Positions 1 to 64,000 of a DNA stretch of 64,000 bases are shown here, piece by piece (positions within the stretch are counted from its first letter, which is position 1; each line of letters opens with the position of its first letter). Position numbers and translations under genes: made by a program. This DNA comes from Naegleria gruberi. Lineage: Eukaryota. The notes beneath the pieces are model-generated. The model was not told the DNA's origin, did not search any database, and worked only from the letters and a program-made list of their open reading frames with translations. Location of the stretch: assembly GCA_000004985.1 (NCBI GenBank), contig GG738911.1; one strand, given 5' to 3'.

Positions 1-149
1 TCAATCTAATGAGTAGATTCACGTCCCAAACATTTGACTTCTCAAAGTCCATAATTCAAAAGTTAGTACTGACCTGACCTTTAAATATCTATCAATGCAA
101 GAAATGAAACCATCAAATTTACATCATTTATAGATGATAAGAAATATAA

Positions 150-1319
150 TCAATGATATAAATCTTCACTAAGTAATATATTAAATAACCCAAATAAATC
201 AACTCTGAATCCTAACCAAACCCAAACCCCCCCACCCAAACCCAACCCAAACCCAACCCCAAACCCTGAAACATAATCATCACATTGCATATCAGATAAG
301 GTTGAATATTGCATCAAATTCTTAGTTCTGGTTGAGGCAATTTCAAAGGTTTTAACTTGGGCAACCTTTTCAGAGGATGTTTCATTGTGAATGAGTTTAA
401 GCAAATCATCCATTCCCAAATTATTGACCTTCTCTTCTCCCAATTCTTTAATTTTTTTAGCAACAAGATTGTCCATATCTTCATCTTCCACACAACCATT
501 AATCACCAAATTTGGAATCTTATTAGCATCTGTTAAGAGTAAACATTTACCATCAGTTTTAGTTGTCAAATAATCCATAAACAAGGTCAATTGTTGATCA
601 TCCTTAGCTCTTTCACACAAAATTCCATAAAAGACAACATTCTTCTCCTGGAGAGCAGATCCCAATTTGATCCAATCAATGACATTTCCTTGTTGATCCT
701 TACATCCTTCTGGATAGCTATCAGATGATGTTTTCATTCCATGTGGAGGAGCATCAGCAACCCAAACAACAATCTTCTTTCCCTTCTTATTAAATGGCAT
801 TTCATTAATGACATAGAGAGCTGATGCCAAAGCTTCTGGATGATCACCTCCACCTTGAGCTGACATTGTATTGATATAACCCTTTGCCTTATTTAAATCC
901 TTTGTAAATGGGAATTCCTTAACTGCATAATCATCAGTGTGATCTCTATAACTGACAGCTGAAAATCTCAAATCAGATTGAAACTTTTCATGAAGTGTTG
1001 AGATGATAGTAGTGACAGTTCGTTTGGCAACTTCAATTTCACCAGACATTGATCCAGTACAATCCATTACAATAACCAAATCAACAATATTTTCACTGTG
1101 GTCAACCAATTCTTGATCATAACCTTCTTCTTCCAAATGTTTAGCACGAATCCAAGCACCAGGTCTTTGAGAATTGCTGTTGTGTTTGTGTTCATCATCA
1201 TGACGATCCACAATTGACAAATCATCCATTCTTCTTCCTAATTTTTCTTCGACTGGCAACATTTCGTCAAAACAATCATCATCACAATTGTTTAAATCTG
1301 AAGGAATGTAGAGATCCAT
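150..1319 (-). CDS. von Willebrand factor A (vWA) domain protein with Gly-rich C-terminal tail
   Basis: 389-aa ORF. 'DLVIVMDCTGSMSGEIE...SAQGGGDHPEALASAL...KIVVWVADAPPHG' fits the vWA/MIDAS-type Rossmann fold pattern. The tail 'GFGVGFGLGLGGGVWVW' is encoded by the G-rich repeat at 211-266, so the true stop is uncertain. Confidence 0.6.
   Translation of the reverse strand: MDLYIPSDLNNCDDDCFDEMLPVEEKLGRRMDDLSIVDRHDDEHKHNSNSQRPGAWIRAKHLEEEGYDQELVDHSENIVDLVIVMDCTGSMSGEIEVAKRTVTTIISTLHEKFQSDLRFSAVSYRDHTDDYAVKEFPFTKDLNKAKGYINTMSAQGGGDHPEALASALYVINEMPFNKKGKKIVVWVADAPPHGMKTSSDSYPEGCKDQQGNVIDWIKLGSALQEKNVVFYGILCERAKDDQQLTLFMDYLTTKTDGKCLLLTDANKIPNLVINGCVEDEDMDNLVAKKIKELGEEKVNNLGMDDLLKLIHNETSSEKVAQVKTFEIASTRTKNLMQYSTLSDMQCDDYVSGFGVGFGLGLGGGVWVWLGFRVDLFGLFNILLSEDLYH
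211..266. repeat. degenerate C3A2-3 / (GGGTTT)-like G-tract microsatellite, G-rich on minus strand
   Basis: Plus strand reads cctaaccaaacccaaacccccccacccaaacccaacccaaacccaaccccaaaccc. At least 8 G-runs of 3 or more on the minus strand. Confidence 0.6.
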
Positions 1320-1595
1320 TATTTTTGATAGTGTAGGTTATTAAAGTTTCTGTTTTTTTTGATTTTGTTTGGATATGAACTTTTTGTTGGTTTGATTTAA
1401 ACCTTGTGTGAAGAATAGCAAGTTCATTGTTCAAAAGTTTAGTTGGCAATGACGAAGAAGTTCCAATGCACAGGGAGATACAGTTTGCAATTCTAGAATA
1501 AACTCAATATTCAATGAATTAGTACACTTTCGAATAGAATAGAATAGAATAAACGAAACCTGAGAATAAAATCGAATAAAAGTAAACTGATTTAT

Positions 1596-3590
1596 TTACA
1601 AATTATTTTCACTGTAATAACTTGCTTCCAATTGTAATGAATTTGGATTTCCTCTCCTTACTAATCCAGTTGTCTCTTGTGAATATTGCAAATTATTCTT
1701 CTTCTTCCAATAAATTCCACAAGCAAGGAATAAAATTAAAGTTCCAATTAAAGATAATGTCAATAACACAATAGTTACAATAAATCCAGTAATGCTTTGA
1801 CCAAGTAAGTGTTGAGATGAAGAAGATTTCACATTCAATTGAGTGACAGATGGCAGAAGTGTAAATTGGGAGAAACCTTCACTAGGACCCTCAATTGCAA
1901 TGAAATAAATTTGAGAATTTGATGAAGGATTATCCAATGATTGAATGTGATTTGAAAGCATTCTTACTGAATAGTGTTGATTAGTTGGTTTGAAATTTTG
2001 GCCAACCAGCACAATGACATCTTTTCCAGATAAGGTAGAACATGAAAGAGACAATCTTGAATGAGATGGAATGGTTATTTGATAGAGAGCTGATTCTCCT
2101 GATTGGATTTTCTTGGAAATTGTCGAATCTTGAATGAGTGGAATTCCATTTTCTCTTTCGAATGAAGTTATTGGATTTGGTTGAGGAGATGGAATTGGAT
2201 GTGGACCTTTCGAATAACTAGGAATTGGTCTTGGAATAGATGGCGATGGTTTTGGTGGAACAATAGTTGGTTCAGGTTTTGGTGGAATTACAGAAGGTTC
2301 TGGTCTAGGTCTGGAAGGAGATGGAATTGGTTGAGGTGGAACGGATGGAGAAGGAGTTGGAGTTGGAGGAATGAAAATCTTTTTGGCAACAACATATAGT
2401 TGATACGAGTTGACCATCACATTTTCTTGACAATTCAAATGGAAAGAACCATCCTTAAAAGTGGCCTTTTCTGGAGAAATGTGCAAATTGTCCTTTCCAA
2501 ATGCAAATGCGCATGCAAGTGTTGAATTATCTAATTCCTTATCCAAATTTGAAATTGTGAATTCTCTCCAAGATTTCACACCAAAACTCAATAAATTCTG
2601 AGAAATATCGAATGAGTAAATTGAATAATAATCTGATTTGGAAACTGGATCGATAATTAATTGACCAACTGTCTCATTTCTTACTAGCTTGAATGATGGT
2701 TCAACTTCTTGACTGATTTCAGTATTATCAGTGGTCAATTGGAAAGAAAATTCCAATTTATCTTTTTCTAAACTAAACTCTAACATTCTAGAATAATAAA
2801 TGGAATATTCTTGTTCAAAGTTTGCTGAACTACCCTCAAAGGCGCAAATAGCAAATGTATATGAAGTATCCGAACCGGTTCTCGTGTCAATTTCCAATTT
2901 CCAAGGTCCTTCAAATGGTTGATCATCAAATAAAAGTTCAAAGATTTTCGATTTTGTGTGAACTTTGAATATTCTGAATGATTTTGGATCCACATTGAAA
3001 ATTGAACTAGATTTGATAAATTCAACAGTAATGGCATTGAAATCGAAAACATCACTTGTTGATACTGTAATATGATAAAGATCAAATACTCCTAAAATGG
3101 TTAATGGTTGTTGAATAGTATGTGGAAATATAAAATCTTGATATGAACTGACATCTCTATTAGCTAGAGTGAATTGACCCTTAAGGTCACTATTAGGATT
3201 GACTGTCACTTGCAAAATATCCTTATCTGACCAACCTGTCACAAATTTTGACAAGAAAAATGGATCAATTGTAACTGGTTCTCCAAAATTGATAACATGT
3301 TCTTCTCTCTTGAATTTCTTGGAAATGAGCAAAACAATAAATTCAGTAGCTCTGATATCTTCTGAACAATCTAAAAAGTATTTGGAAACCTTGTCAACTG
3401 GATCTTGTGAAAAGGTTGGTTTGTCATCACTGTATTCAATTGTAGAATAGGCACCATTTGAATCCTTAATTAAATAAGCACATGTCATTTCACTGAATTT
3501 GACATCAATGGCATTTCCATTCTTATCAGAAAATGACATTGAAGGAAGGAATTTGAAAATTCTGCCCTCATCATAATTCATAATTTCCAA
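1596..3590 (-). CDS. C-terminal segment of the same membrane protein: ectodomain, Pro-rich stalk, single TM, short cytosolic tail
   Basis: 664-aa ORF with no ATG or signal peptide at its 5' end (the tool used TTG). Pro-rich 'PPTPTPSPSVPPQPIPSPSRPRPEPSVIPPKPEP', then TM 'ITGFIVTIVLLTLSLIGTLILFLACGIYW'. Overlaps the upstream ORF by 13 nt in the -1 frame. No intron signal at the junction. Confidence 0.55.
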   Translation of the reverse strand: MEIMNYDEGRIFKFLPSMSFSDKNGNAIDVKFSEMTCAYLIKDSNGAYSTIEYSDDKPTFSQDPVDKVSKYFLDCSEDIRATEFIVLLISKKFKREEHVINFGEPVTIDPFFLSKFVTGWSDKDILQVTVNPNSDLKGQFTLANRDVSSYQDFIFPHTIQQPLTILGVFDLYHITVSTSDVFDFNAITVEFIKSSSIFNVDPKSFRIFKVHTKSKIFELLFDDQPFEGPWKLEIDTRTGSDTSYTFAICAFEGSSANFEQEYSIYYSRMLEFSLEKDKLEFSFQLTTDNTEISQEVEPSFKLVRNETVGQLIIDPVSKSDYYSIYSFDISQNLLSFGVKSWREFTISNLDKELDNSTLACAFAFGKDNLHISPEKATFKDGSFHLNCQENVMVNSYQLYVVAKKIFIPPTPTPSPSVPPQPIPSPSRPRPEPSVIPPKPEPTIVPPKPSPSIPRPIPSYSKGPHPIPSPQPNPITSFERENGIPLIQDSTISKKIQSGESALYQITIPSHSRLSLSCSTLSGKDVIVLVGQNFKPTNQHYSVRMLSNHIQSLDNPSSNSQIYFIAIEGPSEGFSQFTLLPSVTQLNVKSSSSQHLLGQSITGFIVTIVLLTLSLIGTLILFLACGIYWKKKNNLQYSQETTGLVRRGNPNSLQLEASYYSENNL

Positions 3591-5386
3591 CCTTGATAAT
3601 AATCTAATTTGAAACTTTCCAAAATATTATACGATTCGTCAACTACATTATTAGAATCTCCTTCAAACTTGTCTAAAACATAAAAAGGTCTCGATTGAGT
3701 TTCTGGTCTAATTTCAACTTTTTCAAAATAAACTGTCACATTCAAATTATCCAAATTATGATATTCAATATTTCTTGCATAATTCACAAACACTGCTTCC
3801 CCTAATACGGCAGTACTCTTATCGTAAATCCACAAACCAAATACTAAATTAGTGTTATTGTAAACTGTTGGATCAAATGCCCATTTAGCTTCTCCTAATT
3901 TAGGAATATCAGGTTGGAATAATTCAAAACTATTGGTTGATTCATTAAGAATTGTGACTCTCATTGAGAACGGATCCACATGTGGTTGCAATGAATTAGT
4001 ATACTCAAAATAAATCATATTATCCGAAACATCCAAACGATGTGCTGTAAAATCAATTGAAAATGCAAACTTTAAACTGAGTGGCTTTTGAATTGTCGAA
4101 GGAGCTGCATACTTTGAATAAATTGCAGTATTTTGATTGTTAATCATAAAACTTCCTGACAATTTGGAATTCTTATCAAAACTTGCAATCAAATTGTCAT
4201 ATTGTTCTCCATTTTTGAGTTCATAACTAGCAATCATGTATGAAGTAATTCCACACTCAGTTCCAAATTTGCATACAGCTCTAGTTCTGTCATCATACTT
4301 TCTGGCAAACATGAACAATGTAAAATCAGAAGTCAATTGTCTATCTGAACATGTCAACACAAACGATTGATAACTATTCACACTATTTCTGGAGGTAACT
4401 TCCAAAACTTGAGAGTTTTCATCCACGACTATTTTTCCATTCTCTTCATATGCACAAACTATTGACATTGGGTCAACAAATTTTGCAGTACGATCTAGTG
4501 ATGAATATGAAACAAATCCTGATTTTTTCGAATAATCAAATGAGATGCTCATTCGTTGATGGAGAGGAGTTGTTCCAACATTGAAAACTGACAGATCGAT
4601 GGCAATCAAATTGTAATCATAAGGTTCTGGAATTTTCACACCACCATCATAAGCATACTCTAATTGAATAGCTGGACTGCTGTCAATTTGATCTGGATCA
4701 ATGACAGGAGCATTGTCATATGACAGGAGAAGAATCATTTGTGAACTGTAATAAAACAATTGTCTTTCGATATCTCGTGGATAACTAATTCTAAGTTTTT
4801 GTTTGAAATCTCCTTCAACAATGGCTTTTACATAATATTGGAAAGCAATATAGTTTCTCTTCATGGATTGAAGTGTTGAAAAGGAAATTTCAAAAGAACT
4901 ATCTAAATGGTATAGTCCAGTATTATTGAAAGGAATAGTTTCCTTCTTGACGAAAGGATTCGACAATTTAACTCCGATTAGTTCCATTTCGTATGGATTG
5001 ATATTCTTCATCAATGCTCTGTTGAGCACCACTTGAACACTGCCATCTGTCATTCCACTTGCCAATGTAACATTTGACATGTCGAGAGTGAATATCCATG
5101 AAGCTAAATATTTTTTGGCATCAAATGGCGGAGTTGGATCGAAAATGTACTGCGTTTTAGTGTTGAGTACATAACTTCCTTGCAAATCTTTAAAATTCAA
5201 GCTCATTGCACCATGCAGGTTTGGAGTGGAAAGTTGGTAAATTGGAAGAATCGAATAATCTATCGGATAGGTGTAAGATAAATGTTGAAAGTGTCGGACA
5301 GGTGTTGAGTCAACTAGATGAAACAACGCTGTGAAGAGAAGCTGCACAACTAATAGGATGTGAGCGAAAGTGTGCACTTGTTTCAT
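3578..5386 (-). CDS. secreted / type-I membrane protein, N-terminal segment (signal peptide plus large ectodomain)
   Basis: 602-aa ORF starting with ATG. N-terminus 'MKQVHTFAHILLVVQLLFTALFHLVDS' is a signal peptide. No recognisable domain. Ends at a TGA that overlaps the start of the next ORF in the -1 frame. Confidence 0.6.
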   Translation of the reverse strand: MKQVHTFAHILLVVQLLFTALFHLVDSTPVRHFQHLSYTYPIDYSILPIYQLSTPNLHGAMSLNFKDLQGSYVLNTKTQYIFDPTPPFDAKKYLASWIFTLDMSNVTLASGMTDGSVQVVLNRALMKNINPYEMELIGVKLSNPFVKKETIPFNNTGLYHLDSSFEISFSTLQSMKRNYIAFQYYVKAIVEGDFKQKLRISYPRDIERQLFYYSSQMILLLSYDNAPVIDPDQIDSSPAIQLEYAYDGGVKIPEPYDYNLIAIDLSVFNVGTTPLHQRMSISFDYSKKSGFVSYSSLDRTAKFVDPMSIVCAYEENGKIVVDENSQVLEVTSRNSVNSYQSFVLTCSDRQLTSDFTLFMFARKYDDRTRAVCKFGTECGITSYMIASYELKNGEQYDNLIASFDKNSKLSGSFMINNQNTAIYSKYAAPSTIQKPLSLKFAFSIDFTAHRLDVSDNMIYFEYTNSLQPHVDPFSMRVTILNESTNSFELFQPDIPKLGEAKWAFDPTVYNNTNLVFGLWIYDKSTAVLGEAVFVNYARNIEYHNLDNLNVTVYFEKVEIRPETQSRPFYVLDKFEGDSNNVVDESYNILESFKLDYYQGWKL

Positions 5387-6327
5387 GTTTACTATTTTTT
5401 TTTACAGCGGAAAAACCAAGGAATGCGCTAAAAAATAGTTTTTCCTTGCTCAGTCTCCGGAGAGTTGAACTCCTGTTGTAATGGGCAGATATTTATACTA
5501 TTAAATGAGACTTTTAAGTTTGAACTGTTCAAATAGTCACATCGTTCATGTTAAATGGAAATAGTTTTCAGAATTACTGATCTATTTTCTTTCAACACCT
5601 TGGTCTCCCTCCGATGGTGGTGATAAATCTCAGGGTGGACTTGGGCTTTCATCTCCTGTTGATATAAGTCACGTGGAAAGGATGGCATCTGTCTGTAGGA
5701 TTGTTAATTCCACTCTCCTATTAATCTTGTGTAACCGTACCAATCAAGCCTGTCTCCAACCTAAGAAATGCTATCATTGAAACTCAGCGATACAAAAAAA
5801 TTATCAATGAGTTGGGCCAATGACTACAATTGGCCTAATAGCACTCTCTCCAGGAAACTCTCTCTTGTTTTATTATCAGCAAAGACTCCTCTACTTTAAT
5901 CTCCACCACTCAATTTTACTAAATGTTACTAGGTAATGACAGTATTTGTGAAAATGTAATGTCAAGGAAGATTGGACCCATGTATTCCAAACTTGTCCCA
6001 AATGCAATCCTGAAAAGGATGAACTGTATGCGACATGGGATGCTATCGCCCAGAAATTTAGCCTTAAAAAGATTCGTTTCCCTCCTGATAGCTCAACTAA
6101 GGATAGAATCACAAGATCATTATTGAGGTACATGACAATAACACTAAATTGTATTTGAATTTGAAAAGTGAGCACTGTGAAGCTGGCGATGTTCAAGCAG
6201 TTAGAGATGAGTTTCGTCTTTTGAGTGAGAATTCTTTGGTAATTGCATTTCAGCGACATCCAATAGTCTCGATAAATACCTTAACATGGGCTTTTGAAGA
6301 TAGATTTGATCTAAATAGCTAAAAGAA

Positions 6328-6401
6328 TGCCTCCCTTGGGAATCGAACCCAAGACCTCTGTCTTACTAGGACAGCGCTACTGCCAACTGAGCTAGGAAGG
6401 C
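6328..6401 (-). tRNA. tRNA-Thr (anticodon AGT)
   Basis: Minus-strand read GCCTTCCTAGCTCAGTTGGCAGTAGCGCTGTCCTAGTAAGACAGAGGTCTTGGGTTCGATTCCCAAGGGAGGCA. Anticodon stem CTGTC/GACAG, loop CTAGTAA. T-arm TTGGG/TTCGATT/CCCAA. Acceptor 7 bp with one G-U. T-run downstream. Confidence 0.85.
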
Positions 6402-7617
6402 TTGTCATTCAAGAATAATATATCTTCAATATATTAGGAATTAGATGTTTTGGATAATAATTAAAAGAGGGCATTCGTATGATTTAGCCTATATGATCAC
6501 AGTCTTGAACTGTTGCTTCTTGTAAATTTCCCTCAATTGTTCAACCTTGTCTTCTATTTGAGAAACTAGTTTAGAGAAACTCCATTGCTTTTCTGGCAAA
6601 CCATTTCCAATAATAATAATAATAATATGGTGTAAATAATATATTCCTTCTTTCCAAAATGTATAATCCTATCAATTATTATCAATAAATATCAATTAAT
6701 CATCCTACCTATAACATTACTGTACCGTTGTATTGGTAATAGGATGATCGATGACTGTCGTTCTTCAGGTACTAGAAAATAGCCTGCATGGTACTTGCTT
6801 ATTTTTAAATGTTCGTTTTTGTAAACTGCTAAAAAATATTTGGGATTTGATATTAAATTATTTATTAAAAAATTTGTGAATGAATCATGATGGATACAGT
6901 ATTTGTTGAATGTTGAAGCCATTCCTTCATATAATTTAAAAAGATTTGATGCACAACATGGAAAGACTAGTATAATGTTGGATTTATTGTTTTTTCTTGA
7001 TTTTATGATCATTTGCGGATTTTTAAAGGGAATTTGTAAATTTTGGAAAAGTATTGTTGCGTTGATGAATTAAAACTCTCACCTATAGCTTCTAACATCA
7101 GTTATAGTATAGTAAAGTGGGTGCGATGGTTTTAGTTCGATACCAATTGCATCAAATTATTAATTTCCAATTTTCACCATCATCAAAGTGATAAGAAACA
7201 GAACAAATCGTCAGAGATTGTTCTACATCATCAATAACATCATCATGGAAAGTGGCGATTTTTACTTTCAAGCATTCACATAGTTTAGCAAGGTCACCAT
7301 GGTTAAATTTCAAAAGCAAAATTTACTTTTGAAAACTTGTTTGATTTCTAATTTAGGCCTCACTGGTAATGTTTATTTACTATGTGTATATTCTCCAATC
7401 AATATTTTGCAATAACTTCTAGTGATTGGGGTTGATTTTTACCTTGCACCCGAACCTCTCTAATTCTTTACCCACATGACCAATCACCCTTTCTACAACA
7501 ATAAACACATCTCTAGTATGTCTACTAACTCTCCTATCTGTCTTGTTTCTTCACTTGAAGTATTTCTCCCAACATTCAACAACTCTCTTCATCACATAAT
7601 ATTATTCCAACAAAAAA

Positions 7618-9027
7618 ATGTACAAAACCCTAGCAAGGCAGAATCAAGCCTTGTTTTCCAATCATCACTTTCGGAAGAGAATATCATATTCATCATCTTT
7701 ATCTTGGAATTATAATTCCAACAACAAGAACATTATTCAATCGTTTTCTTCCACGATACAATCATCTTCATCTTCCTCTATTATAAATAATAATAATCCA
7801 TTCTATTCTCATCATCATCCACTTCCAACTTCATCACCATTCAATAGTAGTAATGGAAGTAGTAACAAGAAAAATCAGAGAAAAAACAAGATGAAAATAC
7901 TATTCGGATTATTATGCCTCTCTTGCTTTTTATTTGAATATTCGATGGAGAATTGGAATAACAAGGTGATTAAATCGTATATTGCTTTCAATTCTTTGGA
8001 GAGGAAGAGATTGGAGGAGATGAATTTTGAGCTTTTTGATACAAGGAAATTAATTCCAGATATTATGGAACAAGTGATGAAAACAATACGAGAGAGGATG
8101 ACTTTACGAAATATCGATGAGTTGGATTCTGAGGAAGAGAAGACACAAAATGGATGGGTGAATCGATTGGAAAATTGGCTATTCAATGGTCATGACAATT
8201 GGTGGAGTTCAATTTCTCTTGGATATGTCATCATTCCGAGGAGTGTTGTCCTAACAGCAGGTACATTGCTTTTCCCTCTAGCCTTGTGTTTCACACCTCT
8301 ACATATTCTTACCTATCCACTTGGATTCATTTTGAATGTAGCGATGGAACATGTGGTAAGTGAGGAGGAAAATACCAAGGACAGAGATCAATTTCAAATG
8401 AATTGGAAAATGCAAACATTGGAAGTGATTGCAGATTTAGGACATTTGTATTCCATAATAACGAGAATTCCACAAACATTTTGCGAGCAAGTTGTAAATA
8501 ATTGGCAAGTTCCACAACACGAATGGAAGGAGAAGGAGGATTACCTCTTCTTGAAAATGGCCTACTCCAATCAGGAAAATGAATTATTGAGCCAAGAGGA
8601 AATTCACTCTGTCAACACTTTGATAGGAGATTTGGAATTTTATGATCAATCTCAAAAGTATTGCACTCGATATGATTGGGTCACTCAATCGCCACTCTAC
8701 ATTAACAATAGTACAGAGAGAGCATTTGGTCACTCGTATAATTTGTGGGCCGCTCTTGCATTGAGTAAGAGTGCCATTCTGTGGCTTTGCAATTCTGATT
8801 GTGAAATCAGAGTTGATAAGGACAAGATTGAGGAAAATAAGAAACAACGAAAGAGGAGAATTCAGGTAGCTTTGGAAAATTTTGAAAAGGCAAACAAGAT
8901 TTTTGCATTCATATTGGAAAATCCTTCAAAATCTTTAACAATTGAATCATCCAAAGTGAAGGAACTCAAATCAAAGATTGAGGAAAATATCAAAATTGCC
9001 AATTTTGAATTGGAAAAGCTGGAATAA
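7618..9027 (+). CDS. hypothetical protein with S/N-rich N-terminus, internal hydrophobic segments and K/E-rich C-terminus
   Basis: 469-aa ORF with ATG at 7618. Signal-like 'MKILFGLLCLSCFLFEYS' at aa ~92 could be the true start. TM-like 'VVLTAGTLLFPLALCFTPLHILTYPLGFILNVA'. Confidence 0.5.
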   Translation: MYKTLARQNQALFSNHHFRKRISYSSSLSWNYNSNNKNIIQSFSSTIQSSSSSSIINNNNPFYSHHHPLPTSSPFNSSNGSSNKKNQRKNKMKILFGLLCLSCFLFEYSMENWNNKVIKSYIAFNSLERKRLEEMNFELFDTRKLIPDIMEQVMKTIRERMTLRNIDELDSEEEKTQNGWVNRLENWLFNGHDNWWSSISLGYVIIPRSVVLTAGTLLFPLALCFTPLHILTYPLGFILNVAMEHVVSEEENTKDRDQFQMNWKMQTLEVIADLGHLYSIITRIPQTFCEQVVNNWQVPQHEWKEKEDYLFLKMAYSNQENELLSQEEIHSVNTLIGDLEFYDQSQKYCTRYDWVTQSPLYINNSTERAFGHSYNLWAALALSKSAILWLCNSDCEIRVDKDKIEENKKQRKRRIQVALENFEKANKIFAFILENPSKSLTIESSKVKELKSKIEENIKIANFELEKLE

Positions 9028-9273
9028 ATTGTTTTGCCAAAACATTCCGTTAAATTGTAAAATATTCTAAAGTTTAAAAAAATCTCAAAATGTTGAACTG
9101 TAAAACCATACTAACAAAACAGGAGACCATCTCTCTTTCATGAGCCATCATTACACTAATTCCACCATTATAAATTACATTAAAAAAGCAAACAACACGG
9201 TAAACCTTTCGAATAGTAAATACATCAACAACTAAACTAAAATATTAGAAAGTTTTATTATTTAATATCATCA

Positions 9274-12200
9274 ATGATACATACAACACCTTCATCTGGA
9301 ACAAGTGAAACCTCTCACTATTTACTTCCGAACCAAGGTAATGAGAACAATCGAATATTTTCCTCTCCTTCATCATTAGAATATTCTCTTTCATCTCTGG
9401 GAAGTCATAGTCCGCAGTTCTATCACAGTCCACCTACGAGTCCTGAATCTTTGAATTTAATGGAAAATCATAATGAAAATCATCGACTAGTTCAAGATCA
9501 ACATGAAGATTTAAAATATTTGGACGATAATAGTGGACAACATCAATATTCAATGGAAACTGGTCAGAGTTCAATAACAACAGAGAATCATCATAATAAT
9601 TGTGATAGTTATGAAGTTTCGTTGAATATTGATGATGGACACATGAATGGACATGAGACAGATGAGTTTAGAGTAGACACAGGTATTCGGTCAGTGCTTA
9701 GACGATTTTCGTGGCTTACACTTGGGTCCTCTTCGAGTACTACTCCAAGGAGTCGTCATTCCATTGGATTACCCACAACCAACAATTTATTTAGTCCACC
9801 CATTACAGAGACGAGAAAGTTCAGTATTGGGCAAAAGCAACATCCAAATACGGCATTCGTTTTGATGAGTCCACAAAGTCCACGAACCACCACTCCATCA
9901 CCAACTACAAGCTCATCAAGTATGGCTCATGAATTGGAGCAGCAAAATCATGAATCTGTGGAAACTCCAGTGTCTTCATTGGTTGACCAAGATATTGCTC
10001 AATCAGGAGATGTTACTCCAGTTCAGTCCAACAATTATCGAGCAAATACATATTCTCCACCTCCATTCACCAGAACTATTTCTGTAGTCTTAAACGACAT
10101 TACGAATTCACCTGTTGGTGTCGAGAGAAGGAGACGAGATTCAATTGCCTCGAATAAGAAAGTTAATGAACGAGCTAATAGTATTGCATACCGTACTTCG
10201 AATATCACCAATCTGATTAATAACACGTCATTCCACAGCACAAAGAAGCAACTTGAAAAGGAAAAGAAGAGGAGAGGAGAATCATGTTCCAAATTTTGTC
10301 ATTCCTTCTTTACCATTTCAAATATTTTGATGGGAATTTTCATTTTGCAAGCAATTGTTTGCTTGATTTTTGGAATTTCAATTATGAGAGCTGGTGGTGC
10401 CATTTTGGATGTGAAAATTCGTGAATATCAATTCTTACAAATCAGGGCATTTGTAGAGGAACGTATCAGTAGCTTCACCTCAAAATACACAACCATGACT
10501 AATCACATGATGGAAGGTTTGAAGGGAATTCCCATCAATGATAATGTTGCCCTTCTGAGATTCTTTGATTATGTAGCAATTACCTTTGGAACTGATACCT
10601 CACTGAATCGAATGGAATTCTATAGAATGGATGATTCATTCTCCATGCTTAGAGATTTCAATAATGGAAAATCTGTAATTTCAATCAATTCCATTTCGAA
10701 TCCATCCATGTTTTCGACCTATTTGTGGCCTAAGACTCTTACTTTTGTGGAGAACCCAAATGGATACTATGCCTCTTCAAGTGATACTTCCTATTCGATT
10801 TATAAGAATTACATGTATGGACCCATACTCGAATTGAACGAAATATTTAACAATTCGGCCGTGCTCAATAATTTTATTCTCAACAATCAGGAAGTATTTT
10901 GTAAATCACTCTCTAGCAATATTCCATCTAATTACAACAATTTCAAATGGGTACCAAGCAAATCCATTCAAAATTCGAGTATTTTCCTGCATTATCCAGT
11001 TTATATCAGTAACAATTACAATCATACCATTGTGTCTCCCAATACGAGAAAGATGTTCATTGTAAATTCAGATCAAAATTTGGAGAATAGCTACTTGTTT
11101 GGAGTTTTCAGTTTGCACTTTTCAATTGATAGATTTACAACCTTGTTAAATGTTCAGAATGAGAGATTCTACTTGCAATCCGAGTATTCTTCAAATACAA
11201 GTTTTATCATGAATACGTGGGGTGATATTTTGGCTACTAGAGGAGATGGAAACGAATCTCTACACAATATTCAACTCATTTACAAAACCATCATGAAACA
11301 TGGTCTTAAAAAGAATTGTGAAGTTGAGAGTGAAGTTATAGACATTCCAAATACTAGATTGACTGCTAGATTGTCGTATACTTGTGATGGTCATGGATTG
11401 AATTTGGTATTGGTTGTTGAAATGGACAATTCAGATTCTTTCATTCCTCTATTATTGGCAAATAATTCAATTCTTTCGTTTGTGGCATCATTTTTGCTGA
11501 TTATCGTGTCTATCATTGTAATGATTGCAGTTCTGAGAGCTCTCAATACATCAATGGAACGAATGTCGAAGAAATTACACAGAATTACAAGACTAAAACA
11601 AAGGGAAAGCGAGGGAGGCAAATCATTCAGTCAAATCATTTCAGATTTCTTCCCAAACACGTCAATGACTGTTTTCTATGAAGTGAGAGAAATTGAAAAT
11701 CTAATCATGTTATTGGGTCAAGGAATGGATGCTTTGAAAAAGTTTCTTCCCGAACCGTTTGTTAAAGAGATTATACTATCAAAACCACTGCCTTTCAATG
11801 TTGCAACAAAGAAGCACTTGACAATCTTGTTTTGTGAGCTGGCAGGTTGTGATAAGATGGCAGATACTATTGATATTCCTCTCTTTTTGGAAATGATTAC
11901 AGAGTACAGTTCAATAATGTGTAAAATCATTCAGGATCATAAGGGTATGATTGATCGATTTGATGGAGGAACAGCCATGTGCTTATTCTCCTTCCAGGAT
12001 AACACTTTAATTCCAACTGAACAAAATCAAGAAGTAAATGCATGTCATGCTGCCATGGATATCATTTACATGATGGAGGATTTCAAAACCAAGTGGCAAA
12101 AACGTACAGGGCATCCAATTCACATTGAGATTGGAATTAATTCTGGAGAGATTTATTATGGAAATTTCAATTGCACTGATTCTAGATCAAGTTATTCAGT

Positions 12201-12657
12201 GCTCGGTGCAAGCTTAGATATTGCCTCTACTTTGCAACGTTTCAATTTTTCATACTCTACACAGGTTCTCATTGGAGAGGAGACATTCTTGAAAGTTAAG
12301 GATATTTTCGTGTGTTATTTTGTGGATTTGGTGAGATTTTCTGGCTACAAGAAAAGGAGGGGAATGAAAATATATTCATTAGAATGTCCAGTTCGAGAGA
12401 GCACCGATTTGGAGAGGAAGATTGCACTGGATTTGGAACAAGTTCAGCAAAAAATCATGGAAAAGAGTTATGCCTCTGCTTTGAGTTTATGTGGACAAGT
12501 CATGCTGTTCAATGATAGACCACAAGTGAGTTATTTGCACAATCGATTGAGCCATGCAAAAGAAGAGAGCGAAAAGGTGATTCCCAATGATAATGATCTT
12601 TTTTCTACAGTGGCAAACTTTGGTATTGATCCAGAGGAGATTTTATCATTCTTGTAA
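9274..12657 (+). CDS. receptor-like membrane protein with class III adenylyl/guanylyl cyclase homology domain (catalytic residues divergent)
   Basis: 1127 aa. Low-complexity N-terminus, then TM1 'FFTISNILMGIFILQAIVCLIFGISIM', a sensor-like domain of ~350 aa, TM2 'LLLANNSILSFVASFLLIIVSIIVMIAVL', and a C-terminal segment 'TILFCELAGCD...DRFDGGTAMCLF...IHIEIGINSGEIYYGNFN...VLGASLDIASTLQ' that aligns with cyclase catalytic-domain motifs. Confidence 0.7.
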   Translation: MIHTTPSSGTSETSHYLLPNQGNENNRIFSSPSSLEYSLSSLGSHSPQFYHSPPTSPESLNLMENHNENHRLVQDQHEDLKYLDDNSGQHQYSMETGQSSITTENHHNNCDSYEVSLNIDDGHMNGHETDEFRVDTGIRSVLRRFSWLTLGSSSSTTPRSRHSIGLPTTNNLFSPPITETRKFSIGQKQHPNTAFVLMSPQSPRTTTPSPTTSSSSMAHELEQQNHESVETPVSSLVDQDIAQSGDVTPVQSNNYRANTYSPPPFTRTISVVLNDITNSPVGVERRRRDSIASNKKVNERANSIAYRTSNITNLINNTSFHSTKKQLEKEKKRRGESCSKFCHSFFTISNILMGIFILQAIVCLIFGISIMRAGGAILDVKIREYQFLQIRAFVEERISSFTSKYTTMTNHMMEGLKGIPINDNVALLRFFDYVAITFGTDTSLNRMEFYRMDDSFSMLRDFNNGKSVISINSISNPSMFSTYLWPKTLTFVENPNGYYASSSDTSYSIYKNYMYGPILELNEIFNNSAVLNNFILNNQEVFCKSLSSNIPSNYNNFKWVPSKSIQNSSIFLHYPVYISNNYNHTIVSPNTRKMFIVNSDQNLENSYLFGVFSLHFSIDRFTTLLNVQNERFYLQSEYSSNTSFIMNTWGDILATRGDGNESLHNIQLIYKTIMKHGLKKNCEVESEVIDIPNTRLTARLSYTCDGHGLNLVLVVEMDNSDSFIPLLLANNSILSFVASFLLIIVSIIVMIAVLRALNTSMERMSKKLHRITRLKQRESEGGKSFSQIISDFFPNTSMTVFYEVREIENLIMLLGQGMDALKKFLPEPFVKEIILSKPLPFNVATKKHLTILFCELAGCDKMADTIDIPLFLEMITEYSSIMCKIIQDHKGMIDRFDGGTAMCLFSFQDNTLIPTEQNQEVNACHAAMDIIYMMEDFKTKWQKRTGHPIHIEIGINSGEIYYGNFNCTDSRSSYSVLGASLDIASTLQRFNFSYSTQVLIGEETFLKVKDIFVCYFVDLVRFSGYKKRRGMKIYSLECPVRESTDLERKIALDLEQVQQKIMEKSYASALSLCGQVMLFNDRPQVSYLHNRLSHAKEESEKVIPNDNDLFSTVANFGIDPEEILSFL

Positions 12658-12682
12658 AAGAGAAATAAAACTAAAATGAATC

Positions 12683-12754
12683 CTCCCGTGCCGGGAATTG
12701 AACCCGGATCTCCTGGGTGAGAGCCAGGTATCTTAGCCATTGGACCACACGGGA
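12683..12754 (-). tRNA. tRNA-Glu (anticodon CTC)
   Basis: Minus-strand read TCCCGTGTGGTCCAATGGCTAAGATACCTGGCTCTCACCCAGGAGATCCGGGTTCAATTCCCGGCACGGGAG. Anticodon stem CCTGG/CCAGG, loop CTCTCAC. T-arm CCGGG/TTCAATT/CCCGG. T-run downstream. The 88-aa ORF 12531..12797 is the tRNA translated and is not a gene. Confidence 0.85.
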
Positions 12755-12946
12755 TTCTTGTTAACTTCTTGAAAATATTGTTCATAACCACATCCATGAC
12801 CTAAGGCACTAAGGTAGCTCAGTTAATGTTGTTTCCAATTCATAACTGTGTTGTGCTGATTGACAAGTAAATCATCTTTGGAGTATGTAATCAACCGCCA
12901 AAATCACCCGCCAAAATCTTAAACAATAAAATAAAAAAAAAAATTG

Positions 12947-13788
12947 ATGAGCACATCAACTAGGAACGACAGAGGATGTCCAGAACAAATAGGAAAATCC
13001 TCTTCAAGGAGTAACTATACGGCATCTATTGATGAGATGGCAACAGCAAGTAAACCTCATTCCTCTCTACATCGGAGTAGCAGCGTTCCAAAACGATCTT
13101 CTCCTCTTGTGGAGCAGCAACTATCATCATCTTCAAATCAAAGATCATCTTCTGGAAATCATCATCGGAAATCATCATCAGCAACACCAGTAACACCATC
13201 ACCATCGGAAGATCACCAATTAACCTACGAGGAAGCAGTTAAAAAATTAGATGAATTATCGCCCAAATCTAAAGGAATACTCAAATCAATAATGAAAATG
13301 ATGAGTCCTTCAAATAATAATGCAATAGAAAATGGAAATAATAATATTAATGCAAATCAAAATAATAATAACAAAAATAATATTGTAACTTCAACAACTA
13401 GGGAACAAAATAGAGAAAAACAACAACCAAATAGAGAACCACCATCATCTAGGACAATTAATAATTTAAATGAAATTGAAAAAATGGCAACAGTGAATTT
13501 TGCTAATGAACCACAATCATCATCTTCTAGAGGAGTAATTACAGGAGAAGAAAAACCAAGTTTGAGGAGGACTGTTTCATCAATACCCGAAGTAACAAAA
13601 CCAAAGAGGACTTCAAGTAATCGGGTAGTGACGCTTAATGTTGGAGGTCAAATATTTCAAACTACAAGCAAGACACTACGAGGGTGCGAATCACTTTTTT
13701 CATTAGTATTTTCGGAGAAGGATACAGTGCTGAGAGATGACAATGGTCATGTATTTATAGATAGAGATCCAAAATATTTTAGATACAT
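12947..13788 (+). CDS. KCTD-like BTB/POZ (K+-channel tetramerisation, T1-type) domain protein, exon 1
   Basis: Low-complexity N-terminus, then 'VVTLNVGGQIFQTTSKTLRGCESLFSLVF...DNGHVFIDRDPKYFRY', the canonical T1/BTB_2 motif. Exon ends AT|GTAGGT, phase 2. Confidence 0.8.
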
Positions 13789-13866
13789 GTAGGTTTTGAA
13801 TTAAGGAAAATCAATAATAATTAATATTTATTTTACCTTCAAATAATGAATAATAATTTAACACAG

Positions 13867-14521
13867 ATTAAATTACATACGAGATGGAAAGTTAATTGGA
13901 AAATGGAATGAAATTACTTCCGATACGCTGGAAAAAATTACTCATGAAGCTAAATACTTTAAATTACCTGGAATAATTAATGATATTGAAGAGTGTCGAG
14001 TATTGAATGCAAGTTTTGATCCAAGAACATTGGAAGAGGAATGTCAACTTCGATTCTACAATCAAGAGGTTGTTAAAAAATCAGAGTCAGGTTCTCTATT
14101 TGCCTGCCTCGATTATCACATTAATAAGCAGCTAGTCGAGTGTTGCAAAGATCCATTCAGATATTTTGTGAAATTCCTGCTGAGATATGGAGAATCCAGT
14201 AATTTAGCAATTGGAGTTACTTGCAAACAGACCAATCGTTGGAACCGTTTTGAAGTAATGAAAAAGATTAAGGAAAAGGATACAATTGCAATTTGGTACA
14301 ATTACCAAACAGAACATCTGGTTCTTTACTGGAACGACGTGGAAGTTCAACGAAAGACCTTCAAAATCAACTCACACGACTGGGTCTTTCATGTGGAAAT
14401 GTTTGCCGATGATAATTTCTGTGGTTTGAGATTGGTTCAACATCAAGGAATTCATCCCTCACAAATAGTACATCAACATGAGGAATCTGAAGAAGAAGAT
14501 GCTGAAGAGCATTCTCAATAA
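13867..14521 (+). CDS. KCTD-like BTB protein, exon 2 (after 78-nt intron 13789..13866)
   Basis: The intron runs GTAGGT...ACAG. Splicing restores 'FIDRDPKYFRYILNYIRDGKLIGKW', which is a textbook T1-domain continuation. Acidic C-terminus. Confidence 0.8.
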
Positions 14522-14765
14522 TAAACTAATGCCAAACACTTCATTATTGCCAGTTGGCTGGGCAGAGCTCCATTTAAATAAGGTCTCTTAAAGACCAAAT
14601 AAGGAGATTGCTTCCGTTATGAATATTGAAAAACTTTGTTGCATCTCGGCATCACACATAACGAAGAATAGCAATATTCTTCACCTGAAAAAAACCGTAA
14701 ATTTGTTTGAGGGCAAAACTGTACATTTCTCTCCCTCTCTGAAACCAACATCAATTTTCATCTCT

Positions 14766-14783
14766 CAACAACAACAACAACAG
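14766..14783. repeat. (CAA)n microsatellite in 5' flank of the ankyrin gene
   Basis: Sequence caacaacaacaacaacag. Confidence 0.7.
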
Positions 14784-14996
14784 TAACAACTCTGCGATTA
14801 CTCTTCTATAACACCTTTGTTCTAGTATTAAAAGAGAAGATTTATAACAATATTAGCTTTTATTAGTAAGAAGAAGAAGAATTTCAAATTGTCGAACCAG
14901 AACAACAATCATCATCCGAATCACAACAACACTCTCATTACAGTATTATAATATAATGCAAATAACAACAACTCATAGAAGAAATATAATAACATC

Positions 14997-16967
14997 ATGA
15001 TAAAACCAACATCTTATTCCGCTCCGGCAGCATTTGAGGTGGTAATTCCACCTCCCCTCAATCTATTGAATAGAAGAGAGTCTTGCATTGAGAATTGTTA
15101 TGGAAGTAATCAAAACTCTGCTCGATCCAACAAGTCAGTGAAGAGAGCATCAGAACATCCAACATATAATTCTAGCAAATCTTCAGAAGCTGATGATACC
15201 AATAATCAAGCTCAAGCCAGGGGAATACCCAGGAGGAAGTTGTTAGTTCTCAATATTCTGCAACATCAATTGGCAGAAACGAGACAGAAACGATTGGAGG
15301 AACAACAGCAAGAATACATTAAGAATGTATATCATCAACAACAACACAAACCAAACAAGATGACTATTAATCATGACTTGATTGTGGATGAAAAACAAGT
15401 GAATAATGGAATGTTTTCAGAATTGAAGAGTTTTCTGCATGATGATTCGGTGCAGTTTCCATTGCTTAATACACATTCGCAACCAGTCATTGGTCAACAA
15501 CAACAATTGTCAACTCCACCACCACTCCTCTCCACTCAATCTCTCAATCAAGTCATTGGAAATTCAACAATGGCAGCATCAACTTCCAATATAGAACCAA
15601 CAAAAGCTCCAATTCTTCCATTCAATATTGATTTGGATCTCAATCCAAAAAAGCAAGAAAAGAAACACAAACAATCCAAAGAATTCTGCGCCAAAATTAT
15701 TGGTGTGCCCTCAAGTTACACAATTTCCGACATTCATGACCTAGTTCTGGAAAGATGTAGTATTATTTGTAATCAAATATGTATTAAGGAGAAACGAGGA
15801 AAACGAACAGCCATTCTGGATATGAAATCTAAAAAAGAGGCACAAGAAGTGAAAAAGAATATTGAAGGAATTAAGGTTGAACTTCATGAATTGAAAGTGA
15901 GAGTAATCATGAAGAAGAAGAATCAAGCAGCCAATTCCTCATTATCAACTACCGAAAACACCAAACAATCAAATAATTTACAAATTGATTACAAAATTAC
16001 CGAATCTGTAGAGGATATTATTGGATATACATTCTCTAACAAGTCCTATCTTATGATTGCCCTCACTCATGGTCATCCAACCTCTCAAACATGGATACCC
16101 TTAGGAAAGAAACTCTTACATACCTATTTGGATGAAAATATTTTCGAGGAGAGTTCGTCCTTTAGTAAACTTGTTGCTGAGAAGAATGACATTGAGCAGG
16201 GAGTAATACTATCTACACTGATGAGACTTCACACCATCAATAGATATCTCCGAAAGCATGGAACCAATTATCAAGTAGTTTCTGCAACAGACATGGCAGA
16301 TTGCTTTCTCTCACTCATGTACTCTATTAAGGAAGATTGTCATGGAGCTGAAGAGGAGATTAAAATTTCACTCATGAGAATGTATCACCCATTGGGATGT
16401 CTTGTTTGTGCAAACATTACCGAGGAAGAAATTGAGAAATTGAAAAGAGGAGCCACAGCTGATTTCAAACCAAGTGTTTCTGCTCTTCCAAAAGATGTGG
16501 GAAATCTCTTAACTTTAGGAAATGAAATTAATTACGAGTTACTAATCTCTGAGGAGTATTTAGGAAAAGGATTACATTTTGCTGCGAGAAAAACCAATTC
16601 ACCCTCTTCCATCAAGACCATTATAAGGAAGGGTGCTGATCCAGATTATAGAATTGGAGGATACACCCCTCTCATGGTTGCCAAATCTCCTGCCCATTTG
16701 AAGGTTCTCATACAAGCAGGAGCTAGACTCGAGGAAGTTTCACAACCACACAAACTTTCAGTTATGGCCTGTGCTGTGGAAAGAAAGAGTCACTCCATTG
16801 TGAAATATCTAATCAATCACCATGATTATGCTGTGGATGATCAGGTGAGACCAGCTTGTGAGCATGCATTAAGTATGCTTTCAAAAATGACGGATGAAAA
16901 GAAGAAGAGTAAAATGTCTCTAATCATCGAGACATTACAATCTTTTCTCTCAGATAGAGAGTTGTAA
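14997..16967 (+). CDS. ankyrin-repeat protein with Q-rich N-terminal region
   Basis: 656 aa. C-terminal ANK repeats 'RKGADPDYRIGGYTPLMVAKSPAHLKVLIQAGARLEEVSQPHKLSVMACAVERKSHSIVKYLINH'. Confidence 0.7.
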   Translation: MIKPTSYSAPAAFEVVIPPPLNLLNRRESCIENCYGSNQNSARSNKSVKRASEHPTYNSSKSSEADDTNNQAQARGIPRRKLLVLNILQHQLAETRQKRLEEQQQEYIKNVYHQQQHKPNKMTINHDLIVDEKQVNNGMFSELKSFLHDDSVQFPLLNTHSQPVIGQQQQLSTPPPLLSTQSLNQVIGNSTMAASTSNIEPTKAPILPFNIDLDLNPKKQEKKHKQSKEFCAKIIGVPSSYTISDIHDLVLERCSIICNQICIKEKRGKRTAILDMKSKKEAQEVKKNIEGIKVELHELKVRVIMKKKNQAANSSLSTTENTKQSNNLQIDYKITESVEDIIGYTFSNKSYLMIALTHGHPTSQTWIPLGKKLLHTYLDENIFEESSSFSKLVAEKNDIEQGVILSTLMRLHTINRYLRKHGTNYQVVSATDMADCFLSLMYSIKEDCHGAEEEIKISLMRMYHPLGCLVCANITEEEIEKLKRGATADFKPSVSALPKDVGNLLTLGNEINYELLISEEYLGKGLHFAARKTNSPSSIKTIIRKGADPDYRIGGYTPLMVAKSPAHLKVLIQAGARLEEVSQPHKLSVMACAVERKSHSIVKYLINHHDYAVDDQVRPACEHALSMLSKMTDEKKKSKMSLIIETLQSFLSDREL

Positions 16968-17055
16968 TGAAATTAAACCCAATTAATGTATATATTTAAC
17001 TATTTTTTATTATATTTAATTTGTTAATATGGTACAGAGCTACTAATGAATTAGG

Positions 17056-18126
17056 TCACTTCTTAAATTTAACAATCAATGCAACGACAATACAAATAAA
17101 CAATGTTGCAAACATAACCAAATCATACATGATAATAAAATAAAGAGACTTTTTGGCATATTTTGAGAATTTTCGATGTTTTTGATTGTGTGAATTCTTG
17201 AAATTGGCAAAAACCATCACCAATGGTAAAACCGACAAGCAAGGAACAAACCAAAACATAATTGCACAAATCATACTCAAACAATAGAACAATTTGGCAC
17301 GATTACTCTTCTTGAAAAGCAATTTGGAAAGTTTAGATTGCTTTCCATCATTGTAATCCTCCTGTGGAACGAGCAATAGTGAATCCAATCGATGATCTTC
17401 AAATTGAGGAGAAATCAAACTATCCATCGAATAGAGTTGCGGAGTTTGATTTCCAACACTCTTTTGTGTTGTAATGGATGGCATGCTGTTTCTTCTGGTT
17501 TCGTACATTTCCTTAAGTGAGGTCAGAGTTTTAATGTTGTGATAGGGAAATCCTTGAGGCATGGTTTCTAATTCAATTTCAATTTCTTCTGGATTTACAT
17601 TTTTCAAAGGTTTGTAAACGTGATGATCGTGAATTGAGTGAGATGTTTGAGGTTTTAGGTTTGAGGAAGAGAAGGCACCAGTGCTTTCATTGGAATCTTG
17701 TTTTGGAAGAAAGGGTTTCGTCAAATCATTCGAGTTTCCAATAGATTGATATTTTGGAAAGTTATCTGAAAGAATTGGTTCCTTCTTACGATCGAGATAT
17801 TGAAAGTCATTGACGAAATCTTCTCGTTCATCAGTGTAATCGATTTGAATTTCTTCCAATTCTCTATTGTCTTCTTCAATTCTTTCTGGTTGGAAAAAAT
17901 TCGAAACCTTTCCAACAGTTTCTTCTGGTTGAGAATGAAACTCATCGAGAGTAGTCAGGATTTTATTCTCCTCATCTTGTTTACTTTGATCAGATTCGTG
18001 TTGGTTCAGTGCTTCTATTTGTTGATTCGAAATGTTTAGTTTCGAATAATATTGAGAAGGATTCGAAGAGGCAGGTTGGGCAGGTTGATGATTCTCAAGA
18101 AGATTCGAGGTTTCATTAACTGACAT
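17056..18126 (-). CDS. hypothetical acidic protein with two C-terminal transmembrane helices
   Basis: First ATG is at 18126 (the tool ORF starts at TTG 18159). TMs 'LFYCLSMICAIMFWFVPCLSVLPLVMVFANF' and 'LYFIIMYDLVMFATLFICIVVALIV'. Confidence 0.5.
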   Translation of the reverse strand: MSVNETSNLLENHQPAQPASSNPSQYYSKLNISNQQIEALNQHESDQSKQDEENKILTTLDEFHSQPEETVGKVSNFFQPERIEEDNRELEEIQIDYTDEREDFVNDFQYLDRKKEPILSDNFPKYQSIGNSNDLTKPFLPKQDSNESTGAFSSSNLKPQTSHSIHDHHVYKPLKNVNPEEIEIELETMPQGFPYHNIKTLTSLKEMYETRRNSMPSITTQKSVGNQTPQLYSMDSLISPQFEDHRLDSLLLVPQEDYNDGKQSKLSKLLFKKSNRAKLFYCLSMICAIMFWFVPCLSVLPLVMVFANFKNSHNQKHRKFSKYAKKSLYFIIMYDLVMFATLFICIVVALIVKFKK

Positions 18127-18570
18127 TTTTTGGAGTGTTTTGATTTGCTCTCCAATCAAATTTAGCCAGAATTTAACATTTGCCTATCTTTGGATATTTT
18201 CCAAATTTGGAGAGTGGATTTTTGAAATTTTAAACGTTCACTTGAATTTTTTTAATATTTTACAAATTACTTGATAGCTTTTATAAGGAAATGTTGGTTA
18301 AATTGGAAAATATTCGAATAAATTATGGAATTTTTGAAACTTGATTTTTGTAATTACATGAATTACAAAGTTTACAATAAATATCTGATCAATTTTAATG
18401 TAATTTAATTTTTCCATATGATAGATCTCCTATTAGAAACTTTGTTAGACACTTGTCCCAGAAACTATTAGAAACTGTCCTATTTCTTTACAGTTCCAAA
18501 ATTAAACTTTACAAAACCTGAGATTCATGATAAATTTGTGGAGTAGCAGTTTAATAATGTACAAAATAAT

Positions 18571-18905
18571 TTAATTGAATGGAGTAACGGTCAATCCTTT
18601 TTGAACTGCAGGTCTTTCACCAACTCTATCAATGTAGGCCTTAATGTGTGGATAGGTTTCCCATTTGAATTGTTCAACAACTGGTTCACCATAGAATGGC
18701 AACACTCTCAACCATGGGAAAATAGCCATATCAGCAATGGTGTATTCATCTCCAATAATATACTTCTTGTCTCCTTCAGCCAAATGCTTTTCCAAAACTC
18801 CCCACAATCGTTGAGTTTCTTTCAAGTATCTTTCCTTTCCAACTGGAACATCAGTTGGGCAGTATTTGTGGAAGAATCCCATTTGTCCAGACATTGGTCC
18901 CAATC
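18571..18905 (-). CDS. Nu-class GST, exon 2 (after 128-nt intron 18906..19033)
   Basis: Splicing gives 'WQIAGLGPMSGQMGFFHKY'; the GLGPM motif is a hallmark of Nu-class GSTs. The C-terminal alpha domain follows. Spliced CDS is 642 nt, 213 aa. Confidence 0.85.
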
Positions 18906-19033
18906 CTATTATTCATCAATTGATCATTCATATCAGTGCGTAGGATTAAATGTATTGAATATTGTAAAATTATTGAAAATTATTGTAAAATATTAAATAT
19001 TAATCCAAATTGATCAAGTGATTCAAAACATAC

Positions 19034-19340
19034 CAGCAATTTGCCAAGCTAACCATTGCAAACATTGATAATATTCCTTTGATCCTTTTGGAGGAATAAA
19101 CTTTCCACTTTTATCAGCCAAATATTGCAAAATTGCTCCCGATTCAAACAATGCCAATCCATTTTCCTGATCAACAATTGCTGGGATCTTATTATTTGGA
19201 GAAATCTTTAAGAATTCTGGAGAAAATTGTTCTCCTTTTCTAATATCAATGGTGTGTGCCTTATATTCGAGTCCCATTTCTTCCAAAGCAATGGCAATCT
19301 TATGACCATTTGGAGTAGCAAGTGAGTAGAGATCGATCAT
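19034..19340 (-). CDS. Nu-class glutathione S-transferase (E. coli YfcG-like), exon 1
   Basis: Starts 'MIDLYSLATPNGHKIAIALEEMGLEY...ISPNNKIPAIVD...FESGAILQYLA', near-collinear with YfcG. ATG at 19340; the tool ORF starts upstream at a TTG. Exon ends G|GTATGT. Confidence 0.85.
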
Positions 19341-19972
19341 TTTGTTTCTATATTGTTGTTGGTGTTGTTGATTTTGTAGCAGAGAGCTTTGAGTTTTATT
19401 GCTTCCGATTGCAAATTTCTTGATCAAATTTCTTGATGGCTTAATTTTTGAATTTTTTTTTGATTTTGAAAAATAAACAAATTCCGTGATGAGGACATTT
19501 TAAAGGAAAAATTGAACGCACGCAAAATGTCCTCTGAAATTTGCAACATTGTAAGTTTTGTTGTAAAGTGAAAGAAAATGCATCCTTATGGAGGATGAAT
19601 TGTTCAAAGAGCTTGGCCAGAGGAAGAGCCCAAAGAGGTACATTGAAGATTAGGAAGTTTCTCAACAATCTATGAAGCTTTTGAATAAACATTGAGTTCA
19701 ATGTTGTGCATGGTATTACTATCAATTAAAATAAAAGTGCTGTTAATAATTTGAATCCTTCATCACACCAATTCAGAAATATCGAGTGAAGGGAATTGTT
19801 TAATTTCACTTCGAAACTAGTGGACAAACAAAAAGGACTCATGATTAGAATTATCAACGATTATAAATCATCATTCCCGCCATTTTCTTCTTCAGTTCAT
19901 TATTTCAGTGCTCTTTCGAATAATCGCAACAGCTGACATGTTGAAAGTTTTCCAATAAAAAAAATTCACAAG

Positions 19973-22309
19973 ATGACAACAGACAGCCATCATCACTCGC
20001 TTCTCATACGACAATACATCTTTCTATCCTCCATTCTTCTTCTCCTTTTCGTCTTTTCACAAGTTTCGTCTCAAGATTATTACATTTCGAATACGGGATT
20101 TTTAGCTCCACAACCAGATGGAATAACATACAATGCAGGGAGTTTATATGTAGCCCTGAATGCTACCAATAGAATAGTCAAGTTTGACCTCACCTCGCAA
20201 CAAGTTTCGTATATTGCTGGAACTGGCCAGGAAGGTTTCGGTGGAGAAAACGAAATTGCGACCGAATCTCCTCTCCGAGCTCCATCAATTGCAAAACTGG
20301 CCTCTGATGGTACCATTTACATTACCGATTGTTCAAATGATAGAATTAGAAAGATTGTTGCTGGCAATGTTTCGACTCTAGTTTCGTCTATTTCATTGAG
20401 TCGACCTTTCGGATTAGATATTCATCCAATAAGTGGTGATTTGTACATTTCAGAATTAACTTCACGAATTGTCAAATTGACACCAAGTTCTGGAATAGCA
20501 GAAGCTTTGACTTTGAATGGAAATGGTTACAATGGAGATCAAATTCTAGCAATTTCTGCCAATGTCAACAATCCATTGCATATCCACGTGAAAAGTAATG
20601 GAGAATATTACTTTTTGGATTATGGAAATAATGCTATTCGAAAGGTGGATCTAAATGGATATATTTCTACAATAGTTTTGGGTGCATTTACTGCTATTGG
20701 TGGCGATCCTTTAATTAGTAATGAATTTTATTATGGAGGAGTTGGACAAATTTTCAAATATTCGAATGGATCATCTGTTCTAATTGCTGGTGGAGGAGTT
20801 TTGGATGTGGATGATGTTGATGCTAAAACTGTAATGTTTGGCCAAGTTTTTGGAATTACTTTGGGAGTGAGTGGTGAGGTTTACTTTTCAGATTATGGAA
20901 ATGGAAGAATTAGAAAGTTGGTGACATGTAGTGCAGGAACTTCCTATTCTGGCTATACTCATTCGTGTGTTTCTTGTTTTGGAGCAAGTGGTGCAGGGGC
21001 ATGTTCTGGAAATGGTGTTTGCATTAATAATGATGTTTGCGCATGTACTGTTTCAGGTTTTAGTGGAACTTATTGCAATGTTTCCGTTACTACTTGTTTT
21101 AACATTACAAGCGATCAGCCAACTACTTGTTCAGGTCATGGATCTTGCGTTTCTTTGAATAATTGTTCGTGTCTTTCTGGATATGATGCAATCGATTGCT
21201 CTGTCAACATTTCACCATTTGCAATGAGTACCAGTATTTCTTCAACCTCAGTTTCAGACTCTTCAGCAATTGGCATTCAAGCAATTTACTCTTCAGATGT
21301 TAATCCAACTTATTTCATTTGGGCTTGTACGAATTGTATCTATAAGGATTCGAATAATCAATTGCAATTTAGCAATATATCAAATACTGCCATTATTGAT
21401 GGTTCATTACTCAGTGTAGGAACTTATTCATTTACTGTTTATGGTATTTATGATAATGGACCTTCGTATCCAGCCAGAGTTTCGAATGTTGCCAATTTCC
21501 AAATCACAGTAATCAAATCAGTATTTTCTTCATCTTCGTTGGAGATTTATGGATTGCCATCGGTTGTGGTGGCTACAAACGCATCAAGCTCTCTCAACAT
21601 TATCATTCCACGACTTTCTCTCGATCAAACTCTCATTAATCAATTCTTGTCATGCAGTAACAGCTCAACAACATGTGGATTGTTAATTTCCTACAATGCT
21701 GCTCTGTCAATTACCAAGAACTCAATTACCTCCGTCATTTCAAGTTACAACGGTTACACCATGGCCAGTACAAATTTCATGAATAATACCATCACCTTTA
21801 CTCCATCTTTGAATTTTAAGGATAGTAATGCATATTCTGGCACTGAAATGATTCTCAATTTGGAGCTTACTGGTGCCACCAATTTGACCTTCTCTACTTC
21901 AGTACCAATTTATTCTTCAGCCACTCCACCACAAAGTACATCTGCAAATTCGACAGGTGGCGTGTTGGTTGATGTTTTGGGAATAGTGTCTCCATCATCA
22001 GGTAGAGCCCTCTCTGATCTTTTCACAATTACTTTTTCATCATGGACTGCAGCAGCTCAATTATTACCTTTGAAATATTCTGTTGGATTTGTAGATCCTG
22101 TTACTTCGAATGTGGTGAGAGTTACCGATTATACAGAGACCACTTCAGCTAATTTCATTCTTCCTTATCTTTCTTCGGTTTCTAATAGTAGAGGCCTTTT
22201 AGCTACTAGCTCGGTATCTGTAGTTGTTTTTGTGAATGATTCTATGGGAAATCAATATTCAAGTACTGTTCTCCCTATGCAGGAACAACGACAGAGTTGG
22301 TTTCTCTAA
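19973..22309 (+). CDS. adhesion-GPCR-like protein, ectodomain segment: signal peptide, NHL-type beta-propeller repeats, EGF-like repeats, S/T-rich region
   Basis: Signal peptide 'MTTDSHHHSLLIRQYIFLSSILLLLFVFSQVSSQ'. Repeats of the form 'YIAGTGQEGFGGE...DGTIYITDCSNDRIRKI'. EGF-like 'CSGNGVCINNDVCACTVSGFSGTYC', 'CSGHGSCVSLNNCSCLSGYDAIDC'. Confidence 0.75.
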   Translation: MTTDSHHHSLLIRQYIFLSSILLLLFVFSQVSSQDYYISNTGFLAPQPDGITYNAGSLYVALNATNRIVKFDLTSQQVSYIAGTGQEGFGGENEIATESPLRAPSIAKLASDGTIYITDCSNDRIRKIVAGNVSTLVSSISLSRPFGLDIHPISGDLYISELTSRIVKLTPSSGIAEALTLNGNGYNGDQILAISANVNNPLHIHVKSNGEYYFLDYGNNAIRKVDLNGYISTIVLGAFTAIGGDPLISNEFYYGGVGQIFKYSNGSSVLIAGGGVLDVDDVDAKTVMFGQVFGITLGVSGEVYFSDYGNGRIRKLVTCSAGTSYSGYTHSCVSCFGASGAGACSGNGVCINNDVCACTVSGFSGTYCNVSVTTCFNITSDQPTTCSGHGSCVSLNNCSCLSGYDAIDCSVNISPFAMSTSISSTSVSDSSAIGIQAIYSSDVNPTYFIWACTNCIYKDSNNQLQFSNISNTAIIDGSLLSVGTYSFTVYGIYDNGPSYPARVSNVANFQITVIKSVFSSSSLEIYGLPSVVVATNASSSLNIIIPRLSLDQTLINQFLSCSNSSTTCGLLISYNAALSITKNSITSVISSYNGYTMASTNFMNNTITFTPSLNFKDSNAYSGTEMILNLELTGATNLTFSTSVPIYSSATPPQSTSANSTGGVLVDVLGIVSPSSGRALSDLFTITFSSWTAAAQLLPLKYSVGFVDPVTSNVVRVTDYTETTSANFILPYLSSVSNSRGLLATSSVSVVVFVNDSMGNQYSSTVLPMQEQRQSWFL

Positions 22310-24927
22310 TCGGTTCATATGCCAGCTCTTCTCTTCTCACTGTTTTCAGTTATGACACCTCTCTTTCCGCTGCCAATTCTACTTCCTCAAGTGATGTTGC
22401 ATTGGAAATTGTGAAGAGTGTAGTAATTGATCCAAAGAATCCTACCACAGCTCTCACAGCCATTCAACAAGCTACCTCAAATCCAGAGGCTGTCGATTCT
22501 CGTGTCATTACTGAATTAACTAACAAGATTAATAATTTTGTAGCAACTCTCAATACTAATTACAAAGAAGAGAGAGCTCTTTATGGATTTGTCAAATCTA
22601 AATTGGCAACTGCTGACACAACAAGAACAACAGAAATTATTTCAAATGTTTTGGCAAGTGGAAGAGGAAATCAACAATCTAAGGGAATGGCAGATAATTT
22701 GACCAATTTATTAATTTTGGGAGAAATTGCCACATTATTAACTGGTCAGGATCAATCATCAGATGTTAACGAGTTGACCAAAGTTTCCTTCACATCTTCT
22801 CAATTGGATATTGCTGTTGCCGTCTTTACTTTGGATAAAGAAATGAATGGAACCAATCAAATGATTGGAGGTGATAATTCTGTAACCATGCCATTGTCAC
22901 AAATCACGAAACAATACAATGGATTCTCTAAAGAATCTGCCACTACCATGATCACCTATGATCAAAATATTTACTCTCAATCCAATGTTAGCGTCCTAAC
23001 TTCAACAGTGACTGATTTTAAATATTATCAAAATCAACAAGTTGTAACATTGGAGAATTTATCACAAAATATTGAACTCAAATTCAAAATTACAAATTCT
23101 ACAATTGTAATGGAAAAGATTATGGAATATATCAATAGTACAACTCAATTCAATTCAACCTCAAACAGCACCCAATCCAATTCTACTCTAGTGATGGCTT
23201 GCAAATATTGGGATGAATCTGCACTTGCTTGGAGCAGTAGAGGATGCTATCTGAAAGGATACAATTTGACAAGTCAAGAAATTCTCTGTTCTTGTTCTCA
23301 CACGACAATGTTCACAACCTTTGTGGAACAAAACACTTCGACAATTCCTGCTTCAGTGAAGGAAACAGTTGCTGCCTTTTATTATGGTCAAATTGCGTTG
23401 GGAATTTTCTATTTCTTGACTTCCATTGTCATTCTTTGTTTGTTGATTATTTTCAAGAATGAACAACCAATTTCATCTCGTTTGATTACTCCATACTTGG
23501 GAATGATTGCATTGATTGTGGAATCTCTTCTCGTTTACATTACACAAAGAGGTATTTTAGTGAGACAGTTGACTTCTACTTCAACTCAAATGTGGGAATC
23601 TGGAGATACTGATGCCAACACAATTGCAAACATTGTTCTCATATTTGCGAATACCATTAATTTGACAGCCATTTTATCTTATGTCATGCAAGTGTTGAGA
23701 TTCCAAGTTATGAAATACTTGTACGATTTATTGGCCTCCAGTAGAAATAATGAAAAGAAGAGCGATAGAATTTTGACAGTTTTGAGATTCTTGACATCTT
23801 CCTCATTGTTTTCCGCTATTTTAATTGTATTTGCAGTTATTAATGTATGCTATTGGGTCTTGTGGGTTGTTTTGAGAAGAACTGGAGTCCTTCCACCAGC
23901 AACATACACCTACATTGTTTCCATTTCGTATACGGTTATCATTTTCACATTTGGTGTCATTATTACATTGGTAGCAATCTTTGACTGGGTTGGATCTTCA
24001 GCCAAAGCAGGAATCAAAGCCAAGAGAAACTCCTCACTCACCAGAGAATCCAAATTCAAAATTGAAGAAGAAATTCAGAAGGAAATGGAAAAGTTTGATA
24101 TTTTCGAAAAGATTTACACAATTCTAGTAGGAATTGATGAACCATTGTATTTCAGAACTGAAATGATTATTTATGTGATTAGTTTCGTATTTTTAATCTT
24201 AAATCAAGTTATTGGATTGGTAGGAAATGAACTTAGATATGGAAATGAAGCCTCGTACAAGAAGGCGCTAATATTCGACTCCATTTCATTTATTTTCGAA
24301 GTTCTCTACGTGTTTACCTATTTATTTGTCTTTGGAGGATACTCTCTCATTCTATTACTCATTAGCAAGGTGAAAACATACAGAAATAACAAGGAAATGA
24401 AAAAATCTGCCAAGAAAAACATCAGCCAAGGTAGAGAAATCAACGAGGACATGTCACTTGTCTTTTCCAGCGATGAAGCCACTGAATTATTCGCCAGTTT
24501 CTGCGTTAAGGAATTCTCCTCTGAAAACTTTTATCTCTACTCAGATTTGAAAGAAAATACAGACATTATCGAAGGTAATAACATGCGAAAATTGCATCCA
24601 TATCTTCACTACATTCACGACACGTATGTGAAAGATGGCGCCAACTATCAAGTGAATATTCCAAACAAGTGCAGAACTAGTTTTATGAATCTGTTCAACA
24701 AGTATGCGAATGAGGTTTTGGAAATGTTGGATTCACAACTCAGTGAAAAGATCTCAACGGAAATAAGGAGTAGTTTTGAAATTCTAGTTCAGCAAATATT
24801 TGTCAATTTGGGAGATACCTTTTCAAGATTTGTATTTACTGTGGAATTTAAGGTTTTTAAGAAAGCATATGAACTTAGACAGGATATTTTGGAGGAATCT
24901 AATGTTGTTTTAATTGATGATGAGTAA
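22297..24927 (+). CDS. adhesion-GPCR-like protein, GAIN/GPS + 7TM + C-terminal RGS-domain segment, frame-shifted -1 from the previous ORF
   Basis: GPS motif 'CKYWDESALAWSSRGCYLKGYNLTSQEILCSCSHTTMFTTF'. Seven hydrophobic helices. RGS domain 'ELFASFCVKEFSSENFYLYSDLKE...QVNIPNKCRTSFMNLF...DTFSRFVFTVEFKVF'. This frame is open from 22240, so the break lies within 22240-22307. Confidence 0.75.
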   Translation: MVSLIGSYASSSLLTVFSYDTSLSAANSTSSSDVALEIVKSVVIDPKNPTTALTAIQQATSNPEAVDSRVITELTNKINNFVATLNTNYKEERALYGFVKSKLATADTTRTTEIISNVLASGRGNQQSKGMADNLTNLLILGEIATLLTGQDQSSDVNELTKVSFTSSQLDIAVAVFTLDKEMNGTNQMIGGDNSVTMPLSQITKQYNGFSKESATTMITYDQNIYSQSNVSVLTSTVTDFKYYQNQQVVTLENLSQNIELKFKITNSTIVMEKIMEYINSTTQFNSTSNSTQSNSTLVMACKYWDESALAWSSRGCYLKGYNLTSQEILCSCSHTTMFTTFVEQNTSTIPASVKETVAAFYYGQIALGIFYFLTSIVILCLLIIFKNEQPISSRLITPYLGMIALIVESLLVYITQRGILVRQLTSTSTQMWESGDTDANTIANIVLIFANTINLTAILSYVMQVLRFQVMKYLYDLLASSRNNEKKSDRILTVLRFLTSSSLFSAILIVFAVINVCYWVLWVVLRRTGVLPPATYTYIVSISYTVIIFTFGVIITLVAIFDWVGSSAKAGIKAKRNSSLTRESKFKIEEEIQKEMEKFDIFEKIYTILVGIDEPLYFRTEMIIYVISFVFLILNQVIGLVGNELRYGNEASYKKALIFDSISFIFEVLYVFTYLFVFGGYSLILLLISKVKTYRNNKEMKKSAKKNISQGREINEDMSLVFSSDEATELFASFCVKEFSSENFYLYSDLKENTDIIEGNNMRKLHPYLHYIHDTYVKDGANYQVNIPNKCRTSFMNLFNKYANEVLEMLDSQLSEKISTEIRSSFEILVQQIFVNLGDTFSRFVFTVEFKVFKKAYELRQDILEESNVVLIDDE

Positions 24928-24953
24928 TAAAATGATTTCTTATGGAAAGCAGA

Positions 24954-25955
24954 TTAGTCATGTTTATTGGCTATTTCGATTGGATTTTCTTCAAGTGGTT
25001 GGGAAGAAAGTTCATTGCGAATAGTTTCGTCTTCATTTACTTTACTTTCGTCTTCGCTGGTTTCCGTAGTTTCTTTGGATTCTTCTTGTGTTGCTTTTTC
25101 AGGAGAGTTTTCCACATTTTCTTGTTCGTTCTCTTCCCTTGTTTCTTCCCTATTATCTGAGCTTTCAATTTCAACATTCGAATTTTCCATTTTGGCTAAT
25201 ATTAAAGTTTCATGGTATGAATTTCGATTATCAGGATCTAATTCCTTTACTTTCGAATGATCATGAACTGCCTTTTCATTTTGATTCAACTTTTGGAAAG
25301 CAAATCCTCTATAATAAAAAGCATGAACATTATTCGAATCTAATTCAATAACATCGGACAAATCTTGCACTGATTTTTCATTCTCTTCTAACAATGCATA
25401 GAATTTACCTCTCTTTTCCAGAGAAACCTTGAACAGGTCATCATTTTCATTCGAAAGTTCAATAACTCTTGTCAAATCAGAAATGGCATCTGAAAGATTA
25501 TCCAAAATTCGGTTCGTAAGTCCTCTATGAAACAGAGCTTGAACATGATCAGGCTCTTTCTCAATAAAAACGTTCAAATCATCGAGAGCTTCATTTTCCT
25601 TTCGAATTCTAATTCTGGAAATTCCTCGATATAGAAATACCATATCTGTTCCACCAAATTCGATAACTTTAGAAAAATCAGAATCTGCCTTCTTAAAATC
25701 CTCAATTTTGAAAAGATTCAATCCTCTATACAAGTAAGCATCCAGAAAAGTTTCGTCTAATTCAATAACTTTCGAATAATCATCAATTGCTTTCTTTCTA
25801 TCAAGTAGACATCCGAAAGCAGTCGCTCTTTGATAATAATTCATTGCATTTTCTTCCAGTTCAATAACTTTGGTAAAATATTCTACAGCTTTCGAATAAT
25901 CTTGCTCATTAAAAAACTTTCGTCCACTTTCTTTCAACGATTGAATGTTTTCCAT
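24954..25955 (-). CDS. TPR-repeat protein with acidic C-terminal tail
   Basis: 333 aa with ATG. About 7 TPR-like units, e.g. 'YSKAVEYFTKVIELEENAMNYYQRATAF...KAIDDYSKVIELD'. E/S-rich tail. Confidence 0.8.
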   Translation of the reverse strand: MENIQSLKESGRKFFNEQDYSKAVEYFTKVIELEENAMNYYQRATAFGCLLDRKKAIDDYSKVIELDETFLDAYLYRGLNLFKIEDFKKADSDFSKVIEFGGTDMVFLYRGISRIRIRKENEALDDLNVFIEKEPDHVQALFHRGLTNRILDNLSDAISDLTRVIELSNENDDLFKVSLEKRGKFYALLEENEKSVQDLSDVIELDSNNVHAFYYRGFAFQKLNQNEKAVHDHSKVKELDPDNRNSYHETLILAKMENSNVEIESSDNREETREENEQENVENSPEKATQEESKETTETSEDESKVNEDETIRNELSSQPLEENPIEIANKHD

Positions 25956-26276
25956 TTTTTTTTATCGTAATTTTTTCCAAACCTTTCAACCTTAATGACC
26001 AATCAATTCAATCATCCCAAACCATCAACATTGTAAACATTCTAGTGCCCTTCCAATTTCTGCCTTAAATAACTCTATCAATTCTGGCCTTTCGAAAATT
26101 CTTCCAATTCAAAAAGAATTAGGCGCCAAAGAGCAAATCAATAAAAAAAAACATTAAAAAAAAATTAGCGTTAAAACTCGGCAGCGATTTTTTGCGTGTT
26201 GAAAAAAAACCTTGCTTGTGTGATCATCACGAATTTTCATCATCAAAATTAATTTATTTATTAGCGTCTTTGAAAA

Positions 26277-27041
26277 ATGACTTTAACTCATACAAATCAA
26301 CCAAGTTATGGAGCAACTCAATACGGACAACAACCACAATATATGCCTCCACAAGGTTATCCACAACAACCACAATATGCACAACAACCGCAAATGGGAT
26401 ATCAACAACCAATGATGGCTCAAACAACAGTCATTTCAACTCCATCCAATTTACAACAATATCCAAATGGTGGACCTGTTATGGAGACAATTATTGACAC
26501 ACGAATTTCTTCTGGTACTTTCCTCTCTTTGAATTTATCACCACAACTCTTGTCGAACACTTTGGGAGCTTATGGTTTTCCAAATGCTGCCAATGCTCCA
26601 GCCGATATTGAAAATAACATTATTAGACCAATCAATAATTTATTCACTCAATTCTACAACAAATCATCCAATTATGATACCTACTACATGATCTCGTTTA
26701 TTATCTTGATGATTTTAATCATTTTAACAGCTGGTTTGGGTGTAGTATTCATTTTCATCATCTTCGTCTTCCCATATTTGAAGAATAGACACATTTCATC
26801 CTTCAATGAAACTACTCAGATTCAAGTGAGAAACCTTTTACAAAAGGAAAATCAAAACAAGTATATGCCACACGGTTTGGAATGGGTTATTCTCTATGAA
26901 GTGAAACCAGGAACTAGTTCTCTCTTTACTGGTTTCACCTGTATGCAAGAAGCCAGTTTGAAACTCATTCGTGTCAGTAGACAAGTCCCAACTGTCACTA
27001 CAACTGTCACACAACAACAAGACACTTTGGTAATGAACTAA
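26277..27041 (+). CDS. single-TM protein with Q/P/Y-rich N-terminus; member 1 of a three-paralogue family
   Basis: 254 aa. Motifs 'YPNGGPVMETI', 'DIENNIIRPINNLFTQFY', TM 'YYMISFIILMILIILTAGLGVVFIFIIFVFPYL', and 'LLQKENQNKYMPHGLEWVILY'. The same motifs occur in 31559..32609 and 32724..33743. Confidence 0.6.
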   Translation: MTLTHTNQPSYGATQYGQQPQYMPPQGYPQQPQYAQQPQMGYQQPMMAQTTVISTPSNLQQYPNGGPVMETIIDTRISSGTFLSLNLSPQLLSNTLGAYGFPNAANAPADIENNIIRPINNLFTQFYNKSSNYDTYYMISFIILMILIILTAGLGVVFIFIIFVFPYLKNRHISSFNETTQIQVRNLLQKENQNKYMPHGLEWVILYEVKPGTSSLFTGFTCMQEASLKLIRVSRQVPTVTTTVTQQQDTLVMN

Positions 27042-27182
27042 AATTGTAAATATGTATTAAATAATTTATTTATTCCTAGTAGATTTCCTAGATTCTTTTA
27101 GATCAATTCGATTCTCAGTTAAAATTATAAATAATAATTTATAATAATTTATAATATCAATTATCAATTATCATTAATTTGA

Positions 27183-27800
27183 TTAAAATTGATAATTATT
27201 ACGATTAATAGATTGCATCAATTTAGGTTTCACAATCATATCAATAATAATCATCATGACCATCCAAATATCACTCTTTCCAATAAAATTCAACCAAGTA
27301 ATAGTTGAAGAATATTCATTCGAAAAATCCAGCACCGAATTAAATTCCTTCTCACCCTGTGCAGTCTCCATATATAATGCTCTATGAACAAGTACTCCAA
27401 TCATGATCTTTTCCATCAAACTCGACAAGACGAAAAGTCCAAACAAGAGATTGACCCAGAGTGCTCTCTTATCAAATCTCCAAAATAATTTAACAAAGGC
27501 CACAACTATAAACAAGGCTACTCCTTGATACATCATATGATGATACCTTCCTTCTTCTCCCATTTGATGAAGTAAACTCCAAACCTTCTCCGATGACATC
27601 CATCCCCATCCAAATCTCGTTCCCAACGTTAAATGTATCCACGATGATTCATATATTTGTACATAATGATAGAAAGCATATGGAAGGGAGAGAATTAAAC
27701 CAAGAAACCAATAAAACAAGGAATTGGATCTTAAATTGGTTAAAATTGATTTCTTATTGTTGGATTTTACATATCCACTTGATGATGATGATGATGACAT
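27183..27800 (-). CDS. multi-pass membrane protein (3-4 TM), unassigned family
   Basis: ATG at 27800; the tool ORF starts at TTG 27860. TM segments 'LFYWFLGLILSLPYAFYHYV', 'VALFIVVAFVKLFW', 'LWVNLLFGLFVLSSLMEKIMIGVLV'. Confidence 0.5.
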   Translation of the reverse strand: MSSSSSSSGYVKSNNKKSILTNLRSNSLFYWFLGLILSLPYAFYHYVQIYESSWIHLTLGTRFGWGWMSSEKVWSLLHQMGEEGRYHHMMYQGVALFIVVAFVKLFWRFDKRALWVNLLFGLFVLSSLMEKIMIGVLVHRALYMETAQGEKEFNSVLDFSNEYSSTITWLNFIGKSDIWMVMMIIIDMIVKPKLMQSINRNNYQF

Positions 27801-27918
27801 AGTCGAGAATAATTTATTGGATGATGCAAAAGTTGAAGTGGAAGGCAAGGTTGTCGGCAACGTTTGTAATTCGAATATTTTTTAAAAATAATAATAAAAT
27901 ATTATTTTTCATTCCGTG

Positions 27919-29607
27919 ATGAAAATCAAATTAGGAAAGGGGAATAATTTCCATCATTTCAAAGAAAAAAAAAAGCGCCAACTAAGCAAATTATTTGCTT
28001 TGAAAAAGTCGGCTAAAAGAATTGATAATATACTCATAGTAGATTTGTTGAATCCAATCATCATGATCAGTTTATTTATTGCTGCCTTGTTCGGATCAAA
28101 TAGCAGAAATTTAGATAAAACTTCCAATCAACAATTATTTGGCTATGAACAACAACAACCAGTAAATCATCATCATCCTCCTCATCAACAACAACAGCCT
28201 CCACAACAACCACAACAACAATATTATGTAAATAATCCGCAGCCTCTACCACCAAATTATCAACCTTCAATTCCGCCACCCAATCATAGAAATTCAATCA
28301 TTAGTAATAATAATATTAATAATAATAATAATTATCATCTACAACAACAACCAGTAAATCAACAACCTCCTTCTTCTACCTCTAATTCTTTCAAAGTTAA
28401 TAATAATAATTATCCTAATGTAATAACATATCCGCCACAACAGCAACAAGCAAATACTACCAATGGTTATCCACAATCACAAATTGTAGATCACAATCAA
28501 CAACAACAACAACCTTTCTGTCCTCCTACACACCATGATCCAAATTATAATGCAATTTCTTTGGAAAGACCTAATTTACAACCTATTGATACAGATAGTA
28601 AACCATCAGCTCCTACGGAATCATTTTGTAATGGAAAACCTTCTCTCAATGAAACAATTAATGGAAATTTGAATTTTGTACCAACATTTAATGAGCATTA
28701 CCAAATTCCACCACAACAAGAATCAATTCAATTTCAACAAAATCAACAAACAATTACTCCTCCACCTCAACAAACTCAGCCAACCATGCAAACTATCAAC
28801 ATGAATATTGCAGGTATTCCACTAACTTTGCAAAAACCACTAGCTCAACCAACAGGACAACCAAACGCTCAACCTGTTACAATGAATGCTACTGTTTCTG
28901 GAGGAAATTTCAATGGTTTTGGACTTCAACCATCCAATAATGTCGACATTACAAAACCATTTACTCCAATTTCTAACACACAAATCATTTCAACAACACC
29001 AGGATTTGGACAAACATTGTGTTATCAACAAGGATATAATAATGGAATTAGAGTTAATCAGAGAGTAGTTCAAACAGGTGATCAATGGTCAACTGAACAT
29101 GAATACGGAACTTATAATGTTTGTTTTAGAATTTCACCAAAATCAGGAGAACATGCCAATAATCCATTTAGTGGACTCGTTCTAGGAGTTACTGGTATTG
29201 CAAATCATAAACCTCCTGCAGGCCATACTCACTTTATCGTATTCAACAATGTACAGCAACGAATTGAAAAGAGAGCATATCCTAATGATTGTCGCCCAGC
29301 AATAGCCGGAGCCAGATACATGCTCATGGAAAGTGTTGCCATTCCTTATAATCTAATTGCATCCTTTGAGGTTGATTGTGTTGGAGGAAGAGTCAATAAG
29401 CAAAGTCTTTCATGTGTAATTTGCATGCTAACAAATGGACATTCAATCAGAATCAACCAAGACGAAATGGATACAGTCTCATTGTCAGCAGAGAAGGCCA
29501 AATGGTTGTATCAGGCTCTGAATTATAGTCTAGCCATGTTAAAACACAAACAACAGCAACAACAAAATAATACTATACTCTCTCAAGACAATATTCAAAA
29601 TATTTAA
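27919..29607 (+). CDS. Q/N/P-rich (prion-like) protein with a ~200-aa C-terminal globular domain
   Basis: ATG at 27919; the tool ORF starts at GTG 27916. Hydrophobic 'IIMISLFIAALFG' near the N-terminus. Long CAA/AAT tracts. Non-repetitive C-terminus 'GIRVNQRVVQTGDQWSTEHEYGTYNVCFRISPKSGEHANNPFSGLVLGVTGIANHKPP...'. Confidence 0.5.
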   Translation: MKIKLGKGNNFHHFKEKKKRQLSKLFALKKSAKRIDNILIVDLLNPIIMISLFIAALFGSNSRNLDKTSNQQLFGYEQQQPVNHHHPPHQQQQPPQQPQQQYYVNNPQPLPPNYQPSIPPPNHRNSIISNNNINNNNNYHLQQQPVNQQPPSSTSNSFKVNNNNYPNVITYPPQQQQANTTNGYPQSQIVDHNQQQQQPFCPPTHHDPNYNAISLERPNLQPIDTDSKPSAPTESFCNGKPSLNETINGNLNFVPTFNEHYQIPPQQESIQFQQNQQTITPPPQQTQPTMQTINMNIAGIPLTLQKPLAQPTGQPNAQPVTMNATVSGGNFNGFGLQPSNNVDITKPFTPISNTQIISTTPGFGQTLCYQQGYNNGIRVNQRVVQTGDQWSTEHEYGTYNVCFRISPKSGEHANNPFSGLVLGVTGIANHKPPAGHTHFIVFNNVQQRIEKRAYPNDCRPAIAGARYMLMESVAIPYNLIASFEVDCVGGRVNKQSLSCVICMLTNGHSIRINQDEMDTVSLSAEKAKWLYQALNYSLAMLKHKQQQQQNNTILSQDNIQNI

Positions 29608-29748
29608 TTCTTTATTCTTTTGAATAAAGGAAATTTTCTGTAATGTGGAGACAGTCTAAATACTCATAGTTGAACATAAGACTTTGAGATATTTTTGTAA
29701 TGAGTTCAACCTGATGTAAACAGTTAAGAAGAAAGAAAACAAAAAAAA

Positions 29749-29892
29749 ATGTCTGGTGATCAACTCAATGCCGAGTTTGAAACTGCCTGTAGGAGAGGAA
29801 ATTTAAATGGTTTTCTAACAATAATGAATATTATTTCCAATCAAGAAGATAGATTTACCTTGATTAACACACCAGTTTTTAGAAATTTTTCT
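29749..29892 (+). CDS. small ankyrin-repeat protein, exon 1
   Basis: Starts 'MSGDQLNAEFETACRRGNLNGFLTIMNIISNQEDRFTLINTP...'. Donor TCT|GTAGGT at 29893. An alternative donor CCA|GTTTTT at 29875 is also in frame. Confidence 0.55.
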
Positions 29893-29938
29893 GTAGGTTT
29901 TGAAAATTAAAATTAGGATCGGAATTGACCATTGACAG

Positions 29939-30040
29939 CCACCACCAATGTATACAGTTTGGAATGGACACTTTTCAATGTTTTCCTATTTGATAGATCA
30001 TAATTTGGTAAATTTTGAAATGACTGATGAAACTGGAAAT
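29939..30040 (+). CDS. small ankyrin-repeat protein, exon 2
   Basis: Acceptor ttgacag|CC. Encodes 'PPPMYTVWNGHFSMFSYLIDHNLVNFEMTDETGN', an ANK consensus. Donor AAT|GTGAGT at 30041. Confidence 0.6.
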
Positions 30041-30095
30041 GTGAGTTTTTAAGAATTGAATTAGAGAAATGAAATGTTTCGAAAATACTTAATAG

Positions 30096-30350
30096 ACATA
30101 TCTGCATATTGCTGCATTGAAAGGAGATTTGAATTTCATTAACAAGCTACTCAATTTAGATGAAGCTGATGTTCTTGTTAATAAGAAAGATTTTGTGGGA
30201 AAAACTGCTTTCGAATTGGCAGAACAACGAAACCGAATGGACATTGCAACCATGATTCGTTCCATCAAATATTCAAAGAAACTCCATACAGCTTTATTTA
30301 ACCAATTTTCAAAAGGAAATTTATCAGATATTCAATTTATTGTGGAATAA
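30096..30350 (+). CDS. small ankyrin-repeat protein, exon 3 (intron 30041..30095, 55 nt)
   Basis: Acceptor aatag|ACA. Encodes 'TYLHIAALKGDLNFINKLLNLDEADVLVNKKDFVGKTAFELAEQRNRMDIATMI...', in frame with tool ORF 30117..30350. Confidence 0.65.
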   Translation, partial: TYLHIAALKGDLNFINKLLNLDEADVLVNKKDFVGKTAFELAEQRNRMDIATMIRSIKYSKKLHTALFNQFSKGNLSDIQFIVE

Positions 30351-30911
30351 TTTTTATGGAAATTAGGATTTTGAAAATAAATCGAGAGTAAATTTACATC
30401 AATTAAGAGGATTTCCTGCATTGGTGGTAAGTTTCATCAACTATACATCACAAACAAGAGGATTTTCAAAAATTAGCAAAAATTATTGAAACCACTTTTG
30501 ATCTCCAAAAATTCTAAAAATGAAATTCCCAATTCTCAATCCAATTAATCTTGTCCGATGATATGATTCCTCATCAGACAAATTTAATTTCTGGAGACTA
30601 TCAATTCGTTTACACAAATTATGGAAAGTCATATGATAACAAGGAGTCTGATGTTTATGTCTTTGTGAAACGACCAAAATTCAAATTTTCATTCGAAACT
30701 TGTTATGATATTCATCAAATTTATTTTCTACATGTCGAATATGGGAATTATTTCGAAACTAGTTTCTATTTTTCAAACTTAACGCGTATGATAAGAAAAT
30801 TTTGATTTGGACTCATAAGAAATAAACAATACTTTCTGCCAATGAGCACCAACACAACACAATTAAGCAAAATCTTGAATTAATTATGTCCTCGTTTCTC
30901 CTTAATGTGAA

Positions 30912-30992
30912 GCAGGGGTTCCCGAGTGGTCAAAGGGGGTAGACTCAAGTTCTACTGCGCAAGCTTCGTGGGTTCAAATCCCACCTTCTGCA
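30912..30992 (+). tRNA. tRNA-Leu (anticodon CAA), type II with long variable arm
   Basis: GCAGGGGTTCCCGAGTGGTCAAAGGGGGTAGACTCAAGTTCTACTGCGCAAGCTTCGTGGGTTCAAATCCCACCTTCTGCA. Anticodon stem GTAGA/TCTAC, loop CTCAAGT. T-arm GTGGG/TTCAAAT/CCCAC. The decoded codon UUG matches the most used Leu codon in this window. Confidence 0.85.
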
Positions 30993-30993
30993 G

Positions 30994-31011
30994 TTTTGCT
31001 TTTAATTTTTT
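30994..31011 (+). terminator. pol III T-run terminator downstream of tRNA-Leu
   Basis: Sequence ttttgcttttaatttttt immediately 3' of the tRNA. Confidence 0.4.
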
Positions 31012-31338
31012 ACCTTAATGAGTTAATATAATTTTTGAATTAAAATATCTTGAATATAATGTCTACTAGATACCTCGAAAAGATGGAATTTTCTTTTCAA
31101 ATGTTCAAAGAGTAAATCAACAATGATGACATGGTCCTCTCCATGCCAAGCTAAAAATATCAGTAAAAAGTTTAATAATTCTTTCGACTTGTTACATACC
31201 ATAATAGGATTGTTCTTTAACTGTTCCTTTATCATTGATTGTTCGAGTTGAACTTCAAGTTTAAATGTTAATAAATAAAGCTAAAATCTATTAGCAAATG
31301 TATATGCCATTTGTATTATCTTAAGGTAATGGATGTAA

Positions 31339-31411
31339 GGGGACTTGGCGCAGTCGGTAGCGCGTAGGTCTCATAATCCTAAGGTCGTGAGTTCGATCCT
31401 CACAGTCCCCA
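31339..31411 (+). tRNA. tRNA-Met elongator (anticodon CAT)
   Basis: GGGGACTTGGCGCAGTCGGTAGCGCGTAGGTCTCATAATCCTAAGGTCGTGAGTTCGATCCTCACAGTCCCCA. G1:C72 and a TTCGATC T-loop mark it as elongator, not initiator. T-run follows. Confidence 0.85.
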
Positions 31412-31558
31412 AGATTTTGCTCTTTTGAAAATCCTTATTCATTCCTACTCCAATATCACCTTGTTGCCTTAAAAAAAATTTAACAATAAAAAATTACCAG
31501 GCTCAAAGTAGCTGCTACTTGGGCGATTCACAAATAACCAATTACTTTTAAATTTAGC

Positions 31559-31810
31559 ATGCTGATGATGAATTCCTCATCACCCACTACTTCCTCACAA
31601 CTCGTAGTAGATGATCATGAGGGATCGACACCAAATTCCAGCACTGAAATTAACTTCCTCTCACCTACCACTCTCTCGGATGGTCCATTTACTTCATCTA
31701 CATTAACTTCCCCAACAAATTCTCTATCTATTCTTTCCAGTCAGCAACTAACTTCACAACAATTAATTGCCTCATCAAATTCTTCAACCTCTGATCAACA
31801 ACATATCTGA
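31559..31810 (+). CDS. family member 2, S/T-rich N-terminal segment (frame 1)
   Basis: ATG at 31559, 'MLMMNSSSPTTSSQLVVDDHEGSTPNSSTEINFLSPTTLSDGPFTSSTLTSPTN...'. Overlaps the next ORF by 44 nt in the +1 frame. Confidence 0.5.
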   Translation: MLMMNSSSPTTSSQLVVDDHEGSTPNSSTEINFLSPTTLSDGPFTSSTLTSPTNSLSILSSQQLTSQQLIASSNSSTSDQQHI

Positions 31811-32609
31811 GAGACTTCCCAGAACAAGTTTTATAGCTCAACGAAAGGAAGAATCAGAGAGACCATATGTTCTCTCTCCACACTCAACAGTGTTGATTCA
31901 TGAATATCCGAATGGTCCTATCAGGGAGAAATTAGTTGAAATGGTTTATTCTCCATTGGATACTCAACAATATTTGAGATTTGCTGGTGGGAGAGCAATT
32001 GAGAATATGAAGGGAACTCTACGACATTATGGATATTCGAGGGATATGCATTCGATTGTGGAAGATGTGGAAACTAATTTAGTATTTCCATTAAATAGAA
32101 TATTGGAGAGACATCAATTGATTAGTTCTCACTATGAAATGTATTTTAAAATGTTGCTAAATTCATTAATATTTATTGCAATCATTACTTTGGGATGTGG
32201 ATTGGTGTTCTTTCCATGTTTGTTACTAATTCAATATTTACATTGGAAACATGTGAAAAATTATGATAAGAATGTGAAAGAGAGAATCCACAGAATTTTA
32301 GAAAGAGAAAATAAGAAGTATCTTCCTTATGGTTTCGAATGGATTATCAAATATAGCATAATCAATTCTGACAAGAAGAGGACATGTGTAGGAATAAGGA
32401 CAGAATTGGCATGTGTCCAAGAGGTTGTTCTTTCGCTCATCCATGTTCGATCTAATCCCTTCTCTTCCAAAATAGGGTCACCTCCATTGTCAAGTTTCAG
32501 CTCTGTAATTTCATCTTCTTCAAGCATTGTGAAGGAAACACCATCGTCAATTAATGGAAATCCTGCTCTTTCAGAAGAAACCACTCCTTCAACAAGTAAT
32601 CAACTTTAA
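31767..32609 (+). CDS. family member 2, main segment (conserved motifs plus TM); no in-frame ATG before the conserved region
   Basis: Motifs 'EYPNGPIREKLVEMV', 'DVETNLVFPLNRILERH', TM 'YFKMLLNSLIFIAIITLGCGLVFFPCLLLIQYL', 'ILERENKKYLPYGFEWIIKY'. The first in-frame ATG lies downstream of 'YPNGPIRE', so the N-terminus must come from the 31559 frame. Confidence 0.6.
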   Translation: MPHQILQPLINNISERLPRTSFIAQRKEESERPYVLSPHSTVLIHEYPNGPIREKLVEMVYSPLDTQQYLRFAGGRAIENMKGTLRHYGYSRDMHSIVEDVETNLVFPLNRILERHQLISSHYEMYFKMLLNSLIFIAIITLGCGLVFFPCLLLIQYLHWKHVKNYDKNVKERIHRILERENKKYLPYGFEWIIKYSIINSDKKRTCVGIRTELACVQEVVLSLIHVRSNPFSSKIGSPPLSSFSSVISSSSSIVKETPSSINGNPALSEETTPSTSNQL

Positions 32610-32723
32610 ACTTAATTCAAACATGTATTATATATCTCTTTGAAAAAAAAGCAATTGCTTGCTACAGGATTGTACTGTATCATGAATTCCCTCCAATAAA
32701 TCTTTCTAAGAAATAATGAACGA

Positions 32724-33743
32724 ATGGTCGTATCCAAATATGGCAAATTACTTTCCATTCAAGATTGCAGCAATCCAACAAACGGCGCGCTCATTAATTA
32801 TCAAACAATAAAAAAAACCACCACAACCTCCATCCCAAGAGGATTGCATCCCTACTACTCCTCGTTATCCTCATATTGTTGGATTCTCTTCAACTTGCTA
32901 ACCTCCTCAACCACCCTTAATAACAGTAGAGCACAGAAACGTAAAATGCAGCAGAGGTCTTCATCAATATATTGTGTAAATTCAGTCTCAGTGATCTCTC
33001 CACAAACTACTAATCAGACAAATAATCAGAGTTTCAGATCTCCATCGCGGAATGTTTATAAAACTTCGTCATCTTCTTCTCCCTCAGTAAATCCACATCG
33101 ACACGAATCAACAATTCGAATACCAAAACCATCCTATGTGGTCGTTCAGCAACAGGATACGACCACCACAATTTTAACCGAGTCTCAATTTCCCAATGAT
33201 GGTCCTAAAGTGGAAGTTTTATTGCAAACGAAAATTGGAATGAAAGGTCCTAATTTTTCGATTAGTAATTCTGGGTCATTGATTGGGTGTTTGGAACAGT
33301 GTGGAATGTCAAATTCGATAGAAATGGTGACGGATATTGAGTCTTCTATTTTAAAACCTTTAAATTCTCTATTTTTGGAATACTATGCCAAATTTAGAAA
33401 ATATGAAATGCTGTATTTAATAATGATACTTGTAGCAGTAGGAATTATAATCATGACAATGGGATTAGGCCTTGCCTTTGCTTTAATAATATTCATCCCA
33501 AAAATTTTGAAAAATCGACAATTTGCCAATTTTGGAAAAATTAAAGAAAAAATTCGACTACTTTTAGAAAGAGAAAATCAAACCAAATATTTACCCTACC
33601 ACATGGAATGGGTTATTCAATACGGAATTTCTCCTCCAGAAAACAATCCAGACGATCAAACACTCGATGGAAGATGCATCCAAAATGCTACTTTACAATT
33701 ATTAAGAGTTAAAATCGAATCAGAATTGGAAGAAATTATTTAA
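32724..33743 (+). CDS. family member 3 (single TM, S/T-rich N-terminus)
   Basis: 339 aa. Motifs 'FPNDGPKVEVLL', 'DIESSILKPLNSLFLEYY', TM 'LYLIMILVAVGIIIMTMGLGLAFALIIFIP', 'LLERENQTKYLPYHMEWVIQY'. Confidence 0.6.
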   Translation: MVVSKYGKLLSIQDCSNPTNGALINYQTIKKTTTTSIPRGLHPYYSSLSSYCWILFNLLTSSTTLNNSRAQKRKMQQRSSSIYCVNSVSVISPQTTNQTNNQSFRSPSRNVYKTSSSSSPSVNPHRHESTIRIPKPSYVVVQQQDTTTTILTESQFPNDGPKVEVLLQTKIGMKGPNFSISNSGSLIGCLEQCGMSNSIEMVTDIESSILKPLNSLFLEYYAKFRKYEMLYLIMILVAVGIIIMTMGLGLAFALIIFIPKILKNRQFANFGKIKEKIRLLLERENQTKYLPYHMEWVIQYGISPPENNPDDQTLDGRCIQNATLQLLRVKIESELEEII

Positions 33744-33843
33744 TAAAAATTCTAAAACTATTTCAAAAATTATTTACTAAAAATTCTCAAAGTTTGTTTT
33801 CTATTTTTCTAGAAATAAGTTTAAAATTAATTTTTAAAAAAAA

Positions 33844-35439
33844 ATGGAATCACCTCTGAAAAAGAAGAAACTCAATCACGCTGCGGAAGAAAAAGAGAAA
33901 AATATTGATTCCGATGATGATGATCAGAATAATGATGAAAATGTAAAAATAATATTATCTAATGATGATGGTTTAATGGAAAGTATTCTATTGAAGAAGA
34001 AACTTGGAGGAAACAAAATTAGAACTCTCAATACAAAGATCACACTCTCCGAGGTTTCTATTGATTGTCTTGCAAATGATGATGTGCAGATTCGAATATG
34101 TCACCAGAAAAAGTTATTGTTTCTTAGTTGTTGCAAAAATATTCACATTTACAATTATGAGGAAGATTTGAAACTTGTTAGGAAAATTAATGTGAAATTT
34201 GATAGTTTTGAAGTCGATAGTGTTGGTGAACACTTGTTTGTAATCTCAATTAGTGGCATGTCAAAATATAGACTTGATGACATGTCAGAATTGTGGACTT
34301 TTAGAGAAAACGTGTATTGTTTTACTATTAGTGAATCCAGAAATGAAATTTTCATTCCCAATAATTTGGAAGTTAACGTTTTGGATATGAATGATGGCTC
34401 AGTCAAGAGGAAAATTCCATTTCAATTAAGCCAAGGTTATTGCGCAGATATTGTCTATGATGAAGAGGAGGAAACCATTTATCTATCAGTTAATGTTGAT
34501 AGTTTTGAAGTTTATGACTTCAAATTATTAATAGTTTCAGAAAAAACTAGAACACAAACTGAACTTGTTTGTGATCAGAGATTTAGCCATCTCTTCTTCT
34601 ATGAAAGATATCTTGTATATATCACAGTAGTGGAAGTAGTCTATCTTTTTGAAAAGAAAACTAATAATTTATTATTAACATTTAAATTGGATAAAATTAG
34701 ATATTACAATTCCTATTTTGATAGATTAACCAATACTTTAATATATCTAAATAGACAGAAAATATGTTTTAAAAAGTTACACATTGAGGAAAATATTATT
34801 GAAACTCCACTCAACAAGGAGATTTGTCTTGCACTTGAGAAATTTGGAGGCAAATTACCATCTTTCATTCCAAAAGTTCAAGTTTTAAACGAATTTGTTA
34901 TTCCAGAATGTTTACAATATCTATGGAGAGTTGAGTTTGAAAATTCAAAGTTTTGGTATATTGAGAAAGAGATTGCAAAATATGTTTCTTTTCGAGATTG
35001 TAACTTTGGATACATTACTGAAAGATGGATGGGAAAAGATGATATTCTCTTAATTGGAGATTGTCCAACAAGTTCAGAATTGGAAAATAACAAGTTTGCC
35101 CTCTGTATCTTTGTAAAGAAAGAGGAAGTTTCCAAGGTATCAAATGGCGACTTTTCAATTTATTTGCGTTACTTTGATGAATCTTCTTATGATTATATTA
35201 TTCAGAGTTTCAAATTTTCAGAATTTGTTTCAAAATTGAGTGTTGCAGAACTTGTAAAATTAGAAGACTTTTCAGAATATTTGATTCATTTTGAAAAGAN
35301 NNNNNNNNNNNNNNNNNNNNNNNNNNNNNNNNNNNNNNNNNNNNNNNNNNNNNNNNNNNNNNNNNNNNTAAGAAAGATTAACAATATACTGTTACAGATG
35401 GTTTGGCATCAAATAAAGAAAAATTGGAATGAAAATTGA
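33844..35439 (+). CDS. clustered lineage-specific family, copy 1 (interrupted by the assembly gap)
   Basis: Starts 'MESPLKKKKLNH...DENVKII...LKKKLGGNKI...FEVDSVGEHLF...LDMNDGSVKRKI...IIETPLNKEICLALEKFGGKLPSFIPKVQ...VIPECLQYLWRVEFENSKFWYIEKEI...DFSIYLRY'. These motifs are shared with 46395..48092, 48179..49867 and 49911..51740. The N-run falls in the C-terminal part, so the C-terminus is unreliable. Confidence 0.6.
   Translation: MESPLKKKKLNHAAEEKEKNIDSDDDDQNNDENVKIILSNDDGLMESILLKKKLGGNKIRTLNTKITLSEVSIDCLANDDVQIRICHQKKLLFLSCCKNIHIYNYEEDLKLVRKINVKFDSFEVDSVGEHLFVISISGMSKYRLDDMSELWTFRENVYCFTISESRNEIFIPNNLEVNVLDMNDGSVKRKIPFQLSQGYCADIVYDEEEETIYLSVNVDSFEVYDFKLLIVSEKTRTQTELVCDQRFSHLFFYERYLVYITVVEVVYLFEKKTNNLLLTFKLDKIRYYNSYFDRLTNTLIYLNRQKICFKKLHIEENIIETPLNKEICLALEKFGGKLPSFIPKVQVLNEFVIPECLQYLWRVEFENSKFWYIEKEIAKYVSFRDCNFGYITERWMGKDDILLIGDCPTSSELENNKFALCIFVKKEEVSKVSNGDFSIYLRYFDESSYDYIIQSFKFSEFVSKLSVAELVKLEDFSEYLIHFEKXXXXXXXXXXXXXXXXXXXXXXXXRKINNILLQMVWHQIKKNWNEN
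35300..35368. other. assembly gap (69 N)
   Basis: A run of n characters. This is a draft scaffold join of unknown true length. Confidence 0.95.
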
Positions 35440-35957
35440 TTGTAAATTATTTATTGAAGATTATTGAAAGAACATGAGTGAATTTCAATTTTGAATTATA
35501 CATACGTTGAATTGAAAGAACTACGTTTATTGAAAGAGCAATGTGAAATCAATGTGAAATTAACGCTATGATAAATGGAGCTGAGAGTCATGTTACTAAC
35601 TTATGCTTCATAATTATGTGTTCTTGGAATAAACTATCATTGTTGCTCCACAAGGCTTTGCATAGGTGTCATATTTAGATATTACTGATGTCAAATTCAT
35701 AGAAACCTTGCTTTCAGTATCAGAAACGCTTTGCAAATTACTAGTTGGAGTTGACACATGAAACTAGAAACTGTAATATTAATGAGAAGATTTGTATGAA
35801 CTTGTTGGTAAATCGGTTGAAGAATAACGATCTTACAGTATTAAATATAAATAATACCCAGACAATTAATTGAAAAGGTAAGCTGTATTTAAGGCTTATT
35901 TATTTTTATTTCAAGAACCCCTTACTGACAGAGTTCAGTAAATTTTTATAAGTGTAA

Positions 35958-36010
35958 GGGACCATGGTCTAGTGGTATGATTCTCGCTTTGGGTGCGAGA
36001 GGCCGTGGGA
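35958..36010 (+). pseudogene. tRNA-Pro(TGG)-like 5' two-thirds fragment (acceptor 5' strand, D-arm, anticodon arm), lacking T-arm and 3' acceptor
   Basis: GGGACCATGGTCTAGTGGTATGATTCTCGCTTTGGGTGCGAGAGGCCGTGGG. Anticodon stem CTCGC/GCGAG, loop TTTGGGT. Nearly identical to eukaryotic tRNA-Pro up to the variable loop, then runs into a minus-strand Glu-like sequence. Confidence 0.5.
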
Positions 36011-36061
36011 ATCGATCTCCTGGGTGAGAGCCAGGTATCTTAGCCATTGGACCACACGGGT
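36011..36061 (-). pseudogene. tRNA-Glu(CTC)-like 5' fragment, truncated in the T-arm; copy of the intact gene at 12683..12754
   Basis: Minus-strand read ACCCGTGTGGTCCAATGGCTAAGATACCTGGCTCTCACCCAGGAGATCGATTCCCAC. About 46 nt identical to the intact tRNA-Glu, but the first base is T->A and the 5' half of the T-stem is deleted. Confidence 0.5.
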
Positions 36062-37400
36062 TAGACCAGTCTTTCACAAATATTTATTATTTTGGTTGTC
36101 CTTAAATAGATAAAAAGACTACAACACCACAGGTTCCCAAGTTGTCTCCAACCTCAGTACTGATGCTCGACGATGCTTAACTTCTCAAATCGGACGGGAT
36201 GAGGTGTATTCATCGTGATATGGCCGTAGCCATTCATTTAATGAAAATATGGACCATAAATCTAATATCAAACGTATTGCTAACTTTGGCAATAAAACAA
36301 CATAAGTAGTCAAAAATTCTATCATATCTTTTATACCATCTTAAAGATTTTCAACTATTCTAATTGCATGCACACGGCAATATTCATCATTCAGTGTTAC
36401 TCATTCAATAACAGTAAATAGCACCCAAATGGATACGAATCAAGAAAAACAATCCTACTGTAATGCATGTATTCCGTTACAATAGGTAAAATATCTAATA
36501 TTTCATTCTTGTCATTGTAAAATTAACTGTAATATGATTGTGATCTTGTAAGGTTGTTTTATGGGTAATAATCATGAAAAACTCCACATCTCCTATTATT
36601 GTAACCAACGTTTTATTCTCCCAGTTCCAAATCAAGAACTGTTTTATTAAGTCACTCACTTATTGACATTTAACATGTAGCAATTCAAAGAACACCAAAC
36701 TCAATTCCAATTCCTCTCCATTCCATTCCTTAATAACACACCTCAATAATTTCAATTTTTTATTGTAAATCTTTGTAAACTATTGAAAGATTCTCAAGCA
36801 AGGAATCTTTCCATACTGTAATTCAAAAGTAAAAACGCGAAACAGCAAAATTTCCAAAAGCAACAACGCGAATCACTATAAACAAGTTCACTCCCTTTGT
36901 TGAATGTGTTAAAATCGCCATATTTCAAAGACCCTGGACCAAAATCAAAGGATGGTTTGTTTGGCAATTCAACCAAACGCGAAAATCATTGCATGAAATG
37001 GAATCACCTTAATGGAGAGGAGTGTAGTGATTTACTGTTGAAATTTTTGGTAATTTTTCACATGAATTGAAGGGAATGAAAGGAGTGCAGTTGAAGAATT
37101 GAAGAAAAAGCCAACAATTTTCCAAGAAATGTCAATCAGTAAAAACAATCCTTACTTTTTCAGACACCTGTGCTACCAAATTTCATTTTCACTTTTCCTT
37201 TTCATCAAGTAATTGTGCTTTCCCGCTCCAGAAACCCAATCACACCTTCAAGCCAATCCATCCTGAAAATCTAAAGAGGAAACGGAAGAAGAACTCCGAT
37301 AAAAAAATGGGCGCTAAAAATAATGAGCCTTCACTTTGCTTGTCAAGACCTCATAAAAAACATCTTTTGATTTTTTTTAGCCTTTAAAAAAAATACAAAT

Positions 37401-37532
37401 ATGCAATTTAAATACGTTATTGCCGCCCTTATGGTGATGGTATGCCTCTTGGCTCCAACCATGATGGTTAAAGCTGAAAAGTCAGTTATGGGATGTGAAA
37501 TCTGTGAATGGTTGGTTGCTACCGCCGAAGGT
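37401..37532 (+). CDS. multi-saposin (SapB domain x5) amoebapore/saposin-like secreted protein, exon 1
   Basis: 'MQFKYVIAALMVMVCLLAPTMMVKA' is a signal peptide, then 'EKSVMGCEICEWLVATAEG'. Donor GGT|GTAGGT. Confidence 0.75.
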
Positions 37533-37649
37533 GTAGGTATTTTCTTGTAATTTTTATGATCTCTAATGATGATGCTGATGAAATATTGTTGTATTATTAA
37601 TATCTTGGTGATGATGATGATTTTATTATAATGCGCAAAATATCTTCAG

Positions 37650-37908
37650 TTGGTTAACAAGACCAAGCCACAAATCGAACAAGAATTGTTGCAAGTCTGC
37701 TCCAAGTTGGGTCCATATGAACAACTCTGTGACCAAATGGTCTTGATGGAATTGCCAGATATTATCGATGCTATTATTGCTAAGGAACCACCAGCAATTG
37801 TCTGTGCTCAAGTTAAGATCTGTGCCAACTCTTCTGCTCCAGCTATTGCTACTGCTCCAAAGGACTCTGGTATCTGTAACATGTGTCAATTGGTTGTTAC
37901 TCAAGTTG
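37650..37908 (+). CDS. saposin-like protein, exon 2 (intron 1 = 37533..37649, 117 nt)
   Basis: Acceptor cttcag|TTG. Encodes 'LVNKTKPQIEQELLQVCSKLGPYEQLCDQMVLMELPDIIDAIIAKEPPAIVCAQVKIC...GICNMCQLVVTQV'. Donor G|GTATGT, phase 1. Confidence 0.75.
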
Positions 37909-38072
37909 GTATGTTTTATAACCGTTAATTGTTGTTTTTGTGTATTAACTAATTAATTCTTTTAATATTTGATAATGATGAAAATAATTATCACATGATT
38001 ATTCATGATTATTATCCAAACACTTGATGCGCTATTTGACGTTTTAAAAATCGATATCATTCACAATAATAG

Positions 38073-38806
38073 AAAACTGGGTTGAAAGCAATGATACTAT
38101 CATGACTTTGGAAAAGAAGTTGGAACAAGTCTGTAATGTTATTCCAGGACAATACTCCACTCTCTGTACTTATGCTGTTGAACAATACTTGCCAACTTTC
38201 ATTCACCAAGTTGAACAACAATACTCTCCATTGGTCATTTGTCAAGATGTTAGTTTGTGCTCAAAGCAAGAAGCTCCAAAGGTTGTTGCTCCACAACCAG
38301 CTGCTGCTGAATTGTGCCCAATCTGTAAGGCTGCTGTCGGTTTCTTGAAGTCCAAGATCTCCACTGTTGATGTCCCAACCATCAAGAAGCAATTGGAATT
38401 CGCTTGTACTTTCTTCCAAGTTGAAGATTGTCAACAATTGGTTGATAAGGCTGCTGATATTGCTCAAGCCATCCAAACTGAAGATGCTAATACCATCTGT
38501 TCATCTGTTGTTGATGTCTGCCCAAAGGAACAAGTTACCTTGAAGGCTCAATGGAATCCATTCAAGAAGTTCCTCGAAGCTAAGAATGCCAAGTATTGTC
38601 CAACTTGTTTGGCCATTACCCAATATTTGGAAAATGCCATCACTTCTGATGTTGCTGTTGCTGAACTCATCAAGATTGCTGACCTCGGTTGTGCCAAGTT
38701 GGGTTCTTTGGAATCTCTCTGTACCAAGTTTGTTCCTCTTGCTGTTGACGAATTGAAGAAGTCATCCTCGAAAAGGTTACCCCACAAAAGGTCTGTTCCA
38801 CTTTGA
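38073..38806 (+). CDS. saposin-like protein, exon 3, first frame (intron 2 = 37909..38072, 164 nt)
   Basis: Acceptor aatag|AA gives 'QVENWVESNDTIMTLEKKLEQVCNVIPG...', with the 6-Cys SapB spacing repeated. The frame closes at 38806 inside the fourth SapB domain. Confidence 0.7.
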
Positions 38807-39156
38807 AGATGTGTGATGCTGCTGATAAGATGTCTCTTGCTGCTCCAGTTATTGCTGCTAAGGTTGAAGATTCCTCAATGTGTCTTGGTTGTGAATATGT
38901 TATTGGTGTTGCTGACAACTGGTTGATTGCTAACAATACTCAACAATCTGTTGAATCCACTTTGGATATGGTCTGTAACGACTTTGTTCCATCTGTCTAC
39001 AAGTCTCAATGTGTTGCTTTGGTTGCTCAATACACTCCACAACTCGTCCAACTCTTCGAAGCTAAGGTCTTTAACCCACAAACTGTCTGTAAGGCTATTG
39101 GTGTCTGTACCTCTGCTAAGAGACAAGCTATCAACAAGCAAATCCAAATGAACTAA
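38803..39156 (+). CDS. saposin-like protein, continuation after a frame break (last 1.5 SapB domains)
   Basis: 'MCDAADK...MCLGCEYVIGVADNWLIANNTQQSVESTLDMVCNDFVPSVYKSQCVALVAQYTPQLVQLFEAKVFNPQTVCKAIGVC'. The Cys spacing continues only if the frame changes between ~38750 and 38806. Confidence 0.7.
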   Translation: MKMCDAADKMSLAAPVIAAKVEDSSMCLGCEYVIGVADNWLIANNTQQSVESTLDMVCNDFVPSVYKSQCVALVAQYTPQLVQLFEAKVFNPQTVCKAIGVCTSAKRQAINKQIQMN

Positions 39157-39234
39157 ATGTTTAGTTTTTAATTTATATTTTCATTCTATTTCTTCTTGAA
39201 GTGCATTTTACAAAATGAACAAATTGAAAAAAAT

Positions 39235-40590
39235 ATGAACAAATCTCAAGATATTCTTCATAAACAACATTCTGTGGTGGCGAATTTATTACAGAAAGCC
39301 TATCACCAGAGTAATAACAGCATTGGAGGAGGAGAATCGGAGAAGAATTGTTTTAAAAAGGTTTTAATGAATCATCATGATGAGAATTTCAAAAAGACTT
39401 GTGGAAATGATCAACAAGCAATATTTGAATTTAATTATGAATTTTATTTGGAAAGTGATGGTGTAATTAATGCAGTCTATTTTATATGGATCAAGAGGAA
39501 AGAAAATGATTCTTCATCTTTTCAATTTGACGATTGTTCATTCATTTACAATGAAAAATGTCAAGATAAAAGTGAAATGGAGCTAGTTCTTAAGGTGAAC
39601 ACTTTACATGATTCGTGGGCAAGGTCCAAAACAATGAATGAAGTTTCCATCATGCAATTTTTAAAGAGTGAAAACTTTCCAGTTCCTCAAATATTTGATT
39701 ACGAGCTGTCGTGTGAAAATCTGCTTGGATTTGAATATATTCTCATGGAGAAGGTGAAGGGAGTTCCATTGAGACAGCTCTGCACTCGAATGGATGTTGA
39801 TGAGAGGAGTTTTTGGATTGATGAGATTGGAAAATACTTGAAGGAAATTTACAAAATGAATTTTGTGATTGATTCAGTTTCTTTTGATTTATCAAATGAT
39901 GAAATGGATAGGAGTGAATATATTGTAAAGGAAGTGGATAATACTGATGCAGGTAAATTGTGGCTTGGTGGAAGTTTTCACAGTTTACAAAGGAGAGGCG
40001 ATGCAATTCATGTTAAAATTGGCCCCTATGTTGATAGTAAGAGAGGTCCATTTGAATCCATTGTTGATTATTGGAAATCTTTGGTAGAGTTTAGATATCC
40101 AATATTTGAAACTCTGGAAGAGGGTCGATTTGCTAAATACATTCCACTCATGAAAAAGTATGTGGATAAATATTTTGGAAATGAGTCACCTCTCAGAGAG
40201 GAGTGTAAAATGGAGAATTGCAAGTTATTCCTCTGTCATGGTGATTTATCAACAAGTAATGTCATTGTCTGTGCAGAAACGAAAACAATCAAAGCAATTA
40301 TTGATTTTGAATGGGCCAAGCTCTCTGTCATTGAGGAAGACATGAGAAATATATTGGAAGATTGGTGTCTTGGATTGCACTCACTCGAAGGTCATTTAAA
40401 AACATTAATGAAAGATCAAACATCCTCATTCTACGAGAGGGTTCTCTTCCATTTCAAATTTATTGACTTGTTGAGTTGTGTGGAAAATTACAAACAATTT
40501 CACTCACCTGAACAACAAGAGAACGATGCAAAGGAATTTATTGAGATGATCATTGATGAATTGGATGAGGTATTGGAGCAAAGATTATAG
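39235..40590 (+). CDS. protein-kinase-like fold, aminoglycoside-phosphotransferase/choline-kinase (APH) family protein
   Basis: 'LFLCHGDLSTSNVIVCAETKTIKAIIDFEWA' matches the HGDxxxxN...DxE Brenner motifs of APH/ChoK-type kinases. Confidence 0.65.
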   Translation: MNKSQDILHKQHSVVANLLQKAYHQSNNSIGGGESEKNCFKKVLMNHHDENFKKTCGNDQQAIFEFNYEFYLESDGVINAVYFIWIKRKENDSSSFQFDDCSFIYNEKCQDKSEMELVLKVNTLHDSWARSKTMNEVSIMQFLKSENFPVPQIFDYELSCENLLGFEYILMEKVKGVPLRQLCTRMDVDERSFWIDEIGKYLKEIYKMNFVIDSVSFDLSNDEMDRSEYIVKEVDNTDAGKLWLGGSFHSLQRRGDAIHVKIGPYVDSKRGPFESIVDYWKSLVEFRYPIFETLEEGRFAKYIPLMKKYVDKYFGNESPLREECKMENCKLFLCHGDLSTSNVIVCAETKTIKAIIDFEWAKLSVIEEDMRNILEDWCLGLHSLEGHLKTLMKDQTSSFYERVLFHFKFIDLLSCVENYKQFHSPEQQENDAKEFIEMIIDELDEVLEQRL

Positions 40591-40598
40591 AAATTTAT

Positions 40599-43500
40599 TT
40601 ATCGGTGATTTTTTGGGGCAGTCTTAGTTGGTGATGTTACTTTTCCTAACTGTGTAATTGGTGAGAGTGTTTCTGATAAATCTTCACAACTGACTCGTTT
40701 GATTGGAGCTGATTTAATTCTAGAACGCTCTCTTGCAGGTGATTTTGATTTGGAATGGGAAGTATGAGGAATTGGAGGAATGATTTTCTTAGGAGATTCA
40801 GTCTTTTCAGGCTTTTGATAGGCAAATACTTGGCTGTGATCGAGCTTGGAAAGTTCCTTTTCCATGAGATGAATTTTCTCTTCTTCCTTCCTTGCTCTCA
40901 TGTCGTTCTTTTCTCTTTCTTTTTGGTAGAGAGTTTTCTTAGGTATTTCAATGACTGGGAATAAATCCATATCAGATTGATTTGATGAATTCGTTGCTGT
41001 TGTATTTGAAGAACCAGAGTCAATGAATTTTTGAGTGACAGATTTCCTCTTGGTCTTTTTCTTTTCCTTCTTTGGTGAATTGTCGATTTCTATAGGTTGT
41101 TGAACAGGTTGAGGAACCTCCTTCTTGTAGTCCTCTTCCAACTTCCTTCTCACCTTCTTTTGCTTGCTGCTCGCATCCTTTTTCTTTCTATCTGGACTCT
41201 CCAACTTTTGTGGATCTTGTGGGTCGTACTCAGTTTTCATAGAACTCAGTCCACTAAAACCATCTTCCTCAAAATCATCATCGAAATAGTTGGTTATTTC
41301 TTCATCCTCAAAATCAGAAGAATCACTATGATTACTGTTTTGTTGTTGCTTTTCTGTTACAGGTTTCAAATTGATTTCTCCATTACTGAAGGAACGTGAT
41401 TGCCACATTGAATTCTTTCTTAAAAAGATGGAAATATCCTTCTGACTATTGTATCCCTTCTTTGGTTTTACAACATCCAATGGTTTCTTTTCCTTCATTT
41501 CTTGAGAGAGTTCAGTATGAATTTTTGGCCCACCATGTGGAGGCTCATCAAAACTCTCATCATACTTATGTTCTGGTTCAGGAGGGAAAGGAGAAGCAGA
41601 ACCAGAGGATGGAGTGAATGCATTGATACAATCATCGTCAGATGGACTGCAAACAGCAGGTGAGCTCACTGAATCTGTTCCTTCATCATCACTCTCATCT
41701 GTTTGTAGAATCCATGGATCATTTAATAGATCATCTACTGTTGCTCTCAGATTGGGATCTCTGATAAAGCATTTGTACAAGAACTTTTTACACCCTTCAG
41801 AAACAAACTCTGGGAAGGATGGCATCTCTGTCGATGCAGCAATATGGAACATGACTGCAGCTGCTGTTGTAAATTCAGTGAATGGTGGTTTACCAGTATA
41901 CATTTCAACAACTGTACAACCAATACTCCAAATATCCGCAGATCTACCATGACCAGTTTGCATGATAACTTCTGGAGCCATAAAGTGAGGAGTTCCCAGT
42001 AAACTCTTAAATTCAGTTGAGAGAGTCATGATATCTTGAATTTTCCTTGAAGCACCAAAGTCTGCCAATTTAATGGCTCCTTCCACACTCACTAGAATGT
42101 TTGCACCTTTAATATCACGATGGACAATTCTATTCTCATGCAAATATTTCAAACCTTTAAGAATTTGAGTGGTGTAGTGACGAACAACATCCTCTGACAA
42201 TCTGCCATATCTTCTCAGTAAGGAGGAAACAGAACCACCTGGAACATATTCCAAGAAGATGTTAAGGGTTGTTCCTGTCACTTCTGCTCCATAATATTGT
42301 ACAATATTTTCATGACAAAGTTCCTTCATCAAGTTAATTTCTCTTTGGAGACTTTCTAATTTCAATTCCAAAATGTCCTCAGGTACACTGTCGAAAGTAC
42401 ATTCCTTGATTGCAAAGAATTTACCATCGTCCAAATTATATCCCAAAAATACTTTTCCACTTGCTCCTGAACCAATAAAATCTCCCTTCTTGTAATTCTT
42501 GATTGTTTTTTCCTTCTTTTTAGCTGACTTGGATCCCTTTCTTGTTGAGCTAGAAGCTGTGCTAACTTTTGAGGATGGCTCGCTAGAATTTGATCTTTTG
42601 GAGGAGGCACTACTAACTTGAGAAACGAGAGTAGAACTAGTATCATTATTGGTCGTTGTTGTTGCTGTGGTGACGTTTGTTGAGACTGTCGATACTGCAG
42701 AGGAACCTGTTGATTCTTCAACTGTATTTGTGGCTTGTTTGGGAATTCTTGGACTATTGTGAGATTGGCTCGGATGTTCTTCTTTTCTTTGGATTGGAGG
42801 TAAATGTTTGTTTTGAGAAACATTAACCTTAGGTGTTGTTTCCTTTCCATATTTTGCGTCATTAACTGGCGTGTCATTGACCATGATTGCTGTTGGTGTT
42901 GGTGCTCTGGATATTTTACTCGAGTGTGATGGTGTGTTGACTTTCTTATTCTTGAAATACAAGTGATGAGATGGAGAAGGTTGAGAACTGAATGTATGAA
43001 TTGACATTGGCTGTGGAGTATTCTGCTGACTATTTACATTGGCAGAACCCTTATCGGAAGAAGCTGATGGAAGAAAGAAGACGTTTGAAACTCCAGTCAC
43101 CAATGAATTGTTTAAACTACTATTATTTGATGACGAAGAAAAGTTTGAACTTTGAGAATTGATCGGTGATGGTACTCTAAATGATGCTTGCTGGTTTTTA
43201 GCTGGTGAAGTGTTGAAATCGGTATGTGGTCCAACAAAATTATTAGATTGAGTAAGATCACTCTTATTGATACTAAGATTTTGTGGCCTTTTCTTTGCTA
43301 GATTAGATTGCCTATTGCTGTTGTTTCCTACAGAAAGGTGGTTACTAGAGGAAGCAGCGGCTGGATTTTTGGTAGGTGTTGATGAGAGAGAGTTTTGAGA
43401 GATAACACTGAGGTGTTTGATTGGTGAAGAAGAACCTGTGGAGGTTGGTGTATCTCTTGACTGTGTTGAGTAGCAGTGAAGAGCAACATCAATACATTTG

Positions 43501-43640
43501 ATGGCAGAAGATTGATGAGTAAGGACATGATGAAAATGATGATAATGGTTAAATTTGTGTTCAACATTGTGATAATATTCAATACATTTAAATTTGTGCA
43601 AATATTCAGTGTTGAAGTGTTTGGGTATTAAATAGATCAT
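40599..43640 (-). CDS. STE11/MEKK-like serine/threonine protein kinase with long low-complexity N- and C-terminal extensions
   Basis: 1013 aa with ATG. Kinase core 'IGSGASGKVFLG...AIKE...HENIVQYYG...HRDIKGANILV...KLADFGAS...GTPHFMAPEV...DIWSIGCTVVEMYTGKPPF'. Confidence 0.85.
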   Translation of the reverse strand: MIYLIPKHFNTEYLHKFKCIEYYHNVEHKFNHYHHFHHVLTHQSSAIKCIDVALHCYSTQSRDTPTSTGSSSPIKHLSVISQNSLSSTPTKNPAAASSSNHLSVGNNSNRQSNLAKKRPQNLSINKSDLTQSNNFVGPHTDFNTSPAKNQQASFRVPSPINSQSSNFSSSSNNSSLNNSLVTGVSNVFFLPSASSDKGSANVNSQQNTPQPMSIHTFSSQPSPSHHLYFKNKKVNTPSHSSKISRAPTPTAIMVNDTPVNDAKYGKETTPKVNVSQNKHLPPIQRKEEHPSQSHNSPRIPKQATNTVEESTGSSAVSTVSTNVTTATTTTNNDTSSTLVSQVSSASSKRSNSSEPSSKVSTASSSTRKGSKSAKKKEKTIKNYKKGDFIGSGASGKVFLGYNLDDGKFFAIKECTFDSVPEDILELKLESLQREINLMKELCHENIVQYYGAEVTGTTLNIFLEYVPGGSVSSLLRRYGRLSEDVVRHYTTQILKGLKYLHENRIVHRDIKGANILVSVEGAIKLADFGASRKIQDIMTLSTEFKSLLGTPHFMAPEVIMQTGHGRSADIWSIGCTVVEMYTGKPPFTEFTTAAAVMFHIAASTEMPSFPEFVSEGCKKFLYKCFIRDPNLRATVDDLLNDPWILQTDESDDEGTDSVSSPAVCSPSDDDCINAFTPSSGSASPFPPEPEHKYDESFDEPPHGGPKIHTELSQEMKEKKPLDVVKPKKGYNSQKDISIFLRKNSMWQSRSFSNGEINLKPVTEKQQQNSNHSDSSDFEDEEITNYFDDDFEEDGFSGLSSMKTEYDPQDPQKLESPDRKKKDASSKQKKVRRKLEEDYKKEVPQPVQQPIEIDNSPKKEKKKTKRKSVTQKFIDSGSSNTTATNSSNQSDMDLFPVIEIPKKTLYQKEREKNDMRARKEEEKIHLMEKELSKLDHSQVFAYQKPEKTESPKKIIPPIPHTSHSKSKSPARERSRIKSAPIKRVSCEDLSETLSPITQLGKVTSPTKTAPKNHR

Positions 43641-43756
43641 TATTAAGGGTATTAAAAGTAACGAAAATTAATCAGTTAATTTGGTCCATTCATAATTTGA
43701 ATCATAATATTATCAATTATAATTAATATTATTATTAATGATGAATATAATAATAA

Positions 43757-44512
43757 TTAAATATTGTTATATTTCAAAAAACAAACCTGTTCCAAAGAAT
43801 CAATACTTTCCATAATTTCATCACCCTCATAATCAGTCATGGGTGAACGTCCTACTTTATGTGGTGTTAATCCCTGCTCATCAGGCGTTAAATAGCCATT
43901 TGCATTATAATTATCCAAATCTTCAATATCTTCCTCAATATCAGTCGTTCCGGTACAACTCGTATCGACAGAATACCTCATATCATCATTACTAAACGAA
44001 CCTTTCGACTTCATGCCGCCTCCTGGTATAATAACTTTCAGATTTTGTTGTTGTTGTTGTTGTTGAGGTGTTTGCAAATAGCTGGCGAGAGAGAGGCTTG
44101 ATGGAACTTGTTGCTGCTTAATAAAAACTCCCCCAAAGTTTTGATTATTTTTTAGGGTAGAAGAAAAATTTTGTTGATTTCCCGCCAAAGAAGATGATGA
44201 TGAAGAAGACTGTGAGGAACAACTGCTTGGAGTTTGTAGGTGGATATTCGGAGGAGGATTTGAGTAATAGTTATTATTGTTATTGCTGTTATTATTATAA
44301 TTAGAGTTATTGTTGCTGTTGTTATTGAGGGAAGCTAAGGAAACGAGACTTCCTAATTGTTGCTGTTGTTGAATGTAATAATTATTTGATGATGATGATG
44401 ATGAATTTATATTATTATTATTATTATTATTATTCATATTATTATTTGAAAATATTATTAGTGAGGTTGATAGTGGCTGGAGGAGTAATAAGCAATGGCA
44501 AATTATTGCCAT
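43757..44512 (-). CDS. N/Q/S-rich low-complexity protein with acidic C-terminus (segment 2)
   Basis: Poly-N tracts and a C-terminal 'DIEEDIEDLDNYNANGYLTPDEQGLTPHKVGRSPMTDYEGDEIMESIDSLEQ'. Confidence 0.45.
   Translation of the reverse strand: MAIICHCLLLLQPLSTSLIIFSNNNMNNNNNNNNINSSSSSSNNYYIQQQQQLGSLVSLASLNNNSNNNSNYNNNSNNNNNYYSNPPPNIHLQTPSSCSSQSSSSSSSLAGNQQNFSSTLKNNQNFGGVFIKQQQVPSSLSLASYLQTPQQQQQQQNLKVIIPGGGMKSKGSFSNDDMRYSVDTSCTGTTDIEEDIEDLDNYNANGYLTPDEQGLTPHKVGRSPMTDYEGDEIMESIDSLEQVCFLKYNNI
44411..44434. repeat. (ATT)8 microsatellite (AAT on coding strand; poly-Asn)
   Basis: Sequence attattattattattattattatt. Confidence 0.7.
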
Positions 44513-44732
44513 TATTATAATTATTATTATTATAATTATTAGTGTTTCCTCCTCCGAACATCATATTGTTTGTATTATTGGAAAGGTTTGAATAATTATT
44601 GTTGGGATTTCGTTCGCCAACGAGAATTATATTATTGGTGGCATTGGTCGTGCTGGTCATGTAATTGTTGTTATTGGTTTGTATGGGAGTGAGTCTCTTT
44701 TTAAAGAGTTGAGCTCGATTGTTATTGTTCAT
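44442..44732 (-). CDS. N-rich low-complexity ORF (segment 1), probably the N-terminus of 43757..44512 with a +1 frame break in the overlap
   Basis: The two ORFs overlap by 71 nt within an (AAT)n-rich region. Confidence 0.4.
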   Translation of the reverse strand: MNNNNRAQLFKKRLTPIQTNNNNYMTSTTNATNNIILVGERNPNNNYSNLSNNTNNMMFGGGNTNNYNNNNYNNGNNLPLLITPPATINLTNNIFK

Positions 44733-45062
44733 TTCTTCTAGTTTCGACGAAAGTATTCGAAAGATGAAGATGTGTAAGTGCGTTAAAGGTGTAGTACTTC
44801 AAGAATATATTAATGGGAGATGAAGGGTGTGAGCATGTTGCAATTTTTTTTAAAGTTGTAAATGACATTTGGCGGGCTGCTTGATTTTTATTCGAAAGTT
44901 TGTGAGAATTTGTCAACCCTTGTATTTGCTAGATCTTGATTCTAAAAACATAGTAATGGTTACTTAAGAAGAAGTAGCCGATACTTTCCCTACTAAGGTT
45001 GGAGATATTCAAAGTTTCATCTACATTCTTGCATCTCAATTATGCTCATTATTCAACATTTC

Positions 45063-46016
45063 TCAATATTCATCTGCATATTCTGTCTCATCAAATAAAT
45101 TTCCTTCACTTTCAACAGTGAATTTTCCCAATTCATGAATTGCCTGGACCATATCATACGAAATATTATTTCCTCTAATAGAAAGAACTTTCAAATTTTC
45201 CAATCCACAAAGGTCTTCAGCACCATCATCTCCAATTTCATTACTATCCATATAGAGGTGAGTTAATTGTTTCATTTGGCTAATGTGTTTGGCACCATCT
45301 GCATGTAAATAATTCACACAAAGGTTGAGACATGTGACTTTTTCCAATTGACTTATTGATTTTGCTCCTTCTTCTCTAATATTATTACTGCAACAATAGA
45401 GACATGTTAAATTGGTCAATTGGCTAATTGACTTGGCTCCTTCATTTCCAAAATCGCAACCACCAATATCAAGTTCAGTTAATTGACTCAATCCACTTAT
45501 ATTCTCGATTCCTTCATTTCCAATCCTGTTGGAACCTACATTAAGAATTATCAATTGTTTCATTTCTTTAAATGGAATCATTCCATTAGATGTGATTTGA
45601 TTATACGAAATATTGAGGTTGGTTAATTGTTTCAACTGACATATAATTTTGGCTCCTTCATCTCCTATATTATTAAGACTGATATCAAGGTGGGTTAGTC
45701 TTGTCATGTTGCTAATAGAATGAGCTCCCTCTACACCAACACTGTTATTTTTAATATTGAGACTGGTCAACTGTTTCATTGTACTAATAGATTTGGCACC
45801 AGTTGGACCAATTTCATTATTTTCAACTCCTAATGAAGTTAATTGTTTAAATTGACTTATTTTATGAGCACTTTCATCACCGAGTTGGTTACATTCAAGA
45901 GAAAGTTCAGTCAACTGGCTCATCATTTCAAGAATGGAAAACCACCTTTCATCATTCACAATACAATATCCGAAATTAACCTTTCGGAAATTATTTAAAA
46001 ATTCAGATTGGATCAT
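45063..46016 (-). CDS. leucine-rich-repeat protein, RNI-like (ribonuclease-inhibitor type LRR)
   Basis: ~24-28-aa repeats such as 'LTSLGVENNEIGPTGAKSISTMKQLTSLNIKNNSVGVEGAHSISNMTRLTHLDISLNNIGDEGAKII'. First ATG at 46016; the tool ORF starts at TTG 46025. Confidence 0.75.
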   Translation of the reverse strand: MIQSEFLNNFRKVNFGYCIVNDERWFSILEMMSQLTELSLECNQLGDESAHKISQFKQLTSLGVENNEIGPTGAKSISTMKQLTSLNIKNNSVGVEGAHSISNMTRLTHLDISLNNIGDEGAKIICQLKQLTNLNISYNQITSNGMIPFKEMKQLIILNVGSNRIGNEGIENISGLSQLTELDIGGCDFGNEGAKSISQLTNLTCLYCCSNNIREEGAKSISQLEKVTCLNLCVNYLHADGAKHISQMKQLTHLYMDSNEIGDDGAEDLCGLENLKVLSIRGNNISYDMVQAIHELGKFTVESEGNLFDETEYADEY

Positions 46017-46270
46017 TACATTCAACCTTTCCGAATCGAGTTTACTTTTAATTTCAATATCAAGTTTCGAATGGTTTTTAATAACATTTAAAAATTGTTT
46101 GGAAATTAACGATCAATTCAAGATAATAAATTTCCAATCTTGTTGATTATCCACAAAGGACAAGATTTCCCAACAAATGTCATCGGGAATTGTGGACCCC
46201 ATCATATGATTTCAAATTTGTTATTTTTTTAAAAATAATAAATTCAAAAGTTCCCAAAGTTTAAAAGGAA

Positions 46271-46343
46271 TGCTGACGGACGGGATCGAACCGGCGACCA
46301 ATGGCTTATTAGACCAACGCTCTACCGACTGAGCTACGCCAGC
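46271..46343 (-). tRNA. tRNA-Ile (anticodon AAT), with one mismatch each in the anticodon and T stems
   Basis: Minus-strand read GCTGGCGTAGCTCAGTCGGTAGAGCGTTGGTCTAATAAGCCATTGGTCGCCGGTTCGATCCCGTCCGTCAGCA. Acceptor GCTGGCG/CGTCAGC, loop CTAATAA. T-run downstream. Confidence 0.65.
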
Positions 46344-46394
46344 TTCACATGGATATAAAGAAAAACATTAAGAATACACACACAACGTATATCT

Positions 46395-48092
46395 TTAGAT
46401 TTTTATAAGGCAATGCTCACTACATAATTCAGATAAAGTAATTAAATCAATCTTTTTGAAATCCATATTATCAAAAGTAATTGTTGAATTTTGGAAATGT
46501 TTCATTAAAGCTTCATATGTTATAGTTCTTCGATTAATAATGATTTGATAATGTTCCAATAGAATAGATTGATCAATTTCTCTCGTTTCTGGATTGATAA
46601 TTCTTTTCAATAATAATTCTTCATAAATCATTTCAAAGTTAATCAAATATTCGTATCTATCATTCACTTTGATATGCTCTGCAACTCTCAATTTAGAAAT
46701 AAACTCTGAGAGGTTAAAACTCTTAATTATATATTCATCTTTTGATTCGTTTTGATAGCGTAAATAAATTGAAAAATCATCATTTGAAATTTCTGATTTC
46801 TTGACAACCAGACAGTTTGAAAACTTGCCTTGATCTGAACCTCCAATCAAGAATGCCCCATTTTCTTCCATCCATGTAATATCAAGTGAACAGTCACATC
46901 CAAAAGAAAAGTATTTTGCAATGTTTTCATCAATATACCAAAATTTTGAATTTTCAAACTTAACACTCAATAGATATTGTAAACATTCTGGAATAACATA
47001 TTCGTTATCATTTTGAACCTTTGGAATGAAAGATGGTAATTTGCCTCCCAATTTCTCAAGTGCAAGACAAATCTCCTTGTTGAGTGGTCTTTCAATGATA
47101 TTTTCCTCAATGTCGTTGTGAAATGTTGTTAAATTAAATGTATTATGATAATATTGTTGAAATACATTAGTTGAGTTATCAAAATATGAAATACCACTAT
47201 ATCCAAGGCCATCTTTAAATTTAAACAATAAATCATTTGTTTTCTTATCATAAACAAATACTTCTCCAAATGTTGTTGAACAAATAAAGTAGTTTCGATA
47301 GGACAGAAAGAAACCAACTTGGTCCTCAACCCAGATACTAGACCTTGTGTCATTTTTTTCATCAATAATTACAACAATATGCTCTGAAGTATAAGTACAG
47401 TTCTCATCAATAATGGACACATAAACATGGTCCTCTTTTTCATTATAGGTAATGAACGATAACAAAGGTGAGTGGTAGAAGCTATATTCTCTTAGAATTG
47501 TCCTTTTGGTTGATCCATCATTCATATCCAAAATACTAACTTTCAAGTCAGTAGAGTTACACCAAGCAGTGTACAATTCATTCTTAGATTCACAAATTGT
47601 AAAACAACAACTATTATACCCAGACAATGAAACAGTCCACACTAATGATAAATCATCGAGTCTCTTTTTCCTCAATTCCTCATCACTAAATTCATACAAA
47701 TGCTCTCCAACACTGTCCACTTCAAAATAGTTATTACTATTTAGTTTAATTTTTCGAATCAAACTCGAACTCTTCATATCATAAATACGAATATGTTTTT
47801 CACCTCTACAATAAAGAAGAAGCCACTCTTTATGTGGACACACTCTTACTCGCTCCAAAGATTGATAGGGAGATAAATCTGGTACAGTAAACTCCGTAAG
47901 ACAAGTCCTTGTTTGAGAAATTAATTTAATTTTGTTTCCTCCTAGTTGTTTCTTCAACATTAAACTTTCCAACCTATCATCAAATATTATTTTTACATTT
48001 TCGTCATTGTGATGATTATTTTCTTCCTTCACAATGCTGCCAAAGCAGACATCATCATGGGGAATCTTTTTCTTCTTGCGAAGTGGTTCCAT
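46395..48092 (-). CDS. clustered lineage-specific family, copy 2
   Basis: ATG at 48092, 'MEPLRKKKKIPHDD...DENVKII...LKKQLGGNKI...FEVDSVGEHLY...LDMNDGSTKR...IIERPLNKEICLALEKLGGKLPSFIPKVQ...VIPECLQYLLSVKFENSKFWYIDENI...DFSIYLRY...YEYLINFEMI'. The tool ORF extends to 48155 via TTG. Confidence 0.65.
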   Translation of the reverse strand: MEPLRKKKKIPHDDVCFGSIVKEENNHHNDENVKIIFDDRLESLMLKKQLGGNKIKLISQTRTCLTEFTVPDLSPYQSLERVRVCPHKEWLLLYCRGEKHIRIYDMKSSSLIRKIKLNSNNYFEVDSVGEHLYEFSDEELRKKRLDDLSLVWTVSLSGYNSCCFTICESKNELYTAWCNSTDLKVSILDMNDGSTKRTILREYSFYHSPLLSFITYNEKEDHVYVSIIDENCTYTSEHIVVIIDEKNDTRSSIWVEDQVGFFLSYRNYFICSTTFGEVFVYDKKTNDLLFKFKDGLGYSGISYFDNSTNVFQQYYHNTFNLTTFHNDIEENIIERPLNKEICLALEKLGGKLPSFIPKVQNDNEYVIPECLQYLLSVKFENSKFWYIDENIAKYFSFGCDCSLDITWMEENGAFLIGGSDQGKFSNCLVVKKSEISNDDFSIYLRYQNESKDEYIIKSFNLSEFISKLRVAEHIKVNDRYEYLINFEMIYEELLLKRIINPETREIDQSILLEHYQIIINRRTITYEALMKHFQNSTITFDNMDFKKIDLITLSELCSEHCLIKI

Positions 48093-48178
48093 TTTTTTTG
48101 GTTGTTGTTGCAGTTTAAAATTGAAAAGCGCGGGAATATTCAATATGAGGAACAATTTTTAAAAAAAAAATAAAAAAA
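48093..48178. promoter_or_regulatory. short (~86 bp) divergent intergenic region shared by the head-to-head paralogues at 46395..48092 (-) and 48179..49867 (+)
   Basis: Inferred only from the divergent gene arrangement. Contains A/T homopolymers. No motif was verified. Confidence 0.3.
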
Positions 48179-49867
48179 ATGGAATCACCACTGAAGAAAA
48201 CCAAATTCAATCACCAGAAGTCTTGTGTTGTTCATCATGGGGAGGAGGAAGAGGCTGATCATCATACAATCATTTTATCGGATCATCTTTCGAATAATTT
48301 TTTAAAGCAACAATTAAGAGGAAAGACAATACGAAACTTTCAATTCCATATTTACTCTGAAAATAATGATTTGATGAATCCACAGTTTGATGAATTTGGG
48401 AGGGAAAATATATTTAGTGCTACGAGATGTGCGGAATTGGATTTATCATTTGTTGCTTTTCGAAATTTTAAAACTAATTCGATTGCAATATTCGAAAGGA
48501 ATCAATTATTGAAGATAATTAAAATGAATGATGATTTTGAATCATTTCAAGTGGATAGTACGGGAGAATTTGCTTTCTTATTGAATTCAAAAAGTGAATT
48601 GATTAAGGTGAAACTAGACGAATCTGCAAAATCTATTTGGAAAGTAAATGGTGTTTTACAATTTTGTTTGTGTAATTCAAAGAGTGAAATATACACAGTA
48701 AGCAAGTACGATAACAAAAATGTGACAGTAAGAATTTGGGAAGATTCTAATGGAATACTGAAGCGTGAATTAGTAATTAAAGATTGCAAAAAGTTGTCTG
48801 ATTTTGATTTGATAAATATGAAACGAGATGATAAGAAACGTTTACTATTTCTATTCAGAAATGATCTGAGAACAAGGTTAAACAGTAAGATCGTTTTGTA
48901 TGATGAGATAAGAAATCAGTCAATTAAGATGAAAATGACTGAAATATCTATGGTAGATTTCACAAAAGAAGGCTACTTGCTTTTTTATTCAGGCGTAGAT
49001 CTAGCATATATTTATGATGATAAGAGTGGACTTGTACTTTTGGAAATGTTATTGCCCTGTAGTTTCAATTCAGTTTCCTATTTTGAAACAATTTCGAATA
49101 CTCTCTGCCGCTTTGGTATTTGTCCAGTAGAAAAGGATAGGATTGAAATTTTATCAAATGTTGTTAACATGCCACTTAAAGAAGAAACATGCCAATCTTT
49201 ACAGAGGCTAGGATGCCAACTACCAATAAGCATTCAAGTCGATTTTGAATGGCTTGGCTTTTTCATTCCTGATTATTTACAAATGTTACTAACAACCAAC
49301 TATGGAAATATGCAATTTTGGTATCAAGATGATGAGCTAGCTGCACGATTCAAATTTATCACTACTCCACATTCTCTCAATTTTGAAGATCATGTCGTTA
49401 TAAGTGATTCAGATGATAACTTGACTGTGTCTGTAAAGAAATCAGACCTTTCAATTCATAATAATTTCAGTGGTGATTTTCCCATTTACTTGTCTTTTAT
49501 TGATTCTAAAAAGGGAATTTCGATCAAGAGTTTTACATTATCAGAATTTATTCCAAAATTGCTAATTGTAGAATGTGGTAAAAAAGTATTATCATTTACT
49601 ATTTGCTTTGCAAAGATATTTGAAGAATTATTAGAGATTGGAATAATCGATTCGAAAAGAAACATTAATCCTACCACTCTATTAGAAAGATATCAAGAAA
49701 TAATTTGTAGTTCCATGCAGGAAAATATGAATATTAATTTATTGGGAGAATACTTTGGACATTCAACTATTCGTCTTGACGAAAGAATATACAAAAAGAT
49801 GGATCTGATTGTATTGGCCAAATATTGTCCAAAGTATTTAAAATTATTTGGACAAATCATTTTTTGA
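48179..49867 (+). CDS. clustered lineage-specific family, copy 3
   Basis: 'MESPLKKTKFNH...' plus the shared central and C-terminal motifs in diverged form: 'MPLKEETCQSLQRLGCQLP', 'FIPDYLQMLLTTNYGNMQFWYQDDEL', 'DFPIYLSF'. Confidence 0.65.
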   Translation: MESPLKKTKFNHQKSCVVHHGEEEEADHHTIILSDHLSNNFLKQQLRGKTIRNFQFHIYSENNDLMNPQFDEFGRENIFSATRCAELDLSFVAFRNFKTNSIAIFERNQLLKIIKMNDDFESFQVDSTGEFAFLLNSKSELIKVKLDESAKSIWKVNGVLQFCLCNSKSEIYTVSKYDNKNVTVRIWEDSNGILKRELVIKDCKKLSDFDLINMKRDDKKRLLFLFRNDLRTRLNSKIVLYDEIRNQSIKMKMTEISMVDFTKEGYLLFYSGVDLAYIYDDKSGLVLLEMLLPCSFNSVSYFETISNTLCRFGICPVEKDRIEILSNVVNMPLKEETCQSLQRLGCQLPISIQVDFEWLGFFIPDYLQMLLTTNYGNMQFWYQDDELAARFKFITTPHSLNFEDHVVISDSDDNLTVSVKKSDLSIHNNFSGDFPIYLSFIDSKKGISIKSFTLSEFIPKLLIVECGKKVLSFTICFAKIFEELLEIGIIDSKRNINPTTLLERYQEIICSSMQENMNINLLGEYFGHSTIRLDERIYKKMDLIVLAKYCPKYLKLFGQIIF

Positions 49868-49910
49868 AAGAGTACATCAAAATTATTTATTTCCTTAATT
49901 TCCTAAAAAA

Positions 49911-51740
49911 ATGCCATCACAATACAATCAAAATCCCTTTGCTAATTATCCTAATGCTATCTTGGGGACTAGGGAAAATAATTCTCACGACGAAGAGCGC
50001 GTTAAATTAATACTTCTTGAAGGTCTTGATACAAATACTAAATTAATAAGGGAAAATAATTCATTAAGCAGAAAACTTTCTGAAGGACTGGAAGCGAAAC
50101 TTACAGGAAAGAAGGTAAGAAAGGTTAAAGGAATGTTTATCAACTCGGAAAGGTTGGTTGAATATGTAAACAAACAGGTATTGTGTATGGATACATGTCA
50201 TGCTTTGAATTTATTATTTGTTGGGTTGTATAGTTTGGGATTTTATATGATTTCCATATTCGAAAATGGTGTATTGAAGAGAACGATGGAAATTTCTGAT
50301 CGTTTTGTTTCGTTCCAAGTAGATGAACAAGCAGAGTTTATTTATCTATTAAGCAATGGTAATTGTGGAAGGTTAACGAAAATGAAACTTGACGATACTT
50401 CAATAGTTTGGCATTTTAATAGCATTAACAGTTTTTGCTTGGCTGGTAATGAGATTTATGTTGGATTCTCATGCAAAACATACTTGACAGTCCATATATT
50501 AGATACTATCGATGGTTCACAAAAAAAGCAATTCACAGTTGATAAGGGAATGAATACATTCATCTTGAAACAAATGAAATATTATGAAAGAAAGCTCTAT
50601 CTTCTATTTCACAAATGTGGAACAAGGAATATTGTTCATCACTCAAATCTTTTTATGATTGTTGATTTAATAACCGAAAAGACACAACCGATTAAGCTAG
50701 AGAAGACACTTTCGACTATTGGAATTACTACAGGAGGTCTTTTGATTTTTTTTGGTTTATGGGATGTAGACGTGTATGATATTAATAGCAGGTTGCTTCT
50801 TGGTATTAATTATTCTCAATTTCAGTCGAAATGTTTTTTGTCTGCTTGTGCCAATCACTTTGATAAACATTCGAATAGATACTACATTCATCAATTTGAA
50901 GAGCAAAAGAATCAAAAAGATGAAATTATTCAAATTAGTTCAAGCATAGTATCTGAACAATTGGAAATAAGTATGAATGTTGTAGATGCGCCACTGAATT
51001 CTAAAATATGGCAAGCAATTGAAAAATTGGGAGGTCAATTACCACAATATATTCCACAAGATAAGATTAGTTACAGAAATTTAAACTTTGAAGATTCACA
51101 ATATTCCATCTATCCAGACTGTTTAGAATATTTATTAAGGGTTGATTTTGGACAAGTTGGCTTTTGGTATAAAGATAAAGAAATTACCAAGAATTTCACA
51201 TTTGAAAAGGAAGCTTATGTAGATTGGGTACGAAAGAAAAGAGATAATGAACTTTTTTTTGCTACACCATTCTTTCACAATCAAGGAATGTTTCTTTATG
51301 TAAAGAAAGAAGAGCTTTCTAATAATGATGATTTTCCAGTACATCTCCTCTATCAGACTAACGATGAAAATAACCAACATGAAGAAAAGGTAATGAGTTT
51401 GCTTGAATTCCTTTCAAGATTGAGTCTTGCTGAACATGTCATTTTAAATACTGGTTTCGAATATTTCATCAACTTTGAAATGATTTGTAAGGAATTATTG
51501 GAAAAGAACATAATTGATCCAGAAACAAGACAATTAGATATCGAATATTTAATCAAAAATTTTGAGGGAGCTAATATGTATTTGAAAATTTATTTCAACA
51601 ATTCAAAATTCCGTTTTGGAAATTCCATTTATGAAAAGCTTTTTTTGATTCTAACAGCAAACGATTGTTCAAAAAATTGCCTTATTGAAATGGAATCAGA
51701 AGTTGATTCAGATGATGATGATGAATATTGTATTTTGTAA
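49911..51740 (+). CDS. clustered lineage-specific family, copy 4 (tandem, 43 bp after copy 3)
   Basis: '...VDAPLNSKIWQAIEKLGGQLPQYIPQD...IYPDCLEYLLRVDFGQVGFWYKDKEI...DFPVHLLY...FEYFINFEMI'. Acidic C-terminal tail. Confidence 0.65.
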   Translation: MPSQYNQNPFANYPNAILGTRENNSHDEERVKLILLEGLDTNTKLIRENNSLSRKLSEGLEAKLTGKKVRKVKGMFINSERLVEYVNKQVLCMDTCHALNLLFVGLYSLGFYMISIFENGVLKRTMEISDRFVSFQVDEQAEFIYLLSNGNCGRLTKMKLDDTSIVWHFNSINSFCLAGNEIYVGFSCKTYLTVHILDTIDGSQKKQFTVDKGMNTFILKQMKYYERKLYLLFHKCGTRNIVHHSNLFMIVDLITEKTQPIKLEKTLSTIGITTGGLLIFFGLWDVDVYDINSRLLLGINYSQFQSKCFLSACANHFDKHSNRYYIHQFEEQKNQKDEIIQISSSIVSEQLEISMNVVDAPLNSKIWQAIEKLGGQLPQYIPQDKISYRNLNFEDSQYSIYPDCLEYLLRVDFGQVGFWYKDKEITKNFTFEKEAYVDWVRKKRDNELFFATPFFHNQGMFLYVKKEELSNNDDFPVHLLYQTNDENNQHEEKVMSLLEFLSRLSLAEHVILNTGFEYFINFEMICKELLEKNIIDPETRQLDIEYLIKNFEGANMYLKIYFNNSKFRFGNSIYEKLFLILTANDCSKNCLIEMESEVDSDDDDEYCIL

Positions 51741-52561
51741 ACATTGTTCAATCATTAATAGAACTTTAAAGTTAAATATTAAAATCTTCCATTTTGAGGA
51801 AATTTTAAAAATTGCAATTTTAAAAAAAATGTGTGATGACGATAAATTATTTATATGACAATTTTGCTTTTAGATGATAAATTTATTTCCAATATATGTA
51901 ACCTCAAAGGAAATTATTCGTAAAATTACTACATAATCTATATTTTAATTTTTTAATATTAAAGGAGGCTGAATACGGGTGATGATGCAAAGCCTTTGGT
52001 TCGGAATACAACAAAGGATGACGAAATCATGTTAATCACAATAATATAATTGCTATTATGGAAGCTCGACCGAATTATTCAACCTTTAAACTGTAGATGT
52101 TTTGTAAATATTATCTATTTGTACAAAGGGTTGTACGGACATGGATTTCCACACCTCCGTAATTGCAATCCAAAAGTTCTTGATGACATGAACTACTGCT
52201 GCTGCTAACACACTATGTTGTGATGACTTTTGATGAGATACTGTGTATGAATCTGCTCCTTCTAAATTGGTTTTTTGATGGTCAACCAATTACTCAATCT
52301 ACATACTCTTTTGGCAATTGAATTATCGACAAACACAATGCTACAAAATCATGATACAATAAGAGAATCTCCATTGTTCATGACTCTTAGCACTTAATAT
52401 TGTGTTTGGAAGGATGAGTTAATCAAGACACAGTTGACTAGGGGCGAAAAATACTTAATATTGGACTGGACATGCCATTTCAAACGATTCTTTTGACACT
52501 TTTCAAAATGGTAAAAGCGTTGCTTTTGAACATGAATTGTGGACTCCATCACTTTAAAAAA

Positions 52562-53078
52562 ATGAAATCAGTTCTATCGTTTGAGCTTGGACTCTTACTG
52601 CTGATATTGGCATGTTTGATGAACTCTCAGTTTGTCAACACTCAAGCTATCAAATCTCGCATTGTTTCAACATTGATGAATAAGAAGGATGTGAATCGTC
52701 CACAAGATTTAATTGAAATGGGGCAAGTGTATGCAACTACATTTCGTAAAGGAAGTAATGGAGAAGAAGATTCTTTGTTGTTTATTGATTCAGGAAATTT
52801 GAAAATGTATGGATTGGTCAGCAAGAATTTCACAACTCTCTATTCATCTATTTATTACGTATCTTTTCAAATGCCTTTGAATCCATTGAACAACGACGAA
52901 TTGGTATTCCATCATAACGCTCAATTGTTAAAGTTGAATATCAAAACTTTGACAACTGAAAGATTGGCAGGTACAGGTGTATTTGGTTACAATGGAGACA
53001 ATATCAACGCTACATCCGCCCTCATTCAACCAGTTCAAGCCATTAATTACAATTCAAATAATGAGTTGGTCTTTGCAG
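52562..53078 (+). CDS. secreted NHL-repeat + EGF-like protein (paralogue of the GPCR ectodomain), exon 1
   Basis: Signal peptide 'MKSVLSFELGLLLLILACLMNSQFVNTQA'. NHL-type 'LAGTGVFGYNGDNINATSALIQPVQAINYNSNNELVFA'. Donor G|GTAAGT, phase 1. Upstream in-frame ATG/TTG also exist in tool ORF 52472..53095. Confidence 0.7.
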
Positions 53079-53123
53079 GTAAGTTTTCATGTTAGAAATT
53101 GTTTTTGATTCACACAACAACAG

Positions 53124-53855
53124 ACAGTTATAGAATCAGAAAAATTCTATTGAATGGTACCATTGTAACCATTGCTGGTCTTTCAACAGCATGTGATGGA
53201 GTGACTAGTGTTTTAAGCAATATTCCAGCAACATCAGCTTCTATTTGTTCTGTAACATCAATCCTTTTTGTGAAATTTGCAGGTTATCCAGAAGAGTGGC
53301 TCTATTTCAGAGATCAAGTTGGTGTGAAACGTATTGATCCAACCACTGGAGTATTATCCATTGTTTTTGTGTACTCTTCCTACTATGCCTTTTATTTGAA
53401 TCCTGTTCAATCTGACAGATCTAGGTTGATTCCAGATGATTTATGGCTTGGATATGGCTCGTATGCTGTTGAAATATTGAAAAATAATGGCCTTGGTCAG
53501 GTTATTATTGGTGGGGGTCAAAATCAGACCTTTTTAGTGGCAGACGCAAAGTCTGTTTCCTTGTCCACAATAACAAGTTTTGCCTACGATCAAGAAAAGA
53601 ACGAATTGTACATTGGTACTTATGGATCGGTTGTTAAATATGTTAGATCAGATAGAACTATTAGACATATTGTTGGTTGTGCATCAAGTAATTGCTTGTT
53701 GAGAGGAGTCAATATTGATGCTCAATATGCTAGTATGTCTTCCGCTAAACCAAGTGTATTTTTTGATAATGGTCAATTGTACTTAGCAGATAGCATAATC
53801 ATTAAGGGTATTGATTTGAAGAGTAGATTAATCAAGAATTATATTTCCCATGAAT
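53124..53855 (+). CDS. NHL+EGF protein, exon 2 (intron 53079..53123, 45 nt)
   Basis: Acceptor caacag|AC restores 'VFADSYRIRKILLNGTIVTIAG', the same 'D..N.RIRKI' NHL motif as in 19973..22309. Donor T|GTAAGT. Confidence 0.75.
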
Positions 53856-53899
53856 GTAAGTAGATGAGAAATCTTCATGTTCTAACAATATTATTTCAG

Positions 53900-56670
53900 C
53901 TATGGATTCTATCAATTACATGACCTACAAGAATGGTTTAATCTATTTACATGAGGGTTCTTACTCATCCACCTTGTTGAAATTTAATCAAACTTCTTCA
54001 GTTGTGGCTAAAATTGCTGGATATTATTATTACTCAGAAGGTGGTTTAGCAATGAGTAATTCTGTCGATTCACTTTCCTCCTTTTCCTTCAACTCAAAGA
54101 ATGAGATTATCATGTCAATTGGCGATCAAATTAAGACTATCAGAAATGATAGAATATACACAATTGTACCAAGCTCTTCATATTATGCATCTGCAGACAA
54201 TGCATCATTCGCAGAGGCAAGACTTTATGGACCTTCTCAATTAATTTCTCATCCAACAAGGGATAATGAAATGTATTTCATGGAAACAAGCAGAAATATC
54301 ATTAGAAAGATGGATTTTACAACTAGTAGAGTATTGACTGTTGCTGGTAAAAGTAATGGATTTGCAGGAGATGGATATTTGGCCACCGAGAGTGCCATTA
54401 AAGTTAACTGTTTTACTATGGATGAATACGGAAATATTTACTTTACTGATGGTGCCAAATTGAGAAAGATTGACCAATCAGATTCTAGAATTTCCACATT
54501 AACTTCGTCTACTTCGGGCTACAGTTCAGATGGTACTGATCTATCGTCTCTTTCGCTCTCAGCATCTAGCTGTGTCCTCTCTGTCAAGAATAATGTCATT
54601 TATTTTGTTGAGGATAAATCTGTTAGAAAGATTCATCCAACATGTGAAAGTGGTTACATTCTTAATACCAACAGCAATGGATGTGTTGCTTGTCCTTCAG
54701 GATTGACCAACGATGAATATTTTTATGAATGTGTTCCTCAATGCTTTGGAAAGATCAATCCAAATGCTTGCTCCAAGAACGGTAAATGTACATCTAACAA
54801 TGTCTGTACATGTAATCTAGGATGGACAGGAGCTGAATGTTCTCAGACTACCTGCTTTGGAATTACCAACTCTGATTCTAATGTTTGCTCAGGAAGAGGT
54901 TCATGTCAAGGATTAGACACATGTAAATGTTTGGATGGTTTCAGAGGAAGAAATTGTGAATTTACAGCTTGGAAAGATGGTGATGTGACTGTTCAAACAG
55001 ATCAGGATGAATATGTGTATCGTAGTACAGAGCCAATGGTCTATGTCAAATTCAATACTACTTATTCGAGATCAGTTACATTGAAAATGGAACAGAGATC
55101 ATCTTATTATAACATAATTAGAAGTACGATTTATAAGAATTTGACAGCTGCCGAGTTGACCACTGTTTATTCTCAAAAATTCATTAATTTCAACCTCCAA
55201 TATGGTCACATATTTGACGTTACAGTATTTGACGCTGAGACTGGTGTGCAATTATCAAACCCAGCTTCCAAAGATGTCAGTGTTATTACTTGTGCCACTT
55301 GTCAAGTTGCCAATCTAATTCCTCAATATTTACAAATGGCCTACAACAATACTAGACCAAATCCTGGAGATACAGTCAGTGTTAAGATTAGCATGTTGCA
55401 ATATTTCTATTATGTGTATACATTTGATATCACCGTTACGTTTAACAATGTCACCTATTACAAGCAAGCTATTTCAACAGTGGGTCAAGAAGTTACAATT
55501 TATATCCCTCCAGTTTTCGAAAATGGTACCTTTAGAACCTATGTTTCAGTATATGGCCAACCATATTACAAAAATTCAACCTATTTGATGCTTAGTGCTT
55601 CTACTAGTGAACTGGCAGTTTACAATCAAACTCTATTTGTTGAGGACAGTTGGATTAGTTCTAGTTTCAGTGTTGATAAGATCCCTTACAAGAGTACCTA
55701 CACTACTAGTACATTGGATATGAAAATTGCTCATATTGACTTCACATCTCTATTTAAATACAAGCAATTGACTGCCAATGTGAGCATATTCTTGATTGAT
55801 GAATTTGGAAATAGAAAAAATCAAATCTATGCTAATTCTCTTCAATTCTTGGGCAGTAATCCAGTTCTGTCAATTCAAGTTCCAAAAACCGCTTTCAGCA
55901 TTCGTTCTGATTGGACTTTGGATGGATTTATTACCATTCTCAATAATGGAACAATAGTTTCGAATGTGAAAAAGACAATCAAACCAATTACTTTTTATTG
56001 TCCGTCCTCTTACTTTGGACCTCAATGTGATTTGACAATTTGCAACGGAGTTTATTCCAATTCTACAAATGTTTGCTCTGGAAATGGTATTTGTTCTTAT
56101 TCCTATTGTTATTGTAATCAAAATTACAAGGGATCAAATTGTGAAATGCCAGCATTGAAATCCTCTTCTGTCATTACAAAACTCGATGCACCTTACAAAG
56201 TCAAAGGTTCACTTACATTATCCAACTTGACAATTGCTATTAATGCAAGTGATTCTGAATTCTTCTCCTATTATAGAAACAAATCGTTGATTTGCTATGT
56301 CTATGCTCAATCAACAACCTCAAATTATATTGGATATATTACATTGGACAAAACTAATGATTTTACTGTTTCCGTTAAACTTCCAGATACATTACTCCTT
56401 GGAACCTATACATTCAGACTCAACATTCAATCAAGTAGTGTAATAATCTTGGACACTGGCTCTTTTTATTATTCAACCATTTCGTATACAGTTGGTTCTC
56501 AACCGTTACCTCCTGCAGTGGTGAGCAACAATAACCAACCAAGCAAACCAAAAGTTTCGACTAATGGACCTAACAGAGAAACTACATTGAGTGAGGGTAC
56601 ACCTAACTCAGTAATGATTGGAATTAACTTGTGGATTTTACTCGTATTGACATTCTTAATAAATTATTAA
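53900..56670 (+). CDS. NHL+EGF protein, exon 3 (intron 53856..53899, 44 nt); EGF-like repeats and C-terminal hydrophobic tail
   Basis: Acceptor tttcag|CT. EGF-like 'CSKNGKCTSNNVCTCNLGWTGAECSQTTC...CSGRGSCQGLDTCKCLDGFRGRNCE', 'CSGNGICSYSYCYCNQNYKGSNCE'. C-terminus 'NSVMIGINLWILLVLTFLINY' is a GPI-signal or TM candidate. Confidence 0.75.
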
Positions 56671-56821
56671 CTGTAATGTTTTCTTTATTTAAACAGATGA
56701 AATGATTCAAAAACAGCTGATCTTGTTGTGGCGAGGTATTTCCTGTTAGGCCTAGTTGAATTGTGTGATGTGCAAATTACTAAATTTCCTAAATATTACC
56801 TCAACAAACACGCTTAAAAAA

Positions 56822-58501
56822 ATGAAACGAAATCCACATCCAAACCGTGACCGTTTTGAGGAAGAACCATTATCAAAGTCAATGTACCAGCCTCCTCAAC
56901 AAGAAACAATTCATTCCGAAAAGAGTGAAACAGAAGAAGAATATACAATTAGAAAATTTAATGAAAATTTTCATAATTTTGAGCTTGAGTCTATTGTTGG
57001 CGCTCAAGTAAAGTTTGTTAAGGCTGGTGCCTCCTCTGCTCTTTATTATTTTGTTAGCAAACCAAATGAATTGTTTCAGGTTAATAATTTCCCAGAATTG
57101 AACGCATTTGCCTCCCAATGTGCCGAACATTACCAAGGAGGTATTATTAAGTGTTTTTATCATGTTTTTATAACTGGATTCGTGAGAACAGGAAAGACAA
57201 CCACGGCTCGATATCTTTTCCCCTATCTCCATTCTATTCATTGCTGTAGGAGATTTAATTACATTGGCTATGAGGTTCAATATCTTGATATACAAGATTT
57301 TCCAAAGCACGAACAAGAAGAAGAATATTATTACGCTAATAGAATTATTAGAAGCTTTGTTGGTGAAGGAGCAACTGTAGTAGACTGTATGCAAGATTCA
57401 ACTCAATACAATCCCATCACTGAGTATTTGGAAAAAAGAAGCGATAAGATGGTATACTTTGTCTTGGACGAAATTCAACTATTATCTCCGACCACTTTGA
57501 ACTATCTCAAGAAGGTATTTAAATCACCTACTCTAAAGAGTTCTTCAAATTTCCTTAGTATTTGGACAGGAAGTACCCAATCACTTCTATTCAGAAAGTT
57601 GAGAGAAGTACTTCCATATGGATTCTCATTTTCGGATAATGAGATGACCTACAACATTCCACACTCGAGTGCAACTGCAAATTTAAGGGAGGTTGCCATA
57701 TTCCAAAACTACATTATGAAAAGAAAATTTGTCGACACACAAGTTCTAAGAACCATCAAGGATTCATTAGAGGTGCACCACTGCAGTTATGTTGACCAAA
57801 TTATTTCTCAACGCAAAACCAAGACTCTCCAACAATCCATTTCTCATCTCATTCAACAAATCTTCTCCATTTATGATAGAGATATTGGCAATATTGTTAA
57901 AGGACTAACGAGAGAGGAAGCTTGGATAATAATCAAAACCAAAGCTGTTCCAGCCTATATAACGAGTATAGCTCTGTGTGGCTCTGGGATTACTGATGGT
58001 TCTATGTTTGTAAAATTCAACCGAGAGACCCAAAAGTATGAGCTTAGAGACTCATTGCTCTGTTCTTATATCATGTTTAGATGGGATAGTCTTTGTAGCT
58101 CAATGAGAGCTGCTGATGTTGAGTATCATTTTCACTTATTGTTACCATTCCAATTTTTGGGTGAGTCCATCAATTTAATTGAATCATCACTCATTGAAAC
58201 TCTTGGAATGGCTGATCATGATCACAAACAGTTTGCTGCGGTACTTAATAATGGATTAATTGACAATTCTATTCAAAACAAAATTGAAATAATAGAGGAT
58301 GAGGAAAAACTTGTCAAAACAATCATCAAGGCAATCAGACATATTTCAAGTCAATCTTCTGATTGTAAAACCCTCTATCAAGAAATTGTAAAATATTGGT
58401 GCAACAATGAACCAAGAAATTTCATCAGAATTGCTGAGAAAATCAGGGAAGTGGTTGTTATTACAAACTGGAACCATGAATCAAAATTTGTAAAATATTA
58501 A
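56822..58501 (+). CDS. P-loop NTPase (Walker A/B), unassigned family
   Basis: 'FITGFVRTGKTTTARYLF' is a Walker A motif. 'VYFVLDEIQLL' is a Walker B-like hhhhDE. ATG at 56822; the tool ORF begins at TTG 56756. Confidence 0.5.
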   Translation: MKRNPHPNRDRFEEEPLSKSMYQPPQQETIHSEKSETEEEYTIRKFNENFHNFELESIVGAQVKFVKAGASSALYYFVSKPNELFQVNNFPELNAFASQCAEHYQGGIIKCFYHVFITGFVRTGKTTTARYLFPYLHSIHCCRRFNYIGYEVQYLDIQDFPKHEQEEEYYYANRIIRSFVGEGATVVDCMQDSTQYNPITEYLEKRSDKMVYFVLDEIQLLSPTTLNYLKKVFKSPTLKSSSNFLSIWTGSTQSLLFRKLREVLPYGFSFSDNEMTYNIPHSSATANLREVAIFQNYIMKRKFVDTQVLRTIKDSLEVHHCSYVDQIISQRKTKTLQQSISHLIQQIFSIYDRDIGNIVKGLTREEAWIIIKTKAVPAYITSIALCGSGITDGSMFVKFNRETQKYELRDSLLCSYIMFRWDSLCSSMRAADVEYHFHLLLPFQFLGESINLIESSLIETLGMADHDHKQFAAVLNNGLIDNSIQNKIEIIEDEEKLVKTIIKAIRHISSQSSDCKTLYQEIVKYWCNNEPRNFIRIAEKIREVVVITNWNHESKFVKY

Positions 58502-58553
58502 AAAGCAAAATGTTCCACACAAGTTCAATAGTTTACAAAAAACATCAAAAAAA

Positions 58554-60179
58554 ATGCCACAACAAGAAATCTTCTCCTCTCTCCCGCTCGCTCTTATTCT
58601 CCGACTTGAACGAGCAGAGCCTAAACTTGCCAAGTTTATTCTCTCATGTGATGACAATTTTTCTAGTCAATTATTGGAACACCGTAGAAAATATAAACCC
58701 TCTCATGTAGTTCTCCTATTAAAATATCATCATCGTCATGAGTATAGTTATGGAGGAGTGGCCATTTTGGAGTTGAATAGAATTGGAGTTGAATTAAAAT
58801 GTAAAAGTAATGAAACAAACAAGATGGATGATCAAGGAAGATTGATTAGAATTAATGATGAAAATGGAAAGCCACTTGGATTGTTTGCTGATGAGGGAAG
58901 TGTGAATGAAACTCATCAAGTGGTGATTAGTGAGTGGAATGATAGGGAAATGATTTTTTCACAATCGATGGATTTGAAGGAAAGAAAATTTTTGAAATTC
59001 AAGTTGAATCAGAAAAAGGTGGAAGAATCGTTTGTGGAAAGGGTTCATGTTGAAGTTTCTCATCAACTTTCGCATAGCCTTTATCGTGCTGATCATCCAT
59101 TGAATGTTCCTGTAATTGGTAAAGCTCAGAATGTTCTTTTAACACATCTGGCATTTGATAGATTTTCTCAAAAGAGTAATTTAGCAATTTTCAACATTGA
59201 AAAGAATGAAAATCATTCATTGAAAATTAGTCAAAAATTCTCCACCGAGGAAGACACCCACGCTTTCTATATTGCCCTCATGGAGAGTAATCTAGGTCAG
59301 AAATATATTCTAAAATATGCCTTTCAAAAACCTTCCTATTCATCCATTGGTTATGTGAGTTTGAATAACACCAAAAAGTTCTCATATACTCCAATACGAG
59401 TGGATGGTTTTGAGGGAATATTTCAGAAGAATACCTGCAAGATGAGCCAAATTTTGTGTCATACTCAATTGAGTGAAGGAAAGTATCTATTCATGACATA
59501 TTCGAAATCATCCAAAAGAATCAGTTCTGATTTCCAACATTATTTCACAAATGAAATTGTTTGGATATTAGTAGATGTCAATGAGAAGAGAACCAAAAGA
59601 GTTTATCCAAGAGTTTATAACATTGCAGCCAATACAACAACAGGTCACGAAAGAACATTTCTAAATCAGTCGAATCAAGACGAAACCAGCTTTCAAACAG
59701 TGCAAAAGAAGAAGAGAGGTGGAAAAATTCAAAAGAAATTCCACACTGATGAAGAACATTTATATTTGGACGGTGATTTGAATGGTGGCTATTCAGATTC
59801 TTCTCTTTTAAAGAAAATTAATGGAATTACAAATTCTTCAATTGACCAAACATCCACATCCGTCATGATTCCAATCTTGAAAGAAGATATCACCAATAAT
59901 GATGTAACCATGAGAGCGTTTAGACCATTTTTCAGTAATCCAGATATTTTCCAAGTATTAGTTTTCTTTTCCAAGGTTGTGGAAGATGGTGTTGATTTCA
60001 ATCCTCATTTTGGTAAAATGTTTAGTTACTTCTTCCAGTTCAAGAATGAAACTAAGGTAAAGGTAAGAAAGGTTGGAAGAAGATTCTCAGATGTTAATAT
60101 TATCACATGCTCAACAAGCAAAGTAGGAACAGCTGGTGGTAGTAATAGACAGTTTAGTAAAGTGTTGGCCTTTCAATGA
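58554..60179 (+). CDS. hypothetical protein (541 aa), no recognised domain
   Basis: ATG-initiated ORF. Codon usage is like its neighbours. No motif was assigned. Confidence 0.5.
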   Translation: MPQQEIFSSLPLALILRLERAEPKLAKFILSCDDNFSSQLLEHRRKYKPSHVVLLLKYHHRHEYSYGGVAILELNRIGVELKCKSNETNKMDDQGRLIRINDENGKPLGLFADEGSVNETHQVVISEWNDREMIFSQSMDLKERKFLKFKLNQKKVEESFVERVHVEVSHQLSHSLYRADHPLNVPVIGKAQNVLLTHLAFDRFSQKSNLAIFNIEKNENHSLKISQKFSTEEDTHAFYIALMESNLGQKYILKYAFQKPSYSSIGYVSLNNTKKFSYTPIRVDGFEGIFQKNTCKMSQILCHTQLSEGKYLFMTYSKSSKRISSDFQHYFTNEIVWILVDVNEKRTKRVYPRVYNIAANTTTGHERTFLNQSNQDETSFQTVQKKKRGGKIQKKFHTDEEHLYLDGDLNGGYSDSSLLKKINGITNSSIDQTSTSVMIPILKEDITNNDVTMRAFRPFFSNPDIFQVLVFFSKVVEDGVDFNPHFGKMFSYFFQFKNETKVKVRKVGRRFSDVNIITCSTSKVGTAGGSNRQFSKVLAFQ

Positions 60180-60251
60180 GTAAACTTAATTGTAATAGTT
60201 TCGAATAAAAAGTTACCAATCTTATAATTCCAAGACAAACAATGAATACAA

Positions 60252-61769
60252 TTAAGAGGACTCTGTAAATTGCCAATGATAATACTTTTGCAAAATATCT
60301 TGAGGTTTTCTAAATTGACATTCATCAACAAGGTGAAGAAAATATTTCACAAATTGAGGAATATTCTTAATAATCATATCATTGTCAAAGTTTACCATCT
60401 GTGCATAATAAACTCCATAAGTTTGTTCCAATAAACTTGCTTGTTCCCAGAAACCTTGATAGAAAAATCCACCACTCGGCAATATTTCCAAAACTGCCAA
60501 TTTTCTTGGTGCGAATCTAGAATTGTAAAAAGCTGCTCCATGTGGTCCAAATATTGCCTTTACATTGGCAAAGAATTTTACAATTTCACTCAAATTGGCG
60601 AAATCTCTGCTATCAAATGTCACCAATTCTTCATTCAAATTTCGTTTCAGCAATTCCACTTTTAAATGTTCCAAAACAGCATCCTCATTAAGTATCATTC
60701 TTCCTCCATTTTGACTGTCGCCATTACTTCTTGTAAAGTAGACAATTTTCTTTCTATCTTTGAATGGAATATCGAATGACAAGTTCAATTGAAAAAGTAT
60801 TTCATTTGAAATTCGTTGAGTGGTGAATGGATGAACGAGTGGACTTCTGCAGGAGTAGATTACTTTCTTGGCATAAATTGCACGTTTATGGAAATGATTG
60901 TGTGCAATAATTTGATAAATTTCATTGACAAATTGGTTGGTAGGCTCTTTTCCAGCAAGTATTGAAGATTTTCTTCCTGCTGTCTCAGAATTTTCCAATG
61001 TTGCTTGTCCCCATACTACAGTAACTCTATCCAGAAAGTGTTGGAAACTGAACGAATCTGGACTTGTTGAAATAATCAAAGAATCGACCGATTCATATGT
61101 TTGCAACGGAGTTGGATTCGTTTTTAGAAATTTTAAATGAGAATTCGATTGACCAACACAATTATTCTCACTCCATTCATCACTGTCAACAATTGGATCA
61201 ATATAAACATTATTAAAAACTAAAATTTGACCATTGATTGATGGGTAAATTGCCCATTCATTATCTGGACTCCATTTCATTAGAATAGAATCTCTAGATT
61301 GTTCCATCCATATTTTCTTTTGCTTTTCATTGAAAAATTTAGGAGCTTTGATTTTGAATGAGTGGTAGATTAGTTCAATTCCTTTTTCTATATTCGAATC
61401 TTGATTTTGTAAACATGGAGCTGAGAATTTGTACATTCCACTTTGACAATCCTCAATTTTAATTGGCATCCACTGCGAAATGGTCAATTCTTGATAATCT
61501 ACATCTTTTTCCAGCTCAAAATTCGTTTCTTCTAGTTTCGTATTCCACAGAAATTCATCACTTTCATAAAATAGGTCAGCATGTTTTGTCGAGTTGGATG
61601 GTGTTGGTGTAATCTTTCGTAATATCCTCAACAAAATCATTGTTGTCAACATGAACATCACAACACATATTAAAACTGCCAATTTAATTCTTCCATAACT
61701 TTTTGATGGACTGCTGACAGGTACATTGTAGATTGGAAGAGAGTAATGGTGAAGAGCTTGCTGTGCCAT
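60252..61769 (-). CDS. type-II membrane glycosyltransferase, GT61/DUF563-like
   Basis: N-terminal signal anchor 'IKLAVLICVVMFMLTTMILLRIL'. C-terminal 'IFGPHGAAFYNSRFAPRKLAVLEILPSGGFF' resembles the GT61 'G.HGAGLTN..F.P....V.EL.P' motif. Confidence 0.55.
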   Translation of the reverse strand: MAQQALHHYSLPIYNVPVSSPSKSYGRIKLAVLICVVMFMLTTMILLRILRKITPTPSNSTKHADLFYESDEFLWNTKLEETNFELEKDVDYQELTISQWMPIKIEDCQSGMYKFSAPCLQNQDSNIEKGIELIYHSFKIKAPKFFNEKQKKIWMEQSRDSILMKWSPDNEWAIYPSINGQILVFNNVYIDPIVDSDEWSENNCVGQSNSHLKFLKTNPTPLQTYESVDSLIISTSPDSFSFQHFLDRVTVVWGQATLENSETAGRKSSILAGKEPTNQFVNEIYQIIAHNHFHKRAIYAKKVIYSCRSPLVHPFTTQRISNEILFQLNLSFDIPFKDRKKIVYFTRSNGDSQNGGRMILNEDAVLEHLKVELLKRNLNEELVTFDSRDFANLSEIVKFFANVKAIFGPHGAAFYNSRFAPRKLAVLEILPSGGFFYQGFWEQASLLEQTYGVYYAQMVNFDNDMIIKNIPQFVKYFLHLVDECQFRKPQDILQKYYHWQFTESS

Positions 61770-62197
61770 AGGTTGTGGTAGTTTTTTTTCGTTCTATTTC
61801 TTCTACTAAACCTTTCATCATGTCAATGAGACTTGACATTTGGCGTTTGAAAAGTGAAATATTGGTTTAGTAGGTGCGACAAAAAAGACGAACACAAATT
61901 CCAAACTCAGTCAATGGTTCCTATCAAGTAAATACTGTTCTTCTTTCCCAGAGATAAAATTTTAAACTATTTACCAGTTGAGTAGTTTGTAGAATAGAAG
62001 AAGATGAAACTCCAAAAACTTTACAGCATCATGTCAACATGACTTTCTTACTATTGCTAATTGCAATTTTCATTGGAGAATTCTCATTATGAAATTGGAG
62101 TTTATTTTTCATCTCAAATTTTATTGTAATCATCCAATTTATGATTCAAAATGTTTTTCTCAAGAAGAGAGGTAGATTTCGAAGAATTATCTGAAAA

Positions 62198-63667
62198 TTA
62201 CAAATTCGATTGAATAAATTCACCAAATTTTCTAATGAAAATTTCAGGATTTCTTAATAAGCCAATAGCTCTGTTTCTTCCCTTTTCGGTCATAATGTCC
62301 GCAGCTTTTTGTCCTTTAACCTCAATGATTTCCTTCTTTCCAATTAGACCATTAATACTTCCCAAACTCAATTCAAATTTTCCTGATTTTTCCTTATTTT
62401 TTAACATTGAGGCAGTTGAGGAAAATTGTGGAGCTACCTTTTTGATTTGCTGAATGAAATTTGACATTTTGACAATATTTGTACCAACAGTGATACCTTC
62501 TCTGACTGCTGAACCTGCCAATTTTTCGTATGGAAGATCTGTCACATCACCAAGTGAGAAAATATTTGGATGGTTGACAGTTTGATAGAAATCATTAACT
62601 TGAATGAAACCTTGAGAATTTCTTGCAATATGACTTCCTTCCAACCATTCAGTATTTGGAATCATGCCTCCACACCAAAATATCATACTTGCTTTTGGAA
62701 GTTCAATAACTTGTTCACTAGTCAATTCTGCATTTGGAATATTCGGTTTTAAAACAATTTCCTTCTTAATCAATGGATTAGTTTCCTCCCCAGACGAAAC
62801 CAATTGAGAAACATCCTTATAAAAAGCTCTCTTTCCCATAAAAACTTCAACTCCATTCTTCACCAAATGGTTATAGATATAATTGTGTGCAGTTTCAGAA
62901 TTTGATCGATCTCTCAACAACTTTCTACTATGAACGAGAGTTATTTTGAATGGTTCCAATCCGTGCTTTCCTCTCCATTGATTGACATCAATTAATTCAC
63001 CTGCCAATTGAATTCCCAAAGCTCCTCCTCCAACAATGACAACATGATCATTTTCCTTAGAGGTAATCTTGTCATAGAATTGATGAAATTCGTGTAATCT
63101 TGATTGAGGAGTGACAGATTCAATCTTTTCAATGTTTGCCTTAATATAGTCTGTCTTGTATCTGCAGCCATTTGCCAAGATTAGGTAATCGTATTCGATA
63201 GTTTCTTCTCCCTTAATGGAATTTCCATCCAATTGTTGAATTGTAATCTTGGAATGCTCGGTATCGAGTTTGGAAGCTTGGGAATGACTAATCATTTTGA
63301 CAGAATATCCATTTCTCTTGTCAAAAGTCTTTTCAAGTTCATCCAACAAGACATGTGAATTTTCATGATGATATTCTTGTGGATTGACCATATAACGTAA
63401 AGTAAAGATAGATGACTCGGTGAAATTCTTCTTTTCAATCAATGTAATGTTAAATGTTTGACTTTTGGCAACAAAATGTGAGGTCAAAGTTGATAGAACT
63501 GATAATCCAGCAACTCCTCCTCCAACAATAACTACTCTTGGTTGTGTACTCATGATGATGATGTATTCTTGATGTTTGAATATTTGTTTTTGAATTGGAA
63601 ACAATGTTGAGCTATGTGAAAGTGCGTTCTTAAAGAATTTAACATAATGGAGGAGGAATTTGCGCAT
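62198..63667 (-). CDS. FAD/NAD(P)-dependent pyridine-nucleotide-disulfide oxidoreductase, AIF/AMID(FSP1)-like
   Basis: Two Rossmann motifs, 'RVVIVGGGVAGLS' and 'HVVIVGGGALGIQLAGEL'. The 38-aa basic N-terminal extension from ATG 63667 could be a mitochondrial presequence. An alternative ATG is at 63553. Confidence 0.7.
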   Translation of the reverse strand: MRKFLLHYVKFFKNALSHSSTLFPIQKQIFKHQEYIIIMSTQPRVVIVGGGVAGLSVLSTLTSHFVAKSQTFNITLIEKKNFTESSIFTLRYMVNPQEYHHENSHVLLDELEKTFDKRNGYSVKMISHSQASKLDTEHSKITIQQLDGNSIKGEETIEYDYLILANGCRYKTDYIKANIEKIESVTPQSRLHEFHQFYDKITSKENDHVVIVGGGALGIQLAGELIDVNQWRGKHGLEPFKITLVHSRKLLRDRSNSETAHNYIYNHLVKNGVEVFMGKRAFYKDVSQLVSSGEETNPLIKKEIVLKPNIPNAELTSEQVIELPKASMIFWCGGMIPNTEWLEGSHIARNSQGFIQVNDFYQTVNHPNIFSLGDVTDLPYEKLAGSAVREGITVGTNIVKMSNFIQQIKKVAPQFSSTASMLKNKEKSGKFELSLGSINGLIGKKEIIEVKGQKAADIMTEKGRNRAIGLLRNPEIFIRKFGEFIQSNL

Positions 63668-63877
63668 ATTTAAAGTTATTACCCCAATAATAACAATAGT
63701 GGGCCAAGGAGATCGTCATTATTAAATCACGCAATTCCTTGGTTACAAGGTTCACTCTTGTTTTAAATATCCTTCATTTTGTCCAATCGTCTTTTTTGTT
63801 ATAATTTCAAAAATGGTAATTTTCAAACTCTGTAATTTTAATGAGTATTCTTTGATGATGAAAATTGTGGAATGATA

Positions 63878-64000
63878 TTAAATACCATAGACAACGTTGG
63901 CCTTCTCAATGATTTGCATTTGAACATCTCTCACTGCCTTGAAATTAACATAATCTGGTGTGAAAACAAATCGAGAGAAGGTATCTCCCAAATTCATAAC
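63878..64000 (-). CDS. RGS-domain protein, C-terminal end only (gene continues beyond window)
   Basis: Minus-strand translation '...MNLGDTFSRFVFTPDYVNFKAVRDVQMQIIEKANVVYGI*'. 'NLGDTFSRFVFT' is nearly identical to the RGS C-terminus 'NLGDTFSRFVFTVEF' of 22297..24927. Confidence 0.5.
   Translation of the reverse strand, partial: VMNLGDTFSRFVFTPDYVNFKAVRDVQMQIIEKANVVYGI

Follow-up and report, generated by a model that had tools for sequence, protein, structure and literature searches.

A single-exon gene of the amoeboflagellate Naegleria gruberi encodes what is probably a pseudo-cyclase receptor, descended from a bacterial-type receptor that joins a double-Cache (dCache) sensor, a transmembrane (TM) segment, a linker and a class IIIb adenylate cyclase domain. 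The cyclase homology domain (CHD) of the protein keeps the class III fold, and non-canonical residues occupy all eight of its catalytic positions. Judging from its sequence, the protein very probably makes neither cAMP nor cGMP when it signals. The gene lies at positions 9274-12657, on the plus strand, of the 64,000-nucleotide stretch of contig GG738911.1 that was analysed (the window); all features described below are on the same strand.

Gene and domain architecture

The coding sequence is complete and unbroken, running from ATG to TAA (1127 codons plus the stop). Its 1127-residue product is 100% identical over the full length to an NCBI/UniRef entry that bears only the name 'predicted protein [Naegleria gruberi]' and has no precomputed Pfam domain. 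The 3.4-kb frame stays open in a genome with a GC content of 35%. Because the frame is continuous and agrees with the NCBI model, we rejected an intron or a frameshift as the cause of the degenerate motifs in the CHD. An ORF search found no other cyclase-like frame in the window.

From the N-terminus to the C-terminus, the protein consists of a low-complexity region, TM1, a 353-residue ectodomain, TM2, a linker and one class III CHD. Hydropathy, charge, Pfam and phmmer together confirm the layout originally predicted, which was a TM segment, a sensor of about 350 residues, a second TM segment, a linker and a cyclase fold. The two TM segments are strong hydropathy peaks at residues ~345-372 (TM1, 10306..10389) and ~726-757 (TM2, 11449..11544). 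There are eight Lys and Arg residues before TM1 and seven after TM2, compared with four and none on the respective ectodomain sides. Because this distribution obeys the positive-inside rule, the region between the TM segments (residues 373-725, 10390..11448) is placed outside the cytoplasm. An extracytoplasmic position between two TM helices is where dCache domains are located. TM1 also carries a T-x-x-N-x-L...F..Q motif that is conserved in all four members of the family described below.

The cytoplasmic region that precedes TM1 (residues 1-344, 9274..10305) was absent from the original description. It is rich in Ser, Thr, Asn and Pro, has no domain match, and ends in a basic cluster, KKQLEKEKKRR, directly before the membrane. 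The cytoplasmic linker (residues 758-844, 11545..11805) occupies the usual place of a HAMP domain. In the family alignment it bears a conserved 'F-Y-[DE]-[VI]-R' element, and its last stretch, 'KKFLPEPFVKEI', is the helix preceding the CHD. No HAMP match was found by Pfam, and hhalign against HAMP-containing bacterial cyclases aligned only 18 AS1-like columns (probability 21.6%). The protein closes with a helical tail (residues 1038-1127, 12385..12654), which has no domain match and is placed like the C-terminal extension of several bacterial and chytrid relatives.

The sensor domain

The ectodomain is likely a highly diverged dCache-like sensor. This assignment comes mainly from structural models of its homologues, which are 16-27% identical to it and whose ectodomains model as dCache. 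The model of the N. gruberi ectodomain itself is poor (pLDDT 42) but concordant, with its secondary-structure elements in the same order as in dCache; the top Foldseek matches of this low-confidence model are dCache domains (E 2e-4, TM-score 0.3-0.43). The ectodomain is predicted to begin with a long N-terminal helix, followed by a distal PAS-like module that carries Asn/Ser-rich insertions, a proximal PAS-like module, and a helix leading into TM2.

Sequence comparison gives no such assignment. The ectodomain has no match at E<=10 in Pfam or in a PDB profile search. In a comparison with Cache families, none of the four ectodomains of the family matched at E<=10, nor did the full protein at E<=1. 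The Pfam dCache_1 model (PF02743) does not recognise the N. gruberi ectodomain, and an hhalign comparison with the dCache_1 protein P0002 was not significant (probability 2.6%). The initial statement that the sensor has no obvious family thus holds for sequence, with Pfam and the PDB both negative, but not for fold, as the relatives model as dCache. A CHASE sensor, the class assigned to Dictyostelium ACG, is probably not what the ectodomain contains, because dCache matches outrank CHASE matches, though the two folds are related.

The cyclase homology domain

The CHD (residues 845-1037, 11806..12384) belongs to the class III nucleotidyl cyclase fold, with a similarity far beyond chance. Pfam Guanylate_cyc (PF00211) matches residues 845-1024 with an E-value of 4.7e-5 and covers profile positions 5-172 of 183; at 23.5 bits, its score lies only slightly above the cutoff of 21.9. 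In phmmer searches of PDB sequences, the catalytic domain of CyaB (3r5g) matched over 189 residues with an E-value of 8.6e-18, and CyaC (1wc0) matched with an E-value of 5e-12.

Catalytic positions were located with two HMMER pairwise alignments (to 3r5g and 1wc0) and two MAFFT alignments with bacterial cyclases, and were compared with a reference set of 18 bacterial cyclases; reference numbering follows CyaC. The four alignments are concordant, which led us to reject misalignment as the source of the degenerate motifs. At the eight positions, in order, the N. gruberi protein has E/R/G/E/S/D/T/S. The references have D (18/18), K (14/18), D (18/18), R (10/18), T (16/18), N (18/18), R (18/18) and K (14/18).

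Neither metal-binding Asp is present. The first (CyaC D1017, Asp in all 18 references) is replaced by E855 (codon GAG, 11836..11838) within the motif 'FCELAGCD' (residues 853-860). The second falls in the segment R895-F-D897-G-G899 (11956..11970), where G899 takes the place of CyaC D1061, again Asp in 18/18, and D897, two residues upstream, is a shifted Asp that begins the motif 'DGGTAM' (897-902). The transition-state pair lies within S975 to T986 (12196..12231) and has also been lost: D982, in the motif 'VLGASLDIAS' (976-985), stands for the Asn (CyaC N1146), and T986 stands for the Arg (CyaC R1150), both of them invariant in the references. The basic residues that bind phosphate are missing as well, at two positions that are less strictly conserved among the references. 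E952 (12127..12129) is found at CyaC R1117, which is Arg in only 10/18, and S1023 (12340..12342) is found at the gamma-phosphate Lys of the 'KGK' motif (CyaC K1184), which is Lys or Arg in 17/18. Substrate is specified in this class by Lys with Asp or Thr for ATP, and by Glu with Cys for GTP. Here R895 replaces the Lys (CyaC K1057) and S975 replaces the Thr/Asp (CyaC T1139), a pair that is conservative for the Lys/Thr of class IIIb adenylate cyclases and exactly matches neither the adenylate nor the guanylate cyclase consensus.

The original prediction had noted, from the three motifs, a Glu for the first Asp, a shifted second Asp and a missing Asn. Every alignment bears out these assignments and the canonical set is absent, and the degeneracy is wider than was proposed, as it takes in all eight positions and both half-sites of the enzyme.

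The replacements are not spread evenly over the domain. At the columns that are invariant in the 18 references, the N. gruberi protein keeps 7 of 8 non-catalytic residues (F853, G891, G898, G954, G958, G978 and G1024) and none of the four catalytic residues (Fisher p = 0.01). At the level of residue conservation, the pattern marks a fold that is maintained and an active site that has been abandoned. The CHD still folds and presumably dimerises as well.

A heterolobosean family

Among 1.8e9 representative proteins, the sole detectable relatives of the ectodomain (E<=1e-3) are from Willaertia magna (KAL9656697 and KAL9656696, here P0030 and P0029), an environmental sequence (P0028, ENA ERZ27315067) and Naegleria lovaniensis (XP_044544950, P0027). 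These share with the N. gruberi protein an N-terminal tail, a TM segment, an ectodomain of ~340-390 residues, a second TM segment, a linker with F-Y-D-[VI]-R, a CHD and a 'CYFVD' motif. The four heterolobosean CHDs form one clade in 198/200 neighbor-joining bootstraps. A homology search with the CHD alone matched nothing, the N. gruberi protein included, and a search with a profile of the four members matched only the N. gruberi protein and bacterial cyclases, missing the other members of its own alignment; we read both outcomes as limits of the word index. Metagenome scans with the family profile and with the N. gruberi protein found no relatives, and no close orthologue was found among the representative proteins or in the scanned metagenomes.

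The members differ in how much of the catalytic set they keep, and the Guanylate_cyc score falls from 78.8 bits in Willaertia (canonical) to 52.8 in the environmental sequence, 29.5 in N. lovaniensis (degenerate) and 23.5 in N. gruberi. Unlike the N. gruberi protein, Willaertia retains all eight catalytic residues. P0028 retains Asp, Lys, Asp and Asn and has Lys at both Arg positions, and the N. lovaniensis row is E, Q, G, T, S, N, E, N. Because Willaertia keeps every canonical residue, the family descends from an active cyclase, and it is the Naegleria forms that have changed.

Loss of catalytic residues went together with a change of constraint on the CHD. N. lovaniensis and the environmental sequence are 50% identical in the sensor and only 30% identical in the CHD, whereas identity between the two more canonical CHDs reaches 41%. 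On the grouping of the Naegleria proteins, and with it the direction of loss within the family, the two domains disagree. The CHD tree pairs them weakly (103/200 bootstraps), with a risk of long-branch attraction, and the sensor comparison instead pairs N. lovaniensis with the environmental sequence. When the ORFs at window positions 1-30000 were compared with the N. lovaniensis locus by tblastn, only the cyclase-like gene matched, so gene order gives no support to orthology.

The N. gruberi protein is the most diverged member of the family. It is 22-26% identical overall to its relatives and is the fastest evolving in both domains, with 16-27% identity in the sensor and ~30% in the CHD. Its mean identity to bacterial CHDs is 22.5%, compared with 32.2% for Willaertia. 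It has the longest N-terminal tail, its Asn/Ser-rich sensor insertions are extra to the family, and the 'R-P-W-[YF]'-like motif of the Willaertia ectodomain is absent from it by alignment. The pace of change in both domains and the absence of the Willaertia-like ectodomain motif are equally compatible with a generally relaxed constraint. At the extreme, the gene could be a functionless relic, one of some 80-100 Naegleria cyclase genes that is drifting and whose frame is open only because decay is incomplete. The divergence of the sensor and the CHD, the low identity to bacterial CHDs, the eroded Cache-like motif of the sensor, the lack of a syntenic orthologue in N. lovaniensis and the absence of close relatives from every collection searched all favor this. 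We nonetheless consider a relic unlikely. An unbroken frame of 1127 codons in AT-rich DNA would be unexpected by the time all eight catalytic residues had been replaced, and invariant structural Gly and Phe residues are kept at seven of eight positions when the catalytic ones are gone. Conservation extends to the TM segments, the motif in the linker and 'CYFVD', which is specific to the family, and N. lovaniensis has an intact gene that is similarly degenerate.

Prospects for catalysis

A second alternative is that the protein has remained an enzyme and uses non-canonical chemistry, in which E855 and D897 coordinate the metals and a homodimer cyclises ATP or GTP or carries out some other nucleotidyl transfer. 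Asp to Glu is a conservative change for metal binding. D897 lies at i-2 from the lost Asp on the same strand and, according to the alignment, probably on the same face, and the Lys and Thr that recognise the base have conservative substitutes in R895 and S975. Residual or altered chemistry may therefore be conceivable, since Glu can ligate metals and D897 is only two residues away from the lost Asp. Against it, the losses also cover the transition-state pair (D982, T986) and the two basic residues that bind phosphate (E952, S1023), and D897 is not conserved, being Val in the similarly degenerate N. lovaniensis protein. Mutating the metal Asp residues, or the Asn/Arg pair, lowers cyclase activity by orders of magnitude, and we know of no active class III cyclase that lacks both metal Asp residues. 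We regard a surviving enzyme of this kind as very unlikely.

Equally improbable is an obligate catalytic heterodimer, in the style of sGC alpha/beta or C1/C2, with the protein providing the one functional half-site that a complementary, likewise degenerate partner lacks. This arrangement is known from single-CHD proteins whose degeneration is one-sided, the chytrid proteins P0023 and P0024 display such one-sided loss, and Naegleria has many cyclases, with at least 81 across the pangenome of the genus (PMC9928731), one of the largest repertoires among eukaryotes. The N. gruberi protein is defective on both sides, however: E855, G899 and E952 spoil the metal-binding side, and R895, D982, T986 and S1023 spoil the substrate and transition-state side. 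It can thus donate a canonical half-site of neither kind, and a partner's metal site combined with R895, S975, D982 and T986 would be at best severely crippled. Because both half-sites are defective, no canonical active site can form in a homodimer or a heterodimer, and rescue by a partner of the sGC or C1/C2 type is ruled out.

Comparison with known receptors

The nearest sequence relatives of the CHD are bacterial class IIIb receptor cyclases with dCache, CHASE2 or HAMP inputs, which makes them a more apt comparison than the ACG and sGC enzymes first suggested alongside bacterial ones. Examples are the gammaproteobacterial P0002 (dCache_1 with Guanylate_cyc), CyaB, which contributes the catalytic domain 3r5g, and Mycobacterium tuberculosis Rv2435c (cited in PMC4822843). 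In these receptors, as in the N. gruberi protein, an extracytoplasmic sensor between two TM segments is followed by a linker and a single CHD, which in bacteria works as a dimer. Their sensor fold is dCache, the same as that modelled for the N. gruberi family. The N. gruberi protein differs in its eukaryotic host, its long low-complexity N-terminus and a sensor without a dCache_1 match, and it has none of the two metal Asp, the Asn and the Arg that all 18 bacterial references keep.

Two other N. gruberi proteins, D2VLR9 (894 residues) and D2V3A4 (745 residues), combine dCache_1 with Guanylate_cyc and have been described as horizontally acquired bacterial-type adenylate cyclases (Upadhyay et al. 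2016, PMC4822843). They have the same module combination in the same organism, but are recognised by the dCache_1 HMM (E ~1e-7) and the present protein is not. Neither is found among the relatives of its sensor at E<=1e-3, so they are at best distant paralogues. They are plausible partners for it.

Receptors of other protists resemble the N. gruberi protein in outline. Dictyostelium ACG and the trypanosomatid receptor cyclases have one extracellular sensor and one CHD that must dimerise; they are active and keep the catalytic set. The sensor of ACG belongs to the CHASE class, and those of trypanosomes are similar to periplasmic binding proteins. The N. gruberi protein does not fit the ACG type, which pairs a CHASE sensor with canonical catalytic residues.

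Degenerate sites or domains are found in related signalling enzymes, among them the pseudo-symmetric forskolin site of mammalian C1/C2, sGC beta, the GGDEF receptors LapD, PelD and FimX, and the pseudokinase HER3. In C1/C2, sGC, LapD-type receptors and HER3, the fold was kept after catalysis was lost and serves allostery, dimerisation or ligand binding, which offers a functional analogy for the N. gruberi protein. The analogy with C1/C2 and sGC is incomplete: there degeneration is confined to one of two sites and the dimer remains enzymatic, while here it affects both half-sites of a single-CHD protein. Pseudokinases have been reviewed (PMC13259870, PMC7586955). A literature search found no paper that uses 'pseudo-cyclase', 'pseudocyclase' or 'catalytically inactive cyclase'.

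A model for signalling without catalysis

A pseudo-cyclase or regulatory receptor, as originally proposed, is the reading that the changes at all eight catalytic positions and in both half-sites best support. Such a protein would be a type-II-like receptor with two TM segments and the ectodomain as its ligand sensor. When a ligand binds, the ectodomain would move, and TM2 and the linker would relay this movement to a CHD dimer that is catalytically silent. A protein-protein interaction, in place of cyclic nucleotide synthesis, would be the output. One candidate output is pairing with an active Naegleria cyclase, which would damp or gate that cyclase. Another is scaffolding through the 344-residue N-terminal region.

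A broader scenario, put forward tentatively and by analogy with HER3 and the receptor tyrosine kinases that it gates, is that the small heterolobosean family arose from a horizontally acquired bacterial dCache cyclase, and that the receptor pseudo-cyclases of Naegleria heterodimerise with active paralogues and gate them. We think it possible, though well short of probable. Under this scenario, the conversion may have been a single event, or two independent events that produced identical Asp-to-Glu and Asp-to-Gly changes.

Going by the structural models, the N. gruberi protein would be a third, previously unrecognised dCache-type receptor of this organism. The canonical Willaertia, intermediate environmental and degenerate Naegleria proteins offer a natural experiment in the conversion of a class III cyclase into a pseudoenzyme. 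Counts of 'cyclases' in protist genomes that are based on domain hits would overestimate catalytic capacity, although the practical consequence is modest. If gating of the HER3 kind were true, the protein would be the first described ligand-regulated, non-catalytic subunit for single-domain class III cyclases. If the protein is indeed a receptor with dead half-sites, part of the Naegleria cyclase repertoire would be regulatory and not enzymatic.

Results

The cyclase-like gene, at 9274-12657 (+), has an ATG start and a TAA stop and codes for a protein of 1127 aa. In a database search this product was identical (100%, full length) to a public 'predicted protein [Naegleria gruberi]', an entry without a precomputed Pfam domain. 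The source is thus this heterolobosean amoeboflagellate, and the gene consists of one exon, as in the public model. Nothing of note was seen on the opposite strand within the gene, and no second cyclase-like ORF was found in the 64 kb window, which is AT-rich (GC about 29-37%).

Kyte-Doolittle hydropathy gives two strong transmembrane (TM) segments, TM1 at residues ~345-372 and TM2 at ~726-757. Lys and Arg are concentrated ahead of TM1 (8 in 25 residues) and beyond TM2 (7), against 4 and 0 on the ecto-side flanks, which predicts an N-in/C-in topology with an ectodomain of 353 aa. The cytoplasmic N-terminal region (residues 1-344), which the original prediction did not mention, is low-complexity and rich in Ser, Thr, Asn and Pro, and gave no domain match. 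TM2 is followed by a linker of ~87 residues occupying the position that a HAMP domain has in the bacterial relatives. Profile comparison of the linker with HAMP-containing bacterial cyclases (hhalign) aligned only 18 AS1-like columns, at a probability of 21.6%, and we name it by place alone, as a HAMP-position linker. The only Pfam match above threshold in the protein is Guanylate_cyc at residues 845-1024 (E 4.7e-5), with a score of only 23.5 bits where the gathering threshold is 21.9. Against PDB sequences, homology of this cyclase homology domain (CHD) to class III cyclases is unambiguous: the best matches were the CyaB catalytic domain 3r5g (E 8.6e-18) and CyaC 1wc0 (E 5e-12), followed by photoactivated and other class III cyclases.

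The CHD is a member of the class III fold family and does not have the catalytic features by which an active cyclase is defined. Residues were placed by aligning the CHD with HMMER to 3r5g and to 1wc0, with MAFFT to ten matches, and with L-INS-i in a set of 23 cyclase domains excised from their proteins, and all of these alignments agree on the eight catalytic positions (Spirulina CyaC numbering; counts among 18 bacterial references). The two metal-binding aspartates, D1017 and D1061 (Asp in 18/18 at each), are E855 and G899, and the phosphate-binding R1117 (Arg in 10/18) is E952. The substrate-specifying K1057 (Lys in 14/18) is R895, and the base-specifying Thr/Asp position T1139 (Thr in 16/18) is S975. 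The transition-state pair N1146 and R1150 (invariant in the 18) is D982 and T986, and the gamma-phosphate lysine K1184 (Lys in 14/18, Arg in 3/18) is S1023. The three motifs on which the original prediction had based its reading of degenerate catalysis, 'FCELAGCD', 'DGGTAM' and 'VLGASLDIAS', sit where it had put them and were correctly read; with eight positions changed, the degeneration goes further than was then listed.

In class III cyclases each active site lies between the two subunits of a dimer, one of which brings the metal half and the other the half for substrate and transition state. Here each half is altered, the metal half at E855, G899 and E952 and the other at R895, D982, T986 and S1023. 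As judged from its aligned residues, the N. gruberi CHD can therefore neither build a canonical site in a homodimer nor offer an intact half to a partner. A role as one half of a catalytic heterodimer carries no appreciable weight, and neither does residual non-canonical catalysis through E855 and D897, an Asp two residues upstream of G899.

Loss of catalytic residues was selective. Of the 30 columns with a conservation of 80% or more in the references, 13 are identical in the query and several more are conservatively kept. It retains seven of the eight non-catalytic columns that are invariant in all 18 references (F853, G891, G898, G954, G958, G978 and G1024) and none of the four invariant catalytic ones (Fisher p = 0.01). 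Such selective retention, in a 3.4-kb ORF that is still intact in AT-rich DNA, is what would be expected of a fold that is kept up although catalysis is abandoned.

An exhaustive HMMER search of 1.84 billion representatives with the TM-sensor-TM region (query residues 340-800) found only three other proteins. These are XP_044544950 (P0027) of Naegleria lovaniensis, of 1012 aa (locus L001, PYSW02000037.1, 10001-13039); an environmental ENA protein (P0028) of 873 aa on a 3-kb contig (locus L002, ERZ27315067 k141_1069844, 238-2859); and a Willaertia magna protein with two models, KAL9656696 and KAL9656697 (P0029 and P0030). The Willaertia models are annotated as isoforms and differ by 20 residues that coincide exactly with TM2. 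Lacking this helix, the shorter model would leave the cyclase domain facing the wrong side, and it is therefore probably an artefact of annotation or splicing. There is no synteny between the query and N. lovaniensis loci. The word-indexed protein search missed the query itself when given the CHD only, and missed three of the four members of its own alignment when given a profile; its negatives, in an AT-rich and low-complexity proteome, are not to be taken as absence of homologues.

All family members have the full architecture and share a TM1 pattern, a linker motif 'F-Y-D-[VI]-R' and 'CYFVD' past the CHD. In 198 of 200 NJ bootstraps the CHDs of the family group together as a single clade among the bacterial class IIIb cyclases. 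The catalytic states, given in the order D1017, K1057, D1061, R1117, T1139, N1146, R1150, K1184, form a graded series from canonical to degenerate: D, K, D, R, T, N, R, K in Willaertia (fully canonical), D, K, D, K, S, N, K, D in the environmental protein, E, Q, G, T, S, N, E, N in N. lovaniensis and E, R, G, E, S, D, T, S in N. gruberi. In the same order, Pfam scores are 78.8, 52.8, 29.5 and 23.5 bits, and mean identities to bacterial CHDs are 32.2, 27.4, 24.0 and 22.5%.

Between N. lovaniensis and the environmental protein, identity is 50% in the sensor and only 30% in the CHD, whereas the two more canonical CHDs of the family are 41% identical to each other; the CHD has thus evolved faster where catalysis was lost. 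At its two metal sites the N. lovaniensis protein shows the Asp-to-Glu and Asp-to-Gly changes of N. gruberi, and the environmental protein keeps both metal aspartates. Set against the sensor identities, this pattern points to either convergent loss or very unequal rates. The CHD tree joins the two Naegleria proteins in only 103 of 200 bootstraps, at some risk of long-branch attraction, and sensor similarities suggest a different grouping; the Naegleria losses may be either shared or convergent.

The sensor had been described as having no obvious family. For sequence this holds: neither Pfam nor the PDB gave the ectodomain a match at E<=10, and hhalign against one dCache_1 cyclase was not significant. 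It does not hold for the predicted fold. AF2, run on the four-sequence alignment, gave a poor model of the query ectodomain (pLDDT 42), yet the full-length Foldseek matches of this model in the PDB are all dCache ligand-binding domains (best E 2e-4). From the same family alignment, the Willaertia ectodomain was modelled better, at pLDDT 64.7 and pTM 0.63, and gave 46 Foldseek matches at E<=1e-3, almost all dCache, including Tlp3 (E 8.8e-9) and TlpA (TM-score 0.69, normalised to target). Because these matches are to dCache and the order of helices and strands is identical in both models, the family ectodomain is predicted to be a divergent double-Cache sensor; for N. gruberi the assignment draws on 16-27% identity to the other members and a low-confidence model. 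A Willaertia stretch, 'P-R-P-W-F', is similar to R-P-W-Y, a characteristic element of dCache_1. It aligns with 'Y-K-N-Y-M-Y' in N. gruberi, so the ligand pocket may also have changed there.

Several neighbouring features were recorded. A tRNA-Glu(CTC) gene (12683-12754, -) lies on the opposite strand, 26 bp past the cyclase-like stop codon; other tRNA genes are tRNA-Thr (6328-6401, -), tRNA-Leu (30912-30992, +), tRNA-Met (31339-31411, +) and tRNA-Ile (46271-46343, -). The upstream neighbour (7618-9027, +; 469 aa) has a low-complexity N-terminus and a hydrophobic segment, no Pfam match, and no counterpart beside the N. lovaniensis homologue. Downstream, an ORF at 12944-13792 (+) ends in a BTB_2 (potassium-channel tetramerisation-type) domain that stops at profile position 55 of 94, and the gene probably resumes beyond an intron. 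Two slightly overlapping ORFs, 19973-22309 (+) with NHL and teneurin-like EGF domains and 22297-24927 (+) with a GPS motif and an RGS domain, probably belong to a single large gene for an adhesion-GPCR-like/7TM-RGS receptor, divided by a frameshift or an intron. Seven-TM RGS proteins have been described in Naegleria fowleri (PMC9283941).

Discussion

The N. gruberi protein is a two-TM receptor that joins a predicted dCache-family ectodomain to a structurally conserved, catalytically stripped CHD. We suggest that the CHD still dimerises, and that a rearrangement set off by ligand would reach it by way of TM2 and the linker, much as bacterial dCache cyclases are thought to be driven. Signalling would not be enzymatic: the receptor would most plausibly pair with active cyclases and modulate them, or recruit partners with its long N-terminal tail. 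The one rival of appreciable weight is a relic gene adrift, in part because the query is the fastest-evolving family member in both domains; the selective retention of fold columns and the open reading frame are those expected of a maintained fold.

By analogy, the protein would work most like degenerate signalling domains known from other systems, such as the forskolin-binding second site of C1/C2 cyclases, degenerate GGDEF receptors and receptor pseudokinases. GAF-domain cyclase proteins of two chytrid fungi, Clydaea vesicula (P0023) and Lobulomyces angularis (P0024), are degenerate on one side only: the first metal Asp is Asn, the transition-state Asn is Cys and the Arg is Gln, and the Lys, second Asp and gamma-phosphate Lys are kept. 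They are possibly heterodimer-type or pseudo-cyclases of early-diverging fungi, with one half affected, whereas both halves are affected in the query.

Two 'bacterial-type' N. gruberi proteins with dCache_1 and Guanylate_cyc domains, D2VLR9 (894 aa) and D2V3A4 (745 aa), have been ascribed to horizontal transfer (Upadhyay et al. 2016, PMC4822843); the 1127-aa protein is absent from those recorded there. Some dead copies are to be expected in a genome with about 80-100 cyclases, and degenerate CHDs are already precedented. What is new is the recognition of a small heterolobosean dCache-cyclase family, its series from canonical to degenerate members, and a single-CHD receptor in which both half-sites have been lost.

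Follow-up and report, generated by a model that had tools for sequence, protein, structure and literature searches.

Which protein family do three similar genes of Naegleria gruberi belong to, and how do their products sit in the membrane? A sequence-only reading of the 64,000 nt stretch analyzed here (contig GG738911.1, in the following called the window) had proposed a three-member paralogous family with ordered motifs around a single hydrophobic segment. By tblastn we found exactly three paralogues in the window, all on the + strand and with the open reading frames as previously delineated (copy 1, 26277–27041; copy 2, 31767–32609; copy 3, 32724–33743), and no fourth copy at E ≤ 1 across all 64 kb. 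The copies have a region of ~190 amino acids in common (27–38% identity, E ~1e-18 to 1e-34); pairwise, the E-values were 2.7e-34 for copies 1 and 3 (38% identity over 189 amino acids), 4.9e-21 for copies 1 and 2, and 9.7e-20 for copies 2 and 3. Aligned with MAFFT, they are collinear with 36 invariant columns, and the motifs recur in each: YPNGGP in copy 1 (YPNGP in copy 2 and FPNDGP in copy 3), a pre-hairpin helix motif (DIENNIIRPINNLFTQFY, DVETNLVFPLNRILERH and DIESSILKPLNSLFLEYY, respectively) and a post-hairpin motif (LLQKENQNKYMPHGLEWVILY, ILERENKKYLPYGFEWIIKY and LLERENQTKYLPYHMEWVIQY). The paralogy and the motif likeness hold in a proper alignment, and the variable, low-complexity character of the N-termini was borne out.

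Copy 1 is a complete single-exon gene of 254 codons, in which a Q/P/Y-rich N-terminus precedes the Erf4-like module described below. It is identical (100% over 254 amino acids) to a complete N. gruberi “predicted protein” at NCBI (P0001) and therefore no fragment of a larger gene, which rules out that alternative for this copy. An exhaustive HMMER profile search of 1.84 billion proteins (representatives) returned only 11 relatives at E ≤ 1e-3, from N. gruberi, N. lovaniensis, N. fowleri, Willaertia magna and environmental contigs; every relative from a named organism (Naegleria, Willaertia) is annotated as hypothetical. The clade with the YPNGGP motif takes in the three window copies and is expanded only in N. 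gruberi, where it appears to comprise at least four genes, of which the window contains three. Separate from it lies a more Erf4-like clade A with P0007, P0009, the Willaertia protein P0012 and environmental sequences. Counting one clade-A gene (P0007), the N. gruberi family would have at least five members.

The earlier statement that no family could be assigned holds for the native window proteins, none of which matched any Pfam family, Erf4 included, but is superseded by the relation to Erf4/GOLGA7. Native P0012 matches the Pfam model Erf4 (PF10256) at E 7.6e-6 (26.3 bits, HMM positions 5–106 of 116) and carries the precomputed annotation “Erf4 (weak)” in its source collection. By BLASTP it aligns collinearly with human GOLGA7 (39–129 vs 37–110, E 1e-4), and the family HMM places the real GOLGA7 second in a set of 5,002 sequences made up of the real one, a reversed one and 5,000 shuffles. 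With hhalign, a local match with P 0.001 lies at YIQEQNEKIYAPQGL. With lineage-specific insertions excised, copy 1 reaches E 1.9e-5 (25.1 bits) against Erf4, followed by P0016 from the pathogen N. fowleri (4e-5), P0012 (1.2e-4), P0002 (5.2e-4), P0005 (8.1e-4), P0007 (1.7e-3) and P0004 (8.9e-3), figures that carry some circularity because the trimming was guided by the GOLGA7 alignment and reversed sequences were the sole control. Seven of the 13 trimmed members have Erf4 as their best or sole Pfam match (E < 0.01), and nine match it at E ≤ 0.14, always in the HMM region ~20–105 of 116; none of seven identically processed reversed controls did so. Copies 2 and 3 did not match Erf4 even after trimming. 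The E-values of the best members are significant, yet no member reaches the curated Pfam gathering score of 29.3 bits (best 26.3 native, 25.1 trimmed), and the family profile did not retrieve GCP16 from the PDB sequences.

The family and GOLGA7 are collinear over all four blocks in a MAFFT alignment. In copy 1, the segment comprising YPNGGP, the predicted strand β1 and the next loop (VMETIIDTRISSGT; 26460–26519, placed by alignment and AF2) aligns with GOLGA7 residues 2–22, the site of the zDHHC-binding RDYS loop (PMC12528901). The pre-hairpin helix motif (26604–26657) aligns with the GOLGA7 α1′ segment IDRQQFEETVRTLNNLY, and its Asn is invariant throughout the family and also present in GOLGA7. 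Next comes a hydrophobic segment of 34 uncharged residues (26679–26780) with the central turn TAGLG (26727–26741), a predicted monotopic helical hairpin corresponding to the membrane-inserted α2′/α3′ of GCP16 (PMC13499115). The post-hairpin module (26835–26975), consisting of LLQKENQNKYMPHGLEWVILY (end of the return helix and β2), a loop and SLKLIRV (β3), aligns with GOLGA7 YIQEQNEKIYAPQGLL ... GLRVIEI. Accordingly placed in the alignment, the conserved α4′/β2′ block and the α1′ L-N-x-L-Y block of GOLGA7 are present in the family, K/R is retained at the position of GCP16 Arg121, and the invariant Asn71 and Asn143 (numbering of the 189-amino-acid copy 1 segment) align with GOLGA7 Asn51 and Asn101. 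The SSGT after the RDYS position is retained in copy 1.

AF2 models built with four sequences (pLDDT 74, pTM 0.68) and with 13 sequences (pLDDT 79, pTM 0.70) agree in their elements: E19–28, H55–101/102, turn, H106/107–150, E152–162 and E173–185. In both, the hydrophobic stretch forms a helix-turn-helix hairpin, and the N-terminal strand after YPNGGP lies beside the two C-terminal strands. This order matches the Erf4/GOLGA7 fold (β1′, α1′, α2′/α3′, α4′, β2′, β3′), whose strands share a single cytosolic sheet. We therefore regard the three genes, with a probability of about 0.7, as paralogues of a highly divergent Erf4/GOLGA7 (GCP16, PF10256) branch of Naegleria, Willaertia and environmental contigs. 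The Naegleria and Willaertia proteins are not a new kind of system.

Erf4/GOLGA7 is a non-catalytic accessory subunit of Erf2/zDHHC9-type (Ras-type) protein S-acyltransferases; GOLGA7/GCP16 (PDB 8HF3 chain B) serves ZDHHC9/14/18/5/8, and yeast Erf4/Shr5 (PDB 8HFC chain B), the partner of Erf2, is needed for Ras2 palmitoylation. Like GOLGA7/GCP16, the family has the order β1, α1′, membrane-inserted helix pair, α4′, β2 and β3, and both contain P-x3-P-V...SSGT, L-N-x-L-Y/F in α1′, (I/L)-Q/E-x-x-N-x-x-x-Y-x-P-x-G-L at α4′/β2 and L-(R/K)-(V/L)-I in β3. Unlike GCP16, it has a membrane element of 31–37 fully hydrophobic residues (~15–20 amphipathic ones in GOLGA7), no conserved Cys69/Cys72 palmitoylation pair, no Tyr76, a degenerate RDYS loop, a longer β2–β3 loop and low-complexity extensions of 50–150 amino acids; identity to GOLGA7 is just ~15%, with the match under the Pfam gathering score. 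Yeast Erf4/Shr5 belongs to the Pfam family of GCP16 but exceeds GCP16 in size and has extra segments, as do the Naegleria proteins; its structural score is far weaker than that of GCP16. It is a peripheral membrane protein and is not known to have a long hydrophobic hairpin. Hairpins of the caveolin, oleosin “proline knot” and stomatin type have at least ~30 hydrophobic residues, central Pro/Gly helix breakers and both termini in the cytosol; they resemble the (P)T-x-G-L-G/S-centered segment as an analogy of anchoring mode only, with no sequence or fold relationship. Selenoprotein K, an integral-membrane accessory protein of zDHHC6, is a functional analogue as an intrinsically anchored DHHC cofactor, but it is single-pass, belongs to an unrelated fold and family, and binds via the SH3 domain of zDHHC6.

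In the topology first proposed, the proteins cross the membrane once, N-in/C-out: the low-complexity N-terminus would face the cytosol, and the short C-terminal module, marked by sequons, would be exoplasmic and N-glycosylated. There is indeed only one hydrophobic segment, and sequons follow it in copies 1 (NET) and 3 (NQT), with N-x-T in the same column in five of the 13 members. Across the family, however, this segment is 31–37 residues long (15 in GOLGA7), free of charges and centered on a conserved (P)T-x-G-L-G/S; arms of ~13–16 residues flank this conserved Thr/Gly (+Pro) turn, and AF2 folds the segment back on itself. In a helical hairpin both conserved flanks would face the same side of the membrane. 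Homology points to the cytosolic side, where both flanks of the GCP16/Erf4 module lie (PMC12528901, PMC13499115), and this leaves an N-in/C-out protein with a glycosylated ectodomain unsupported. Sequons occur before as well as after the segment, copy 2 has none, and the invariant Asn that bears N-x-T in just five members aligns with the cytosolic Asn101 of GOLGA7. Lys and Arg are more numerous after the segment (2–7) than before it (1–3), which by the positive-inside rule speaks against an exoplasmic C-terminus. We consider the single-pass topology extremely unlikely; judged by the models, a hydrophobic hairpin of their own probably anchors the three proteins in the membrane.

It also appears very improbable that the likeness to Erf4/GOLGA7 is convergent or spurious and that we are dealing with a Naegleria/Willaertia orphan family of coiled-coil hairpins with a hydrophobic tip. 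Such an origin would fit the scores below the gathering threshold, a Foldseek search against PDB without significant hits, and the hhalign probability of just 13–21% over 29 columns. It would not explain why independent lines, with 24,736 Pfam models and 48,164 PDB chains to choose from, converge on one family, with the same HMM region matched in nine of the 13 members and in none of the seven controls, and with all elements collinear in order. Descent from Erf4 with a new function is rather unlikely as well. The proteins, especially those of the derived YPNGGP clade with the three window copies, would then be monotopic hairpin proteins no longer paired with a DHHC enzyme and might serve as membrane-domain or organelle scaffolds recruited via their Q/P/Y- or S/T-rich tails. 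In GCP16, α2′/α3′ are inserted in the membrane next to the zDHHC transmembrane helices and contain Tyr76 and the S-acylated pair Cys69/Cys72, the RDYS loop after β1′ contacts the zDHHC zinc fingers, and loop, Tyr76 and Cys pair mediate zDHHC binding and regulation (PMC12528901, PMC13499115). None of these is conserved in the window copies: T-R-I-S (copy 1), M-V-Y-S (copy 2) and T-K-I-G (copy 3) align with RDYS, the column of Tyr76 has Gly or another hydrophobic residue, and the hydrophobic segment of the family has no conserved Cys. In clade A members the Asp is missing, but an R-Y or R-F pair remains (ESRYQ, ETRFQ). The separation of the YPNGGP clade from clade A, its expansion in N. gruberi alone and an intrinsic anchor that does away with palmitoylation dependence point the same way. 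Against a new function, the best-conserved blocks are those of the GCP16 platform (α1′, the α4′ end with β2, β3 and the K/R at Arg121), trimmed copy 1 still matches Erf4, and no positive evidence points to a different function.

Returning to divergent Erf4/GOLGA7 paralogues, we propose a module of ~190 amino acids that would start with strand β1 right after YPNGGP and a short helix, followed by a long helix with DIE..I..PLN.LF..Y, the hydrophobic helix-turn-helix hairpin (31–37 uncharged residues, turn (P)T-x-G-L-G/S), a long return helix with LLE+ENQ.KY at its end, strand β2 (P.G.EWVI.Y), a loop and strand β3 (L.LIRV). The hairpin would be a monotopic anchor that dips into the cytosolic leaflet, and the cytosolic flanks would build a platform, whose GCP16 counterpart clamps the DHHC zinc-finger domain and the C-terminal polyproline segment; the proteins may thereby stabilize and activate at least one Naegleria DHHC palmitoyltransferase. 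Relative to animals and yeast, the short, Cys-rich, palmitoylation-dependent amphipathic helices would have given way to a longer, fully hydrophobic intrinsic anchor, and low-complexity tails, Q/P/Y- or S/T-rich, would have been added. No DHHC gene was found among the window ORFs of at least 150 amino acids up to 53.9 kb, with the TPR ORF at 24954–25955 left out. A bolder reading, in which Naegleria and Willaertia preserve or reinvented an integral-membrane DHHC accessory subunit, with a self-inserting monotopic hairpin instead of palmitoylation-dependent anchoring, is quite improbable in its full extent, including the consequences set out next.

If the integral-membrane reading were true, Erf4-type cofactors need not serve their own enzyme as substrates; the at least four N. 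gruberi genes of the YPNGGP clade, with their differing tails, could allow paralogue-specific DHHC targeting, or the expansion could even serve a DHHC-independent membrane function. The substitution of an intrinsic hairpin for palmitoylated amphipathic helices would be a natural experiment on the membrane-inserted part of GCP16. With the family assignment, the cofactor of Ras-type palmitoyltransferases would reach Discoba in a form missed by Pfam thresholds, and hypothetical Naegleria and Willaertia proteins, including N. fowleri P0016, would gain a family and a testable function.

The N. gruberi reference contains two annotation errors at this locus. Copy 3 (339 amino acids from the first ATG, with an alternative start Met75 at 32946) has FPNDGP at 33189–33206, the hairpin at 33408–33500 with the turn TMGLG (33456–33470) and LLERENQTKYLPYHMEWVIQY at 33561–33623; its protein was absent from every protein collection searched, so that the gene is unannotated. 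Copy 2 is open for 280 codons after an upstream stop, with YPNGP at 31905–31919, the hairpin at 32139–32240 (turn TLGCG, 32187–32201) and ILERENKKYLPYGFEWIIKY at 32295–32354. The NCBI model (P0003, 222 amino acids) begins only at an internal Met at 31941 and therefore leaves out the conserved YPNGP/β1 part, that is, it is 5′-truncated. Upstream of YPNGP there is no in-frame ATG. An S/T-rich ORF with an ATG on the same strand but in a different frame (31559–31810) is a candidate 5′ exon, connected via an intron or a frameshift; 14 different GT..AG introns could join it in frame with copy 2.

Three related genes lie on the plus strand of this Naegleria gruberi contig, at 26277-27041 (copy 1), 31767-32609 (copy 2) and 32724-33743 (copy 3). 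Searching the whole window by tblastn with each copy, we found copy 1 matching copy 3 with an e-value of 2.7e-34 and copy 2 with 4.9e-21, copies 2 and 3 matching each other with 9.7e-20, and no fourth copy at a maximum e-value of 1. In a MAFFT alignment the three are collinear over ~190 residues, with 27-37% identity and 36 invariant columns. The paralogy described in the sequence-only reading is therefore far beyond chance, and all three motifs quoted there are found in copies 1-3. Nor does any of the copies represent part of a larger, unrelated gene. The window is nuclear DNA with a G+C content of ~33% throughout, and the conserved module of the window copies contains no intron.

Copy 1 is annotated as a complete gene with a single exon, and its product of 254 amino acids is 100% identical to a 'predicted protein [Naegleria gruberi]' in NCBI on a 261-kb scaffold. 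For copy 2, the NCBI model (P0003, 222 amino acids) begins with MVYSPL at an internal Met (31941) and leaves out the conserved YPNGP/beta1 segment; according to tblastn, homology to copies 1 and 3 reaches upstream of this Met, through YPNGP. Because the frame is closed by a TAA just before 31767, the true 5′ end must lie in an upstream exon, unless the gene carries a frameshift. An S/T-rich ORF with an ATG (31559-31810, plus strand) lies in another frame, and 14 different in-frame GT..AG introns connecting it to copy 2 could be enumerated. The two must be linked by either an intron or a frameshift. Copy 3 is an intact ORF of 339 codons and apparently a gene missing from the N. gruberi annotation: NCBI, UniRef and the further collections searched lack its protein, exact look-up did not find it, and it is absent from the matches in an index of 5.8 billion proteins and from an exhaustive search of 50%-identity representatives, despite sharing at most 39% identity with every member found. 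The interval between copies 1 and 2 contains a tRNA-Leu(CAA) gene (30912-30992, plus strand), a tRNA-Met(CAT) gene (31339-31411, plus strand), and genes for a 563-aa Q/P/N-rich protein (27916-29607, plus strand) and a 225-aa multi-TM protein (27183-27860, minus strand), both without a Pfam family and unrelated to the proteins studied here.

A profile of the conserved region was run with HMMER against 1.84 billion representative proteins and yielded only 11 family matches at a maximum e-value of 1e-3. Members were identified in N. gruberi (P0003, which is copy 2, P0004 and P0007), N. lovaniensis (P0005 and P0009), N. fowleri (P0016) and Willaertia magna (P0012), on environmental contigs (P0006, P0010 and P0011) and, with 60% identity to copy 1, in a sequencing-run assembly (P0002). 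Every member from a named organism is labeled 'hypothetical' or 'predicted' protein. Word-indexed searches with copy 1 and with a four-sequence profile returned nothing beyond P0001 (copy 1) to P0003, a metagenome scan with the environmental-clade alignment gave no matches, and exact look-up located no contig for P0002, P0007 or copy 3.

A neighbor-joining tree of 13 members separated two clades, one characterized by YPNGGP (copies 1-3, P0002, P0004, P0005 and P0016) and the other, called clade A, comprising P0006, P0007, P0009, P0010, P0011 and P0012. In the YPNGGP clade, N. gruberi is represented by at least four genes, N. lovaniensis and N. fowleri by one each. These two orthologue loci are mutually syntenic, sharing a protoglobin gene, a ~950-aa ORF and a GST gene, and have neither synteny with the window nor tandem copies. 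Both genes (P0005, 10001-10925 of locus L001; P0016, 10001-10948 of locus L002) exceed the length of their coding sequences. In N. lovaniensis, tblastn placed an intron of ~170 nt within the hydrophobic hairpin described below; from its length, the N. fowleri gene presumably contains an intron as well.

The family is probably homologous to Erf4/GOLGA7 (GCP16, Pfam PF10256), the accessory subunit of Erf2/zDHHC9-type S-acyltransferases; we put the probability at about 85-90%. The native Willaertia protein P0012 matched Pfam Erf4 with an e-value of 7.6e-6 over HMM positions 5-106 of 116 and, collinearly, human GOLGA7 in BLASTP (1e-4), and the clade-A consensus matched Erf4 with 0.0026. In a set consisting of GOLGA7, its reverse and 5,000 shuffles, the family HMM ranked the real sequence second of 5,002. 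By hhalign, the block YIQEQNEKIYAPQGL corresponded to LLQKENQNKYMPHGLE with P 0.001, and the probability was 21% with a GOLGA7 profile (A4) that is too shallow, missing even yeast Erf4 in the PDB. A joint MAFFT alignment was collinear over the whole of GOLGA7, relative to which the family carries ~24 extra hairpin residues and a longer beta2-beta3 loop. It is these additions that obscure the Erf4 relationship.

After excision of the alignment columns absent from GOLGA7, a second Pfam scan gave Erf4 as the top or sole family for nine members: copy 1 (1.9e-5, 25.1 bits), P0016 (4e-5), P0012 (1.2e-4), P0002 (5.2e-4), P0005 (8.1e-4), P0007 (1.7e-3), P0004 (8.9e-3), P0010 (0.11) and P0009 (0.14). 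Trimmed copies 2 and 3, P0006 and P0011 did not match Erf4, nor did any of seven reversed-sequence controls aligned and trimmed in the same way. The curated Erf4 gathering score of 29.3 bits was reached by no member, native or trimmed. Pfam scans of the native proteins from the window produced nothing but sub-threshold transmembrane noise, such as LapA_dom, Vpu and Peptidase_M56. Against PDB sequences the family profile found nothing relevant and P0012 had no match, and a search for homologs of human GOLGA7 retrieved only vertebrate GOLGA7 at 68-100% identity.

In the joint alignment, YPNGGP and the following strand correspond to GOLGA7 residues 2-22, that is, beta1′ and the RDYS loop, which binds zDHHC zinc fingers (PMC12528901). 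The motif DIE..I..PLN.LF..Y corresponds to alpha1′ (IDRQQFEETVRTLNNLY), the hydrophobic segment to alpha2′/alpha3′, which are membrane-inserted in GOLGA7 (residues 61-82; PMC13499115), LLE(R/K)ENQ.KYLPYG.EWVI.Y to the end of alpha4′ and beta2′ (YIQEQNEKIYAPQGLLL), and L.LIRV to beta3′ (LRVIEI). The position of Arg121, which contacts zDHHC9 (PMC13499115), is K or R in most members. In contrast, the RDYS motif is not kept (TRIS, MVYS and TKIG in copies 1, 2 and 3; R-Y or R-F in clade A), and neither Tyr76 nor the palmitoylated Cys69 and Cys72 are conserved.

The sequence-only reading had proposed a single transmembrane helix with a short exoplasmic C-terminal module, the latter suggested by N-glycosylation sequons. 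The sequon argument fails, because sequons are found both before and after the hydrophobic segment and are missing from copy 2, the invariant Asn is part of an N-x-T in only 5 of 13 members, and this Asn aligns with the cytosolic Asn101 of GOLGA7. Moreover, 2-7 K and R residues follow the segment versus 1-3 before it, which argues against an exoplasmic C-terminus. Nor does the segment resemble a single helix of 20-25 residues: in 12 of the 13 members it is a run of 31-37 uncharged residues (~30 in copy 2), with a conserved turn in the middle (P-T-x-G-L-S in clade A). The hydrophobic arms of ~13-16 residues are too short to span the bilayer separately and, together with the central turn, are characteristic of a monotopic helical hairpin. 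With AlphaFold2, residues 50-238 of copy 1 (a 189-residue segment) were likewise modeled as a hairpin, with the same layout from 4 sequences (pLDDT 74, pTM 0.68) and from 13 (pLDDT 79, pTM 0.70). Numbered within the segment, a predicted strand directly after YPNGGP (19-28) and a short helix (40-49) precede a 47-residue helix (55-101), a turn formed by the invariant T-x-G-x-G (102-106), a 44-residue return helix (107-150) and two strands (152-162 and 173-185). Foldseek returned no match in the PDB at a maximum e-value of 0.001. Two further ideas were dropped, a tail anchor since the hydrophobic segment is internal, and a PPxY/Nedd4-adaptor function of the N-terminal Q/P/Y-rich region since it lacks a strict PPxY motif.

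Most likely, these proteins serve one or more Naegleria Erf2/zDHHC9-type S-acyltransferases as accessory subunits. In this model the hairpin would lie in the cytosolic leaflet beside the TM helices of the enzyme, and the helix-and-sheet platform would hold its zinc-finger domain and C-terminal polyproline segment and, like Erf4 and GCP16, stabilize both enzyme and acyl-intermediate. Lineage-specific would be the long, fully hydrophobic hairpin in place of short Cys-rich helices, so that membrane anchoring of the cofactor should not need its palmitoylation. The variable low-complexity tails and the expansion in N. gruberi may diversify partners or localization. No DHHC gene was present up to 53.9 kb among window ORFs of 150 aa or longer, the TPR ORF at 24954-25955 aside, and the literature searched held nothing relevant linking Naegleria to Erf4/GOLGA7 or to DHHC/palmitoyltransferases. 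Rather than a new kind of system, these proteins represent a divergent form of a family already known, and any long-hairpin Erf4 proteins existing in other eukaryotes would lower their novelty further.

Elsewhere in the window, two plus-strand ORFs overlap by 13 nt in different frames, one with teneurin-type NHL and EGF domains (19973-22309), the other (22297-24927) combining a GPS motif and a multi-TM region with a C-terminal RGS domain; together they may encode one adhesion-GPCR-like receptor with its own RGS domain. Three other tRNA genes (Thr 6328, Glu 12683 and Ile 46271) are present, and an assembly gap of 69 N (35300-35368) breaks the ORF 33844-35439. A 1127-aa protein (9274-12657, plus strand) contains a weak adenylate/guanylate cyclase catalytic domain (4.7e-5), and a protein of 234 aa containing saposin-B type domains (SapB_1 and SapB_2; 38102-38806, plus strand) may be the precursor of a naegleriapore-like pore-forming protein.

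Follow-up and report, generated by a model that had tools for sequence, protein, structure and literature searches.

Consensus errors as the most probable explanation for five single-base frame breaks in a 64-kb window of the Naegleria gruberi draft genome

The window analyzed here is a stretch of 64,000 nucleotides on contig GG738911.1 of the Naegleria gruberi assembly GCA_000004985.1. The GenBank/RefSeq proteins of strain NEG-M (EFC and XP accessions) match the ORFs of the window exactly, and the record belongs to the ACER WGS project, in which these proteins map to one scaffold of 261,328 bp. A run of 69 Ns between positions 35300 and 35368, through which the ORF at 33844-35439 passes, is a scaffold gap and marks the assembly as unfinished. 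Five genes of the window, designated b1 to b5, are each divided between two long ORFs that lie on the same strand in different frames and overlap by 41 to 116 nt. In b1, b2, and b4, the downstream frame begins 1 base earlier, so that a base is missing from the record, whereas in b3 and b5 it begins 1 base later, leaving a surplus base. These breaks, with their positions and directions, and the 69-N gap had been listed in a preliminary description, and we found all of them in the sequence. The stretch in which both frames were open was defined as the break zone, and the best changeover in codon score was taken as the switch point. Scanning every pair of ORFs on the same strand of the window brought out no further true break. 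Candidates at 49868-49910 and 58502-58553 were rejected as short spacers separating genes with AAAAATG starts, and an in-frame stop at 53093 and a frame change at 53860 were both assigned to real introns.

The b1 gene (1596-5386, negative strand) encodes a large membrane protein built of repeats, about 1263 aa in length when repaired. Its two ORFs, 602 and 664 aa long, are internal repeats of each other (blastp, 4e-21) and are united in a single public model, EFC38104.1 (NAEGRDRAFT_74103). One base is missing somewhere within 46 nt (3581-3626), with the best codon-score switch at 3587-3592. The public model passes this zone by means of a 41-nt "intron" at 3592-3632 on the negative strand, which reads GTATAA...TCAAG and has GT..AG ends.

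The b2 gene (19973-24927, positive strand) encodes a receptor of 1651 aa when repaired, with Pfam domains on both ORFs in the arrangement NHL/EGF ... GPS-7TM-RGS; its public model, EFC38054.1 (NAEGRDRAFT_53256), has only 1125 aa. Insertion of one T yields a stop-free ORF of 1651 aa that is colinear with an N. fowleri relative and with N. gruberi paralogs, and the N. fowleri locus of that relative displays no synteny with the window. Both frames are open where the ORFs overlap, between 22240 and 22306, and alignment with the same relative and paralogs places the break at 22252-22270. The upstream frame is good through ...VVVFVNDSMGN and the downstream frame is good from SPYAGTTTEL, and b2 aligns with the homologs up to its last residues. 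The missing base would most simply be accounted for by GTTCT in place of GTTTCT. When the public model was mapped onto the window, it contained two false introns. The first (22002-22282, positive strand, 281 nt, donor GTAGAG) cuts out a 94-residue segment conserved throughout the aligned homologs. The second (23551-24469, positive strand, 919 nt, donor GTATTT) drops the 7TM region, and the RGS region is then read out of frame, whereas the alignment with the homologs runs unbroken through this part of the gene (query 10-891).

The b3 gene (31559-32609, positive strand) encodes an orphan protein with a single TM segment, about 350 aa when repaired. One extra base lies within 31767-31810, where both frames are open up to 31807, and the best switch point, at 31804-31808 (CATATC/TGA/GAG), places it outside any homopolymer or repeat. 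A tandem paralog is found at 32724-33743. Residue 16 of the downstream b3 ORF (nt ~31812) aligns with residue 132 of the paralog (E value of 1e-21), and the homology begins right at the break, on its downstream side only. The junction I-(E)-R-L-P-R-T-S-F resembles the paralog motif I-R-I-P-K-P-S-Y, as judged from the alignment and from reading the sequence. The public protein, EFC38058.1, is 100% identical to the window over 222 aa and starts at an internal Met (MVYSPL), 43 residues inside the region homologous to the paralog.

The b4 gene (37401-39156, positive strand) has exons at 37401-37532, 37650-37908, and 38073-39156, with the intron donors GTAGGT and GTATGT, and lacks 1 base within 38749-38803. 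This break had been thought beyond repair by a single indel. That proved to be wrong: with the downstream frame open from 38749 onward, one base inserted at AAGAA^GTC produces a secreted five-saposin protein of 491 aa. Placed at ~38757-38762 (TTGAAGAA^GTC), the insertion restores the Cys4-Cys5 spacing of 24 residues. The repaired protein has four SapB_1 and four SapB_2 matches, and the C-terminal half of SapB_2 (VTPQKVCSTLKMC) is found only after the one-base repair. With a codon score of 0.41 per codon, b4 is the most codon-optimized multi-exon gene in the window.

The b5 gene (43757-44732, negative strand) encodes an orphan rich in Asn, Ser, and Gln, about 325 aa when repaired. Its start ATG at 44732 lies in an A-rich context with a 330-nt spacer upstream. 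The break zone (44445-44560) has 1 extra base, and the best switch, at 44445-44452 (ATTTTCAAA/TAA), coincides with a T4 run adjoining an (AAT)n tract. Within the zone, the product of the upstream frame is N rich, as is usual for this gene, and the downstream frame encodes poly-Ile until ~44455.

Sequence comparison indicates that b2, b4, and b3 are not chance overlaps of ORFs, given the colinear homologs, the split saposin domain, and the paralog homology that starts at the break, respectively. Gene structure suggests that b1 and b5, too, are single broken genes, which for b1 agrees with the internal repeats and the single public model. Each of the five breaks amounts to one base gained or lost in a gene that is otherwise intact. 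The frames are open and coding is normal on both sides of the breaks, with scores of 0.20 to 0.41 per codon, and the half-genes, which range from 83 to 876 codons, contain no further stop or shift. Against the five frameshifts, we counted no nonsense codons; the sole in-frame stop sits in a real intron.

These properties contradict the earlier suggestion of a set of pseudogenes, if decayed genes are meant. That each reading frame is interrupted would agree with it. However, every gene has exactly one lesion, the parts downstream of the breaks (117 to 876 codons) are still free of stops in their new frame at a genomic GC content of 33%, the coding scores are normal, and b2 aligns with its homologs to the last residues. 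The lack of secondary lesions thus argues against old pseudogenes, and we regard slow decay as a very improbable origin of the five genes.

On an ORF map, an intron between two open segments looks just like one of the breaks, in that the frame either changes or runs into a stop, and short introns are genuine in Naegleria. We derived a local donor consensus, GT[AG][ATG]GT, from the eight clear introns of the window, which is a small sample. These introns are 44 to 164 nt long, and their donors are frequently followed by TTT. Two positive controls, at 53079-53123 (45 nt) and 53856-53899 (44 nt), have consensus donors and were both recovered. By contrast, we examined 78 distinct phase-compatible donors lying up to 400 nt from one of the five breaks, and none of them conforms to the consensus.

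The breaks could still be very short spliceosomal introns with nonconsensus sites, like the 41-nt intron of b1 and the 281-nt intron of b2 in the public models, and the existence of genuine 44- and 45-nt introns in the window speaks for this reading. However, removal of the candidates deletes conserved protein at b2, where the 94 residues would be lost, at b4, where any intron would remove saposin cysteines, and at b3, where the candidates cut residues conserved in the paralog. The exception is b1. Its candidate is phase compatible and bounded by GT..AG, its GC content of 8/41 (19.5%) falls within the range of real introns (18 to 29%) and is matched by only 1.4 to 2.4% of coding windows, and the repeat alignment is at least as good without the 41 nt. 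On the other hand, its donor lacks the G5/T6 present in eight of eight clear introns of the window. Read in the upstream frame, the segment is stop free and scores 0.35 per codon, as normal coding sequence does; only 2% of intron windows score so high. The peptide SYNILESFKL, which lies inside the annotated intron, was considered as a conserved element of the repeat and rejected, as multiple alignment puts the conserved motif at YVLDKFEGDS. The 41-nt segment is probably an annotation device that bridges the shift, and a real intron at b1 is unlikely. The earlier statement that no intron explains the breaks stands for b2 to b5, with no consensus donor and, at b2, b3, and b4, conserved sequence at stake, and is not fully safe for b1, given the GT..AG segment in the public model. 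Taking the five together, we consider short nonconsensus introns an improbable explanation.

Two overlapping ORFs in neighboring frames that yield one protein are also the layout of programmed ribosomal frameshifting, which would have to act as a -1 shift at b1, b2, and b4 and, where the upstream ORFs of b3 and b5 meet their stop codons, as a +1 shift. Several sequences are compatible with this. In b2, the in-frame heptamer G GGA AAT at 22246 leads into the downstream frame. The upstream ORF of b5 ends in AAA TAA, the motif of +1 shifts in Euplotes, and that of b3 ends in ATC TGA, whose stop codon coincides with the best switch point. However, b1 and b4, which are two of the three -1 breaks, lack a slippery X XXY YYZ heptamer of the kind found at viral and cellular -1 sites. 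If the ribosome slipped at the b2 heptamer, the product would read MGK, but GN is retained there in five homologs, namely, the N. fowleri relative and four paralogs, and the alignment puts the b2 shift 6 to 20 nt beyond the heptamer. No stimulatory structure was apparent: compared with shuffled sequences, the RNA downstream of the -1 sites folds ordinarily (z scores of -1.08, -1.07, and +2.53), the value in the b1 zone being -1.07. A break of the +1 type trivially permits a shift at its own stop. Finally, the directions of the breaks are mixed, and two opposite mechanisms would be required in one 64-kb window, a -1 heptamer and the +1 route of antizyme and Euplotes. Programmed frameshifting thus seems to us exceedingly unlikely. 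Hardly more credible is a composite in which the indels are real in the DNA and full-length proteins are nevertheless made, by ribosomal frameshifting at b2 (G GGA AAU), b5 (AAA UAA), and b3 (AUC UGA) or by nonconsensus micro-introns such as that of b1 (GUAUAA, 41 nt). If recoding did operate, it would be common in Naegleria, affecting about one gene in six in the window.

The main rival to consensus error is that the indels are real. They would then be frameshift null alleles, either recent or heterozygous, of lineage-specific genes that the long-cultured axenic clone NEG-M can do without, and the collapsed assembly would by chance have taken the broken haplotype. The strain is reported to be heterozygous, a state in which real null alleles could persist. 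All five broken genes are lineage specific, family members, or of low complexity, and the 10 conserved-domain genes of the window (~18 kb) are unbroken. This is the pattern expected of selection acting on real mutations, although it is not statistically significant (~0.13). Heterozygous clonal microbial eukaryotes likewise display one recent lesion per gene, in nonessential lineage-specific genes, in collapsed diploid assemblies, and the absence of any second lesion is as compatible with very recent or sheltered alleles as with errors. In addition, only 7 of 303 conserved BUSCO genes were fragmented in the N. gruberi assembly (PMC6125883). This is fewer than a uniform rate of one frameshift per 10 kb suggests, although BUSCO is tolerant of shifts that a gene model bridges.

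A metagenome contig (ENA ERZ929261, run ERR1078381, PRJEB11402) from a wild strain is 97.7% identical to positions 25441-27110 of the window, so that its nearer end lies 3 kb from the b2 break. Relative to NEG-M, its 320 nt of spacer carry five indels, while ~1.28 kb of coding sequence carries none, which indicates that real indel polymorphism is common in the species. Exact look-ups with the window ORFs adjoining the breaks returned no independent contigs over the five sites, and no relatives were detected in the JGI metagenomes by a protein-pattern scan or by a DNA-pattern scan across the saposin break.

Weighing against real alleles is the number of genes affected. Five broken genes out of ~31 would translate into ~2,000 null alleles genome-wide, each with one lesion. 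Such a proportion, with no nonsense codons beside the five frameshifts, would be odd for real variation in a heterozygous clone, and no second haplotype was seen. Moreover, b4 is broken inside a disulfide-bonded domain in spite of its optimized codons, and the b3 insertion lies in no repeat. Overall, real frameshift alleles are a possible but not a favored source of the five indels; if they were the source, a laboratory clone would be carrying a heavy load of null alleles.

We consider it somewhat more probable than not that the five indels are consensus errors in the unfinished NEG-M draft, an assignment that draws on the sequence and its annotation. The errors would have arisen in base calling or when the consensus was built, the draft having later been neither finished nor polished. 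The cell would make full-length proteins, and the breaks would be confined to the record. The public annotation bypassed the shifts, through nonconsensus introns in b1 and b2 and through an internal start in b3. Unfinished shotgun drafts display the same combination of single-base shifts in intact ORFs, in both directions, in short runs, and with a gap nearby, as well as the same annotation artifacts, namely, nonconsensus GT..AG bridges of the kind found in b1 and b2 and an internal Met start as in b3. Five breaks in ~53 kb of coding sequence amount to a rate of ~1e-4 per base. About 1e-4 indels per base is within expectation for an unfinished, low-coverage draft. Literature searches turned up no published frameshift rate for the N. 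gruberi draft.

The sequence contexts of the breaks are runs of 2 to 4 bases or, in b3, no run at all. Together with the mixed directions of the shifts, such contexts (runs of 0 to 4 nt) fit miscalled bases better than any one biological mechanism. They are unlike those in pyrosequencing and nanopore drafts, where long homopolymers are typical, and the N. gruberi draft was presumably obtained by Sanger sequencing. The preliminary description had attributed the breaks to homopolymer or low-complexity errors; with runs of only 2 to 4 nt that rationale is weak, whereas indel error as such is, on balance, the reading that we favor.

The finding is an ordinary one, and its value is practical and concerns annotation. 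The preliminary description had anticipated that such breaks would harm automated gene calls, and this is borne out in the window, where a false intron, or in b1 a probably false one, spans the break of b1 and of b2, and the b3 protein begins only at an internal Met. The public b1 model may have lost 14 residues, the b2 model has lost 94 conserved residues and the whole 7TM region, and the b3 model has lost its N terminus. A match of the donor to GT[AG][ATG]GT offers a quick local test that separates genuine 44- to 45-nt Naegleria introns from frame errors. If the rate in the window holds genome-wide, about one in six to seven genes of the widely used N. gruberi reference could be split, truncated, or furnished with an invented intron. 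Faulty models of this kind distort comparisons of gene content, domain architectures, intron counts, and "orphan" proteins.

Five genes in the window are each represented by two long same-strand ORFs in neighboring frames, which overlap by 41 to 116 nt. In b1 (1596-5386, minus strand; both frames open at 3581-3626), b2 (19973-24927, plus strand; 22240-22306) and b4 (37401-39156, plus strand; 38749-38803), the downstream frame lies one base earlier, and a base is therefore missing from the record. In b3 (31559-32609, plus strand; 31767-31807) and b5 (43757-44732, minus strand; 44445-44560), the downstream frame lies one base later, and the record therefore contains an extra base. All five breaks reported in the preliminary description are thus present in the sequence, as are the directions it assigned, three "-1" and two "+1." When all pairs of coding-looking open segments on the same strand were scanned across the window, no further true break emerged. 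An in-frame stop at 53093 and a frame change at 53860 proved to be introns, and the candidates at 49868-49910 and 58502-58553 (plus strand) were intergenic spacers. At these spacers, consecutive same-strand genes are as little as 43 to 52 nt apart, and the start codons of the flanking genes have the context AAAAATG.

The window has a GC content of 33% and densely packed long ORFs with eukaryotic domains (protein kinase, LRR, ankyrin, VWA, EGF/NHL, GPS, RGS, and saposin). Several ORFs are residue-for-residue identical to GenBank/RefSeq proteins of N. gruberi NEG-M, all on one 261,328-bp scaffold: 153-1319 (EFC38103.1), 9274-12654 (EFC38051.1), 14997-16964 (EFC38053.1), 26277-27038 (EFC38055.1), and 60255-61769 (EFC38113.1). 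Given these matches and a run of 69 N at 35300-35368, the window belongs to the unfinished public draft of WGS project ACER, which we take to be an approximately 8x Sanger assembly. A 531-codon ORF at 33844-35439 (plus strand) is open only by running through the 69-N gap, so that its 3' end and its frame past 35300 are candidates only.

The best-resolved break is that of b2, whose upstream ORF encodes NHL and EGF domains and whose downstream ORF encodes a GPS motif, a multi-pass membrane region, and an RGS domain. A HMMER search with the downstream ORF recovered the public model of the gene (EFC38054.1), an N. fowleri relative with 50% identity, and four N. gruberi paralogs; every relative has a long N-terminal extension. 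The aligned homologs are continuous over the junction. They support the upstream frame to ...VVVFVNDSMGN and the downstream frame from SPYAGTTTEL, which narrows the lesion to about 20 nt, 22252-22270. Adding one T (GTTCT to GTTTCT) yields a 1,651-aa protein without interruption. The public model excises 22002-22282 as an "intron" (donor GTAGAG), with the loss of 94 residues conserved in all aligned homologs. It also excises 23551-24469 (919 nt, donor GTATTT), which removes the whole 7TM region and puts the end of the protein, within the RGS domain, in the wrong frame. Both "introns" are modeling artifacts; the first is caused by the frameshift, and the second is unrelated to it. The N. fowleri relative (Logan SRR29240419) is flanked by EF-hand, MBOAT, RNase T2, mitochondrial carrier, UCH, and saposin genes, and comparison of this whole locus with the window revealed no synteny.

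The saposin gene, b4, starts at 37401 with a signal-peptide-like sequence, contains two consensus introns, and is broken between cysteines 4 and 5 of its fourth saposin domain. It had been described as not restorable by a single indel. This is incorrect, because one base inserted at TTGAAGAA^GTC restores a protein of 491 aa in which SapB_1 and SapB_2 each match four times, and because the downstream frame is already open at 38749, ahead of the first-frame stop at 38804. When the fourth domain was analyzed in isolation, the C-terminal half of SapB_2 (VTPQKVCSTLKMC) was found only after the repair. The Cys4-Cys5 spacing of the repaired translation is 24 residues, the value also found in two of the four sister domains, which range from 22 to 25.

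For b3, the public model (EFC38058.1, 222 aa) begins at an internal Met. The neighboring gene at 32724-33743 (plus strand) is a tandem paralog with 28% identity (E value of 1e-21); the alignment pairs its residue 132 with residue 16 of the downstream ORF of b3, at about nt 31812. Homology therefore begins a few bases from the upstream ORF stop and 43 residues ahead of the annotated start; the downstream frame contains no ATG upstream of this point. The N-terminus of the paralog is Ser/Thr-rich over 131 residues, as is the 83-residue upstream ORF of b3. The extra base likely lies at 31804-31808 (CATATC TGA GAG), outside any repeat. In the orphan family formed by the two genes, a Ser/Thr-rich N-terminus is combined with a single TM helix and the conserved motif ERENxKYLPYxxEWxIxY; the family had no Pfam match, and no homologs were found beyond N. 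gruberi.

Both ORFs of b5 are Asn/Ser/Gln-rich. The upstream ORF has an ATG start in an A-rich context, 330 nt from the preceding gene, and reads as a typical N-rich protein through ...LTNNIFK. Over that stretch the downstream frame encodes poly-Ile and becomes plausible only from about 44455. The simplest repair is to drop one T from the T4 run at 44449-44452. Judged from ORF composition, b5 is probably a true break and is the least secure of the five.

Introns offer another explanation for ORFs that change frame. The window contains eight plain introns, seven of which were mapped at both ends: 13789-13866, 30041-30095, 37533-37649, 37909-38072, 53079-53123, and 53856-53899 on the plus strand and 18906-19033 (donor at 19033) on the minus strand. 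Only the donor, at 29893 (plus strand), was mapped for the eighth. The seven span 44 to 164 nt, with a GC content of 18 to 29%. All eight donors follow the consensus GT[AG][ATG]GT (as GTAGGT, GTATGT, GTGAGT, or GTAAGT), usually with TTT next. The 5' splice site is strongly constrained, and no branch-site motif of comparable strength was evident in these introns. The extended donor motif GTAGGTTTTGAA was seen twice and the near-identical GTATGTTTTGAA once. Two introns with GTAAGT donors, 53079-53123 (45 nt) and 53856-53899 (44 nt), link 52472-53078, 53124-53855, and 53900-56670 into one EGF-repeat gene (52472-56670, plus strand). An in-frame TAG interrupts one of them, and the other shifts the frame. 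They serve well as positive controls, being indistinguishable from the breaks on an ORF map.

For each break, we listed every GT..AG pair of at most 400 nt whose removal restores the frame and leaves no stop at the junction. There were 10 to 132 such pairs per break, with 3 to 26 distinct donors, an abundance that chance would produce. Of the 78 distinct donors, none matched the consensus, whereas the identical procedure recovered both control introns. By this test the five breaks do not appear to be consensus introns; since the consensus is drawn from eight introns, the evidence is strong but not absolute.

The preliminary description ruled out introns at every break, which needs a reservation at b1. 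The two ORFs of this gene (602 and 664 aa) derive from the same internal repeat of ~290 residues (blastp, 4e-21 between halves). After the repeats come a Pro-rich spacer and a C-terminal TM segment; b1 had no Pfam family, and the homolog search returned only its own public model. That model (EFC38104.1) joins the ORFs into a single gene via a 41-nt intron, 3632..3592 (GTATAA...TCAAG). The GC content of this segment (8/41) is typical of introns and found in only 1.4 to 2.4% of coding windows. The repeat-unit alignment places its 14 residues in a variable-length loop, so their removal would be tolerated, and rules out a conserved repeat motif within it. However, the donor has neither G5 nor T6, both of which occur in 8/8 clear introns. 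In the upstream frame, the segment reads as 14 ordinary codons with no stop; at 0.35 per codon, its score ranks at the 60th percentile among coding windows and is attained by only 2% of intron windows. Moreover, the same annotation bridged b2 by a false intron. We favor a frameshift at b1 and regard a real intron as a credible, less probable reading.

Translational frameshifting could also decode the breaks, by -1 at b1, b2, and b4 and by +1 at b3 and b5, but these mixed directions would require two mechanisms. No in-frame -1 slippery heptamer was found in b1 or b4. In b2 there is one, G GGA AAT at 22246, but a shift there gives MGK, whereas the N. fowleri relative and the four paralogs, five homologs in all, retain GN, and homology sets the frame change 6 to 20 nt downstream. 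RNA folds 3' of the three "-1" sites were unremarkable (z of -1.08, -1.07, and +2.53). The "+1" breaks end in AAA TAA (b5) and ATC TGA (b3), where a +1 shift at the stop is feasible, but trivially so for any such break.

We lean slightly toward the view that the five indels are errors in the draft record. An unpolished, unfinished assembly would have introduced single-base errors into five otherwise intact genes. Consistent with this, the draft is unfinished and has a gap inside the window; each lesion affects one base, with both gains and losses represented, and the surrounding runs are 0 to 4 bases long; five frameshifts were found as opposed to no nonsense codons; and b4, a secreted and strongly codon-optimized protein, is broken within a disulfide-bonded domain. 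The breaks occur at ~1 per 10 kb of coding sequence in the window, and such a frame-error rate is ordinary in unpolished drafts. The short runs do not bear out homopolymers as the source of error, as had been proposed. Old pseudogenes, one sense of the "set of pseudogenes" offered earlier, are excluded, since each gene has a single lesion and its coding scores are normal on either side. With the saposin, homopolymer, and intron points corrected, the original observation is essentially right and its interpretation reasonable, if unproven.

Real recent or heterozygous alleles are a possible though less likely source of the indels. At the observed rate, real variation would amount to about 2,000 null alleles with one lesion each. 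On the other hand, the broken genes are exclusively lineage-specific, family, or low-complexity (not significant, about 0.13), and only 7 of 303 conserved BUSCO genes are fragmented in the N. gruberi assembly (PMC6125883), which fits real alleles. Indel polymorphism is also clearly common in the species. An environmental metagenome strain (ENA ERZ929261, run ERR1078381) is 97.7% identical in DNA to NEG-M over 25441-27110, a span without any break. The five indels between them, mostly A/T-run length changes, all fall in a 320-nt spacer, with none in 1.28 kb of coding sequence, and the 254-aa protein differs by one substitution. An ONT and Illumina re-assembly of N. gruberi, Illumina genomic reads, and RNA-seq exist (PMC12695648).

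The window repeats the familiar pattern of draft-genome frame errors and the annotation artifacts that result from them. The breaks are not a new biological feature; their value is that they flag mis-modeled genes in a much-used reference genome.

Follow-up and report, generated by a model that had tools for sequence, protein, structure and literature searches.

The locus at 35958–36061 of this Naegleria gruberi DNA raises the question of what two tRNA-like sequences are that run into each other from opposite strands and stop before either is finished. The analysis covered the whole stretch of 64,000 nucleotides, referred to as the window. A first-pass annotation, made from the letters alone, had described the locus as two convergent 5' tRNA parts, Pro(UGG)-like on the plus strand and Glu(CUC)-like on the minus strand. 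This description was borne out by truncated matches to the Rfam tRNA model and by identities to intact genes, far beyond chance expectation. The placement of the two parts was right, but their exact boundaries had to be moved: the locus consists of Pro positions 1–52 (35958–36009, plus strand), a filler of the four bases AATC that belong to neither gene (36010–36013), and the reverse complement of Glu positions 1–48 (36061–36014, minus strand). The locus is likely to be the scar of one recent break-and-rejoin event that left two dead, truncated tRNA genes behind.

The Pro part, GGGACCATGGTCTAGTGGTATGATTCTCGCTTTGGGTGCGAGAGGCCGTGGG (35958–36009 (+), 52 nt), was assigned to positions 1–52 of a tRNA-Pro(UGG) gene from its sequence and from a truncated Rfam tRNA match. 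It contains the acceptor 5' strand, the D arm, the anticodon arm (TGG), the variable loop and the 5' T-stem strand GTGGG, with an A box reading TGGTCTAGTGG. The T loop, the 3' T stem, the 3' acceptor strand and a terminator are lacking. Searched alone with Infernal, it was aligned as a 3'-truncated match to positions 1–51 of the 71 positions of the Rfam tRNA model (27.3 bits, E = 2e-4). Positions 8–52 were identical (45/45) to five intact tRNA-Pro(TGG) genes on metagenome contigs and diverged thereafter, 35 of these 45 identical positions being fixed by construction of the search pattern (a 35-nt stretch used for the metagenome scan). All five intact genes (5/5) continue after the shared 45 nt with TTCGATTCCC(A/G)C and the 3' acceptor strand. 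In the window, AATCGATCTCCTGGG follows the Pro part instead of this canonical continuation, so that behind GTGGG the plus strand reads AATCGATCTCC where the intact Pro genes read TTCGATTCCCAC. The five reference genes lie in tRNA clusters. Two metagenome contigs are mixed-strand and extremely densely packed, with 19 tRNA genes in 2.7 kb (L001, 1–2756; JGI Ga0308006_10011655) and 14 tRNA genes in 2.1 kb (L005, 1–2074; JGI Ga0308005_10015313), at a GC content of 37–38%. Three others (L002–L004) carry tighter, same-strand tRNA clusters with approximately 51% GC.

The Glu part (36014–36061 (-)) was identified by its identity to an intact copy and by a truncated Rfam match, and comprises gene positions 1–48. 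As reference served the intact tRNA-Glu(CUC) gene at 12683–12754 (-), which was recognised by ARAGORN, by the Rfam tRNA model (61.3 bits) and from its sequence. Positions 36014–36060 matched 12707–12753, i.e. positions 2–48 of the intact gene, in 47 of 47 nucleotides (blastn, E = 1.6e-18). Position 1 is A in the Glu part and T in the intact copy, as had been noticed before. After position 48 the similarity breaks off abruptly. The acceptor 5' strand, the D arm, the anticodon arm (CTC), the variable loop and the first T-stem base are present and the remainder is absent. The A box reads TGGTCCAATGG. Taken alone, the part gave a 3'-truncated match to positions 1–46 of the 71 model positions (22.6 bits, E = 0.005). 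The first-pass annotation had read it as a duplicate of the first ~46 nt of the gene at 12683–12754 with a T-stem deletion. The identity itself held, but duplication of the locus did not: the 5' flanks of the Glu part and of the 12.7-kb gene are unrelated and identity ends exactly at the gene boundary, which rules out a segmental duplicate. The Glu part belongs to the Glu(CUC) gene family as a further copy, and with flanks this different each fragment looks like a resident gene copy that was cut in place. A simple truncation after position 48 was also preferred to an internal T-stem deletion as the more economical reading, because the Pro 5' T stem, together with an inverted copy of the Pro T loop, fully accounts for the later bases.

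Neither part is completed into a tRNA at the locus. ARAGORN called five tRNA genes in the 64-kb window, none of them at the Pro/Glu locus under either default or intron-tolerant settings; calls appeared there only in metazoan-mitochondrial mode or at an 80% threshold. Full-length Rfam tRNA matches reached 22.5 bits on the plus strand and 21.3 bits on the minus strand, compared with a gathering score of 29. When full-length Infernal alignments were forced, each contained two mismatched acceptor pairs, and the T region either took up a 35-nt insert or collapsed. The covariance-model check on both strands thus returned no complete canonical tRNA. A complete tRNA that contains an intron, or whose T loop carries a long insert, was ruled out by the intron settings of ARAGORN and the sub-threshold Rfam scores. 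The complementary 3' acceptor strands, TGGTCCC for Pro and CACGGGT for Glu, were absent after either part, and the T-arm/B-box pattern GGTTCRANTCC was not matched within the locus with up to one mismatch. A canonical T arm, with a 5-bp stem and the TTCRANT loop that is also the B-box promoter element, is present on neither part; the minus strand has only the B-box-like GATCGATTCC, which lacks a stem partner. The first reading that neither part has a complete T arm or a 3' acceptor strand was confirmed on the sequence and on the Rfam alignments. Missing at the locus are thus both 3' acceptor strands, intact T arms and terminators, while the D and anticodon stems are intact in both parts (model positions 1–51 in Pro and 1–46 in Glu). 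Both parts show the high partial-length identity to a functional gene and the abrupt end by which truncated pseudogenes are recognised. Neither part is predicted to adopt the cloverleaf fold or to be charged with an amino acid, and with T arm, acceptor strand and terminator all gone, function was presumably lost. For annotation this calls for caution: neither fragment should be labelled as a tRNA gene.

The junction carries a trace of how the two parts may have been joined. The 5' T-stem strand GTGGG, the filler AATC and the following GA together form GTGGGAATCGA. Direct reading of the letters shows this to match, base for base, the reverse complement of TCGATTCCCAC, which makes up the T loop and 3' T stem of a canonical Pro gene. 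Since intact Pro genes continue with TTCGATTCCC(A/G)C, GTGGGAATCGA is the inverted complement of the very loop and stem that are missing. By arithmetic, a random 4-nt filler would prolong the inverted match to the Pro T arm with odds of approximately 1/256. This suggests that the filler may have been made by hairpin-templated repair. The palindrome ATCGAT, which the first-pass annotation had placed at the meeting point, does straddle the join. A chimera formed by ligation at a restriction site (GATC or ATCGAT) was rejected by reasoning, as GATC does not occur natively where the Pro side was broken. Short fillers that are inverted-complementary to the sequence next to the break are known as templated insertions at repair junctions, in polymerase-theta-type end joining and in quasi-palindrome template switching. 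The filler at the T-arm hairpin resembles them in this respect; it differs in that there is one junction only and the match covers 4–6 bases.

The fused element occurs as a single copy in the window. The junction had no match in metagenome, viral or prokaryotic genome contigs, and the Naegleria-type Glu 5' half had none in genome and viral contigs. SINE-type dispersal, with a tRNA-related head and a common body repeated at many sites, was assessed within the window and these collections.

The course of events that would best account for this anatomy is a single deletion. A Pro gene on the plus strand and a Glu gene on the minus strand would have stood side by side, pointing towards each other, next to a 5S rRNA gene in an intergenic region of N. 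gruberi. One deletion, with both breakpoints inside the T-arm regions of the Pro(UGG) and Glu(CUC) genes, would have taken away ~20 nt from the 3' end of Pro and ~24 nt from that of Glu, along with the two terminators and the spacer. The free ends would then have been rejoined with the four extra bases AATC, which together with their flanks copy the Pro T loop in inverted form. Such a filler pattern could have arisen by fold-back synthesis on the T-arm hairpin, either during end joining or by template switching in replication. The former neighbourhood of the two genes and this route of repair are what we infer from the remaining pieces. Because no substitution separates the parts from the functional copies except at Glu position 1, either the event was recent or the remnants were homogenised by gene conversion. 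By itself, an absence of substitutions over approximately 100 nt could reflect a young event, gene conversion or selection.

The deletion reading fits the setting of this genome. N. gruberi is unusually rich in tRNA loci, with 924 tDNAs (PMC2888827). With this number, and with five intact tRNA genes and a 5S gene within 64 kb, adjacent tRNA genes and relics are to be expected. A search of the literature for Naegleria tRNA gene fusions or 5S linkage returned nothing, and the tDNA count was the sole relevant fact obtained. Truncated tRNA pseudogenes and tDNA relics (PMC2888827) resemble the locus in being nearly identical to a functional gene over part of their length with essential pieces gone, and in lying among functional tRNA genes of a tDNA-rich genome. 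The locus differs from them in that two different isoacceptor genes were truncated at equivalent points and united by one tail-to-tail join. Most described tRNA pseudogenes are single copies, either point-mutated or SINE-derived. Tail-to-tail tRNA pairs with the same convergent orientation are common among clustered tDNAs; in normal pairs both genes are complete with terminators between them, whereas here the 3' thirds and the spacer are gone. Pairs of this kind have been raised as a possible source of small RNAs (PMC2888827).

Genes that encode only part of a tRNA at one site share this feature with the locus. Split tRNA genes are known from Nanoarchaeum equitans and permuted tRNA genes from Cyanidioschyzon merolae. 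In those systems the genes are split at or near the anticodon loop, matching 3' halves and complementary leader or processing signals exist, and a whole tRNA results. At the present locus, in contrast, the cut lies in the T arm, two tRNAs on opposite strands are affected, and no 3' partners are found within the window. The feature is best explained as a new example of a tRNA gene relic, a known kind of thing, in which the hairpin-templated junction is an only mildly notable detail. The favoured reading of the evidence is the rearrangement relic that had been among the first proposals. If right, it provides a clean, datable case of tRNA gene death from a genome whose tRNA gene complement is unusually large, and it would hint at the T-arm hairpin as a favoured breakpoint and repair template. 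It raises no new question unless the remnant turns out to be transcribed or conserved.

The same scar could have been produced by an inversion, or by another two-break rearrangement, between distant co-oriented tRNA genes. Such an event would leave the 5' parts of Pro and Glu converging at one end and their 3' parts diverging at the other, and two converging 5' parts are an exact geometric fit to this prediction. The conserved T-loop sequence would offer microhomology between any pair of tRNA genes, and the positions of tRNA genes turn over fast in eukaryotes (PMC2888827). Two joins are required, however, where a deletion needs one. The predicted reciprocal junction, at which a TGGGACCAGTGGGAATCGAA-like sequence would run into the 3' end of a Glu gene, is not present in the 64-kb window, nor is an orphan 3' tRNA half or any extra B-box-like or T-arm motif; this leaves room for an inversion larger than the window. 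An inversion origin is accordingly rated as unlikely. A junction made by a chimeric clone or by a wrong overlap near a contig end is rated lower still, as improbable. The locus is known from one draft assembly, a gap of 69 N (35300–35368, found by scanning for N runs and located inside the upstream protein-coding ORF) lies 590 nt to the left of the Pro part, and none of the contig collections searched contained an independent sequence spanning the junction. One metagenome contig came close (L006; ENA ERZ929261, run ERR1078381, contig k127_545436, 7520 bp). It was reached via an APH-like neighbour gene and corresponds to window positions 36804–44395 with 98.8% identity over 6.9 kb, but its start at 36804 leaves 570 nt to the 5S gene uncovered, and the junction lies outside it. 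No further contig across the junction was retrieved when 35560–36810 was used as a concatenated six-frame query. The existence of L006 points to a second N. gruberi-like strain in public data. Against an artefact, the junction is internal to a gap-free contig that extends from 35369 at least to the window end, more than 28 kb. With four non-shared bases at the join, any overlap between the parts is too short to have misled an assembler, and a filler templated from a local hairpin speaks for biological repair. The N. gruberi genome has a size of approximately 41 Mb. Taking the 924 tDNAs (PMC2888827) as about 0.16% of the genome and two independent hits, the arithmetic chance of a random chimera falling into two tRNA genes at equivalent positions is ~3e-6.

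A function of the fused locus as a transcribed unit was weighed against the same observations and appears very improbable. Each part carries an A box and both are free of substitutions. On the minus strand the fusion created GATCGATTCC, which departs from the B-box core consensus of established Pol III promoters only at position 54. N. gruberi also encodes RNAi components. In its most concrete form, rated as the least probable of all, this would be a live Pol III unit in which the Glu A box and the chimeric GATCGATTCC drive a minus-strand RNA of ~190 nt, starting with the Glu 5' part, continuing into antisense tRNA-Pro, so that its 3' portion is perfectly antisense to the first 52 nt of Pro, and ending at TTTT at 35876–35873. 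Together with a plus-strand transcript, such an RNA could form double-stranded RNA, give rise to tRNA-half-like small RNAs or act as an antisense regulator of tRNA-Pro, or the locus could be a TFIIIC-bound chromatin boundary. If true, the locus would be an antisense or double-stranded source of tRNA-derived small RNAs in Naegleria, or a TFIIIC-bound boundary beside the 5S gene. The plus strand, however, has no B box, and no terminator lies near either part, the first downstream T4 on the minus strand being the one at 35876–35873. The predicted folds were ordinary (z-scores of -2.0, -1.35 and -1.74); a special RNA structure at the locus was ruled out by these values. A 12-bp pairing between the D arms is expected for any two convergent tRNA genes. 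The window contains no further copy of the locus, and the collections searched returned nothing that matches it.

The relic reading also agrees with what surrounds the two fragments. They lie in an intergenic region of approximately 2 kb, between a gene ending at 35439 on the left and a saposin-like gene starting at 37402 on the right. An intact 5S rRNA gene is located at 36116–36231 (-) (Rfam RF00001, 92.4 bits, E 1e-18, model positions 1–120 of 120), 54 nt upstream of the Glu part and on the same strand, with its own TTTTT terminator directly after the gene. This gene is probably a neighbour left from a former small Pol III gene cluster. Dicistronic tRNA-5S rRNA genes are known from Yarrowia lipolytica. 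Like these, the locus places tRNA-type sequence beside a dispersed 5S gene on the same strand. In Yarrowia, however, the tRNA is complete, precedes the 5S sequence and is co-transcribed with it, whereas here the 5S gene comes first, ends in a T5 of its own and is followed by a truncated tRNA part.

A third broken gene piece was found to the left of the Pro part, at a distance of 135 nt. It is a decayed, orphaned fragment of a large receptor-like gene at 35577–35823 (-) (approximately 250 nt, ~83 codons), detected with a six-frame query (tblastn, E 1.6e-19). The fragment shows 77% amino-acid identity to residues 697–766 of the N. gruberi protein P0006 and contains three in-frame stops and one frameshift. 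The parent gene of P0006 lies just past the right end of the window, with its last 40 residues encoded at 64000–63881 (-). With the two tRNA parts, this makes three truncated gene pieces in the intergenic region, beside one intact Pol III gene. With a third piece broken by stops and a frameshift, the region appears to have gathered rearrangement debris. Neither the intact 5S gene 54 nt away nor the decayed fragment 135 nt away had been mentioned in the first-pass annotation. The annotation had also pointed to dictyostelids, where tRNA genes are landing sites of retroelements. In the TRE/DGLT type of dictyostelids the element is placed at a fixed distance from the tRNA gene. The retroelement argument had to be dropped, as the host is Naegleria gruberi, a heterolobosean, and no retroelement lies nearby: Pfam searches of the neighbouring ORFs returned no reverse transcriptase or integrase, and the six-frame query of 35560–36810 detected the receptor-like fragment and no retroelement-like coding sequence. 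A paralogue of P0006 with 42% identity was found at ~20927–24909 (+), inside ORFs at 19973–24927.

The ORF just upstream of the intergenic region was 97% identical to an NCBI predicted protein of N. gruberi (261-kb scaffold). The gene at 33844–35439 (+) encodes a Naegleria-specific protein, and its coding sequence is broken by the gap at 35300–35368. It has two paralogues in N. gruberi (P0002 with 45% and P0003 with 40% identity), and a collection of 5.8 billion proteins yielded nothing else. To the right, 37402–39156 (+) is a multi-exon gene with several SapB_1/SapB_2 saposin-like domains and a signal-peptide-like start; its domain layout presumably resembles that of the multi-peptide naegleriapore precursors of N. 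fowleri. Two of the intact tRNA genes of the window, tRNA-Leu(CAA) at 30912–30992 (+) and tRNA-Met(CAT) at 31339–31411 (+), stand in tandem 347 nt apart, so intact tRNA genes can lie close together in this part of the genome. The ORFs at 31767–32609 (+) and 32724–33743 (+) are tandem paralogues without a Pfam match (28% identity over 219 aa, E 4e-22) that have in common a transmembrane stretch and the motif ERENxKYLPY.
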